Source: Octopus sinensis (taxonomy: Eukaryota). Taken from it: a stretch of DNA of 64,000 bases. The stretch lies in the NCBI RefSeq assembly GCF_006345805.1, contig NC_043003.1, positions 20,522,001 through 20,586,000 on the forward strand. Direction: 5' to 3'. A program made the translations under genes and the position numbers. Position 1 is the stretch's first letter. Each line of letters begins with the position of its first letter. The notes under the pieces were generated by a model that ran no database searches, had not been told where the DNA came from, and worked only from the letters and a program-made list of their open reading frames with translations. Below are positions 1 through 64,000 of the stretch, piece by piece.

Positions 1-224
1 CATGATAAAAAAATATTCAGACAAATACATAACAAAAACACCAGGACTTACAAACCATATAACATACAGAAAATTGCACTACTAGGCACTGCACACATCC
101 TAGGCAGAACACTTTCCATACAATAACCATCAGAGCATCACAACAAATCACAGCACATACCCAGGCACACAGAGCTGCCTCGGTAGTGAAGTGAAAGCAC
201 GCTATAAAAATAAAAATAAACCTA

Positions 225-298
<74 letters not shown>

Positions 299-300
299 CA
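1..300 (+). mobile_element. R4/Dong-type non-LTR retrotransposon 3' fragment with (TAA)n tail
   Basis: MIKKYSDKYITKTPGL...HILxRTLSIQ-like ORF end plus 3' UTR, near-identical to the copy at 8544-8925 (opposite strand), followed by (AAT)n. Confidence 0.8.
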
Positions 301-349
301 TCGGCAAGAAATGGAAGCAAATTTGAAAGAAGAAGAAAAACCCATAATA

Positions 350-568
350 ATAATGGTTTCAAATTTTGGCACAAGACCAGCAATTATGGGGGAGGGTGCT
401 TGTCGATTAAATGAACCTCCAGTGTACAACTGGTACTTAATTTATTGACCCCAAGATGAAAGTCGACGTCGGCGGAATTTGAACAGACGAAATGCAGACA
501 GACGAAATGCCGCTGCGCATTTTGCACGGCGTGCTTACGATTCGGTCATCTCACCGTTTTAGAATAAT
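350..568 (-). mobile_element. tRNA-derived SINE, family A
   Basis: Reverse complement carries GTTCAAATTCCGCCGA (B-box-like) and the ttgtgccaaaatttgaaacca 3' end shared with copies at 45300 and 49125. Confidence 0.75.
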
Positions 569-582
569 AATACGGGTTTTAC

Positions 583-722
583 CAATGATGATGATGCAGA
601 CAACGATGATGATGATGCTGATGATGATGATGAAGACAACGATGATGATCATGAAAATAATAATAATATTAATAATAATAATAATAATAATGATGATAAT
701 AATAATAATAATAATGATGATA

Positions 723-779
<57 letters not shown>

Positions 780-871
780 GAATGATAATAATAATAATAA
801 CAATAATAATAATAATTTTTTCTATTATGGACACGAGGCCTAGAATTTGGGAGAGTGGATAGTCAACATAA

Positions 872-920
<49 letters not shown>

Positions 921-955
921 GTGGTGATGATGATGATAATGATGGTAATGATGAA
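583..955. repeat. (ATG)n/(AAT)n microsatellites
   Basis: Direct inspection. Confidence 0.95.
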
Positions 956-1169
956 GATATACTTAAATAAATAAAATTATGCTGTCTGCATTAGTTTATG
1001 CAGATATCTAGAAGAACATTGAATGAATTAGATTCCCTGATCTTGTTACGTTTGAAGAGATACCTATCTCATCATATAATTGCATAATGTGCACAAGTGA
1101 ATAAGCCATTGATAAACTTCATATTCTACACAATTATATGTACACACACATATATATATATTCTATATT

Positions 1170-1213
<44 letters not shown>

Positions 1214-1695
1214 TATATATATATCTATATATATATATATATATATATATTAAGAGGAAAGGGCGAAAGGGGAGAGAAAGAGAAAGACAGACAGAAGAAA
1301 CAGGTGTAATGTGTACGAGTCTCAGTGTCTAGACCGTGTCTATCTCTCCTCTCTTTCTCTCACTCTCTCTCTCTCTCTCCCATTTATAATCATTCTCTCT
1401 CAATCTGTGTGTGCGTTTGTGTGTCTCTGTCTCTGTGTACGTAACGTATAATTATTCAAAGCCATTTTCTTTTTCTTTTGAAAACATGGTTGAATAAACA
1501 AAGATGTGGTCTGACGAAAAGTTGCTTTTTGTTTTCCTTACAACAAAAAATTACTAGTAATCACGATAGATGATCTCGAAACCGTAAATTCATTTTACTC
1601 TACCTCTTTCTCTTTTCCCCACACCATTTATGCATATAAATGTTTGTAAATGTTTGTATATATATATACATATATACATACATACATACATACAT

Positions 1696-1727
<32 letters not shown>

Positions 1728-1817
1728 GTATGTACGTATACACGTGCACACACACATATATATATATATATATATAAATATATACACTTAATATATATAC
1801 ATACATAAATATAAACG

Positions 1818-1859
<42 letters not shown>

Positions 1860-1930
1860 GTATATATGTGTGTAAATATATATAGGTATAAATACATATA
1901 TATGTGTATGTATGTATTTATGTATGTATG

Positions 1931-1964
<34 letters not shown>

Positions 1965-2525
1965 TGTATGTATGTATGTATACTATACACACTCTTACAC
2001 AATGTCTGAATTGCCGAGTGAGTCGATGGAGTTAATGGAATAAAATACTTTAACATGTCAAAGTGTATTAAAAGCAACAGTAATTTTCCCATATTTTCTT
2101 TTTCTGATTTAATTAACTTCAGTTGCTCTTGGTGGTGTTGTTGTTGTTGCTGTTGATGTTGTTGCTGTTGATGTTGTTGTTTGATTAAGTGTACGTGGCG
2201 CTGCGGGGAAGTAGACATATTTTCCATCTTTCGCCTTTTGTGTTTGATAAATTATCGATAAATTTTATGTTGATATGGGTATCAAGGTTACTATCTTAAT
2301 TATTTGGAAATCTATTTGATACTTTCAGATCAAGAACACCGTCATCATCATCGTCTTCTATCTCCTCCTTCTTTTCATCATGATCATCGTCATCGTCCTC
2401 TTGAAGCATATATATATATATACATAAAACCATACAAACATATATGTGCTTACATACATACATACATTCATACATACATACATACATACATTACATAAAT
2501 TACATAATACATCTACAATATATAT

Positions 2526-2559
<34 letters not shown>

Positions 2560-2639
2560 AGTAGGTGTGAATGAATTATCATATCGCTTTGTTTACCATG
2601 TAGGCAATCATCGAAATTTTTGTTTGTTGTTGTCGAGAG

Positions 2640-2781
2640 AGGGTCCCTTTCTTTCCTGATGAGAAGATTGCATAATGCACCCTTTATTCTTTGGAATGAA
2701 AAACATGCTGTCTTCGAAAAATATGTCGAGAGTAAAGGAATTTCGTTAACATCTTCGTTCGACTCCATTCTTTCATTTATT
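2640..2781 (+). mobile_element. Penelope-type terminal repeat (pLTR-like) fragment containing a hammerhead motif
   Basis: Homologous to 28575-28720 (opposite strand), which lies at the 3' end of a Penelope GIY-YIG fragment; ends in (TA)n. Confidence 0.7.
2645..2738 (+). ncRNA. Type I hammerhead ribozyme motif, slightly degenerate
   Basis: CTGATGA at 2656-2662, stem II GAAGAT/GTCTTC, GAAA at 2716-2719, GTC at 2725-2727, stem I cctttctttc/gagagtaaagg. Position 15.2 is A instead of C. Confidence 0.65.
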
Positions 2782-2814
2782 CATATATATATATATATAT
2801 ATATAATATTATAT

Positions 2815-2888
<74 letters not shown>

Positions 2889-3119
2889 ATATATATAATA
2901 TATCATTATAGTTAGTGTTTCGCAAAAAATATTGCTAAAGTAACTAACATCCGCTGAGAAAGGGTTTGATACACAGCCGAGCAAGATGCAGAAATAGAAA
3001 GTGACTGTAACTTCGAAGTCTCGCTGGGCACGCCCTTTAAACGACGGGAAACAGCGAAGTTACAGACATAATATGTATATACATACCATGCGGGACACTG
3101 CGCTGAAATACTTTAGAAG

Positions 3120-3307
3120 CACAAATCCACCCCAGTACTTATTTTTGTTGTTTTACCGTCCGGTACTTGTTTATCAGTGTCTTTTGCCGAAACGATAAGT
3201 TACGGGAACGTAAATACACCCAAAACCAGTCGTCATATGGTGGTGGGGACACACACATACACACACGTGCGCACACACAATCGCACACACACATATCTAT
3301 ACATATA

Positions 3308-3349
<42 letters not shown>

Positions 3350-3499
3350 GATGGGTTTCATTTAGTTTCTGTCTAGCAAAACCACGTACGAGGCTTTGAT
3401 CAACCTGAGGCTATAGCAGAAGACACTTGTTCAAGGTGTCACACAGTGGGACTGAAGCTGAAACTATGTGATTGAGAGGCAAGCTTCTTATCCCAGTCA

Positions 3500-3500
<1 letters not shown>
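3120..3500 (-). mobile_element. tRNA-derived SINE, family B (internal CA/TA microsatellite)
   Basis: Shares gaggctatag..agaagacacttg.ccaaggtg.cac.cagtgggactgaa and ttttgccgaa...aagttacggg with copies at 12285, 25518, 50925 and 61840. Confidence 0.75.
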
Positions 3501-3536
<36 letters not shown>

Positions 3537-3544
3537 GTTAGAGA

Positions 3545-3948
3545 GTGTAAGTCGATAATATCCTTCCCAGTGCTCAGCTGGCGCTTATTTGCTTATTTTA
3601 TCGACTCCGGAATGATGAAAGACAAAGTCGGCCTCGGCGAAATTTGAACACAGAACCTAAAAACGGACGAAATGCCGCTAAGCAGTTGGCTTGGTGTTCT
3701 AACAATTGTGTCAGCTCGCCGCTTTCGTTGCACTTATGAATTTCGTTTCTACTATAGGCACAAGGCCTGAAATTTTGGATGAAGAGTCTAGTTGATGATC
3801 TCAGTAATTGACATGAACTGATGACATAGACCTCGGATGAAAGACATGCAAAGACGATCACGACGGAATTTGAGCTCAAAATGTAAACACGGACGAAATT
3901 CAGCTAAGCAATTTGCCTGGTGTACTAACGATTCTGTCACCTCGCTGC
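3545..3948 (-). mobile_element. Two tandem degenerate family A SINE copies
   Basis: aaagtcggcctcggcgaaatttgaac and gacggaatttgagctcaaaatgtaaacacggacgaaa match the family A head in reverse orientation. Confidence 0.65.
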
Positions 3949-4343
3949 TTTCGCTGCTCTTATAAATATAACATAAAATATATCGGTGTGTGATTTTATG
4001 CATATATAATCATTCGGATATATTTGTATTTCTGACTCAATGCCCAACTCACTTTAACTTCAAATATTTATATTTCATATGTTGTCTACATTGTCTATCT
4101 CGCTCTTTAACTATTGTAACTAAGCCAATTGCTTCACTTTTCTACTTAATATTTGAATATATATGCAGCATTGAAACTATGAAGATATATTTTTTTTTAC
4201 TAGTTTCAATTGACTTTTATATCATTGTTAATTTTCTTTCTCTCTCGCTTTCATTTTTTTCTCACTCCAATATTTTTCAATACAATATTTTTCGTAATAT
4301 TTTTCAGCAGCTTGCTTTTACAGTATTCTTTAGCGTCGATACA

Positions 4344-4419
<76 letters not shown>

Positions 4420-4420
<1 letters not shown>

Positions 4421-4580
4421 CGAGTATAACTAGCCGAAACTGCTAAGATAATGTGGTACTCGACAGGGGATAGAAAGTTCAGAATGACCCGTCCTTGTTT
4501 TTTCCTGTCCATTATTTGTATCATCTAACTGCCCGGATGTTTTGTTGTGTCCTGTTAGGTTCTTTTTCCATTTTTTGTTT
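4420..4580 (+). repeat. Dispersed repeat fragment homologous to 31170-31300 and 42660-42740
   Basis: Shared cgagtataac.agccgaaa.tgc.aagataat..ggtactcgac...gaatgacccgtc.ttgttt. Confidence 0.65.
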
Positions 4581-4582
4581 TC

Positions 4583-4621
<39 letters not shown>

Positions 4622-4659
4622 CACACACACATACACACACACACACCCACACATATATG

Positions 4660-5311
4660 AAATATCACTGACATCTCATTTTAACAAATATTCTTAGAAA
4701 AATTACATAAAAATATCTTAAAATACTAAAGAGTAAGTATATTCAATAAAATCACCATTGGCTTCAACGACGGCTTCCAAATGACTTTAGAATCTCCTGC
4801 GACTCTTCTGGATGGTTTCCTTGTTTAAGTTGGCATGGTGCAGGGTCTTGTTGCCAGACATGAGGTCTTCTAGCAACCACTCTCTAGACCGAGGGCTGCG
4901 CTATTTCTTTAAGGCACTTGATGTAGGCCTCCGTGCAGTGTCTGAAGCCGAGTGGTAGAATCAATGGAGGCATAACGTCGCTATCACTAGTGGTCACTCC
5001 AAACACCATGATGTTAACTGGATGTTTGATTATTATCACTCTCGGTACATGTCCTTAGGTTGCACTGTCCTCAGATTGATACCCAAGCACTCTGAAATGT
5101 TCGTATTCGAGCTTCTATCGTGAATGCTAAGCAGTACAGCATGTCGTTTCCAAAGTTTGGTGGAGAGAATTACGTCATGGTGCTGTTTTCCTCAGAGACG
5201 ATGCTCATCTGACCCTACTATACTGCGTAGTCGACAAAACCGAAAGCAAACAAGGCGCATGCGCGAAATAAAAAATACAAAATGGCGACAATTTAGCCTT
5301 TGCACCCTGTA
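4660..5311 (-). mobile_element. Tc1/mariner transposon relic with internal deletion
   Basis: Minus strand reads KHPVNIMVFGVTTSDSDVMPPLI...EAYIKCLKE...RPHVWQQDPAPC//NLNKETIQK...HLEAVVEANGDFIE*. TIR-like gcaccctgta ends near 5311 next to TA. Confidence 0.8.
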
Positions 5312-5681
5312 TATATATATGAAGATCGTAGGACATTCACAAACCATAGGCTCATAGGCCGGTTTCCCGGATACTATGGCGAATATATGTTCCCCCCTCA
5401 CTCATTGTTGCCAGCAGAATGGACAAACAGTGCTTTTCTCGGGTACATAACGTATCACCAGTTCCTGAGAGCACAACCTTATGATTTAGTGCAACATCCT
5501 AGCACTAAACCGCTCTCATCCACATAAATACACAAACACAAACACACACATGTATGTCTGTACGTGTGTGTATATATATATATAATTGTGCTCTTCTTTA
5601 ATAGTGCCATGGTTATTTTCATGCTATCATGTGTACCAGCCTCTTTCGTCCTTCTATAAGTCTCTTTCTCTATATCCTAGT

Positions 5682-5737
<56 letters not shown>

Positions 5738-5989
5738 CTTACATATACAGACACGCAACACACACATATTTTTTACGGATATGTTTCTCTCCACCCGATA
5801 ACTCAAAAACCATCATATAATACTACACAATAAAGTTCTTTATTCATCATAATTTAATTGAAATAGTAATGTAGTCGGAAAAATTGACAACAAGCGAAGT
5901 GTAGATTCAATGCTATTTTGACCAATATTTTTTGACCATTAAATTAATTTCACAAAGTAACAGAGAACGGGGAAGAATAAAGTGATAAA

Positions 5990-7095
<1,106 letters not shown>

Positions 7096-7442
7096 GGTAA
7101 ATTTCCCCCACCGCAATATTTATAGGTTGCAGTCGAAGCCTGTATTGAAAGTACTTCTCTTTAATCTATAATCATCAGATGTGGTATGCTTTTTCTTTTA
7201 CGTCTGCAACAGACGTTTTTTGGTTAATCGCTTTCCTCACTACAGGAAAAAAACTGCTGCAACAAAAGGCATGTTTGCGGGCGCGTGTGTGGTTTAACTA
7301 GCACGTGTTTCTGTCTTCATAAAGGCTTTTTTCGATATGTATACAGATGTGGTGTGTGTGTAGATATATCATTATTATGAATAATTATAATCGTTATTAA
7401 AAAATTAAAATTTATTTTGATTATTATTATTATTATTATTAT

Positions 7443-7492
<50 letters not shown>

Positions 7493-7744
7493 TCATTATT
7501 ACCACCATCACCATTTTTATTAGCATCTTCCAATTCTGTTTCCATTTTTTGTCGAGTGTCTTCCTGACACCTAGGGCAGAGAAACGTACTGTATGCATTG
7601 ATAGGCCATTAAAACAAGTTCACCAGATTGTTCATTTACAGAGTCATGTGATAGAGAAAAACAAGATAGAGAGAAAAAAGGAAAAATAAAAAATAGAAAA
7701 GTAAACAAATAAAATAAAGAGGGGAAAAATAAAATTTACAGCGA

Positions 7745-8145
7745 CAATGCTCTTCTCAATATGTGTGACGTACCAGTTAAGACAATCCTTTGCACTTCTT
7801 GCATGGATGGTTAGCCAGAGTCATTCTTTAATAATTTTCAGTTCCTTTTTGTATCATTCTAAGTGCTCCTGCCATCATTGGTATTGTAATCGTCTTGAGA
7901 TGCCACATCTTTTCGATTTCGATTAGCAGATCTTTATATTTTCTGAGCTTGTCAAATTCTTTTGCCGAGATATTATGGTCACAGGGTATTCTCATGTCAA
8001 TCAATATACAGACTTGTTTGTTTTTGTCTTCCACAACAATATCTGGTTTATTTGCCTTGATGGTCCGATCTGTACATACTGGCAAGTCCAAAAGAATAGT
8101 TACATTTACTCCCTCAGTTACAGCCTCAGGTTGGTGCTTGTACCA
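7745..8145 (-). mobile_element. R4/Dong-type non-LTR retrotransposon fragment (REL endonuclease domain)
   Basis: KWYKHQPE...IKANKPDIVVEDK...CILIDMRIPCDHNISAKEFDKLRKYKDLLIEIEKMWHLKTITIP contains the PD...D...K restriction-like endonuclease signature. Confidence 0.85.
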
Positions 8146-8147
8146 TT

Positions 8148-8300
8148 TGTTAGCACGTTGGACGAAATGCTTAGCAGTATTCGTCTGTCGTTACGTTCTG
8201 AGTTCAAATTCCACCGAGTTCGACTTTGCCTTTCATCATTTCAGGGTCGATAAATTAATTACCAGTAAAACCTTAGGGTCAATATAACCAACTAGCCCCC
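8148..8300 (+). mobile_element. tRNA-derived SINE, family A
   Basis: ttctgagttcaaattccaccgagttcgactttgcctttcatc core. Confidence 0.75.
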
Positions 8301-8339
8301 TCTTCCTAAATTTCACGCCTAGTGTTTGTAGTAGAATGG

Positions 8340-8388
<49 letters not shown>

Positions 8389-8406
8389 TATTATTATTAT
8401 TGTTAC

Positions 8407-8446
<40 letters not shown>

Positions 8447-8487
8447 GTTAATATTTGTTATTATTATTATTACTATTATTATTATTA

Positions 8488-8543
<56 letters not shown>

Positions 8544-8544
<1 letters not shown>

Positions 8545-8925
8545 CGTAGTTTTATTTTTATATCGTGCTTTCACTTCACTACCGAGCGCAGCTCTATGTG
8601 GCTTGGGTGCGTTGTGGTTTGTTGTGATGCTCTTATGGTTACTGTATGGAAAGAGTTTTGCGTAGGATGTGTGCAGTGCCCAGTAGTGCAATTTTCTGTA
8701 TGTTATATATATTTGTAAGTCCTGGTGTTTTTGTTATGTATTTTTCTGAATATTTCTTTATCATACTTAATGCGCCTACTATGATAGGAATTGTTTCTGT
8801 TTTTAGATTCCGCATTCGAATTACCTCTATTTCCAGGCCTTTGTATTTTGAAAGTTTCTCTATTTCTTTTAGAGACACGTTATCATCTGCCGGTATTGAT
8901 ACATCAATTAGAAAGCATTTCTTTA
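8544..8925 (-). mobile_element. 5'-truncated R4/Dong element inside a (TAA)n array
   Basis: KCFLIDVSIPADDNVSLKEIEKLSKYKGLEIEV...IPIIVGALSMIKK...GTAHILRKTLSIQ* plus 3' UTR, with (ATT)n on both sides. Confidence 0.87.
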
Positions 8926-8942
8926 TATTATTATTATTATTA

Positions 8943-8987
<45 letters not shown>

Positions 8988-9744
8988 CATTATTATTGTC
9001 TGACGTACTCAGCTTGTTGCTAGATGTGTCACAAACGCACTAACTATTATTCAATTCTCGTGTACTATGATGGTATCTTTTTAAATTTCGAGGAATTTTT
9101 CGAGACTCCTTACCCTACCAAGGACTGCTGTTCCCTGGATGTGCACTATTTTCATTTATATACTTCTCATTTCCAACCACATTTTTCACTTCTTTGCTCA
9201 CTATACCTACGGCACCAAGAACTATTGGAACAATATATACTTCAGTAATCTAATTTATATTACATGCATTCACAGCCTATCTGGGTATAGTTTTGTACGC
9301 ATTGGGCATATGCACTACATTATTATTTGGTATTTGTGTTTTTCTACTGAATTCACAATATCTTATGTGGTATTTGTTCTATGCTATATATTTATGTTTC
9401 AATTCCTTTATAGTATATACTGGCCTTCGATGGTGTTGATAGATCGATTAAGTATTTTTCCATGTGGTTTCTAACAATTGCATCCGGATGATTTGTTTTA
9501 TTCTCAATGTTTGCATGAATCGATCTAGTCAAAAGTATGTTACATTTATCGTTCTCTGCAACATTTGTGCGATATTCTTCAATGCAGTCATAATTTCTAG
9601 TGAATTAAAGCGCCCACTACTCTCTCGTTTTTTGCATGAGTATATACATGTATGTGACCTATATATTTACGTATTTATATATGTATATATATATATATGT
9701 GTGTGTGCATACTTTTATGTGCCTATGTGTGCTTATACGTATAG

Positions 9745-9800
<56 letters not shown>

Positions 9801-9989
9801 GAAGGGGGAGATAAATAGATAGATAGATTAATGGGTAGGTAGGTAGGTAGGTAGGTAGGTAGGTAGATCGAAAGTTTGAAAGTATTAATCCAATAAGTAT
9901 ATAATGTTCTTCCCAAACCCTTTTAATGGTTTAATTGAGAAGAAGCAGGACAATGCGAGGTTATTAAAGGTGATGCTAAAGGTTTGATG

Positions 9990-11200
9990 ATAAAGGTTTG
10001 ATGTTCAATTTGGACATCTGCACGTCGTCAATTTCAGGAAATAATTACGGAGGTGGAGCGGAGAATTCAAAAGAGAAGACGTTGTGGACGTGGTAGTTGA
10101 AACGGATCAGATAATCTGCTACTTCTGGTCTGTGATATTGAACAAACTGTGGCTCACAAGTGGAGAAGAGACGGATGTGTAGAATAGGCATGACGAAATT
10201 GGTAAATTAGTAAACAAGAAGCTGCTCAAAAGTAGCGTTGAAATATTCACAGTGTATGAGCCATAGGTTAGAATGTGTTGATATGGGTGGTACTTGATAT
10301 GGGAGTTTTGTAAAGTGTTAGAAGCTGGTTAGAACTGAAGTATTTTCTGGACATGAAAAAGGAATTTATGCTTTGAGGTTGGAGTTTTGCTATGGTACGA
10401 ACGCGTGATTGTTCGCCAAGAGATATATCATTAGGGATCATGAGATACAAGATAGCATGGTTATATGGTAAAAAGTTTGCTCCCAACGACATTATTCTGT
10501 GTTCAATCCTACTACGTGGACTATACATACATATATATATGTGTGTGTGTGTTTGTGATTGTGTTATTCTTCCACTGCCGCTTGACAATCGGTGCTAGCT
10601 TGTTTACGTCCCCGTATCTTATCGGTTTGGCAACAGTAACCGATAGTAAAAGTTCCAGGCTTTAAAAAAATCATACTGGTGTCAATTCATTCGACTAAGA
10701 CGGTGCAAAGTGATGCCTCTGCGTGGCCGAAGTGTAATGACTGAAACACGTAAAAGATAAAATATGGGTGTTTTTAGCTTTGTTTATTCGAAAATAGAGG
10801 GAGTGAAGCGTAGGATTATTTCTTTGATATTTGTCTTTGATTTGTTGAAGGAGATAAAACTGAGATGTCCCCAGTGGAGAACATTACGGCGATAAAAGAT
10901 CATGCAGGGAGAGGCGATTCGATGTAAGACGTCTAAGTTGAGAGTGGATGATATATCTGTATAGAAATGGAGTAAAGAGTGGTATCTTCAATATAGAAAT
11001 GATATTAGAGGTGATAGTAAACTATTCATTGGCGTACAGACCTAGCCGTATCTCGGCGACCTAACCGAATCTCGAAACAAGTTTGAATCTATAGGGTGCG
11101 GTTGATTAACTGTTGATAGTTTCCCTCGTTAACGCATTCTGAAAGGACACTTCTAATATAAGAGACGACAAATTGAGGAAGGCCATGGGTTTGCAACAAC
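9990..11200 (-). mobile_element. Degraded CR1/Jockey-group LINE RT relic interrupted by a SINE
   Basis: Fragments LHFYTDISSTL (YADD-like) and VRTIAK...FFMSRKYFSSNQLLTLYK; frameshifted. Confidence 0.55.
10455..10762 (+). mobile_element. tRNA-derived SINE, family B (internally deleted)
   Basis: Head tggttatatggtaaaaagtttgct...tgttcaatcc and tail cgcttgacaatcggtgct...gtttacgtccccgt...atgactgaaacacgtaaaag. Confidence 0.7.
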
Positions 11201-11230
11201 CTGTGAAATTTTCATAGGAAATTATTAATG

Positions 11231-11860
11231 AATAATTAATGAACCAGTCTGAGTACAGCAGACATATTTTATTTTATGTTTGATCACTTCAAACAAATAA
11301 CGCCTCTGACCCTGGCAATATATCGTATAATACCTTAAAGGATAATGATACACAGATGCTCTTACCTTCACCAAACTATTCAATGTTTCACTATCCACTG
11401 AGAAATACGATTTGTTGATGTCAAGTTCGACGACATAGCTGTCACCAACGTTCTAAAGTGTAATGGCTCCCAAGAGACTGGAATAGGGAAGCATGTTTCC
11501 AGTAAATCTGTCTCAACATAAACTGTACTGGGATCACTGAAGAAGAAATGAGACACAAAGAGCCAAAGATGGTGATCGTTAACGTCTATTTCCATCACTT
11601 TTGAGGTGTCGAAACGATAGGTTAATAATTGGTTGCGTCAGAGTAGGGACTGACTCAATGTGGCACTTTTCCATCGATTCAGATATTTCTCAGTGGATAG
11701 TGAAACATTGAATAGTTTGGTGAAGGTAAGAGCGTCTGTGTATCATTATCCTTTAAGGTAATATACGATATATTGCCGGGGTCAGAGGCGTTATTTGTTT
11801 GAAGTGATCAAACATAAAAGAAAGTATGTCTGCTGTACTCAGACTGATTCATTAATTATT
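11231..11860. mobile_element. MITE-like foldback with ~177-bp inverted arms
   Basis: 11231-11407 is the reverse complement of 11684-11860 with about five substitutions; 276-bp spacer. Confidence 0.75.
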
Positions 11861-12284
11861 GAGGTTTAATAAGTTTGTTTTCTGTGTAGTTTTCAATATC
11901 TGTTTCTTTATGACGTGTGATATTTAGTAGACGTTATTAACGTACCTCATTAATGTTGCTTTGGCGCATCTTACATATAAATTTTTAATTCCCTATTTTT
12001 AATTAAATTTACAAAATTGTCTTCAATTTACCCAAGGTAAGTAATTTTGTTATTGGTATTGGACTCGTACTTGCTTTTGTTATTGGTGCTGTACTGATGA
12101 CTAATATTTCGACTAAAAAAATATTCTAATAGTTAATCTATCTTACTTAGAACTTTCTTTTTTCTCTTATATCAGTCGGTTATTCTTTTGTCGATCAATA
12201 ATTTATTTTGACTGTCATACGAGTCTTAGCGCCATCACTACGTTCTTAAGATTGTACGATAACGTACAATCTTAAGAATATTTT

Positions 12285-12675
12285 ATTCTCTTGCTTGTTT
12301 CAGTCATTTGACTGCGGCCATGCTGGAGCACCGCCTTAAAGGGTGTTAGTCGAAGAAATCGACCCCAGGACTTATACTTTGTAAGCCTGGTAGTTATTCC
12401 ATCGGGCACTTTTGCCGAACCACTAATTTACCGTGATGTAAACACACCAGCATTGGTTGTCAAACCATGTTGTGTGTGGGGGGGGGGGCAAAAAACACAC
12501 ACACACATGCAGGCACGTGAACACAAATATATATATATACGACGGGCTTCTTTCAGTTTCCGTCTACCAAATTCACTCTTAAAGCTTTAATCGACCCGAG
12601 GCTATAGTAAAAGGCAGTGGGATTGGACCCGGAACCATGTGGTTAGTAAGCAAGCTACTTACTACACAGCCACTA
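12285..12675 (-). mobile_element. tRNA-derived SINE, family B, near full length
   Basis: ttgtttcagtcatttgactgcggccatgctggagcaccgcc ... ggaaccatgtggttagtaagcaagctacttactacacagccac. Confidence 0.85.
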
Positions 12676-12849
12676 TATAACTTTTTTCTTCTGAGGTAGA
12701 CGTTGATCTTTCGGAATAATATTTATGTTAAGAAATTTTGAACCTTAGGTTGGTAAATCATGGACTCGTTGGTCGGATCATTTGTCCTGTTGTCATCCTT
12801 CTGTATAAAGATGCTTAAGTGGTCGCTGAACCATTTGAGAGTTGTTTAA

Positions 12850-13330
12850 GTCTCTTTCAGTTACAGAAAACATTTGAGACTGCGCTAAGGATATGGATAC
12901 GTATTAGGATATTTATCCAAAAGTTTGGAGCATTATTTGAACTTCTTGATAAGATTTTATGATTTGGACATTTTTTGGACATTTTTATGTCTAATGATCC
13001 AGCGACTCTCAATGCGCTTTCTTTAAGCATTTTCATTTCAGTCGCGGTTGTTGTTGCTGTTTGGTCTCTATTATATGCTGTAGGAGTTTATTGAGAACCA
13101 TAAAATTCATAATTTCTTTTGAAATTGTATAATTTTCCGGAACATTTGTCATTTGAAATGATGTAAAAGTCCATAAAAGTCCAGCACATTGGTATCATTT
13201 ATTGAAACTGTAATCTTCAGAAAATTTATTTTGAGGTGTTTATTTTCTAGAAATAACTGTAGTCATTATTTTCATCACGAAGAATTCACTGCAATTTGGT
13301 AACGATTGTCGCTTTTTAGCACTCTTTGAT
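12850..13330 (-). mobile_element. Highly degraded RTE-like LINE relic
   Basis: Minus strand TATTTATEMKMLK resembles the RTE post-RT EMKMLR motif; many stops. Confidence 0.4.
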
Positions 13331-13361
13331 TTTAGGAACGAGTTTCATATATATATATATA

Positions 13362-13788
13362 TTAAATTAATAATAGAAGGGTAAAATTTATCAATTAAAT
13401 TAATTAATTAACAATTTTACCAAGTAGATCGGTGCGTTAAAATAACATTTATAGGTAAAATTATCCACGTAATTATAATTAGAGTTCAGCTAACTGCTTC
13501 ATCACACACCGAAATTAGAAATAGGAGTTAAAAATTCCCTTTCTGCTACTATACGAATCACCGTGAGATTCGTATGGAGATTCGTATTGTAGCAGAAAGT
13601 GAATTTTTAACTCCTATTTCTAATTTCGGTATGTGGTGAAGCAGTTAACTGAACTCTAATTATAATTATGTGGATAACTTTACCTATAACTGTTATTTTA
13701 ACGTACCGATCTACTTGGAAAAATTGTTAATTAATTAAATAATTAATTAAACTAATTAATAAATTTTACCCTTCTATTATTAATTTAA
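13362..13788. repeat. ~430-bp AT-rich near-perfect palindrome next to (TA)n
   Basis: ttaaattaataatagaagggtaaaattta...ctatacgaatc pairs with gattcgtattgtagcag...ccttctattattaatttaa; partial third copy at 14118-14213. Confidence 0.85.
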
Positions 13789-14249
13789 AATTATAATTTA
13801 CACCATGATAGAATACTGCGGTTTTTCTGCGGTATTGCTCGTAGCATACACGTGGGTATAGAGTTTGAATAGTATGTAATATTCGACTGTGTAAATTTTG
13901 GAAGTGTTGGTTGGATATCTGTTACTTGATGACGCTCGATGCGTGCATATTCAGCCATAGCACTTTCAAATTTTATTAAAATTGGAAATATTATACTGAA
14001 GAGAGAAGTAAGTAAAATTTAAATTACTTTAATCTCGAAACGCTTATATAATTAATCCTGGTCGTATTGATTCATTGTTTTTTTCTCTTTCCTTCTTAAA
14101 AAAGTATGTTTACCGTTATGGAGATTCGTATAGTAGCAGAAAGGGAATTTTTAACTCCTATTTCTAATTTCGCTATGTGGTGAAGCAGCTAGCTGAACCC
14201 TAATTATAATTATATATATATATATATATTATATATATATATATATATA

Positions 14250-15344
14250 TACATAGAAAACAACTGGAAGAGATATCTAGATGACTGTTTCATTCTTTGG
14301 CATAAAAATATAGAAAAACTCATAGAATTCCAGGAAATTTTAAACGGGCTGGACGTAAACATCCAATTCACGATGGAATATAGCCAGCAACAACTTCCCT
14401 TCCTCGATATCCTCATTAAGAAAGCTAATAATATAATAGAAACATACATATACTATAAGCCTACAGACTCTAAGCAATATCTTCCATTCAATTCATGCCA
14501 CCCCAGACACACCAGGATGAATATCCCCTTCAATCTAGCAAAAAGGATATGCACTATAGTCTCTAACGCAAACACCAGAGACACACGACCACAAGAACTA
14601 AAAGATACCCTTATCACCAGGAACTATCCACCTTCACTTATTGACAAGTGCATTCAACGTGCCCTTCAACTTAACATCAAGGAACTGAGACATCCCAAAT
14701 CAAAGAAAAACTTACAACCAAAAGCCTTACCATACATCTCCACACACAACCCTCTCAATAACGAAGCCTTCGGCACCATCCTCCACAACATACCCCTCCT
14801 AAAAAAAGACCACAGAATAAACACAATCCTCCAAACACATACGATCATAAAAAGCAAAAGACAGCCTAGATCCATGAAAAGTCTCCTAACACAAGCCCGA
14901 ATTCACTCTTCAACACAGAAGCCGACAGTAAAAAAATGTGGAAGACCCAATTGCGGGATATGCGACTATCTAATCGAGGGTTCTGAGTTCTCCTTCAAAC
15001 AGGGACAACGGTTTACAGTGAAAAGCAACTTCACATGTGCTTCGGAGAACCTAATATACTCACTAACCTGCTCCGGGTGTCAAGAGCAGTACATAGGCCA
15101 AACAAAAAATGGTTTGCGTAAACGAATGGCCCTGCACAGATCCCAGATAAAAATTCCCCAAAACACAAAAATAGCTTTTAGCCAACACATAGATACTTGC
15201 GCCAACAAAAAAACACCAAACTTCAGAATTTTCCCCCTCTACCAATTTAGGGACGATACAACCTCGAGACAACGAATAAGTAAAGAAAATCTCTTTATTA
15301 TAAAATACAGGCCACTTCTTAACGGGTCTACGACAAACAATTAA
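14250..15344 (+). CDS. Penelope RT (C-terminal part) and GIY-YIG endonuclease, partial ORF
   Basis: Frame is open from the (TA)n junction: NWKRYLDDCFILW, LPFLDILI, YYKPTDSKQYLPFNSCHP, CGRPNCGIC, NLIYSLTC..CQEQYIGQT..LRKRMALH. Confidence 0.88.
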   Translation, partial: YIENNWKRYLDDCFILWHKNIEKLIEFQEILNGLDVNIQFTMEYSQQQLPFLDILIKKANNIIETYIYYKPTDSKQYLPFNSCHPRHTRMNIPFNLAKRICTIVSNANTRDTRPQELKDTLITRNYPPSLIDKCIQRALQLNIKELRHPKSKKNLQPKALPYISTHNPLNNEAFGTILHNIPLLKKDHRINTILQTHTIIKSKRQPRSMKSLLTQARIHSSTQKPTVKKCGRPNCGICDYLIEGSEFSFKQGQRFTVKSNFTCASENLIYSLTCSGCQEQYIGQTKNGLRKRMALHRSQIKIPQNTKIAFSQHIDTCANKKTPNFRIFPLYQFRDDTTSRQRISKENLFIIKYRPLLNGSTTNN

Positions 15345-15878
15345 TATACCTCAACTTAAGAATAAAAGAAATATATATACACACACAAATATTACATTCC
15401 ATAGAATCCATTACTAATCGCCCCATCACCCATTCATATTCTCCCTTCTCTGTGTTTTTTTTCTTCTTCTTCCTCTCCTTCTTCTTCATCATCATCATTA
15501 TCATCATCATCGTCGTCATCGTCATCACCACCATCATCATCGTCATCTTCTCCTTCTCCTTCTTCTTCTTCATCGTCATCATCATCGGCACCGTCATCTT
15601 CTTCTTCTTCTTGTACTTCTCCACCTTCTACCCCTCAACCTTGTCACTAATGTCTTTAAGTATAACGCCTACGCAGCGACTGCCGGTCGCCACTGATCAG
15701 CCCAGATTTTCCCACTCCCACCCCCTCAAGAACTCACAACGACCTCGAATACACAAGTGCAAACAAGGGAGTCAGAGAAAGGCAGAATGCCACCTATATC
15801 TGAACACTACTATGGAAGTATTCCTTTAAAAAAACCTTTCTTCTAATTTTTCTAAATTTTTCTAAATTTAATTATTTA

Positions 15879-15930
15879 ATCGTTACAGTTGAAAAGGTCT
15901 CAAAATGACCGAAACCGGTACTGAAAGATT
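15879..15930 (+). ncRNA. Degenerate minimal hammerhead motif at the Penelope 3' end
   Basis: cag-TTGAAAA-ggtc-tcaaaat-gacc-GAAA-ccgg-TA-ctg; two core changes from CTGANGA. Confidence 0.5.
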
Positions 15931-18283
15931 CACTATAAAATCATCTTAGCATTTTCTATTTTTGACTTGTTTTTTCATATATATATAATATATATATATA
16001 TATATAATATATATATATATATATAAAATCTTTCAACTTTTCATTCATTTTTTCTGCAATTGTGTCTACGTTATTCAGTCCATAAACGATGAAGGAGCTT
16101 TTGTTTCAGTTATTATTCATCTCTAAGTTTGTTTCTACGGTGTTTGCTTGGATTTATATGTTCACATGTGAAATGTTACGAGGAAGTACCCATTTTCCAT
16201 TATGTCTTGCGTAGGAGTTGGCATCGATCAGTTGATTTATTCTGGAGCCATAGATATCATATTGGATTGGCAAGAATCGGCAAAGCATCGGAAAAATTTT
16301 CACGCTGTATTTAGTTACGTCTCTCTAAGTTCTGAGTCGAAATCTCACCGAGGTCAGCTTTACTCTTCATACTTCCGTTGTCGATAAAAGAGTGTACTGT
16401 ACCATTCAAATAGTAGGTTCGATTTAATCGATCACACTGTTCCCCCATATCTTCAGGCATTATGTCTGTTTTAGAAATCAATATATTTGTTTACATCGTT
16501 TTCCAGTATATCTATAACGACTCAGTTTTGCTTCTTTTTGTTTAATGCTGTTGCTGTTTAACTTTTTAATATTTTTTTTTTACGGAGGAAGAAGTGAGAA
16601 GCAGATTTTGTCTTCGATTTTCCTCCTCTTTTTTCTTCTTTAGTTTATTGTCACATTAAAACCACTGTAAAACTTCATACGTTTACGTCTTTTCTTTATT
16701 CACTTGTATCCCTATTTAAAATGTGATAGCTCGGTTTAGCTTCTGTTGGCCATATCACATATGTTCTACATGTGCCCGCGAAAATTCCACGGTTATTTTG
16801 AAAACTGTAAGATGTTGGAAGTTTATCGAGAACTATAAAATGCTTTACTTTTTTTTGAAATTGTAAATTTTTCTGGAACACTTGGTCCTTGAGATGATGT
16901 AAACGTCTACTAAGTAGGTAATATTAAAAGTGTAGACTTTCGCGGGAACACCTTTGAAAACTGAACTTTTTATACACTTCCCACCTCTCATATTGTTATT
17001 TACTATTTTCACTTTACGTCAAGGAATAAACAGCCTTAAGTATGGAACAACATTAATGACATAATCTAGTTATATTATCATTTTGTTACTTATGACTACA
17101 TTGTTAAAGCTTTAACACATCTTAATACATTTTATTACATTCTTATTTTGATATCACAGAAAAGTTCATAAGGTAATACTTGAACCCGAAATCCCACTGA
17201 ACGAAGTGTAGCAACTACTCTCAGTTGTAGATTTAAAAATAAAATGACAAAGTATGTCAGTTATACAGGCATGGGTATATTGTGAAAAATTTCGATTCGT
17301 TAACATGTGGTTCTAGGTTCGGTGCCGAAGCAAAGCATTTTGAGTGTTTTCTGTAACGTGGAGTGCACTAACATTTTGAGTAAAATTTAATCAGCAGAAA
17401 CAAAATGTAAGCCCATCGTGTGTATGCATGTGTGTGTGTGTGTTGTTTAGGTATATAAGTATGTGTGTATATGTGTATGTATGTAAGTGTGTGTGTATGT
17501 GTATGTGTGTACATGTATGTGTATGTAAATATGTATGTATGTAAGTGTGTATGTATGTGTGTGTATGTGGGTATGTGTATGTGTGTGTATACGTGTGTAT
17601 GTGTGTGCGAGTCTGTATGTACATATGTGTGTGTGTTTGTGGGTGTGTGTGTATGTGTGTGTATCTGTGTGTGTCTGTGTGTTTGTGTATGTGATGTGCA
17701 GCGTGTGGCTTAGAGGTAAAAAAGCCAAACTTGCAATCTTCAATTACGGTCCCCACCCCCGAAGGGTGCCTGCAGTAACATTACTTCGGCAGGTGCGTGG
17801 CTCGAACATCAGGGAATCTCTCCCATGTCCAGCCGTTGCTTCTCTGCATTGAGACATCACAACCCCATGACAACAGGCATGAGGTAGAATACCGTAGGAA
17901 AGGACAGCAAGACAGGTTCTTCAAGCCGCGTCATATGGCCGGTGGTCTTGAAATAGACCAAAAACGAAATGGGCGGGGAATATCCAGACCCTCAGCTGGT
18001 CATACTTGGGAATCCAGCCGGAAAATGTAATGATGGATGCTTTTGATAAGACCCCAAAGAGGAAGTGCTCGAGGACTCCATCCCCTACTACCGTCCCGGA
18101 ACAGTGGGCGGAGATAGGTGGATGAGGGGATCTCAATTTCGTTTTGATTATAAGTATATAGTAAGGTGGAAGTACTCAAGTGGTCACGAGGAACAATGTG
18201 TATAATTGATATGTTTCAACAACGCGCACACACCCGCACGTACACACACACATACACACATACACACACACACACACCACACA

Positions 18284-18314
<31 letters not shown>

Positions 18315-19503
18315 GGGAACATAAAACTTTCATTTAATCATTTCTACAACTGCTTCCATGAACCAAGAGAAACCATTGTCAGCTCTATAATAATTACATA
18401 ATGAACTAAACTTATCTGTAGAATATGATGTGATAGTAATGTCATAAGAAACGGTTTTGAAATAGGAAAATCAAAACACCGATTCTGTTATAAATATAAC
18501 ATCAAAAAAGAATATAAAAATAATAAGGGGTAAAATGAAATATGAATATGAAATATTTGTTGTTTGTCTTGTTTTTGTGTTGAGTCCTAGGTCCGTTAGC
18601 CGAAAATGTTAACGTCGTAGACAGATTTGTTTCCCCTGAGCGATATATTGTACACAGTGCTTCTGTAGAGACTTGCTTTAAAACTAGCGGTGATAGAACT
18701 TTGGATATTGTGTAAAAGTTGTTTTGCACTAATCAAATCGACAGATCTGTTTACAGACGATCTAGCAATGACACTCCCAGCTTATTTCTTCCGGTGTATT
18801 GTATCTAGGATATTATATGTCAAGTTTCCTTCCATTTTGTATGATGACTGCGTCAGACCAAACGATCACGAAGAAAGCTGCCAAATTCGTACGAATGTAT
18901 AGAAATAAATGCCTAAATTTAGTCAGGCAAGTCATGAAACTTTCAAATGGTTGCTTTAATAATTATAATTTTCAAGTAATAATTGCAGCTTCCAGCATGA
19001 TTAAAGATGGACGGAGGAATTATAGGTTTACGTTCTTCCCAGAATTTTAGAATAGATTTTCTTTCTATTTCTAACATACCTGTCTGTAGAACATCACTGT
19101 GATGCTATTCACCAAATAGCTCCCATACTTTTCTTTTTATTTCAGTACAATGTTTTCATGCACTAGGTACAGACTAAATCTATTCTAAAATATTAATATT
19201 TATCGGTCCCAGTTCTTAATATTTATCCATCTAAGTCCTTTATATGGTACCTCTTTTACCGGCTTCAGAAGGAAGAAATGTGAAGTCGATTCGGAGCAAA
19301 AGGACAAATTGAACAAAACCAAATACCAATCGCTGTTATTCTCCCATCATTATGTGTATGTATGTATATTTGCATGCTTGAATGTATTGTATGTATGTAT
19401 GTATATATTTATGCATGCATGTATGTATGTATGCATGTAGGTAGCAACTTCGAAGTAACAGTCAATACATACATATATGTATATATAAACATATATATAT
19501 ATA

Positions 19504-19561
<58 letters not shown>

Positions 19562-19599
19562 TATATATACATATATGTATATATATGTTTATATATACA

Positions 19600-19642
<43 letters not shown>

Positions 19643-19654
19643 ATAAATATGGAT

Positions 19655-19862
19655 TTCAATATGTGACAGCGTGTGTATCGTTGGCGATTTTCTTTCTCTG
19701 TCTTCCCTTCTTTGAACTTTTTCTATATTTCTGATGAAGAGCTCCGCTCGAAACGTGACACCCTCTTTCTTTTCTTTCCTTTCCTGAGCGTTCAATAACA
19801 CTGTACTGATTCCACGTTCTCGCGTTGTTGTTTTTTCTTGCTTGTTCATGTTTGGATTGACT
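19655..19862 (+). mobile_element. ~200-bp non-autonomous hammerhead-bearing element in (TA)n
   Basis: CTGATGAAGAGCTCCGCTCGAAACGTG at 19731-19757; homologous to 30545-30748 and 34706-34912. Confidence 0.75.
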
Positions 19863-20054
19863 ATATACATACGCAAATATGTGTGTGTGTGTGTGTGTGT
19901 GTGTATACAAACAAAATTTTTTTTTCATATATACAAACATAAATATATATATATATATATAACATACATACATGCACGCATACATACCTTGTGCTACATA
20001 GGAATTAACTGTTTCAGTCTAATGTACTAATACTTTTTCTCTTCTATTTTGTAG

Positions 20055-21087
20055 AGAACTGAGGCTGAGCCTTGAATCCAGTGGAGAAATACTGGATTAT
20101 ACCCAAGACAGCAGCAATTATACTTTCCAAATATTAAATTTAGTCAAAGACCTAAAAGGGACAAAAATATGGAAATTTGTTGGAGCAGTCGATAATTTCT
20201 ATGTAAATTTAAGCACGGTGGCTGAACTTCCGGGTCGGCGGGAGAATGCTACGCACCGTTTTCGCAAACTTTATAGCATCATTACCAAAGTTTCACCACC
20301 ATTTATCATGCAAAAAGAGGCCTTTTCCGAAGATGGTGACTGCTATTCGTACGTGCCATGTGTTCAGGTAGCCAATGAAAGTGATGTTGATAATGCATTC
20401 GAAGACTACTTGCTTACTAATCGATACGATCATGACAAATTCAGTGTTTCTTGCTGCACAGGAGTGACCATAGATATCTTGGTCAAGCTGGCGACGGACA
20501 TGGAATTTGATTTCATCCTCTTCTTTCTCAAAGAACCTTTCGATGGAAACTACACGTATGATTCAGGAAGTTGGAATGACACGTTAATGTACCTGGAAGA
20601 TGACAGAGTCGATATAGTGGCAGGGCCGCTCAGTATAACAGTAGAACGGGTAAGGTATATCACATTCACTGAGGTGTATTTTTACACTGGCTTCTCCATG
20701 ATTACCATGAAGCGAGAGCGTGAAACTTCCATGGACGCCTTTCTAATGCCTTTTTCCGTGGAGGTATGGATCGGCATAGCGATAAGTGCCACAGTTACTG
20801 CCGTAGCAACATCATTGTTCGAGTGGAACAGTCCATTTGGACTCAACCCTAAGGGGAGAAAACGGGAGCGCAACTATACCCTTGGTTCAGCACTCACTAT
20901 GGTTTATTCAGTGCTTTTTGGTCATATTGTGCGCACCAAATCCCCTAAAAGTTGGCCAGGAAAAGTACTTCAGAACTTCTGGGCAGGTCTTGCAATTTTT
21001 ATGATTGCAAGTTACACTGCTAATTTAGCTGCATACCTGGCAGGCCGCTCCGAGCAGTCGGATTTACTAAACATAAATGATGAACGG
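20055..21087 (+). CDS. GRIN3-like: GluN3-like NMDA receptor subunit, large internal exon (end of ATD, S1, M1, M2, M3); partial gene
   Basis: Acceptor ttttgtag ends at 20054 and donor CGG|gtaagt follows 21087, with an open frame throughout (ELRLSLESSG...DLLNINDER). Motifs DIVAGPLSITVER (S1), FEWNSPFGLNPKGRKR (human GluN3A YEWKSPFGLTPKGRNR, recalled), VLFGHIV (pore), SPKSWPGKVLQNFW and ASYTANLAAYLAG (M3). Confidence 0.93.
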
Positions 21088-21784
21088 GTAAGTAACTTTT
21101 TATACTTTCTATGTCTCTCAACCATACTCCATAAAAACTAAAAAAAAAAGCTTCCGCATATTCACCAGCTTCTGTAATAAAAAATTCTATACTCTCTTCT
21201 CCAAGTTAAAATGTCCCATCACAGACTATTTTTGAACTTCATTTTCTCACTGTGAATTTAATACCTATAAATACAAAGGTTTCAAAGCTCCATATTACTC
21301 ATCTGGATTCATAAATTTTAAATAGTTTTACCGTTTCTATCGATATTCTTTAATTTTTGTATCTGCGTGTGGTAGGATCTGAAGAAAGTCATGGCCATTT
21401 TAATGTGTACATTTCTTATTAAATACCATCCCTGCACTTAACAACAAGAAAACGCGAATAAAGCACTCGAGATATAACGAAAAAAACAAGTAAACAGATA
21501 AACACTCTCACTTCTGGTCCATAGGTCTGCTGTCTTCTCTCTATGCCTTTTCTTTGGGTGGAAGTGGCTCTTCACCCCTCGTAGTCCTCATCTCGCACCC
21601 TCTCATCACCCTTGTTGTGTACAACCCATCAGGCTTCCACAGTAATTAACATGTCCATTCTTTTTTTCCGTTTCCACAACACCGATGCTCTTGAATTCCC
21701 TCGCCTGCATATACCTTTCTCAGGGATATTGACTTACGAAGTTCTCAAACTCACCGAACTACGAAATCCTTCAAAGGGCACATT

Positions 21785-22826
21785 CATACATACATACACA
21801 CACACACACACATACATACATACATACATACATACATACATACATACATACATACATACATACAAAAATGCCCTGTTATTGATGTTGAAATTCCAATGAA
21901 GGAGCCCTGGATCTAGTAAGAAACTGACTCTCTATTAGCAAGAAATCTTGAAAACTTTACACACACACATACATAAATATATACATACATACATGCATAC
22001 AAAAATACAAACATATATGCATACAAACAGACATGCATACATACATACAAACATACAAACATACATAAGTACAAACATACATACAAACATACATACAAAC
22101 ATATATGCATACATACAAACATACATACATACATGTACACATACATACATACATACAAACAGACATACATACTTACATACATACATACACACATACATAC
22201 AAACATACATACATACATACATACATACATGTATACATACATACATAAATATGTACTACATACATACAAGCATACATACATACATACAAATATGCATACA
22301 TACAAACATACATACGTACATACATACATACATACATACAAAAATGCCCTGTTATACATACATGCATACATACATACATACAAACGTACATACGTACGTA
22401 CATACATACATACATACATACTACATACATACATACATACATACATACATACATACATACATACATACATACATACATGCATACATAAATCAACTGACTC
22501 GCAAACTACAAAATCAACCAAATTTAAATAACTCGCACATTACAAATACAATCCGTAAGTGGAACAATAAAACTATGCAAGGCTTTTTGCAGGTTTAGAA
22601 TGTGACGTTGACATATATACACGCATATGTTTATATACATGTATGTATGTGTGTGTGTGAGAGAGAGAGAGAGAATATGTATGTATGTATGTATGTACGT
22701 ACGTACGTACGTACGTATGTATATATGTATGTATGTATGTACGTACGTACGTACGTATGTATGTATGTATGTATGTATGTATGTATGTATGTATGTATGT
22801 ATGTATGTATGTATGTATGTATGTAT
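21785..22826. repeat. Long (CATA)n/(TATG)n arrays
   Basis: Direct inspection. Confidence 0.95.
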
Positions 22827-23246
22827 TAATACTTATTCAAATCGAATGTCTCATTTCGTCGCTACAACGTGTTTCCCATCCTTTGTATTTCACAGCACCA
22901 ATTCGCTTTAGTCGCTAATTTAAGACGAAAAAATAAAAACATTTAATATTTTTTTGTAATGATTGGCGCAAGAAGTTGAGGCTGGCGTGAGAATAAGACA
23001 GAAATAGACTATTGAAAAGGTGTAAAGGGAAAAGTGCAAGAAATATTAAGAAAGAAAAATGGCGAAGAGAATAACAGCGAGAAGCGTGAAAGGAAAGAAA
23101 CAAACAAACATACACAGGATTGGACGAGAAAGATAAACGGAGAAGTTGAGAAGAATTTGGAATATATGTGTGTTGTATGGTATTATCTTAGAGTATAGGA
23201 AGAATAAGTAAAGTGTTCGAAAGGATGAAACGGGATAGATAAATAG

Positions 23247-23390
<144 letters not shown>

Positions 23391-24614
23391 AAAGGAGAGA
23401 GTGAGGAGAGAGAGAGAGAGAGGATAGATAGATAGATAGATAGATCTGTTTGTGCATTGTTTCCACATCATATAAAACTTTTTCAGTTCTTACTCAAAAC
23501 TTCACCAGGAGACATGCATACATGTGTATGTATACACGTACCTACTTATATATGTATGTATAAGAATACATGTATGTGTAGATCGATACATATATATATA
23601 TATATGTGTACGTTTGTGTGGCGGAGGAATCTTATGTAGAAAGTTCGATGGATAGATGGATGGGTAGATGGAGGGACTGAACGATGGATGGATGTACAAA
23701 TAGAGAGATAAAACGATTCAGTAAAACATTTCAAAGCGATTGAGAGATTGAGAGGAATTGAATGCGGAGGCTGAAAATACGCAATGAAAAAAGTATGTAA
23801 GTGCAAAGAGAACAGTAACCCACAGAGAGATAAACAACGAAAAAAAGGAAAAGATTGAGAAAAAGGAAAAAGCAAGGGAAAAAGTTGAAAGGTGTAAGAA
23901 AGTAATGTTGAACAAAATTATATTAACTCCACTAATTTAATTTTCATCGAAACTGTAATTGAGCACGAATTATTCAATTCATTAACCTAATCATACATCT
24001 AACTAGCTGCACGTTAACATATTTATCTTTAAAAATTTGTGCCTATTCGTCAAGGTATTTTACTCGTATTGTAATCTAGTTTTATGCATTTACTTTATCA
24101 AACTACCGACATATTGTTTACTTACATCTGACTATTTATTTAACCCTAACTCGCAAAATGCATGTGTGGCATGGATCAGTATGCATACACTGGCGCACAC
24201 ACACATACATACATACATACATACATACATACATACATACATACATACATACATACATACATACGTACGTACATATATATGTACGTACACTCATGCGCGC
24301 ACTCGTTCCTAAACACAAATATGAAGACAAACATAAGTATATAAAGATAGAAATTCCTATATGAATGTTTACGTTTGTATGTATGTATTCATGTATCTGT
24401 CTGTCTGTCTATCGGTCTATCTATCTGTCTGTCTATCGGTCTATCTATCTGTCTGTCTGTCTATCTATCTATACATTTTCTCATTCCTTTCTCTCGAAGT
24501 GCGTGGGCTTGAAATGTCAAAAACTTTTCCAATTTTCCTGAGCGTTAAACTAATACTCATTACTTGTTGTTTCCTCACCTATCTGTGTCTTTTGTTTTTT
24601 GTACAATTTTGAAC

Positions 24615-24649
<35 letters not shown>

Positions 24650-24654
24650 ATATA

Positions 24655-24697
<43 letters not shown>

Positions 24698-24759
24698 ATA
24701 TATATTATATATATAATATATATAATATATATATATTATATACATACATACATACATAC

Positions 24760-24795
<36 letters not shown>

Positions 24796-24949
24796 TAGAT
24801 AGATAGATACTAGATAGATAGATAGATTTATGTTTCAAGTCTACGCTCTTCTACAGAAAGGGACACAGAAAAAACAAGGAGAGAAACAAGGTGAGAAAAA
24901 AATGTGTGTATTGGCTAACGATCTATCATGGCGACTGACTGCCGGACAG

Positions 24950-25110
24950 AAGGTGGCCAAGTGGCAGAATCGATAGCGCGGCGAACAAAATTCTGAGCGG
25001 CATTTCATCCGTATTTGGTTCAAATTCCACTCTGGTCAACTTTGTCTCACATTCTTTCGCGATCGATAAAATATGTCAGTTGAATACTGAGGTGGATGCA
25101 CTCGACTAAC
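24950..25110 (+). mobile_element. Degenerate family A SINE
   Basis: gtggcagaatcgatagcg...ggttcaaattccactctggtcaactttg. Confidence 0.6.
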
Positions 25111-25159
25111 ACGCTCTCCTGAAATTACAGACCTTGTTCTTATTGTAGAAGGAATATAT

Positions 25160-25490
25160 GAGACCCCCTTCGGTCATAACCGACCATGTGATTGCACCTA
25201 GAAAGTTACCCTCCAAGGAACAAGTCCGAGCAAGGTTGGAAGACCAGCAGTCGCCCATACATACCAGCTTCCCCTCTCTGTGCCACCAGTGTTATCTAAG
25301 GGAAAAGCAAAGGCTACAAAGCTTGGCACCGGTGACGTCACAGCTCATTTCTACAGCTGAGTAAACTGGAGCAACGTGAAATAAAGTGTCTTGCTCAAGA
25401 ACACAACACGCAACTCGGTCCGGGATTCGAACTCACAACTTCACGATCATAAGCTCGACGCTCTAACCACTGAGCCATGCGCCTTCACAG
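25160..25490 (-). mobile_element. tRNA-derived SINE, family C
   Basis: Reverse complement has A box TGGCTCAGTGGTTAG and B box GTTCGAATCC, then gtgttcttgagcaagacacttt; homologous to 48037-48335. Confidence 0.85.
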
Positions 25491-25517
25491 AAAGAATATA
25501 TAATAAATATATACTCT

Positions 25518-25760
25518 TTTACTCTTCTACTTGTTTCAGTTATTTGACTGTGGCCATGCTCGAGCACCGCCTTTAGACGAGCACATCGACCCCAGAACTT
25601 ATTCTTTGTTAGCTTAGTAATTAATCTATCGATCTCTTCCGCCGAACTGCTAAGTTACGGGGACGTAAACACACCACCATCGGTTGTCAATCGAAGTTGG
25701 GGGAACAAACACAGACACACAAACATATACACACACATACATATACACACACATACATAT

Positions 25761-25812
<52 letters not shown>

Positions 25813-25990
25813 TATAGATATATATATATATAATATACATACATATACATATATACGCCGAGCTTCTTTCAGTTTCCGTTTACCAAATCCACTCACAAGG
25901 CTTTGGTTGGCCCGAAGCTTTAGTAGAAGACACTTGCCCAAGGTGCCACGCGGTGGGACTGAACCCGGAACTATGTAGTTCGTAAGCAAT
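25518..25990 (-). mobile_element. tRNA-derived SINE, family B
   Basis: Same consensus as 12285-12675 with an expanded internal CA/TA repeat. Confidence 0.85.
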
Positions 25991-26585
25991 AGTTATATGT
26001 TTATTTATTTATTTTTTACCGTTTGTTTACACGATAACGGAGCAAATGTATTGTTCTGAAAAGCCAAAGTTGCAGAAACTCCGATGATCTAGTCAGGTTC
26101 TTTTAAAAAAATGTATAGACATGCAATCCAAAAAAATTGTACTAATGTATTCATATAAAAAAAGAAACACTCACACGTGCACAGACACCCACACACTCAC
26201 ACATACACACACACATATCCTCACACACATACACACACATATTCACACATACACAAGCTCACACACACACACGCACACATACACACACCCTCACACACTC
26301 ACATACTAACGCATACACTCACACACTCACACATACACTCACACACTCACACATACACACACTCATACATACACACATACATACATACACATACTCACAC
26401 ACACATACATGCACATACACACAAACATACACACACACATATATACTAGCACATTCACATATATACACGTTACTTTATAAGTAATCCTAAAACTTTTTCT
26501 AAGCTTCAATATTTATCTTCTGCCCCTGTATATGCCTGCTTACACTATCATTTTTTTTTACAATTGTAGTAGTAGTAGTAGTAGT

Positions 26586-26623
<38 letters not shown>

Positions 26624-26869
26624 AGAAGGTAAAAAGAAACAATTAACCGTTAACGTGTTCTGGCGAAACGAAGAGTGGGAGAGAATACAAATGATAGCTC
26701 GGAGATATGTAAATGAAAACGTACTTATACATTCTCAGAAATTCTTTAACGCGTGCCGCGTGGATTGAATTTTTACCTTACTTTCAATATTTTGGCATTA
26801 ATATACGCGTGCGCGAGTGTCTGTTTGTGTGCGTGTGTGCCCATATGTATATATACATATATGCATACA

Positions 26870-27280
<411 letters not shown>

Positions 27281-27500
27281 GTAGGCACACGAACACATAC
27301 ACACATATATATAGTTCGAAGCACATATATTAACCAAAAATATATATCATATCACAGTTGTACACAATTGTATTTTTGCTAACGTGCCGTCTTTCTAGAA
27401 GTGCAGCTTAAGGTGTCTTTACACAGAAACTAAACAAGTGAACATCGATATCAAATATATCACACACACACACACATGTATAATATATATATATATAATA

Positions 27501-27555
<55 letters not shown>

Positions 27556-28275
27556 TGTATGTATGTCTATATGAAGTATGTTTACACCCTATATACCCTA
27601 TCTGGCGTAGGAGTAGAGTAAGTGATATGAAAAATCAGCAATATTTTGTAATATTAACATTCCTTGTGGGTGTACAAACTTAAGTGCGTGTAAATAAAAC
27701 AGAGTTTTATCTAATCTTAGAGCAATTCATGTAGGTATTAGTTTTTCTTTAAAATACATGTAGAATGTACTCTCAAGCATGAAGTCTTAGAAAGCGAGAA
27801 TGAAATTTACGATGTAAAACAGACCTATTAATATATTACTTCATATAGCACAACATTGTAAAATAATAAATAAAAATGACTCAATGAAAATAAAAATAAC
27901 ATATTGAATTTGAAATAAAAGTATATTGAGGGATAAGAATATTTATAAGCGTATGCGTCAGCGTGTAAACGCGGGAACGTGTGTGTGTGTGTGTGTGTGT
28001 GAATGCTCGTGTATTGAAGAGCGGTGTTTTTACTTATAAAAAGAAGGGTATTTAATCTAATATTTACACGCTATTATTTATAGCTTTGTTTGCTTGGAGT
28101 TTCACAGGTCCAAAGCAGAATGTGTATTATGTATACATGTATGTATGTATGTGTATGTTGTATGTATGCATGAATGTATATATGTATGTATATACATACT
28201 TATATGTATATAATATATACGTATATATCAAAATGAATAAATACATACATAGACATAGACATACATACACCACGC

Positions 28276-28316
<41 letters not shown>

Positions 28317-28387
28317 CATATATATATATATTATATATATATTATATATATTATATATATTATATATATATATATATATATATTATT

Positions 28388-28429
<42 letters not shown>

Positions 28430-28574
28430 TAAGTAGTTGAATTGAATTATCCTAGTATGGATAATTCGGTTAACCGATACCCGGGTAGCAAATTCACGTC
28501 AGAAAAACACTGTTGAAGCTACTGCCAAGGGCAAGATTACATGGCTTTCGTGTGGAAATTTGTGTTTTTTTTAA

Positions 28575-29566
28575 TACAAATAAATGAAAGAATGGAGTTG
28601 AACGACGATTTAACAAATTCCTTTATTCTCGACATATGTTTCGAAGACTGCATATTCCTAATTCCGAAGGAATAAGGAGTGCATTATGCCGCCTTCTCAT
28701 CAGGAAAGACAAGGAACTTATGTCAGCATCATGATGAACAAAAACTTTTAGATGACTGCCCACACGGAGTCCATAGCGATAATGAGGTGTTTCTTAAAAT
28801 ATTCCGTGTAGGCAGTGACGTCAAAAATGGTGAATGTAGAATATTCTAGAAAGTTCAAGAGTCAAACAAGGTTGGAAGGGGAGAGATCTAAGAATAGGAA
28901 GGTGACAGGGTCCAAGTCATATGAATGGTGATGTTGTTGTTGGTTGCTTTTTCTAATGAGATTGAGTGCCTATGTGGGTGTATGTATACAACTGCATTCG
29001 TGTGTCTATGTGTGTGTATGTGTGTGTGCGTGATTGTGTGTGTGGATGGGTAGATGTCAAAAAAATATTGGTGAAGTGACAGGGTTTGTGTCTGTGTGTT
29101 TGATTGTGCTTACGATAGAGAGAGGGAGAGAGAGAGAGAGGAGGGAGAGTAGAGAGACAAAGGTAAAATATACCCCAACGAATTAGGTAGTAGTCCTTCA
29201 TGAGTATAAAAATTTGTCTATGGTGGTGTTGTATAAGTGGAACCAAATTATTAAATTCAAGGAGGTTATCTATATTAATCATCATTCATATGAGTGAAAG
29301 GTGTGTTTCTGCCAGTGCATGCAACCATTGTATTTACTAAAGGGAATTTGGCGAAAAGTATATGGAAAAGTTCGGAATTACAGACGCCACAAAACTTTCT
29401 GCCCTTATCAAACGGAAAGGATACAGACAATATGGACCATTCCAGCTTGAAAGTTATATTGCTGTCCTTTAAGGACGCCAAACTAATTTACTTAGTCCTG
29501 TGCTTTGTTGTTTTCTCTTATCTCGGAAAGTTGAATAATGATTGGAAATCTCTGGGATAATTTAGA
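28575..29566 (-). mobile_element. Penelope-like element 3' part (GIY-YIG C-terminus, 3' UTR, pLTR), running into the gap
   Basis: LKDSNITFKLEWSIL...FDKGRKFCGVCNSELFHIL matches the Penelope endonuclease C-terminus; terminal hammerhead present. Confidence 0.75.
28618..28714 (-). ncRNA. Type I hammerhead ribozyme with intact catalytic core
   Basis: Minus strand ctttc-CTGATGA-GAAGGCGGCATA...TATGCAGTCTTC-GAAA-CATATG-TC-gaga: G10.1-C11.1 pair, palindromic stem III and GUC triplet (28633-28631). Confidence 0.8.
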
Positions 29567-29666
29567 NNNNNNNNNNNNNNNNNNNNNNNNNNNNNNNNNN
29601 NNNNNNNNNNNNNNNNNNNNNNNNNNNNNNNNNNNNNNNNNNNNNNNNNNNNNNNNNNNNNNNNNN
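29567..29666. other. Assembly gap (100 N)
   Basis: Run of exactly 100 N, a typical placeholder for a gap of unknown size. Confidence 0.99.
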
Positions 29667-30039
29667 GACAGACTGATCTTTAAAGGAGAAGAATTTGATT
29701 TCCTCCCCGAATCAATAACATTGATCAGCTGCTTATAAGACAATCATAAATTAGGCTAGCACCGTGGTAAATGATATAATTTCCATATTGACATTTTGAT
29801 GGCTTGTCATTAAGTAATGTATGCAGAGAACAGTATAAATTAGAAGAACTCGAATTTAAACACTATAAAATGTTGCAATGGATTAAACAAGAATATAAAC
29901 ATATTGTATGCTACATTTGATTGGAAAGAAGAGGTGGTGCGGATCACTTGACGGCTGTATCCACACTTATTGACTGTTGTGTACGTCAAGATGTTAAGTC
30001 GTGCGTCAAAACGTCAAGACGCTCGTAGCTTCAATAAAC

Positions 30040-30475
30040 AGCAACTACCAACCACCTGATTATAGGTCAGTTGGAAGGGCCACTCTTGCGGTTCAAAGGC
30101 AAAAAGAAAGACAACTTGAAGCGATGCAACATTTCCTTTTCTTCCCTGGAAAACAAAGCATCAGAACGCAGGATCTTGCGGCCGGATGTCCTGCTTTTCC
30201 TCAGTTCAACGATTTGAGCAATGTCGACTCCAGCATTGGGACTAACTTCGTGCAAGCATGAAGGCAAGCTGGTAAAACCCTTCCCGTAAATGGAGACCTT
30301 CCTCTTTTATGACACGAAACAAAGCAGGCCTTGCAGTCCACTCTCAAGAAACCACATAGTTAATGATCCACAGGCACTCGAGCAAACTAACTCCTCAACT
30401 TGTTCCATTTGCCAAAAGGTTTGCAAGGCAGCAGCAGGACCCAAAAAACACATTTGTGTCCATAGAATATGATTA
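30040..30475 (+). mobile_element. RTE-type LINE 3' relic
   Basis: GPLLRFKGKKKDNLKRCNISFSSLENKASERR followed by the C2H2-like CSICQKVCKAAAGPKKHICVH. Confidence 0.65.
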
Positions 30476-30544
30476 CTGTTCCATCCTACTGCGTCGTCAT
30501 TTGTTGCTCACGACGAGAGAATCCATCATATATATAAATGTAAC

Positions 30545-30748
30545 CGCGTGTGTACAGTTCGCGAATTATTTTTCACCGTCTTCCCTTCTCTTGATTTTTC
30601 CTTTTCCTATGTTTCTGGCGAAGAGCTCCGCTCGAAACGTAAGACCCTCCTTCTTCCTTTCCTTCCTGAGCGTCCAATAATACTATATTTGTTCCACGTC
30701 CTCGCGTTGTTGTGTTTTCTCTTTGTGTTTTCATGTTTGGATTAACTA
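30545..30748 (+). mobile_element. ~200-bp hammerhead-bearing element, copy 2
   Basis: gttt-CTGGCGA-A-GAGCTCCGCTC-GAAA-CG-TA-agac at 30611-30645; ends tgtttggattaacta(TA)n. Confidence 0.75.
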
Positions 30749-30793
30749 TATATATATATAAAATATATATATATATACATACATACATACATA

Positions 30794-30835
<42 letters not shown>

Positions 30836-30884
30836 TATATATATAATATGGATATATATACATATATATTCTTCTTTCTTGGTC

Positions 30885-31300
30885 TAGCCGTTGTCCGTGC
30901 AACATTGATATTTCTCTCTGTGTTTGTGAAATCTTGTATCCCTGCTGTATGGCTTCATTTCCACATACGCCAGCTTAATTTAATTCGTCTTTAATCGAAA
31001 TACACCTGTTGTTATGTCCTGTTATTATTTTTATTGTATTTTATTTTATTTGTGTAACATTGTCCGTTTTTTCCGTCCTTGTTTTTGTATACATTCGCTG
31101 CTTTCTTCCAAGGAATCTAATGCTCTTAGATTAGTTTTTGCTTGGGCCTGGCCAGATTGGAGCAATCTCAAGTATAATCAGCCGAAATTGCGAAGATAAT
31201 CTGGTACTTGACTGAGGAAAGAAAACTTCGAATGACCCGTCATTGTTTTCTTTGTATCGTCTATCTGGATGTTTTGTCGTCCCATTTTGTATTTTTATAT
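30885..31300 (+). repeat. Dispersed repeat, inverted homologue of 42660-42960
   Basis: cttcatttccacatacgccagcttaatttaattcgtc...tgctcttagattag...gccagattggagcaatctc matches the reverse complement of 42660-42960. Confidence 0.75.
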
Positions 31301-31313
31301 ATGTGTGTGTGTA

Positions 31314-31438
<125 letters not shown>

Positions 31439-32699
31439 CAGATATAGAAAGATAGATAGATATAAAAATAAATAAATAGCTAGATACATATATATATATA
31501 CATACAATCATATGTATAGTATATATATATATATTATAATATATATATATAATATATATATAATACACATATATATATATACATATATATATATTGTGAG
31601 TGCGTGTTTTTATATACATTATATATATTATATATAGTCATCAAATGTCTGTTTATGCTCATATCACAATGTATGTATTTGTAAGCCTGATTAAGGCTAA
31701 CTGTATTAGAAATGATAAATCGTTAAACCAACTATGAATACAAATTAGACAGATCTATCTCTATATACCTCGATGTTATTTATTGAGGTCAGGTGTTAAT
31801 CAGAAGTTATTTAGCTTCCATTTTGACTCTTTCACTATGTTTTTTTTTTTTTATTATCCTGATTGTTTAAGCTTTATCTCATTTGAGATATAACCTAGAG
31901 GGATATGTTTTTGTAAAGTTATTCATAGATTTGTAAGTTCTGTAATTTAGATGTGCAACAATTTTGTGAACTATCTACGCTTTTTAAGACAACATCTCGG
32001 AGATGTAATTGCCAGACAAGTGATTTGATCTGAGAGCGTGTTTTGGAATTGAAGCGTTTGCAGCCTGGAAGATTCATATTAGCCATTCAAATCACACAAA
32101 GACTGTTAGCTTCACTTAAAGTTTATTATTAAATGTCAAAATTTTCATCACAGAAACTGCAACCTGCTTTGAATTGTGGCGAGATGATTATCTCCCTGTA
32201 ATAGCCTTGACCAATAGAGAGACGACGTGTGAATATAAGATCGGTTATATCGCTTTCTTGGGCTGAAATGTATATAAATAAATAAAAATTATCTGAATAT
32301 GATTTCAGGAGTCCTGGTGGAATCGATATCAGACAGAAATCTTTTGAAAGTTTGCATATTTTTCCATTGCAGCTGTTTTTCAGATATGGATACAATTAGA
32401 CAAATGCAATATACGAAGAGAAAAAATGCTCCCAAATTACAAACGAAAATAGATAATTCAAAGGAAATAACAGAAAATTTTCTGGAAAATAGTAGCAAAG
32501 GAAACATTAGCATAAAACCGAAAATAACGGCAGATTTTCAAAGAAATGCACGTTAAAAAGTGAAAGGGAGAGGGAAAGGTAGAAAAAAGAAGGAAAGGGA
32601 GAGAGGGAGGTGAAATAAATAAGTGAAAGAAACATTAGCATTGCTCCACGCAGAAACTGCAGAAGTTACTCAGAGGTTTTGCAAGCTTTTCTAAATCCA

Positions 32700-33042
32700 T
32701 TGTAATGCTGGAAATCTTTCCGCATCGTCAGCCGATATCTCAAAGTCATAAGTGTTTCACCATTTAGCCTGTAAGCTTTAGCTGACTGGGGACAGTGAGG
32801 GCGGAGCTAGTCTTCACCTACGGAAGGGTTTCACTTGCGGTCTCTTATCAACCATAGGCAGTTTGAGCAACTTTCAGCTACGAACTTAATTCCTGATTGC
32901 TTCAAGTTGTCTAGGTTCCAGACCTATCTTCTGCAAGAAATAGTGCACTGATCTAGATGGAAAGCCGTGGAAGCCGACTTCAATGGAGAATGGGGTCGCA
33001 TGCCAGCCCTTGACAAAAGCTTCATCGACTAAGTCCTGAAAC
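32700..33042 (-). mobile_element. HERO-like (REL) non-LTR retrotransposon 3' relic
   Basis: QDLVDEAFVKGWHATPFSIEVGFHGFPSRS..FLQKIGLE resembles the KYxELV...GW...EVGCRGF REL C-terminus. Confidence 0.6.
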
Positions 33043-33339
33043 ATTAATATGATAAATAAATATGGAATCAAATTAATAAATACAAAGAAAATGTATTGGC
33101 TTTTTAAAACTCCTATTGTTTAATAGAGGACTGTCCTAATATGTGTTACTGCTGCTGCTGCTACTACTGCCACTACTTCCGCTGCCGTTGTTGTTATTGT
33201 TATTTAAGCCACTGGTCAGTATCGATTGAGGGGACATACGAACAAAGGCTTTCTAACCTTGACCACCAACACGTCTCTTTATATACCCGAGAGTACACTA
33301 TACAATATGCACTTTTTTCTTAATACAGTAACACGTATT

Positions 33340-33523
33340 ACTGAGATGTTCTTGCATAGCAAGTGATCTGATGTGAGATCGTGTGCTGGAACGAAAACAA
33401 TTGCAGCGTGGAAGGTGTTTATAAGCCATTTAAGAAACACACACAAACCGCAGCACGGAATTTTGTCAGTGAACAGGTCGCGGTCTCAAAGCAACGAAAA
33501 TATTTTGACAAATTAAATGTTGA
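33340..33523 (+). repeat. Dispersed repeat, rearranged copy of 38210-38407
   Basis: 5' half is colinear and 3' half inverted relative to the 38210-38407 copy. Confidence 0.7.
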
Positions 33524-34096
33524 GATAAAACGTAATTTGAGGTTTGATTGTTTTTAGTAAAAGGTGATATGAAGATTTGATGTTCATGCGTTTTGCATTG
33601 GCAATAATATGTTCAAACACAAATCGTCGTTGTTGTTGTTGTTTCTGCTATTATCGCTTCTTGTTATTTGGTCTCGGATCAACCCAGATCGCTCGTTTAC
33701 TAGGTCACATGATCTGCTAAACATAGCAGCTAAATCAGCTTCAAATCATGCCCAATCGACATTAAAAAGATTTTTTCCTGAAAAGAAACACGTATCAACT
33801 TTTGTGGACAAGTGTTTCTTATATCGAGACACCAAGCCTGGTTTATTCTCTAATGGAATCTCGATTCTAGAGAAGCCTAGATTCTGGGGGTTATATTTCC
33901 TTTCTCGTATAGTGCTGGTCTTAATTGCCATTCTGCAAATAGGAACACGTCCTCTTGAAGAACAAAGAATTTATGTCGTATGATACATAATATACCTATG
34001 CCACTTATTGCTATTTTTAAAACTTATTTATTAAGTTATTATATGTTGTGAGTGAGAGTGTGTTTATATGTGTATGTGTATATACATACATATATG

Positions 34097-34130
<34 letters not shown>

Positions 34131-34263
34131 TGTATGTATGTATGTATGTGGCATTATTCAGTTTATTTCAAGATTTCTTGCCAATAGAGAAAGAGCCAGT
34201 GTCCAACCTAGATCCAAGGCTCCTTCATTGGAACTTCTACATCAACAACCGTGTATGCATATG

Positions 34264-34336
<73 letters not shown>

Positions 34337-34379
34337 TATATATTCTGCCGGGGTCTCTTTCCATTCACAAGTTCCTCGT

Positions 34380-34625
34380 ATAGCATTGCTTAGGGATCCT
34401 ACCATTCTTCGTTCTAATAAGTTGTCCAGTCCAACGTAACCGATGCTTGTGCACCATTGCCTCAATAATCAAGATATCAGCTGTCCTCAGGTCCTGTGTG
34501 TCTGTAATTTTTTGAAACTTTGTCTGCATTGTTTGCAGTCGTGTATCCTTGTCAAGAGCAGAGATCATTAGCCAGGAATGGAGCCGCAAATGTAAAATAT
34601 AAGTTAGTCCTATAGCGCACAATGT
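34380..34625 (-). mobile_element. RTE-type LINE fragment
   Basis: ADILIIEAMVHKHRLRWTGQLIRTKNGRIPKQ matches the RTE post-RT RLRWxGHxxRMxxxRxPK motif. Confidence 0.7.
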
Positions 34626-34671
34626 TCCTGAAGGTCAGCAATGGTCTTCCACGGTCACGAATGGACGGCCG

Positions 34672-34705
<34 letters not shown>

Positions 34706-34710
<5 letters not shown>

Positions 34711-34912
34711 TAATCCAAACAAGAAAACAAAAACAACAACGCAAGGACGTGGAACAAATAAAGTATTATTGGACGCTCAGGAAAGAAGGGAAGAAGGAGG
34801 GTTTGACGTTTCGAGCGGAGCTCTTCGTCGGAAACATAGGAGAAGGAAAGATCCTGAGAAGGGAAGACAGGGGAAAAAATCGCTAGTGATACAGACGAGG
34901 TCACATTATAAA
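34706..34912 (-). mobile_element. ~200-bp hammerhead-bearing element, copy 3
   Basis: Minus strand gttt-CCGACGA-A-GAGCTCCGCTC-GAAA-CG-TC-aaac at 34835-34801. Confidence 0.75.
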
Positions 34913-35279
34913 CCCATATATACCTATGGTTGCGTTTTTGCAACGCAAAACCTGCCTCTGTTTGTTTGGATACGAACTTGCCGGAAAGCATCTGATAGAG
35001 CATGCGACAAGTTCAGTATTTAGTCGACACCCGTAGCTAACAGTTGCATAGTTCTTCTCTTCCAGATTGTGAAAGCTTACCATAACGTTTAATTTAAATG
35101 TAGTAAAAAATTTTATGGGAAGATATTGGTTAAATTAGAAGTAGCTCTCTAATAATGTAAAAACCACCGATGTCATATACTTAATGTATGTATTTTGTTT
35201 ATGTGCTTATCCCGCAGACAATAAGCTCATAAACAAAACGCATAAACAAAATTAAGTACGAGACATTGCTTAAATGTTC

Positions 35280-36660
35280 GTCAAATCGTCTTTACAAGCC
35301 TTGCAGGGTCTGTGCTTTTCTGGCGACGGCAAGCGGTAGTTGAACATAGAGCACTGTAAAACCACGTGGCACTGCATCAGATACGCTAAATATTCTGGTT
35401 GTCCACTTCCGGGAATTTACAGACGCACACGCATGGATGAACACATGCAAAAACATATGCAAACACACCTATACACACTAACAGCCACAGAGGCCATCAA
35501 GTACAGAGATTCCAATAACACAAAAGTAGCAGGAGCCGGCATTGGAATTTGCACGTGTAAGAAGTGGAGTGCTGTCAGCGAGTTGCAGGTAGTAGAGGAA
35601 CGGTTGGGGCAGAGGGCTCTGTTTGGAATTGTAATCATAGGGCGATCAGGCCTGGGCTACTTCCCAGCCTTCCAGATTGGAAGCGCTAAAGGGAAAGAGC
35701 GACAGTATCTACTCCAAGTACGCGTAGAAATAGCATGCGTTAGCTGGATGATGGGACAAGGAGCCTGGACAAGGTGGGCCTATATACAGCGGCGGAACAT
35801 TACCTATATCTGATATTTGGTGGATTACATCCAGCATATCAGATTTCTGGTCTAGGGTGTTGACGACCCTTTAACAAGTCCAACAAACCTTCATATATGA
35901 GGCAAGAGTAAAACGACGTCCTGTCCATTATGGATCGAAAGTGTTCCTTCAACGTTACACCAGCTGCCTCAGAGTTTTAGCCGATGGTCACTACTGTTGG
36001 TGACATAACCAGGTGCTTAGGGCGATTGCGGAGGTGATATCGATAGGTATTCGATCCAGTAAGTACCATCCCAAGAAGGAGGTGATCCCTTTTCTATGAG
36101 CCGAAAAGAAGACCAGTCCACTTAAACTTCAACGACTACCATAGCTACTTTCCATAGCCCCTCAACGGCAGATTACATCGTACCAGCAACACTCCGCCCA
36201 CACATAGTGATCTTCTCAAATTACACCAAACAGGTGATCGTGTGGGAACTGATTTACCCTAAGAACTGACTGTACAATGAGATGACTCATGAGAAGAAGC
36301 TTGCCAAATACCAAGAGCTGGTAGAATACTGCAGAAATCGAAGAAGGCCTGCATATTGCGAGGTAACTGAGGTGGGCTGTCGAGCTTTTGTGGAGCGTTC
36401 GTTCTGCAGGGCATTGACTGGACTTGGAATTACTGGAGGAGAGCTATAAATTTCATCAGTGAAGCTGCAGAGACGGCTTTGGATATAGAAGGCAGACCAG
36501 ACGTTTGGTGCTGTTGTGATGGCAACATGGGGCTTGAGCAACTCCAGCTGAATCTACAGGGTGATGGGGGTCTGATGCTGAAAGATCCAAAACTACCTAA
36601 GTGAAACCTGGGAAACATCACTGACAGTACGTCTCGGAGTATCCGCGCAATATCTCCTAA
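35280..36660 (+). mobile_element. Degraded HERO-like (R2-group, REL) non-LTR retrotransposon
   Basis: GRSGLGYFP...KGKERQYLLQ...QGAWTRW...SPTNLHI.GKS..TSCPL and EKKLAKYQELVEYCRNR...EVGCRAF...ALTGLGITG...FISEAAE; multiple stops and frameshifts. Confidence 0.7.
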
Positions 36661-36692
36661 AAATCAATCAATAAATCAATCAATCTATCCAT

Positions 36693-36761
<69 letters not shown>

Positions 36762-37098
36762 CGTATGTCTGTCTGTCTGTTTCTTTATCTTTCCATCTCA
36801 CTCTCTCTCTCTTTCTGTATATATGTATATATGTGTGTGTGTGAGTGTGTGTGAGTATATATATATATATATATATACACATACGTAATACATATGAACT
36901 TGATAAATGGATAGATTGATTGATTTATTGATTGATTTTTAGGAGATATTGCGCGGATACTCCGAGACGTACTGTCAGTGATGTTTCCCAGGTGTCACTT
37001 AGGTAGTTTTGGATCTTTCAGCATCAGACCCCCATCACCCTGTAGATTCAGCTGGAGTTGCTCAAGCCCCATGTTGCCATCACAACAGCACCAAACGT
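36501..37098. repeat. 197-bp inverted duplication (1 mismatch) around a microsatellite spacer
   Basis: 36501-36697 equals the reverse complement of 36902-37098 except gtgaAacc/gtgaCacc. Confidence 0.92.
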
Positions 37099-37119
37099 AA
37101 TACATACATGGATGCATAC

Positions 37120-37150
<31 letters not shown>

Positions 37151-37159
37151 CATAAAATT

Positions 37160-37316
37160 TGATACTGATTAGAAGATCGAAAATCCACCTGAAGATTGTC
37201 GGAGCAGACATGAAACATTTGTAGTGGCGGTTTATTTAATTTATATTAAAATTTATGTATTGATTAAGTCTTTCCTTGTTTGGTTTTAAAATAGTGGTTT
37301 TGTCTCGAATTATATT

Positions 37317-37320
<4 letters not shown>
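37160..37320 (+). mobile_element. Short (TA)n-flanked element with a minimal hammerhead motif
   Basis: ccac-CTGAAGA-ttgtc-ggagca-gacat-GAAA-catttg-TA-gtgg at 37185-37227; homologous to 43550-43812. Confidence 0.7.
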
Positions 37321-37373
<53 letters not shown>

Positions 37374-37498
37374 CATATATACATATATAATGCACAGCAC
37401 GACACGTCAGTTTGGATTATGTCTTATTTTATCTTACTGTTTATATATATATATATATGCAATTGTAATTGTAATTCACGTGTATTTTGTATTTGCAG

Positions 37499-37649
37499 AT
37501 CAAACGAACTTGATGTATTTATACACGACACATATCTCCTAAAATTTGCCATTTCTCGGCTTGATGATAATTGCGCAATTTCCTTTGCTGGAGATAGCTT
37601 CGGTGAAGATGGGTATGCGTTCGGTCTGAAGAAGGGCTCAAAATTAATG
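37499..37649 (+). CDS. GRIN3-like: GluN3-like NMDA receptor subunit, S2 exon
   Basis: atttgcag acceptor and ATG|gtaagc donor. Translates SNELDVFIHDTYLLKFAISRLDDNCAISFAGDSFGEDGYAFGLKKGSKLM, matching the iGluR S2 pattern LDAFIxD...C...F..GYG. Starts phase 2, ends phase 0. Confidence 0.9.
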
Positions 37650-37789
37650 GTAAGCCTTCTTTTTTTAATACAAGGTGGTCGCTAGAAAAGCAGAAATTTT
37701 GAAGCATTAATAAACTGTGTAATAGGAGGTTTCTGATTCTTTGTTTTTGTTATCGATTACTGTGTCTAGTGCTTGTTATTAGCAGATAT

Positions 37790-38051
37790 ACAGAAATATC
37801 GATGCTGTCATTCATGAATTAAAATCGTGCTTGATAAAAGCTTGGAATGTCATCCCTTAGGTTACACTTCAAAATGTCACACGAGCTTGGATTTCTCGAT
37901 TAAAACGCTCTCAGGAAGTGCACGGCAGACATTTTGAATATTTGTGAGTGGTGATATATCACGCTTTGTGACACTTATTGTTTACCTCAAATAGATCTTA
38001 TGAAAATATAAATCAGCATTTCACGAATTTTCGTCTTTTCTAGCGACCACC
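37790..38051 (+). mobile_element. Tc1/mariner transposase C-terminal relic with TIR remnant
   Basis: IHELKSCLIKAWNVIP*VTLQNVTRAWISRLKRSQEVHGRHFEYL*, ending gcgaccaccct. Confidence 0.65.
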
Positions 38052-38209
38052 CTCTCTCTCTCTCTTCTTTCTTTCTCTCTCTCTCTCTCTCTCTCTTCTC
38101 TCCCTATATATATATATATAATATATACTATACATTATATACATATATATATATAATATATATATATAATATTATATATATATATATAATATATATATAT
38201 AATATATTA

Positions 38210-38407
38210 CGGAGATGTACTCGCACAGCAGTAATTTGATCTGAGATCGTGTGCTGAAACGAAAACAATTGCAGCGTGGAAGGTGTTTATAAGCCATTTA
38301 AGAAACACACAAAAGCCGTTCGATTCACTTCAACATTTAAGTTTAATTTGTCAAAATATTTTCGTCGCTAAAATCCGCGACCTGTTCACTGACAAAGTCC
38401 GTGCTGC
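38210..38407 (+). repeat. Dispersed repeat (SINE-like, unclassified)
   Basis: Homologous to 33340-33523 and weakly to 31995-32070. Confidence 0.65.
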
Positions 38408-38414
38408 ATCTCAT

Positions 38415-38461
<47 letters not shown>

Positions 38462-38738
38462 ATCATCTAATACTGTGCATGTTATTGTCGTTAATCCATA
38501 ATTCAGTTTTGATCCAGCATGCCTTGGATCAAAGCTATTTCTGCGATCACCATTCGATCTTATTTCAATGCAGCATATCTAAGACAATATTTTAAAAGGG
38601 GATTTATCCTTTTTTAATATGTTAAGATAGCATTTGATCTACTTTTGATTCTTATTCGATTATGCATTCTTATAATTTTAACCTTTTCGTCAGAGTACAA
38701 ACAGCTGAAACAAAAAGCACAAGACACATTATCTTACA

Positions 38739-38945
38739 TACGAGAGGATGCCAAAAAGTTCGTGGCTTTCGGTAAAAGAAAGCACAGGAAGATCAGCTAA
38801 TTATGATTTTATTCAATATATTCCCCTCTAAGATTCACACAGTTACTGCAACGGTCCTTCAGTTTTTCTAAGCCCTGTAATAGAACTCGGAAGGTTGGGC
38901 CTCCAAGCAGGCCTTATGCGAAACCCTTAAAACTAGGAACTTTTC
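38739..38945 (-). mobile_element. Mariner 3' end with TIR
   Basis: TA-cgagaggatgccaaaaagtt TIR-like end. Minus strand WLEAQPSEF..R...GEYIE-like transposase C-terminus (frameshifted). Confidence 0.7.
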
Positions 38946-40469
38946 AACATCTCGTAAATTCACGCATACATACTAATATACGAAAGTACCCACCAATACA
39001 CGAGCGCGTGCACACGCACACACACACACACACACACACACTTAATCCTACAATAAAGAAGTTTCTATAGTTCTTTCTTTTGAAGACTATTATGAATCGA
39101 CCTTCTCTCATATCTTAGGTATTTATTTCGAAACCTCCAGCTATGCAATCTCAAGTGAACAAAACCGAATCTATAAACCTGTTTCACGAAAGAGATCTCA
39201 ATGGAAGTAACCAATAATATTTTTGTTTCTGTAGTGAGCGTATTTTCAGTGTGAGCACCTTCGTTGTTCAACTTTTCAAACGCACCTGTTCCAGGTTAAT
39301 CCGTATTAAGGAAGCTGCTTTCAGTAGTGGCGCTATTTCCGCTTTAGCTTCAGATTTAGAATTTATATAAAGTATTCTTTTACCTTTATTTGATGATCAT
39401 TTTCGTGTTTTATATTGGATGAAAAGAAATATTTTATATTTTCCATTTCCATAAATATCTAAATGTTCACAACGCGAAATTTTTGTAAGCAATAAGTCTT
39501 TAATTTTCCCTTTGTGCAGACTCACACGGTTGCTTAGCTTTGTTCCGATTTTGCTGATTCTTGTTACAATACGAGCACGTAACGAAGTAGATAAAATTTT
39601 TACTTTGCGATTTATGTTTGCATTCACTTTCATTTCCTTCTAAAAGGGTATCAAACGGAGAAAATACATGTTGGACGATTCGGCTTGTGCAGAGACACAG
39701 TTATGTAACTATATTTTGTGCCGCCCCAGAGTCCACAAAATTATATAGGAGGTTCAAAAGCGCTGTCCCCACAAAAATGTCTCCTGGGGTGGACTATCCT
39801 TTTCACCACCCATCTCCTAGCTATGCTACTGTAGGTAGGTTATGCATCTAGCTAATTCGAAGAAGCAGACGGCATTGATATGACGATAGAACAGAGAGAA
39901 GAAGCGTCATATTGATGTTGCTTTATAAAGTCCTATATTCAAAGTCATTGTATGTTCTATTTTAGTCATTCTATATTTAGAACTATAATATCCAACATGT
40001 CCTATCTTTTTTCTCGGAAAATAGGTTGCGTATTGTGGGAGATTTGACACATATTTTTCTCAGGTCGAGCGAATGCAAGAAAACACACCAGAGTGTCTAG
40101 GAACTAAAGAGAAGAGAGAGTATATAGTAGCCAATCAATCGAATGGCCTTTCTTTGATACGGTCCATAATGTTAATATTTATCCTACAGCAACATCACCG
40201 CCGTATAAATAAATATGAACAGTCAACGCAAGGTTGCTTCTTACTAGGGTTCCATTCAAATTCACAAATTAAATGTAAATCGGAATACATGTCTTAACAA
40301 ATGAATATAAGTATCACTCATGCTCTTCCCTTGATACCTGTTAATTCACTTCGAACCTAACTATTCGAAAGTGTGTGAATTGAGTAGCAAATTAGATTCA
40401 CTCAATACACATGCTAGACGTCCATTTTATTTATCAAATTTACGCCATTTTACATCGGAAATGTCCAAC

Positions 40470-40880
40470 TTCTACCATCCTTCTCTTTCCCCTTTCTCTA
40501 TTTTACAATCATCATTCTCCTTTTTCACTTCTTATTCTTCCTTTTCCTTTCCTTCTTCTTCTTCTTCTCCTCCTCCTCCTCCTCCTCCTCATTTCTCCTC
40601 TCTTCCTCCTCCCCTCCAAATTTTCTCCTTCTGTCCTCCTCTTCCTCCACCTCCTCCTCGCCTCTATCCCCCTCGTCCTCCTCCTCATTCTTCTTCTTCT
40701 TCTCCTCCTCCTCGTCCTCCAGCACCACCAGCATCACTACTCCCTTCTTCTTCACATTATCCTCCGCCTCCTTTTCCATCTTCGCACTTCAATCTTAATT
40801 TTTCAGAACACAGCCACTATCACAGCCTACATACTCCACCACCATCATTCCCTCTCCCTCAACATCCCTCTCCTCACCCA
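40470..40880. repeat. Polypyrimidine (CCT/CTT) low-complexity tract
   Basis: Direct inspection. Confidence 0.9.
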
Positions 40881-41315
40881 TATATATATATATATATATA
40901 TATATCCCTGTAATCATGTTATCGCAAGGTCTGTTCCAGACGTATGCTGTTACACAAAAGTAATCGGTTTCTTTCCACTTCATCTAAATCAGTCGTTTTG
41001 GAAATCTTGCAAAAAATAATTGCTTCTAACACTTCTAAACCGTGTCTTCGAGTGTCTGGAAATTCAACAGGGAGTACAAAAGTAATAAGACAGAACAAAC
41101 ATACTTTTTTTTTTCAAACACGCAGAGACACAATCACACGTAAACAGAAATTCACTCATATACACTCCATCCATAATTTTTATTCCTATGTCCGTCTCTT
41201 AAACATATATGTACATAGAGTCACTCATATTCTATCACAATCAGATTCATACATGCTTTTACACATATACGTATATTCACACGTACTTATATATATATGC
41301 TAACACACAAAGGCA

Positions 41316-41361
<46 letters not shown>

Positions 41362-41571
41362 TATCCATACGATCATTCATTCATAGATATATTTGGAAGA
41401 TAACTGTGTCTAATTGTATGGAAGACTAACGAAGATGTTAACTCATCATGACAAAAATCGAACGACTGGAGTACGTAAAGCAGTGTAAGAAATATATGTA
41501 CACATACATACATACATACATACATACATACATGCATGCATACATACATAACATACATACATACATACATA

Positions 41572-42475
41572 CAGCGCTGGATTAGCCATTAAGCAAAATG
41601 AGCTCGTGCTTAAGGCATCAAGGGACGGCAGCACCACAAAAATGAAAATAGTTTACGGCACGAAAGAAATCACTTTAAACTTGCTAAAATAATATTCGTA
41701 ATGCCTTATCTTTACTATGTATAGAAGTAGAAGTTTACGTAAAAATTATTTTAACTTTGCAATTAAATAAAAACAAAATACAAGGGAAGTTTTCAAATAT
41801 AAATAAAATGGAAGTCTACTAAAATATAATCGTTTCCATCTTACTCATAGTTTTGTTTCGTTTTGAAAAATAAAAACTTATTTTGTGGTTTATTACTGTT
41901 TACATTTAAATCATTTTTGTTTATATTTTGAACATTTGTATATACTTGAGGGCACCAAAACCTTTTAAGTGCTAAGGGCCTCTGTGAGTCTTAATCCCGC
42001 TCTGCATACATACATACATACATACATACATACATACATACAGCGCTGGATTAGCCATTAAGCAAAATGAGCTCGTGCTTAAGGCATCAAGGACGGCAGC
42101 ACCACAAAATGAAATAGTTTACGGCACGAAAGAAATCACTTTAAACTTGCTAAAATAATATTCGTAATGCCTTATCTTTACTATGTATAGAAGTAGAAGT
42201 TTTACGTAAAAATTAATTTTAACTTTGCAATTAAATAAAAACAAAATACAAGGGAAGTTTTCAAATATAAATAAAATGGAAGTCTACTAAAATATACATC
42301 GTTTTCCATCTTACTCATAGTTTTGTTTCGTTTTGAAAAATAAAAACTTATTTTGTGGTTTATTACTGTTTACATTTAAATCATTTTTGTTTATATTTTG
42401 AACCATTTGTATATACTTGAGGGCACCAAAACCTTTTAAGTGCTAAGGGCCTCTGTGAGTCTTAATCCCGCTCTG
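41572..42475. mobile_element. Two tandem copies of a ~434-bp TIR element (hAT-like MITE) separated by (CATA)n
   Basis: Copies at 41572-42004 and 42041-42475. Ends cagcgctggattag / ttaatcccgctctg are imperfect TIRs. Confidence 0.75.
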
Positions 42476-42513
42476 CATACATACATACATACATACATAC
42501 ATACATACATACA

Positions 42514-42546
<33 letters not shown>

Positions 42547-42659
42547 TACAAATATATGAATACATATACATTTGTTTGTATGTATGGGTATATGTATATA
42601 TAAGTACTTACAGTATATATATACACATATACTTATATACGTATATATATATATATAAA

Positions 42660-42960
42660 ACAAGGACGGGTTATGCGGAATTTTCTTTCGTCAGTCGAGT
42701 TCGAGATTATCGTTGCAATTTCGGTTGGTTATACTCGAGATTGCTCCAATCTGGCCAGCTCCAAGGAAAATCTAAGCTAAGAGCATTAGATTCCTTGGAA
42801 GAAACCAGCGAATGTATATGAAAACAAGGACGGAAAAAATAACGGAGAAATGTTACACAAATACAAATGCAAATAACTGGACATTAACAACAGGTGTATT
42901 TCGACTAAGGACGAATTAAATTAAGCTGGCGTGTGTGGAAGTGAAGCCTTACGGCGTGGA
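42660..42960 (-). repeat. Dispersed repeat, homologue of 30885-31300
   Basis: See 30885-31300. Confidence 0.75.
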
Positions 42961-43358
42961 CATAAGAGATGAGAGGCATTGGAAGGAATATAGATTTTGT
43001 ACGGATGGAGGTCGAACCAAGAAAGAAAGTTCAGGCTTGGCCGATACCGGTCACCTCGAGGGAGAGGAGAGGGATAGAGGCAGAGGAATGGAAGAATTTG
43101 GGAGGGACGAGAAAAAATGAAAAGGGACAGAGTGAAGGTGAGAACGAAGAGAAGGCCAGGAAATGTGAGAGGGGGGGAACGAAAGAAAGAAGAGTGGAAA
43201 GAACGAAGTGTGAAGGGGCTGATAGAAAGAAAGAAAGAATGAAATAATAAGAGAGTCGTACAAAATTTATATACATATATATATGTACTTACATATAAGA
43301 GAACAAAGTGTACGTACGCCGCTATATGTACATAAAAAAGAATGCAAAAAATGGTCTC

Positions 43359-43393
<35 letters not shown>

Positions 43394-43399
43394 ATATAT

Positions 43400-43514
<115 letters not shown>

Positions 43515-43549
43515 ATATATATATATATATATAATATATATATATAAAT

Positions 43550-43812
43550 ATTATTAGAGACAAAACCACTATTTTGCAAAACAAACAAGGAAGACTTAAT
43601 CAATACATAAATTTTATAAATAGTCAAAAAAACCGCCACTACAATTGTTTCTTGTCTTGATCGACAATCTTCAGGTGGACTTCCAATAAGTCAGTTTCAA
43701 TTATGAAGTCATAATTTAGTGGCGGTTTTTTTTGACTATTTATTAAAATTTTATGTAGTGATTAAGTCTTTCCTTGTTTGTTTTGCAAAATAGTGGTTTT
43801 GTCTCTAATAAT
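43550..43812. repeat. Foldback of two opposed copies of the hammerhead-bearing element
   Basis: attattagagacaaaaccactattttgcaaaac...ccgccacta pairs with tagtggcgg...gttttgcaaaatagtggttttgtctctaataat. Confidence 0.85.
43636..43678 (-). ncRNA. Minimal type I hammerhead ribozyme with intact core
   Basis: Minus strand ccac-CTGAAGA-ttgtc-gatcaa-gacaa-GAAA-caattg-TA-gtgg: 4-bp stem I, 5-bp stem II, palindromic stem III, GUA triplet. Confidence 0.78.
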
Positions 43813-44082
43813 TTTTATAATATTTTACTATAAAATTGGATTTAATCCTAAATCTGATTTTTTCCCTGTAAATTTGGATTTTTCCCTAATATTTATTATT
43901 TATATATATATATATATATATATAGAATGGAAAACTAACGATGTTAACTCATCATGACAAAAATCGAACGACTGTATATATATACATGTATATATATATA
44001 GTCGTTCAATTTTGTCATGATGAGTTAACATCTTCGTTAGTTTTCTATTCTATATATATATACATGTATATGTATATTCATG

Positions 44083-44116
<34 letters not shown>

Positions 44117-44737
44117 TACATTTATGTATATATGTGTGTTTGTGTGTATGTATGTATGTATGTATGTATGTATGTATGTATGTATGTATGTATGTATGTA
44201 TGTATGTATGTATGTATGTGTATGTATATAACTAAAGTAGACGTGATGGACATTATATAATCCGATATGTCTGCTTTCAGATTTATAATAATCACAAAAA
44301 TATAAAAGAATTCCATGCTTTTTTAACGAGAAATCAAAAATTTATGACAGCAGAACACTGTCCTTCACCGTCTTACTAGCTTCGACTCAATGTCCTATAT
44401 TTAGACTTTTGACATTAATCAACGCGCATTTATATCTAGGTCTGGAGTGTTGGATGTGTCTTTCATATGTGGAAGAGAATAGATTCCAGTAGTAGGCGTA
44501 TTAGTGGTTAGTTCTTAGTGTTTAAGTGGCTGTTAAGAGATTCTATCTTTGGCACAAAAAGATTTTGCTGGATGGTGGTATTTTAAAAAATATTTAATAC
44601 GAACTGGATACATTTGAAGGAATATGACGTACAGACTGTGATCAGATACATTCATGTGTGTGTGCGTGCATACACACGCATGCACACACACATACACACA
44701 CACACTTACACAAGCATACAATGTAATATATAGAGAG

Positions 44738-44992
44738 GAGCACTCCGTCGATTACGACGACGAGGGTCCCAGCTGATACGAACGTAGTTCTCAGGGAGAT
44801 TCAGCGTGACACAGAGTGTGACAAGGCCGGCCCTTTGAAATATAGGTACAACTCATTTTTGCCAGCTGAGTGGGCTGGAGCAACGTGAAATAAAGTGTCT
44901 TGCTCAAGGACACAACGCATCGCCGGGAATCGAACTCACGACCTTACAATCGTCAGCCGAATGCCCTAACCACTAAGCCATGCGCCTTCACT
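44738..44992 (-). mobile_element. tRNA-derived SINE, family C variant
   Basis: gagcaacgtgaaataaagtgtcttgctcaaggacacaac...gggaatcgaactcacgacc...ctaaccactaagccatgcg. Confidence 0.8.
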
Positions 44993-45299
44993 TAATGTAA
45001 TATATACACATAGGACATGGCTTTTCCACACGTCTCCTCTCCTTTTCTCTTTTTCTTGCCCGACCTCCCTCTGTCTTCTGCCATGTTTTACACTCATTCT
45101 ACTATCCTATTTGCTGTTATATATACTACTGGCAGTGCCTGTTTATAGAATTACCCTGGGTTTCTCCTCCTCCTTCTTTTCTTTTTCTTTTCTTCTTCTC
45201 CTCCTCCTCCTCCTCCTCCTCCTCCTCCTTCTTCTTTTTCTTCTCCTCCTCCGTCTTATACTTATTGTCGTTTTTGTTATTTGCTGTTATTGTTATTAA

Positions 45300-45520
45300 G
45301 GCGGTGAAATGGCAGAATCGTTCACACACCGGACAGAATGCTTAATGACATTTCTTCCGGTTCTTTACGATCTGCGTTCCAATTTCGCATCGAGTTCTAC
45401 TTTGTTTTTTCATCCTTTAGGCGTCAATAAAATAATCCCCAGCTGTACATTAAAGTTGATATAATCAACTCGCTCCCTTCCCCGAAATCGCTGGCCTTGT
45501 GCCAAAATTTGAAACCGTTA
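45300..45520 (+). mobile_element. tRNA-derived SINE, family A
   Basis: ggcggtgaaatggcagaatcgtt...tggccttgtgccaaaatttgaaacc. Confidence 0.75.
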
Positions 45521-45564
45521 TTTTATTTAATCACATTATCTTTATATATCTCATTTCATTGCAG

Positions 45565-45855
45565 AATCGGTTATCAGACAAAATATTGACGTATACGTCC
45601 AGTGGATTTATTGAAGGACTCACAAAAAAGTATTTTGCACATAAAGGATGTGATATGCAGAGGGCACACACGCTTGAGATAAAGTATGGTCCGCAACATA
45701 CGGCCGGGTTATTTGTTTTGCTCTTGGTAGCTGTTACCCTTTCAATCTTTCTTATGATGGGAGAATACGTTTTTTTCAAGTACCTTATTCCTGTTTTGAG
45801 GAAGAAGCCTGCCTGTAGTAAATGGAGAAGTATCAATATTATGTTTCTAAGTCAG
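45565..45855 (+). CDS. GRIN3-like: GluN3-like NMDA receptor subunit, exon for end of S2, M4 and proximal C-tail
   Basis: cattgcag acceptor and CAG|gtaaga donor. NRLSDKILTYTSSGFIEGLTKKYFAHKGC...AGLFVLLLVAVTLSIFLMMGEYVFFKYLIPVLRKK...LSQ; phase 0 matches the preceding exon. Confidence 0.92.
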
Positions 45856-46059
45856 GTAAGATCCATCACTGGGAAACCTCCATTTTTATTCAGATTTCTT
45901 ATTTTTCACAGCATAAAGTACCATGGTACTTATATCTTCATAAAAAGTATAAGGAAAATTATTTCAATTTCAGTCTTTTGCATTAAATTTTTACTTTCAG
46001 TTTCGTTCGAAGATTTTTTCATTTATATTTATTTTATATTTTGTCTTCCATATTTTTCC

Positions 46060-46255
46060 TGTTTCATTCATTGGACTGCGGCCATATGAAGGGTTTAGTC
46101 AAACAAATCCACCCCAGTATATATTTTTAAGTCGGGTACTTATTCCATCGGTATCTCTTGTCGAACCGATATGTTACGGGGACGTAAACAAACCAACAAG
46201 GGTTGTTAGTGGTGAGGGGACATGCACAAACACACACACACACCCACACATCGTA
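46060..46255 (-). mobile_element. Family B SINE, 3' part
   Basis: cattggactgcggccat...gttacggggacgtaaac. Confidence 0.7.
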
Positions 46256-46576
46256 TACGTTGTGAGTACAGTTAGATATACGACTACCACTGTTGAGTTT
46301 AGAAATCCGAGTGGATTATCAGCACCCAGGCTGCTACCAATGTAGTGGTTTGGTACTATTATACTTAGTAGTATTGCTGCTTATGATGTACAGAGCAAAT
46401 AATGCAACAATGCATAATGTAATAAACTGCTCCTCTGATGATCCGTCGTAGTTAAGCATCCAGTTGCAGTGAGGACATCCAATACGAACGTTTCAAACAA
46501 ACACAACGGTGAAATGTACGTAGGGAACAAATGATACAAATTTGTGTTTATCATAATTTCTCATATACGCGCGCGC

Positions 46577-46611
<35 letters not shown>

Positions 46612-46619
46612 TGTGTGAC

Positions 46620-46765
46620 AGGCTTCTTCTCAGTCTGTGTCTGCCAAATTCACGCATTTACTCACGAGACTCGTGCCTATAGTAGAAAACACTTTGCCAA
46701 GATACCAAGCAGCGAGATTGAACCGGAAAGTATATAGTTGCAAAATGAGCTTCTTAGCCACGCAT
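46620..46765 (-). mobile_element. Family B SINE, head part
   Basis: ggcttcttctcagtctgtgtctgccaaattcac...ctatagtagaaaacactttgccaag...ttgaaccgga. Confidence 0.6.
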
Positions 46766-47166
46766 GTTTATTTATTTATTTATTTTATTATTTGGTGAAT
46801 ACTGCCTTTGCTTTCATATTTCTAAATGCTCAATCCGTGTTCAATGAAATATATAGTACATCCACAGAAAACTTGAAAATAGAACCGTATTCTGGGCACT
46901 TATATAGTGATTGAATATGGCCGCTATTTCAGGACGCTAACTTAACGAAAATACTGCTAATTCTATAGCATTTTGGCTATTTACACGCCACACGCTGTAC
47001 ACAGGGCAAAATGCATTCACTCCTTGCCCTGTATTCGGTGCTATAGTCGCTTGTCTATTCAACGTTCTCCAACATATTTTCAAGTCGTTTCAAGCTTATT
47101 TCAAATAAATTTTCTATATTTCATTGCACTACTTGGTATAAGTAAATGTGAGAATGCATGCATATC

Positions 47167-47219
<53 letters not shown>

Positions 47220-47235
47220 GTGTGTGTGTATATAT

Positions 47236-47270
<35 letters not shown>

Positions 47271-47499
47271 CAGCTTACACGTTTGCAAGTCTTCACACGG
47301 TTCAGTAGAAATTATACTAATGATTTCTATTGATTAAACAAAAAATGGTTCTTATATATTTAAAGAAAGCGTAAATGAGATCTTGTTCATTTTCTTCTTT
47401 ATTTCCAAATGCATATTGGACATGAATTATTTTTCACCAAGATATGGAACAAATCATAGTCTTGACTGATTAACTGCTTACCAATATTCTACAGTGTCG

Positions 47500-47740
47500 A
47501 TTGAAAAGCTTTGCACAGACTCTGATCTTATTTCACAATACATTAATCATAGGAAAAAGGACTGCGCTATGGATCTTTCGAAGACCTTCCGTGACTGAAT
47601 ACCCAAAGTGTTTAAGAGAGGAAGTTATCCTTAGAAAGTAGACTTGGATCGAGTATTGCAACAGAGGGAAGTTCTCTAAAAACAAGTAAGGATCACTAAT
47701 GGTGTTGCATCAGACGGCGAATTACGCCTACTATCCAGGT
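47500..47740 (+). mobile_element. Degraded LINE RT fragment
   Basis: AMDLSKTF (DLSKAFD-like) and ITNGV (GVPQG-like) remnants. Confidence 0.4.
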
Positions 47741-48036
47741 ACGTGTGTTTAACCTGATAGTTATACACACAGCCTCTATCTATCCAATTTCAATTATAAC
47801 TCCTTTTTGTGTCAGAAAACATTTGTCCAAGGCACTGTCTGGGAATCGAACTCGAAACTAAGCAGTTGTGAAACAAATATCTTAACCACACAGCCATGCT
47901 TTGCGCCTGTTGACTGGCAGACAAATACACACACACACATATAGATATTTATATCCATATATATATATATACATATATATATATGTGTGTGTGTGTGTGC
48001 GTGTGTATCCGTATAAATGAGGACGCATGTACTGCT

Positions 48037-48335
48037 GAGACCCCTTTCGGTCATGACTGACCATGGGATTGCTCCTAGCAAGTTACCTTCCCTTGCAAAA
48101 TTCCGGGCAAGGTTGTTTATGGAAGACCAGCAGTCGTCCATGCATACCGGCCTCCCCTCTCCACGAAACCAGTGTTACCCAAAGGGCCGATACAGCTTGG
48201 CACCTGTGACGTCGCAACTCGTTTCTACAACGTGAAATAAAGTGTCTTGCTCAAGAACACAACACGCAGTCCGGTCCGGGATTCGAACTCACAACCTCGC
48301 GATCGTAAGCTCGACGCTCTAACTACTGAGCCATG
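48037..48335 (-). mobile_element. tRNA-derived SINE, family C
   Basis: A box TGGCTCAGTAGTTAG and B box GTTCGAATCC on the minus strand; homologous to 25160-25490. Confidence 0.85.
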
Positions 48336-48373
48336 TATGTACAAGTATATATGTATGTGTGTATATATATATG

Positions 48374-48483
<110 letters not shown>

Positions 48484-49124
48484 TATATATTTATATATAT
48501 TTATATATATAAATTTATATATATGATAAAAGCAACTAAAGAAGTGCTAATGATATTATCAAAGACGGAGGTCATATCTAAAATATTTTGACTTTCTGTG
48601 TCTTTCCCATAATGAAAAGGAACGAATCACTTATCTTTTCTCAGATTCTAGACAATATTATAAAGTTGAAAGGTTTTAACTCTTTCAAATAATTCAATTT
48701 TTGATTAGTATGCTCTTATTCTATCTAATGTGTGTCCATATACGAATACGTGTATGCGTGTGCTCGGGTGAGCGTGTGTACGAATTTATGTGTATGTGTG
48801 TGTGGGGTGTGTGTGCGTTTGTGTGTGTGTGTGTGTGCGTGCGTCTATGTCTGTATGTGTGTCTTTTCTTTGGAAATATCGCATCAAATTATTAGGAAAT
48901 TTGATAACTATCTTTTGCTGAAATCAATGCAAATTATCGATCACCAACGCAATAATGTATTCAGTCACAAAGAATATAAAGTGACACCGATCAATGCATT
49001 ATGGGTAGAACTTTTTCCAATGTGTGTAAATTACATTTCAGTTTTATACTTTATTGTTTTCATTCAGAGCGAAACCAATAAAGTCTCATCTCAAAATAAT
49101 AATAACAACAAGAACAATAATAAT

Positions 49125-49710
49125 TAAAAATTTTGGCACAACGCCAGCAATTTCCTGGGAGTGGTAAATCTATTAAATCGACTTCAGGATTCAAGTGATA
49201 TTTATTTTACCAACGCAAAAAAATAAAACGTAAAGTCGACCTCGGCGATATTTGAACTCAAAACGGATGAAGTGCCGTTACGCGGTTTGCTCGAAGTCGC
49301 TAATGAGTCTACCAGCTCGCCGCCTGAAGTTGTCGTGGCCCAGTATCATAATGATAATATTAATCCCTTCTATTTTAGGCACAAGGTCTGAAATTTGAGG
49401 GGAGGTGGCTAGTCGATTACATCGCCCCCAGTATGTAATTCGTACTTAATTTATTGACCCCGAAAGGATGAAAGGGGCAGTCGACCTCGGCGGAATTTGA
49501 ACTCAGAACAGCGACAGACGAAATACTGCTAAGCCTTTCGACCGGCGTGCTAACGATTCTGTGCTGGTGTCGGGTAAACACAAACATGCAGTGGGACTGA
49601 ACCGCTTTGATCGGCTCGAGGCTATAGTAGAAGACACTTGTCCAAATTGCAAAGTAGTGGGACTGAACCCGGAACCATTTTCTTCTGAAGCAAACTTCTT
49701 ACCACATAGC
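49125..49710 (-). mobile_element. SINE cluster: two family A copies and a family B head
   Basis: aaattttggcacaa...gtcgacctcggcgatatttgaactca; ttaggcacaaggtctg...gtcgacctcggcggaatttgaactcagaa; gaggctatagtagaagacacttg...gggactgaacccggaacc. Confidence 0.75.
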
Positions 49711-50924
49711 CTATTCTTGTATCAAATACAAGAATTTGGGGTTAAACAACAATATTGCAGATTCTTGGTCAATAGTTTTTGATATAGTACTGTCGACATA
49801 TATCAGTTTCCATTGATTAATTTCTGGCTTCTACATTTATAGCGGAAAGAAGTGAAAGATGCTTGTGTCTTAGGAAAGAGCATTGAAAGCGTAAGACAAA
49901 TAAAACTGGCTTCAATCTTCAACAGAGCTAGCATCGCCGACTCCACCAATAAGATCTTCTAATGGTCAACACTTCATCCATTCATTTACTTATTGATTCA
50001 GTTAATAGCCTATAACAGTTGATTTTAATCCATATTTATAGTCTATCCAAAGTGGTCGTAGAGCGATCTCCCATGAAAATGCATAACTCAAATTTATTCA
50101 CTTCAAGCAATCATATCTAATTAAGAAAGCATTTATTAACGGTTCCTTCCTTGGCAGCTGTGGTGTTTGTAAAAGTACATTTGCAAATTGAGCAAGGATT
50201 TATTGTTTTATAAGTAGGAACACTGAAACACAAGATCACTCCAGCCTACATTCTCTGTTTCCACTCGTAATTTTAGATAGTCTAGCTCAATTGAGCGAGA
50301 GGAAAGTTCCGAGGAAGTCCACGACTCGATTTCCCAGTATAAATTGTTTTCACTACATTGATGCGACAAATGCCTACTACTAACTAAAATTCCATGATGA
50401 AACGGATATACTTTAAATGCTGACAATTAAGAGATTTCATTGGAGTTTTTTCTGGGTTTATATTGGGTGGGACGGAGGCTTCGTCAGAAAAGAAAGAGCA
50501 AGAACAATGAATTTTGTGTATAGCCTGTTGCGTGATTAAAGAAGAGGAAGAACAGGCTGACACCTGGATTACCCTGAGCCGTGACACCAGATGCTTACAA
50601 TAGAATGGGTTCTACTATAAGTTCATAAAGGCCAGGTGTTGATGATTCCATCGACCATTCGAGAGAAGGTACATACCGTCCAACAGGATTTTATAGCTTC
50701 TATGTACGAAACTTCACACAGACTGCTTGAGCTGACTTGAGGTTTGCAGTGGGATCGAACTCAGAATCACACGACTGTGAAGTGAGCATCTTAACTGCAT
50801 GACCATGCTCCATTTATGAAATCTGATTTCAGATTCGTCTTCCCGAGTAAAGTGGTAACGTTGACAACGAGAATCTACAAAAATATTGAAGACATGAGAT
50901 ATCGAACTTCATACATACTCTCTC

Positions 50925-51290
50925 TCTCTCTTTTACTCTTTTACTTGTTTCAGTCATTTGACTGTGGCCATGCTGGAGCACCACCATCGACTCCAAGACT
51001 TATTGTTTGTAACCGCTAACTAACGGGGACGTAGACACACCAGCATCGGTTGTCAAGCGATGTTGGGGGGACAAACACAGACACAGACATACACACACAT
51101 ACATACACACACAAACACACACACACATATACGACGGGTTTCTTTCAGTTTCCGTCTACCAAATCTGCTCACAAGGCTTTGGTCGATCCGAGGCTATAGT
51201 AAAAGACACTTGCCCAAGGTGCCACGCAGTGGGACTGAACCCGGAACCATGTGCTTGGTAAGCAAGCCACTTACCACACAGCCACTCCTA
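50925..51290 (-). mobile_element. tRNA-derived SINE, family B
   Basis: Consensus match from tttactcttttacttgtttcagtc to cttaccacacagccac. Confidence 0.85.
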
Positions 51291-52760
51291 CGTCTCAAGT
51301 TTTTTAAAAACTTTTCTATAATAATTAGTTAACCTTACCACAAGCCACGTATCACACAGCCACTCCTACGCCTCAAGTTTTTTTTAAACTTTTTTACAGT
51401 AATTAGTTAACGTTCTCTGAATGAAGTGAGCATATAAAATTTGTTGGAGCAATAAAGAAGACGAATAAAAATATGAAATAACTTTTGTTTGCAAGACGCA
51501 AAATATTAATAATTAAATAGTTTTGGTTATAAAATTCTAGTTTCAATTCATTCAACAGCGAAAGGCAATGCCTTTGCACATTTGGTAAAAAGCAGTGTAC
51601 AAAATATCTTACAGTATTTGCGTCATTTTACATTCTGCGTTCAAATCCTGTTGAAATCATTTTACTAGAGTCGATTCCGTCGTCTTTACTCTCCAGCTTC
51701 CATAACTTGTGGCTTTGTGGTTATGATAGAAACCTATTGATGGAGAATTGAATAAATATTTGAAATGCATTAATCACATTAAATAATGAATGATTTCTAA
51801 GACATTAAATCACTTGTGATCGTCAGGACTATAGATTGTTGTGTCCATAACTAATAAATCAAAGAAAGATAAATTGGCGTTTATTTCTTCACTTCCACGA
51901 GGAATACAAAAGGACTTGAAAAGGTGTTTACAGTGGAACCGAAGGAAACATTTATAAACTATTAACCACAGTTTCTGTTTCCTATCACATCATAGTGCGG
52001 TTTTTATATTTCCTTAACACCTGCTTGCACAATTTGAAGATTTAAGGTCACGTAAATCATGGATCTTTGTCAGAAATACGTAAGCTCATTCACAGTCGCT
52101 GCGTATGAATCAAGAAGCTTGTGATGGAACCCTTGTGTGATCCTTTAATTGGAATTAGCATAACCAGGGAAAATCACGAACAAATACAGTGCAGAAACTA
52201 AATAATATCAAAATCAAAACAATGAACAGATGTACAAAATTCGATGTATTAAGCTCAAAGAAAAATAGAGACATTGACGTTTCGGAAAGACGTCTTTTAA
52301 CAAGATAAAAGTAAACGAAGAGAAATGATAATAAATCAAGAAGGGACAAAGTAAAGTACTATTTCAATGATGAAGTATGTTGAACCAATTATACTTTGAA
52401 TCTAAGCTCACTAGATAAATCCTGAGTGCACTATGTCTGAAATAAGGCGGCAAGGTGACATATTGAGCGTCATATCATTACAAGTGTTTCACTCAAGGTT
52501 GACTTGGCTGTAAAGAACAGCGTCGTCCTAGACTCACCAGCTTTGGATAAGTCTTGCAAATTTTGCTAAAGACAGGTAAAGAAAGGTATTAGCCTTACTA
52601 AGATGAAACATCTAAAAATGACGAACTAACGAAGAGATCCGTGTATGATCGCTCGATGCCAGTCCAAGGGCCATTAGTTAGTTAGTTAGTTAGTTAATTT
52701 GGCTCAAAAGCAAATAGCAAGGCCATGTAGGGGGACATGGAGTTAAGTACAGGGTGGTGT

Positions 52761-54761
52761 TCATGTAAAGAGTTCAGGCCACTTGAGGTCCAGGGAGGCT
52801 TTGAACAAAGCGGTCGTCGGCATCTTCACCATCTCGTCTGGCAGCTTGTTCCACGGATCCGCAACCCGGACGGAGAAAGCTCCTCTCCTTCGATTGAGAT
52901 GAAATCGTCGCAGGTAGAGCTTTTCGGAATGACCCCGCAGCCGACGCTCCGGAGCAGGAGTGAAGAACAGCTCTTTCGAGAGGTTACACTTCCCGCTTAT
53001 GATGTTGTGGGCGAGAATGAGATCACCACGGCGGCGGCGTTTTTCAAGAGAATAAAGGTCGAGCGTCCTCAGCCTTTCTTCGTAGGACAAATTTTTGAGA
53101 CCATGAACCATGCGGGTAGCCAGCCTCTGGACTCTTTCGAGATGCTGTATGTCTTTGAGGAGATAAGGAGAAGAGGCTTGAATCCCATACTCCAATATGG
53201 GTCTCACCAGCGTGACATAGAGTGGTAGGAATATGGCTGCTGTGAGCATTCCGAATGACCGTCGAATCAAAAACAGAATTCCGCGCGCTTTGTTGGCAGC
53301 ATGGACGCTTTGGGCCGAAGGCGAAAAGGAGGAATCCACCAAGATACCCAGGTCCTTTACCTGATCGGTCCTCTCCAGCAGCAGACAACCCGGCTCGAAA
53401 TCAAGTTGAGTTGCAGGAGTAGAGCCGACAGGCAGATGACAGCACTTTGACACGTTCAGACACAGGTCCCAATCGTTAGACCACTTCCAAATTTGGTGGA
53501 GGCATCGACGAAGATCCTCTATACTACCGCGAGGAGCGACCAGTTTGATATCGTCGGCAAATAGAAGGGTGTGTTGCGTGAGGTCGTCGGGCAAGTCATT
53601 TATGAAGACTAAGAACAACAAGGGCACAAGCACTGAACCTTGAGGCATGCCACTGCTCGCACTGGAGACGTCGGACCGCGAACCATTAACTTGAACTTGG
53701 AAGGAGCGATCTGAGAGGAAGGCACCAACCCATCGTACAATATCCGGATGGAAACTATATGCTTGAAGCTTGACAAGTAGTAGGCGGTGGTTTACCGAGT
53801 CAAAAGCTTTGGCAAAGTCCAATAAAACGATGTCAACAGCATCACTATCATCGAGGATGCGCGTCACCAATTCTTCCATTACTAGTAAGTTGGTCAAGCA
53901 TGATCTCTTCGGCACGAAGCCGTGTTGGGAATCAGTGATCGAGGCTGTGTTTAGGAGGTGGAGCATCATACTTTTCTTAAGGATGGTTTCGAACATCTTG
54001 CTGATTATTGATGTAAGGGAAACCGGTCGGTAGTTAAGCGGGTCTTCGCGGCTCCCTTTCTTGAAAATTGGGCAGATTATCGCTGTTCTCCAGTCTGCAG
54101 GTATAACACCCGTCGCCAATGACATATTGAATAGTCGTGTTAAGGGCTCGCAGATGACCGGAGCCAACGCTTTGATAACCCGTGGGTGTATGCCGTCAGG
54201 GCCGTGACCCTTGTTGACATCGAGGCCTTGAATAACACGTTTGACTTCGTCCCGCGTGATGACCAATCGAAGCATTGGAGGTACCGATCTATCAAATGGA
54301 GAGGGTTCACAACCATCATCTTGTTTGAAAATAGTTGAAAAAGCCTCGGCAAATAATTGACTCTGTTGATAAGGGTCGTCAATCGATATGCCTGTTGAGT
54401 CTACCAACGTTGCAATCTGGTTGTTCAAGCGGGAATTCCGCTGGACATGGGCAAAGAAGGTTTTTGGATTGCTACTGGCATTTGCCGCGATTTTGTATTC
54501 ATAACTGAAGCGTTCTTTCTTTTCAATTTTCACGGCTCGGTCTCGTTGAGTTTTGTACACCTCAAAAGCTGCAGTCGAATCCAGATTTTTGAATTCAGCC
54601 CAAGCAATATCTCTGAGTCGACGTTCTCGTTTAACCTTCTTCGTCACCCAGGGCTTGTGTTTCTTCCTCTTGGGAAGCCCAACGGGAACTGCCTGGTCAG
54701 TCAAACAGATTACATATGCTTTGAGGGATGACCATAGTTCGTCAACTGAGGACAACGTCAT
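52761..54761 (-). CDS. CR1-type reverse transcriptase ORF (666 aa)
   Basis: GPDGIHPRVIK, NYRPVSLTS, QHGFVPKRSCLTNLL, LDFAKAFDSVNH, GMPQGSVLVPLLF, LLFADDIKL, KDLGILVD, LYVTLVRPILEY, RRRRGDLI. Confidence 0.92.
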   Translation of the reverse strand: MTLSSVDELWSSLKAYVICLTDQAVPVGLPKRKKHKPWVTKKVKRERRLRDIAWAEFKNLDSTAAFEVYKTQRDRAVKIEKKERFSYEYKIAANASSNPKTFFAHVQRNSRLNNQIATLVDSTGISIDDPYQQSQLFAEAFSTIFKQDDGCEPSPFDRSVPPMLRLVITRDEVKRVIQGLDVNKGHGPDGIHPRVIKALAPVICEPLTRLFNMSLATGVIPADWRTAIICPIFKKGSREDPLNYRPVSLTSIISKMFETILKKSMMLHLLNTASITDSQHGFVPKRSCLTNLLVMEELVTRILDDSDAVDIVLLDFAKAFDSVNHRLLLVKLQAYSFHPDIVRWVGAFLSDRSFQVQVNGSRSDVSSASSGMPQGSVLVPLLFLVFINDLPDDLTQHTLLFADDIKLVAPRGSIEDLRRCLHQIWKWSNDWDLCLNVSKCCHLPVGSTPATQLDFEPGCLLLERTDQVKDLGILVDSSFSPSAQSVHAANKARGILFLIRRSFGMLTAAIFLPLYVTLVRPILEYGIQASSPYLLKDIQHLERVQRLATRMVHGLKNLSYEERLRTLDLYSLEKRRRRGDLILAHNIISGKCNLSKELFFTPAPERRLRGHSEKLYLRRFHLNRRRGAFSVRVADPWNKLPDEMVKMPTTALFKASLDLKWPELFT

Positions 54762-54767
54762 CAGGGA

Positions 54768-55530
54768 TCACCAGTCCAGAAGCGCGGAAGCCTCGGTTAG
54801 AATTTCAAGATTAATTGCAGAGAAGACTCTACGTGGCAGCGAAGTAATCGTGGGCGTAGAAAAAGTTGCGTGCATGACGAACTTCAGGACCGCATGATCA
54901 CTCTTGGCAAGAGGGGCGCACACAGATACGTCTGACACTGATCTTGGATAGCGGGAGAATACCAGATCTAGCATAGATGGCTGCTGCCCAGACCGATGCC
55001 TTGTCGGATATTCAACATGTTGCGATAGAAAACAATCTTCAGCCACGTCAAGAAGGGCCTGGCCGAACCGGGAAGATGTTGTACAAATTGATGCGGGCCA
55101 ATCGATCGTGGGAGCGTTGAAGTCGCCTAGTACCAAGCAGTCATGCGAAGCTGAAACGAATCTTATCGCTTCGAGTAGATGAGCATCGTCCTGGGGGTCG
55201 GCAAGAGGCGGCCTGTAGACAGCCAACACGGGCAGGCAAAACTCAGATAGGCTCAGCTTGCAATAGACGGCATCGAATTTTGTTGTAGGTTGAGCATTTG
55301 TGGGTAGAATACCGCAGGACGGTTTGTGCTCAGACTTAACATACACAGCAACACCTCCACCTCGCCTTTTTCCTCTGTCACATCTGAAAAGGACGTAGCC
55401 CTGCAGGTGGATTTCTGAGTCCTTTACTGCTGGAGTCAGCCAAGTCTCGGTGAGTCACGTATGGCCAGTGTAAATAGTTCACTGAACTTTGGGAATAAGG
55501 AGCACGAGTTGGTGTAGACGATGCTGAGAT
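54768..55530 (-). pseudogene. CR1 apurinic-type endonuclease domain, disrupted
   Basis: IVYTNSCSL, then a frameshift before LTETWL...RCDRGKRRGGGVAVYVK, LVLGDFNAPTIDW, LDLVFS, SDHAVL. In-frame TGA at 54770-54768 before the RT ORF. Confidence 0.85.
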
Positions 55531-56469
55531 GTGAAGTCTGAGGGGCGGGAGTTGGGGAACAAGCAGAATAAAGGGCATCAGAGATAGCATCGTTGACGGG
55601 GGTATCAACTTCACTTCGATTTGCCCTCACATCATTAAATATCGCATAGTGTCATCATTAGATGACACTATGCGATATTTAAAAGAAATGATACATATAT
55701 TAGATAAGGCACTGTGTATAAAAAGGTCCGAGTTCGGGAGCAAGGAAAATTAAATACGATCCTTTCGGGGTCGATAAAGCAACCACTCCAGCGCTAAGTT
55801 GGCTCCTTCTACTACTACTACTACTACTTCTTCTTCTTCTTCTTCTTCTTGTTTCTTTGTTTCGATCGTCCTTCCTTCCATTCTTTCTCTCTCTCTCTCT
55901 CTCTCATTCTCGCATACTCTTCGAACATATCAGGAATTGACAACCGTCGAATGGGATGCGCTACGCCAATTTTCAAACACTCAAGACACTCTATATGCCC
56001 CGACAACACCTTTACGACTCGATCAAAAGTTGAAAACCCGAGTAAGAAAGTATATGTATGTGTTTATGCATGCGTTAGCACGTGCGCGCATGCGTGTGTT
56101 TGTGTGTGTATAGGTGTGTGTTTTGTGCACTTGCGTGCGTACGTACATTAAGACTTTGATTTGGATCTGCATTGCTAAAAGTTTCAGCTAGGCAAAAAGC
56201 ATGTCTAATTATTCCAATGCATTGATACCGAATGGCAGGCACTCAGCAGTTTCTAAATGAAACTCATTGTCATTGGATAGCACTCAAATGCACACTGACA
56301 CTCACATAAAGACGCATACACAGACACACACACACACACGTACACACGCACACAAACACGCACAAACACAAACACATATATGTGTGTAGGTTTCGTGGAA
56401 CAAACAAACGAATTAGAACTCTATTAGCAGGTATATATACATTTGCATAAATGACACATGTGTATATGT

Positions 56470-56514
<45 letters not shown>

Positions 56515-56631
56515 TGTATACACATACAGACATATATGCAATTACTCGTATATATATATATATAAATGTATATATTTATGTATTAATTGAAAATCATATC
56601 TCTCTCTCCCCCACTTTATATATATATATGC

Positions 56632-56690
<59 letters not shown>

Positions 56691-57139
56691 AACGTGCATT
56701 ATAGTGTTTCGCCATAGAATATCTATATAAGTATTATAACATTTAATGCTCACATGCTTGCCGAGCAAGGCGTAACATGACAAACAAATCCGCCATTTTG
56801 AACAACAAATGGAATTACACCGGCCGCTGAATGTAGCGGGAGATATTTCTTTTGTAATGCTTTGAAGCGTTAATATTTTTGTAACAATGGCGAATGGAGA
56901 TAAAATGTTTTCACATCATAATGAAAAATAGGAGGATGAAAGCATTCCATGTTTGTCTTCTTCCTCTTCGTTCATCTCCTTCTTCAATTTCTTCAATTTC
57001 TTCTTTTTCGTCTTTATTTTTATTTTATCTCTTTTTCTTTCTCCTCCTCCTTCGACTCGTCCGCATCACCCACCCCCGTTGCAACTTGCTTATGCAGCAG
57101 GCTGTTTCGTTTGTGAATATTTGCCTATTTGTATGTCTA

Positions 57140-57209
57140 TCCATATCGATACTAACTTATACACATACTTGCATATATACATACATACACGCACTCATAT
57201 ATTTATTTA

Positions 57210-57248
<39 letters not shown>

Positions 57249-57381
57249 AACATACATACAGATATATATACACTTTCGTGCATATATATATATATATCTT
57301 CCTCACGTTGTTGTGTTTTTTTGTGCTTTCTTGTTTGGATTAACTATATATATACACATACATACATATACATATATATAT

Positions 57382-57415
<34 letters not shown>

Positions 57416-57427
57416 ATATATACATAC

Positions 57428-57477
<50 letters not shown>

Positions 57478-58481
57478 TGAGAGAGATAGATTGATAGATA
57501 GATAGATATATATATATATATTATATATATATATATACATGTATATATATTATGTGTATATATACATATATATATATGCGTGTATGTACATATACAAACA
57601 TATTTGTATACATAAATATATCTGATTTTGATATTTATATATATTATGTGTGTGAATATATATAATTCGCTATTTTTTCTCATTAATCTATATTTGGGCG
57701 AATATGCGCTTGCGTGTGAACCCGAGGGAGGGCATGAGTTTGCGTACATTGTAATATACGTAACGTCACTCGGCATTATGTTGTTTATTTGGTGAGACCA
57801 AATATTAATGTATATATGTTTGTATACGTACGCATATATGTACGTATGTATATATGTATGTATGTTTGTATGTAAGTATATATGTATGTGTATGTATGTG
57901 TGCGTGATGTGTGTGAGTGTATTTGTGCGTATGTGAAAGAAAGTGTCCCCTGTGCACAGTTTCTTGTAAGAAAAGTATCCATGTCGATTTCTGAGGTTAT
58001 GTGCAGTATGTGTTGGGAATATATGCGTGTGTGTGTGTGCGCGCGCGCGATTATGTGTGCATTTGTGTGCGTAGAAAGAACTTTTACTATGCGTATTTGC
58101 GTATGTTAACGAATTCTTTTATTTTCATAGATATTCGGCGTGTATATGAAGGTTTGAATGTCTATGATTAGGAGGATACATATATAAATATCTGCGTAGT
58201 TTGTGTGTAGATATGTCTGTATTTGTGTATATATATATATACATCTGTGTATTTATATACACACATATATGTGTGTGCATGAATGTATGAAAGTACGAGT
58301 GTGCGTTTGTATGTATAGACATATTTCGGCATATGTATATATATATATATATATTCTTCTCTAGCATTGGATATGTTCATTGATTTTTAGAATATCATTT
58401 CATTGATTGTAACTTTATAGGCGCGTGTGTATGCATGTATGTGCATTCACATATATATGTATGCATGTATATATATGTATG

Positions 58482-58519
<38 letters not shown>

Positions 58520-58568
58520 CATATATATATATGTGGTGTGTGTGTGTGTGTGTGTGTATGTAGATATG

Positions 58569-58599
<31 letters not shown>

Positions 58600-58790
58600 G
58601 TGTGTGTGTATCTATATGTATATATATATATGTTTGTGTATATATATATATATATAATATATATATATTATATATATATATAATATATATATATAAATGT
58701 ATATATATATATATATATATATTTATACACACACACAAACGTATAGATAGATGAATTTCTCCATATCTGTGCATGTACATATACAGGCAT
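57140..58790. repeat. Compound (TA)n/(TG)n microsatellite region
   Basis: Direct inspection. Confidence 0.92.
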
Positions 58791-61700
58791 ACACATATGT
58801 TGATAGATGAGGACATAAACTAGAAAGAGAGACAGATAATTTTATACGAGTGTATGTGTGTGGATGTAGACGCATGCGCACGATACAGACTGACACTGAG
58901 ACAACAGAAATCCGAGAAGCGATGCACTATTTCAGCGTTTCTTATTGAAAAACGAAAGCATATATCATATCATATGTATTTATTAAGCATACTATATATC
59001 CGTATGCGCGCGTATGTGTGTGTGAGTGAGTGAGTGTACGAGCATACACTTATATACGATGTTCACTGTATAGATATGTCTGTAGAAACATGCCAGTGTG
59101 TAGCAGTGTCAATGTCAATTATTTCAATTTTGGCGTAGGAAGATAATGAATGTGCATAGGAGTATCTGAAGGCATGCCAGTGTGTGTATGTTTTGTGAGC
59201 ACTTGTAGGTGTATGGGAGTTGTATGTAGCATGTTACTCTGTGGATTGTATGAATTAAGTCGTACCAATATCTGTTTGCAGTAGCCGTTTAGTTTGAGCT
59301 TCTCTATATGTTTATATGTTCGTGTATGCGATGCGTTGAACGCACGAGAGAGCAATTAACGCAATGTAACGGGTGGTTAGGGAGGAAGCTAAAGTTATTA
59401 AGAGAAGACTCTATAATTATTATTTCTGGTTGAGTAGTCTGTGTTTAGCTGGAACATTAATTGTTGTTCATGATGCAATACGCGAGAGAGAGAAGATCCT
59501 TGGTGTACAAGTTTGCAGTCAGCGTGTGGCACAAAGGGCAATTGAAATGCTGGGTTACGGGTCATGATGATTTGGTGTTGCCTCCTTAGCCACTGCTTCT
59601 ATCCCAATAATATTCCACTCCGTTGCCATCACTTCTTCAATTCTATAAGTTACTCTTTCTTTCCCATTGAGTTCATTCTTGCTCAATCTTAACGTCAACT
59701 TATGTGCTTCACTATCCGCTCCACGTGTTTCCAAAACTCTGCGTTCAACCATGATGTTTAGGAAATCTGTTTTCTTTTTTTCTCCCCTAATTCTGCAGCT
59801 TTTTATTAAATTTCTTTCCACACATCAAAGCTCATAGGTGCCAAAGCTCGTAAGATCCAACACCTACTATTCCACAGCAATTCTCCTTATTGCCTATCAC
59901 AGACTCTACTTATTCGATCTACCACTTTTCGATTCCAGCTGTTAGCTCGATGCCAAGTGTAACTGATTCAGACTCACTGAGTTCAGCCATTCTGAGAGCT
60001 TCACTAACCTCGTCTTGCGTCCATCTCGTAAATTTCCTCCACCCATAATCCACGTAACCAACACTTCAAGTCCACCGCCATGTTCTATTTCATCACCTTG
60101 TCTCTCATTCCTGAAACATCTGCAGCCTCATTGACTAAACACCATGTTCCTCTGACCATCTACTCATTCCCAAGTACAGCAACCAGCTCCTCGCCTCCTT
60201 GTTAGCAGTTTTGGTACCCGAGAGCATGTTTGGCGTCACAAATGTAACACCAAACACGCCCTCACCTCTACCCTTCATCGACTCCTTCCAGCTCATTTCC
60301 CCCATAGATATCAAGTCCTTCTATGATACTATCCCACCAAACCAATTGCCTTTTAGCGTTCAGATCCTTCCTTGATCGTTGAACCTAGCTCGACTGTAGT
60401 GAACTAATTCCCATCTTCAAATTCATATTGACATTCTTTTGCGACTTCAGTCTGCGGATCTCGATGACGGGTCCCAAATACACCAAACTCTTTGCTGGTC
60501 ACATTGTGGTTAAAATTTCACTCGGTTCACTTGACTTGTTATACGGTCTTACATTGAAGGTCTTAACATCTCCGCTCCTCTTAAGAAAAGCTCAAATCTA
60601 TTAACGATATGTGTCGTAAATATTTCTATATTGCACCCGCTTTAAGATTGTGAACTGAAGTTTCATTGAGCAGTTTTCTGTGTGCTTCTATCCATGTAAG
60701 TTTGTATGTATTTTATAGAATTTATAGTTTATAGCTGAGATAAATGTATTGGCATATATCTTATATCACAGGACTCGGCTTTAAATACAGGTCTAATTCT
60801 TTGATATTCTTTTCTAGATTTGTTCATCACACTTTTAAGCTGGTACTGAGAGCAGAAATTTGATTTCTAAGACTTAAGCAATGACTGGACCAAAGATAGA
60901 TATAAACTGAAAGAGGATCGGTGACCGATGTCATATGGTCAAGGTTATCTAGATGAATACAGCTTAGAGTTATGTCTCTAAATCTAATAGGAGAGACAGA
61001 ATCTGAACTGAATGCAAAATCTTTCGGGCATATAAAAACAGGTCAATAACAGACTTCTCAAAGAGTTGTAATAAAACTTTCAGTGACCAGGTTGCAGATA
61101 TGCGACAAAACCTTTAACCTCACGTGAAATGTATTTTAATTTCAAAGCAAATTTAACAGCTTCGTGTGTTATTAGATAGTGTTTTCACCATACTTACCTC
61201 CATTTCAACACAGTCTTAGATCAAGTCACTTAGTAGACAAGTCCACCTCCGAAATCTTCATTTTTTTTTATCCCTTTCATGTTCACCTAAGTACTAATAT
61301 TCTAATTCCCGTATATCATTGTCAATCCTTTCAATCTGCGAGTAAGCTTTAGCAAACGTCTTTTTTGTTTGACTATACTCTTGGTAGACGCAAAAGCGCG
61401 CGGCCAAGTGATTTTTACTTACGCCTGAAACTATATCTGTTTCTGTCAATTAGCCGCTCCCTTTTACATCTTCCAAGGCTTTAGCTAAACAAAATCACAT
61501 CCGCTAAAGCGCATTCGCCGGTTCAATGGTTTAAAAGTAACTTAGAATTCTTAGTTTCAATTAATTTTCTTATTCCTAAGAGCAAACTTGCCTAATCCAA
61601 TAACGTTTTTAATATCCATTCTGAATTCATACACGGGTTTTTCTGGAGTTTTTTCATTTTTTTTTTCAATAGGGGTCCTCAGCCTTAGCTTAGCATGTTT

Positions 61701-61839
61701 CCTGTAGGTAATTTTCAATCCTTGTCTTAAAATTAGTTTATAGTTTAGATGTCACTCTTCAAAGACAGATTTAGCTCAAAATCTCAATACTCATATATCC
61801 CAACGGCATACGAAGTTATCTTTTATCCTTCACCTATTT

Positions 61840-62275
61840 CAGTCATTAGACTGCGGCCATGCTGGGGCACCGTCTTGAAGAATTTTTAGTCGAACAAATC
61901 GATCATAGTACTTAAAATTTATTTGCTAAGCCTGGACCTTATTCTATGGGTCCCTTTAACTGAACTGCTAAGGTACGGGAATGTAAACACACCAACACCG
62001 GTTGTCAAGCAGTGGTGGGGGACAAACACAGACAGAAACACACACACACACACATACACACACACACACATACACACACACACACACATACACACACACA
62101 CAAATACACTTATATATACGCCAGGCTTCTTTCAGTTTCCGCCTCCAAAATCCACCCACAGGGCTTTGGTCGGCCCGAGGCTATAGTAGAAGACACTTGT
62201 CCAAGGTGCCACGCAGTGGGACTGAACCCGGAACCATGTGGTTGGTAAGCAAGCTATTTACCACACAGCCACTCC
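61840..62275 (-). mobile_element. tRNA-derived SINE, family B
   Basis: tttcagtcattagactgcggccatgctggggcacc ... gggactgaacccggaaccatgtggttggtaagcaagctatttaccacacagccac. Confidence 0.85.
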
Positions 62276-63104
62276 CAAGGTGCCACGAAGCAAGCTTCAT
62301 ACCACATAGCCACGCCTGCGCCTATATCAAAGTTTATCAAAGTTTTCAAACAATAGACAGATATACGTTAGTAATTTTATTGCTCTGCTGTTCCCTTTTA
62401 ATTTTCGTTCTATTTCATGGATGCTAGCAATATAAAATGCATTTTTTTGTTTGGGAGCTGTGCATTAGAGATGAGGATGTTACTTCTGAAGCTTGTCTTG
62501 CATGTTATGCTTTAGAGCGTGATCGCATTAAACTACGCATTTGTCATAAATCGGATGATGGCACGTATTATTTTCATTGCAGTTTCTATACTTGTATTTT
62601 CATAGCATCAGTTTTGTTTTAATTGATCTTTATGCTTTGTTTATGTCTCTCGTTATTGTTTTCTGTAGTCGATCGAAGTTACAGTTATTTTTTTCTATCG
62701 TATTCAATATTGTTTTATGCATAATAAAGACAAGCAAGTCGTAAAATAAGCATTACTTGTACTTCCTGAAGACTTAAATTGAATCACTGCTTACTTGGTA
62801 TCTTGTTTCTGCTCTTCGAATCGGTGATGTTATTGTATATTTGCCTTACATTAAACTATTTCACTCTCCATGTTTTAATTCGGTAGACTTAGAAGAGTAG
62901 AGGATAAAATATCTTTTTGTCATTTAGTTATGCTTGTTTTCGTTCTGCGTTCGAATATTACTTAGCATTTTATCGATCCAGGGCAGATAAAGTGAGTACG
63001 ACTCAAATGTTGAAGCGATCAAATTAGATATAGTCTTTCGCCAATATATGTGATTCTATTAAGAGCCATCATCATCATCATCAAGGCGACGTCAACACAC
63101 CGAG

Positions 63105-63300
63105 CGAAATGCTTAGCCATATTTTATCCATCTTTACGTTCTGAACTCAAAATTCCCGAGATCGACTTTGCCTATTCATCCTTTCGGGGTCGATTAAAAA
63201 AGTACCAGTTACGCACTGGGGTCGATATAATCGACTTAATCCGTTTGTCTGTCCTTGTTTGTCCCTTCTGTGTGTAGCCCCTTGTGGGCAGTAAAGAAAT
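63105..63300 (+). mobile_element. tRNA-derived SINE, family A, with (ATT)n tail
   Basis: gaaatgcttagcc...ttctgaactcaaaattcc.gagatcgactttgcc...ggggtcgattaaaaaagtaccagtt. Confidence 0.75.
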
Positions 63301-63310
63301 AAGGAAGGAC

Positions 63311-63375
<65 letters not shown>

Positions 63376-63377
<2 letters not shown>

Positions 63378-64000
63378 TAGTGAGAGAGCTGTGCATGCCA
63401 TCAAAGTGATACTCAGGTAAAATATACGAAGCCCAGTACGAAGTTATTCCTCTTCGATTACTATCGCAAACAACAGTAGCTTCCTTCAAATGAATACACG
63501 TCGTTGATTGGTTGAAATTATCCAAATACGTGAACTTTTAACAGGATGTAACTTCTAAAATATGAAATTTTGTCCAAAACGTTCAAAGTAAACCGTGTTC
63601 TACGTGAGAATTTCTACCTGAATTCGAAGTTTCAAACTGTTTAGTTAAAAAAAAATTAATAAAAAAATCTGTGATTGAGATGGAATACATCCGCCCAGTA
63701 TAGCCATCATGACTACCCATCACAACCATATGTGCGCGACATGGGGATCTAATGTCAAGATTAACAGCGCATGACATTGCAGGTGGGACCCAGTTAGAAT
63801 TTTCTTTAGATCGAGTAGCCCATCCCGCTCAAAAGGTCCCTGAATAAGGATTGTTTAAAGATGTTGAACGAAACACCCATGTTTCTAGAGGTGAATTATC
63901 CAAATCCCAAAGAATTCCTCTCAACACATGGCTATGATGCTCCCCCATCAGAGATGCATATAACGTTAGCCACTAAGGGACATGCTCAACTGGTTAAGGT
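63376..64000 (-). mobile_element. SINE-like element (family D) split by a 254-bp insertion; runs off the window end
   Basis: Ends at the (ATT)n array. gcccagta is duplicated at 63431-63438 and 63693-63700 around the insert. Family assignment is from recalled familiarity only. Confidence 0.55.

What the first reader, a model, noticed from the sequence alone, without database searches (positions are those of the whole stretch)
20914..20931. GluN3-like pore reads Gly-His (GGT CAT), one A-to-I edit from the vertebrate Gly-Arg
Seen: M2 tip VLF-G-H-IV, with Gly at 20920-20922 and His CAT at 20923-20925. Known: GluN1/GluN2 have Asn at the N site, vertebrate GluN3 has Gly then Arg, this site controls Mg2+ block and Ca2+ permeability, and coleoids recode neural mRNAs heavily via ADAR. 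Inference: editing A20924 gives CGT (Arg), a Q/R-like switch in an NMDA subunit; unedited His could make the pore pH-sensitive. The C-A-U neighbour context is not an optimal ADAR site.
Basis: partly seen in the sequence, partly recalled or inferred. Interest (0 to 1): 0.75.

Follow-up and report, generated by a model that had tools for sequence, protein, structure and literature searches.

The report
Octopus GluN3 pore: ancestral Gly-His
The octopus GluN3-type NMDA-receptor gene does read Gly-His at the tip of its pore. That histidine is the normal, ancient residue of invertebrate GluN3 subunits, and the one published editing table I could search lists a different site, a Lys-to-Arg edit that probably lies 72 bases upstream.

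Summary
Window 20911-20931 reads V-L-F-G-H-I-V, inside a 1033-bp exon (20055-21087, + strand). The exon encodes the end of S1, then M1, M2 and M3, of the Octopus sinensis/vulgaris-type "NMDA 3A-like" subunit. Gly-His aligns to the Gly-Arg of vertebrate GluN3A.

His at N+1 is not special to coleoids:
- It is present in 94 of 99 aligned sequences (98 homologues plus the window exon), including gastropods, bivalves and an annelid; none has Arg.
- It is present in all cephalopods seen (four Octopus sequences, Argonauta, Sepia).
- It is present in three hemichordates.

So His is the ancestral bilaterian state and Arg is the vertebrate novelty. Every His codon is one A-to-G change from Arg, so that point is generic.

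A published O. bimaculoides table of recoding sites (at least 10% editing, at least 2 samples) lists one site for a gene annotated NMDA 3A-like, taken here as the orthologue. It is K266R, AAG to AGG, at 84%. It most likely maps to window A20852 in the M1-M2 loop, where Argonauta encodes Arg genomically. No H-to-R site is listed. RNA folding and synonymous-site conservation add no significant support. Low-level or conditional editing of A20924 remains untested.

The parts
20055..21087 (+). Exon of the GluN3-type (NMDA 3A-like) subunit: end of S1, then M1, the M2 pore loop, M3 and the start of the M3-S2 linker. It corresponds to aa 339-682 of O. vulgaris CAI9725348.1 / O. sinensis XP_029638855.1.
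   Evidence: 100% identical to P0143. tblastn.
20764..20826 (+). M1 transmembrane helix (VWIGIAISATVTAVATSLFEW).
   Evidence: Alignment to GluN3A structures. Coordinates from the codon table.
20851..20853 (+). Lys codon AAG in the M1-M2 loop (FGLNP-K-GRKRERN). This is the probable site of the published K-to-R recoding edit (A20852, context A-A-G), reported at 84% in O. bimaculoides.
   Evidence: Zhang et al. 2023 Table S5-1. Mapping by offset: aa 604 minus 265 gives aa 339, the first full codon of this exon. Argonauta encodes Arg here. The mapping is inferred.
20881..20940 (+). M2 re-entrant pore loop (LGSALTMVYSVLFGHIVRTK).
20920..20922 (+). N-site Gly (GGT).
20923..20925 (+). N+1-site His (CAT).
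   Evidence: His is conserved in homologues.
20965..21045 (+). M3 helix with the gate motif SYTANLAAY.
37499..37649 (+). Downstream exon of the same gene, part of S2 (SNELDVFIHDTYLLKFAISRLDDNCAISFAGDSFGEDGYAFGLKKGSKLM).
   Evidence: tblastn. Splice sites read.
45565..45855 (+). Downstream exon of the same gene: end of S2, M4 (GLFVLLLVAVTLSIFLMMGEYVFF) and the start of the C-terminal domain.
   Evidence: tblastn. Splice sites read.
29567..29666 (.). Assembly gap of 100 N inside the intron. It probably hides the exon for aa 683-725 of the O. vulgaris protein, which is absent from the window.

Best explanation
The exon encodes the channel core of the octopus orthologue of the GluN3 (NMDA 3A-like) receptor subunit. 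Its pore-loop tip carries Gly at the N site and His at N+1.

Shown: Gly-His (or Ser/Gln/Met-His) is the standard genomic state of GluN3-type subunits in cephalopods, other molluscs, annelids and hemichordates. The vertebrate Arg is therefore the derived residue.

Inferred, by analogy with NR3B mutagenesis (PMC2974739): the N-site Gly removes the Asn that coordinates Ca2+/Mg2+ and so lowers Ca2+ permeability. The residue at N+1 tunes Mg2+ block. An imidazole there would act as a partly protonatable or metal-binding group instead of a fixed positive charge.

The His codon is most likely read as His in nearly all transcripts. The recoding recorded for this gene in Octopus is a different one: K to R at about 84%. 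It most probably lies at window A20852 in the cytoplasmic M1-M2 loop.
For: Identity: the best solved-structure match is GluN3A at 6e-48, against 2e-32 for GluN1, with matching Pfam domains. The exon is 100% identical to XP_029638855.1, 'NMDA 3A-like', of O. sinensis.

Conservation of the N/N+1 pair:
- In the 99 aligned sequences (98 homologues plus the window exon) the pair is GH 58, QH 29, MH 7 and GN 5, and none has Arg.
- Named taxa include Sepia pharaonis, Elysia, Mactra, Solemya, Lottia, Lymnaea, Candidula, Capitella, Magallana and Gigantopelta.
- In the unbiased scan of 1.84 billion representatives, about 82 GluN3-type entries have His. Arg occurs in about 19 vertebrate-motif entries and only two invertebrate-type ones.
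- Saccoglossus, Ptychodera and Glandiceps read SH.
- All cephalopods seen read VLFGHIVRTKSPKSWPGK.

Editing: Table S5-1 of PMC9989829 lists only K266R (AAG to AGG, 0.84, 4 samples, Lig_chan domain) for the O. bimaculoides gene annotated NMDA 3A-like. Its criteria are at least 2 samples, depth of at least 10 and level of at least 0.1. The offset fits AAG at 20851-20853 if the gene model starts at this exon. Argonauta has genomic Arg there.
Against: The held copy of that table was truncated, although the neighbouring rows are present. The link between that gene model and the window gene, and the mapping of K266R to 20852, are both inferred from the annotation and an offset, not from coordinates.

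In the octopus minimum-free-energy fold, A20924 pairs with U20877 in the same imperfect hairpin as A20852. ADAR bound there could touch it. Octopus and Sepia share an unusually conserved 51-nt stretch around the His codon, 48 of 51 nt identical. The functional role of His is pure inference.
Confidence: 0.83

Rival explanations
1. ADAR edits A20924 (CAU to CIU) at a physiologically meaningful level. This converts His to Arg and switches the pore to a vertebrate-like Gly-Arg state, analogous to the GluA2 Q/R site.
For: The codon allows it. Coleoids recode heavily, and the squid GluN3A homologue has cumulative recoding of 0.8-1.7 in some tissues. In the octopus fold, A20924 is base-paired in the same hairpin as the probable 84% K-to-R site. 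The strongest synonymous-conservation window of the exon overlaps the M2 tip.
Against: No H-to-R site is listed for the gene in the O. bimaculoides high-confidence table, although a site placed 72 nt away was called in 4 samples. His is fixed in taxa that do not edit heavily, so the codon is not an editing adaptation. No cephalopod has hard-wired Arg. The C-A-U context is suboptimal. The predicted partner of A20924 differs between octopus and Sepia, and the base is unpaired in the consensus fold. Hairpin z-scores are about 0. The conservation peak is not significant after scanning, P = 0.21.
Confidence: 0.05
2. A20924 is edited only at a low level (below 10%), as a by-product of ADAR acting on the nearby K-to-R substrate, with no functional consequence.
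For: The shared predicted hairpin 20852-20880 / 20920-20946. Most coleoid recoding is reported to be low-level and non-adaptive, as stated in PMC9989829.
Against: There is no direct evidence. The hairpin is no more stable than shuffled sequence. The sequence context is poor.
Confidence: 0.12

Closest known systems
Vertebrate GluN3A/GluN3B (GRIN3A/GRIN3B), glycine-binding NMDA receptor subunits
   Same: Best sequence match (6e-48). Gly at the N site. The FG-x-T..K.PK.W motif after the pore tip, the SYTANLAA gate, and the ATD-LBD-TMD architecture in the full-length octopus orthologue.
   Different: N+1 is His, not Arg. M3 ends in AAY rather than AAV. Function, partner subunits and agonist are untested in any mollusc.
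Invertebrate GluN3-type orthologues (for example Magallana gigas XP_065923291.1, Saccoglossus kowalevskii NMDA 3A-like, Argonauta hians NMDA 3A-like)
   Same: The same G/S/Q-His pore tip and flanking motif. The window gene is an ordinary member of this group.
   Different: Cephalopods read His-Ile-Val where the other homologues examined read His-Thr-(Val/Ile/Thr), His-Leu-Val or similar. Octopus and Sepia have Lys (and Argonauta Arg) where most other homologues have Trp in the NP-W-GRKR loop.
GluA2 (GRIA2) Q/R-site editing by ADAR2
   Same: The position is in the same pore-loop tip region. A single A-to-I change would introduce Arg.
   Different: For GluA2 the edit is documented, nearly complete, and driven by an intronic complementary sequence. 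Here no edit is documented, no complementary sequence was found, and the unedited residue is conserved in animals that do not recode heavily.
Octopus bimaculoides NMDA 3A-like K266R recoding site (Zhang et al. 2023, Cell Rep, Table S5-1)
   Same: Most probably the same gene (inferred from the annotation) and the same exon. The context A-A-G is optimal.
   Different: It is a Lys in the cytoplasmic M1-M2 loop, 72 nt upstream of the His codon, and not a pore-lining residue.

Membership tests
GluN3-class NMDA receptor subunit | Closer in sequence to GluN3 than to GluN1, GluN2 or AMPA/kainate subunits | tested here: met
   GluN3A chains at 6e-48 to 2e-46, GluN1 at 2e-32. NCBI names the identical protein 'NMDA 3A-like'.
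GluN3-class NMDA receptor subunit | iGluR architecture: ligand-binding S1/S2, M1, M2 re-entrant loop, M3 with SYTANLAA, M4 | tested here: met
   Pfam Lig_chan and Lig_chan-Glu_bd. SYTANLAAY. S2 and M4 exons. ANF_receptor is present in the full-length orthologues.
GluN3-class NMDA receptor subunit | Gly instead of Asn at the N site | tested here: met
   GGT at 20920-20922 aligns to the GluN3A Gly.
GluN3-class NMDA receptor subunit | Arg at the N+1 site (the vertebrate hallmark) | tested here: not met
   His (CAT at 20923-20925). His is the rule in non-vertebrate GluN3-type sequences, so this feature defines only the vertebrate subgroup.
GluN3-class NMDA receptor subunit | Binds glycine and assembles with GluN1 into channels with low Ca2+ permeability that are insensitive to Mg2+ | not testable with these tools
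   Needs heterologous expression.
ADAR recoding site (Q/R-like) | A in the genome and G in a reproducible fraction of cDNA | tested here: not met
   This was tested only indirectly. The O. bimaculoides table (at least 0.1 level, at least 2 samples) lists K266R but no H-to-R site for the gene annotated NMDA 3A-like. No reads were examined.
ADAR recoding site (Q/R-like) | Target adenosine lies in a stable, conserved double-stranded RNA | tested here: inconclusive
   A20924 is paired with U20877 in the octopus minimum-free-energy fold. The partner differs in Sepia and with the size of the folded region. The base is unpaired in the consensus fold. Z-scores are -0.34, +0.31 and +0.13.
ADAR recoding site (Q/R-like) | Favourable neighbours (5' U or A, not G; 3' G) | tested here: not met
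   The context is C-A-U. The preference rule comes from general knowledge of ADARs.
ADAR recoding site (Q/R-like) | Raised synonymous conservation around the site among coleoids | tested here: inconclusive
   12 of 16 codons are the same between Octopus and Sepia at the M2 tip, against a 39% background. The permutation P for the best window is 0.21.
ADAR recoding site (Q/R-like) | Edited state hard-wired as G in some relatives | tested here: not met
   All cephalopods seen encode His. By contrast, the position assigned to K266R is Arg in Argonauta.

The most novel reading that the evidence does not exclude
A20924 is edited conditionally, for example in the cold, in a particular ganglion, or during development. 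That would convert the ancestral Gly-His pore into a vertebrate-like Gly-Arg pore, so octopus would reach by RNA what vertebrates fixed in DNA. A more modest version is that the invariant His of invertebrate GluN3 makes these channels sensitive to protons or Zn2+ within the pore.
Probability: 0.05. Interest if true: 0.7.

Novelty: already known. Interest (0 to 1): 0.22.

Why it matters
As it stands, this is an ordinary, already annotated orthologue, and the proposed editing switch has no support.

Two small points are still useful. First, His rather than Arg is the ancestral N+1 residue of GluN3 subunits across Bilateria. The 'unprecedented Gly-Arg' of the vertebrate literature is therefore a vertebrate innovation, and invertebrate GluN3 pores may behave differently. 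I found no paper in the held library that discusses this. Second, the recoding recorded for this gene in octopus is a strong K-to-R edit, most likely in the M1-M2 loop, at a position where Argonauta already encodes Arg.

Tried and rejected
1. Looking for transcript-derived protein variants carrying Arg. The cephalopod entries whose 3' ends I could check (the Sepia cluster and P0290) are genomic or unspliced, because they read through into the intron. They say nothing about editing.
2. The window ORF is not on record by exact look-up. The word-index search also missed the Octopus cluster, which only the exhaustive scan found.
3. Liscovitch-Brauer 2017 is not held. The supplements of Shoshan 2021 and Albertin 2022 do not mention the gene. 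Alon 2015 gives only per-gene totals for squid.
4. Search for a complementary sequence. Inverted-repeat search found only a weak local palindrome centred on GTGCGCAC. Folds were inconsistent between species.
5. The synonymous-conservation peak at the M2 tip looked promising (binomial 0.003) but fails the scan-wide permutation test, P = 0.21.
6. O. bimaculoides DNA could not be fetched because the gene range is too long. K266R therefore could not be mapped by coordinates.
7. Searches of the window for upstream ATD exons, the aa 683-725 exon and C-terminal exons found none.

Full report
**Observation.** The window reads GTG CTT TTT GGT CAT ATT GTG (V L F G H I V) at 20911-20931. These codons lie in one long exon, 20055-21087 on the + strand. 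It is bounded by a polypyrimidine tract and an AG acceptor ending at 20054, and by a GTAAGT donor at 21088. The exon translation matches Pfam Lig_chan (4.8e-21) and Lig_chan-Glu_bd (3.1e-13).

Against all solved structures the best matches are GluN3A chains (6e-48 to 2e-46), well ahead of GluN1 (2e-32). The residue-by-residue alignment places 'ysvlfGHivrtkspkswpgk' on GluN3A 'yallfGRtvaikppkcwtgr' without gaps. So the His sits at the N+1 position, where vertebrate GluN3 has Arg.

**Identity of the gene and the organism.**
- An exhaustive phmmer scan of 1.84 billion representatives found a 711-aa protein that is 100% identical over the exon.
[quoted passage not shown] Its cluster also holds the O. 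bimaculoides (912 aa) and O. vulgaris (1343 aa, full-length) models.
- Two further exons of the same gene lie at 37499-37649 (S2) and 45565-45855 (end of S2 plus M4).
- The exon for aa 683-725 of the O. vulgaris protein is missing from the window, and a 100-N gap sits at 29567-29666. This probably explains why RefSeq splits the O. sinensis gene into two models.
- The first of those models ends in a 30-codon stretch read from intron sequence at 21222-21311.

**Is Gly-His special to coleoids? No.**
- In the 99 aligned sequences (98 homologues from the word-index search plus the window exon), the N/N+1 pair is GH in 58, QH in 29, MH in 7 and GN in 5. None has Arg.
- The named members include Sepia (Acanthosepion) pharaonis GRIN3A, the gastropods Elysia, Lottia, Lymnaea, Candidula and Gigantopelta, the bivalves Mactra, Solemya and Magallana, and the annelid Capitella.
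- In the unbiased top 150 representatives, about 82 GluN3-type entries carry His: GH 44, SH 27, MH 7, QH 2 and singles.
- Arg occurs in 18 GR entries and 1 RR entry. All but one carry the vertebrate motif 'CYAILFGRTV..K.PKCWTGRFLMNLWA'. Only two entries of invertebrate type have Arg, P0153 (one of the GR entries) and P0196 (AR).
- GluN1-type entries read NS and GluN2-type entries read NN, as expected.
- One SH representative is the GluN3A-like protein of the hemichordate Saccoglossus. Ptychodera and Glandiceps read the same 'ILFSHTVPTKSPKCW'.

His is therefore present in protostomes and in deuterostomes. It is the ancestral bilaterian state, and the vertebrate Arg is derived. Within cephalopods, four Octopus sequences (three named species and one unnamed octopod), Argonauta hians and at least two Sepia sequence variants share an identical 'VLFGHIVRTKSPKSWPGK'.

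Strictly, it refutes the idea that the genomic His is an editing-ready coleoid state. It does not prove that octopus never edits the codon.

**Evidence on editing.** No reads could be examined here. The cephalopod contigs whose 3' ends I could check (the Sepia cluster and P0290) read through the donor into the intron, so they are genomic or unspliced.

The literature gave two useful items.
- In squid, the GluN3A homologue is lightly recoded. It has one site in the giant fibre lobe. Cumulative recoding is 0.1 in the giant fibre lobe, 0.8 in the optic lobe, 0 in the vertical lobe, 1.7 in the buccal ganglion and 1.6 in the stellate ganglion. GRIK2 has 63 sites by comparison (PMC4384741 supplement).
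- In O. bimaculoides, Table S5-1 of Zhang et al. 2023 (PMC9989829) lists high-confidence recoding sites. The criteria are at least two samples, summed depth of at least 10 and mean level of at least 0.1.

[quoted passage not shown] The row reads KQ416802:230256, CDS position 797, AAG to AGG, K266R, four samples, level 0.839, domain Lig_chan. The next row is already on another scaffold. That this gene model is the orthologue of the window gene is inferred from its annotation and from the offset match below.

Among the AAG Lys codons of the window's three exons, one fits a natural model start. It is at 20851-20853, aa 604, in 'FGLNP-K-GRKRERN' of the M1-M2 loop. Subtracting 265 from 604 gives aa 339, the first full codon of this very exon. 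Its context, A-A-G, is optimal for ADAR. Argonauta encodes Arg at that position ('FGLNPRGRKRERNY'), which is the pattern expected when an edit becomes hard-wired in a relative.

I therefore place the documented edit at A20852, 72 nt upstream of the His codon. This mapping is inferred, at about 80% confidence. If it holds, the His codon lies in the same exon and the same gene model, and had comparable coverage. Its absence from the table then means less than 10% editing in those samples.

**RNA structure and constraint.**
- In Octopus, the minimum-free-energy fold of 20830-20970 is an imperfect hairpin. A20852 pairs with U20946 at its base, and A20924 pairs with U20877 in an inner helix.
- The hairpin is no more stable than shuffled sequence. 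Z-scores are -0.34 for the window, +0.31 for a second octopod and +0.13 for Sepia.
- The inner helix is lost in Sepia. The predicted partner of A20924 changes with species and with the size of the folded region. The base is unpaired in the two-species consensus fold.
- Octopus and Sepia share 48 of 51 identical nucleotides across 20911-20961. This includes a perfect 23-nt run starting at the His codon.
- The best 16-codon window for synonymous identity, 12 of 16 against a 39% background, overlaps the M2 tip. A permutation test gives P = 0.21 for seeing such a window somewhere in the exon. I treat it as a lead only. If real, it could equally serve the K-to-R site, because the conserved UCCCC block is its predicted pairing partner.

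**How it most likely works.**
- Shown: the subunit is a GluN3 orthologue with a Gly-His pore tip, which is the invertebrate norm.
- Inferred from mutagenesis of rat NR3B (Cavara et al. 2010, PMC2974739): the N-site Gly is the main cause of low Ca2+ permeability. Replacing the N+1 Arg with Asn creates Mg2+ block without raising Ca2+ permeability.
- By analogy, the octopus channel should also have low Ca2+ permeability. Its His would be a weaker, titratable substitute for the fixed charge of Arg, so Mg2+ block, pH sensitivity and transition-metal sensitivity could differ from vertebrate GluN3. None of this has been tested.

**Comparison with known systems and novelty.** The gene is a member of the GluN3 class by sequence, architecture and N-site Gly. 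It fails only the vertebrate-specific Arg criterion. It is not shown to be a Q/R-like editing site: of five criteria, three were not met and two were inconclusive. The gene is already annotated, and the motif is shared by dozens of invertebrate orthologues, so I rate it as already known.

A search of the held literature found no paper that discusses the invertebrate His. The polarity of the change, with His ancestral and Arg derived in vertebrates, may therefore be a small fresh point.

**Verdict.**
- Observation: confirmed.
- Identification as GluN3-like: correct.
- Editing-switch inference: unsupported, and disfavoured by conservation and by the one searchable editing table.
- Probability of meaningful H-to-R editing: about 0.05.
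- Interest: 0.22.

Noticed in passing
window 20851-20853 (A20852): AAG Lys in the M1-M2 loop ('FGLNPKGRKRERN'). It is the probable location of the published O. bimaculoides K266R recoding site (AAG to AGG, 84%, 4 samples). Argonauta hians encodes Arg here in its genome, and most other homologues have Trp.
   Followed up: partly
window 29567-29666, 21222-21311 and 21088-37498: A 100-N assembly gap lies in the intron. The exon for aa 683-725 of the O. vulgaris protein (LRTMQVATLEYGAAKYFLSKINPSLYNSLKMSVESIEEALQKLK) is absent from the window. The O. sinensis RefSeq annotation splits the gene into XP_029638855.1 and XP_029638856.1. The first ends in a 30-codon stretch read from intron sequence at 21222-21311.
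   Followed up: partly
window 20911-20961: 48 of 51 nt are identical between Octopus and Sepia, including a perfect 23-nt run CATATTGTGCGCACCAAATCCCC that contains the palindrome GTGCGCAC. This is the strongest synonymous-conservation window in the exon, but it is not significant after scanning (P = 0.21). The UCCCC block is the predicted pairing partner of AGGGGA at the K-to-R site.
   Followed up: partly
window 52761-55346 (- strand): A non-LTR retrotransposon. One ORF has an Exo_endo_phos_2 endonuclease domain (54768-55346, 1.5e-13). A 666-aa ORF has RVT_1 reverse transcriptase (52761-54761, 1.4e-31). The region has higher GC (0.45-0.47) than the rest of the window.
   Followed up: partly
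window 14373-15344 (+ strand): A 323-aa ORF with Cys-rich motifs (CGRPNCGICDY..., LTCSGCQEQYIGQT) and no Pfam match. It is possibly a fragment of a mobile element.
   Followed up: partly
P0153 and P0196 (representatives): Two GluN3-type proteins with invertebrate-style flanks (..KSPKSWPSK.. and ..KAPKSWPVK..) carry Arg at N+1 in the genome ('FGRMLL', 'SARNIH'). The His-to-Arg change has therefore happened more than once. Their source organisms are unknown.
   Followed up: no
whole window: Low GC (about 0.23-0.39 outside the retrotransposon) with very abundant microsatellites (TA/TG/CA-type, (TATG)n-like, poly-A/T). These produce many spurious long ORFs. The introns of this gene exceed 8-16 kb.
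   Followed up: no
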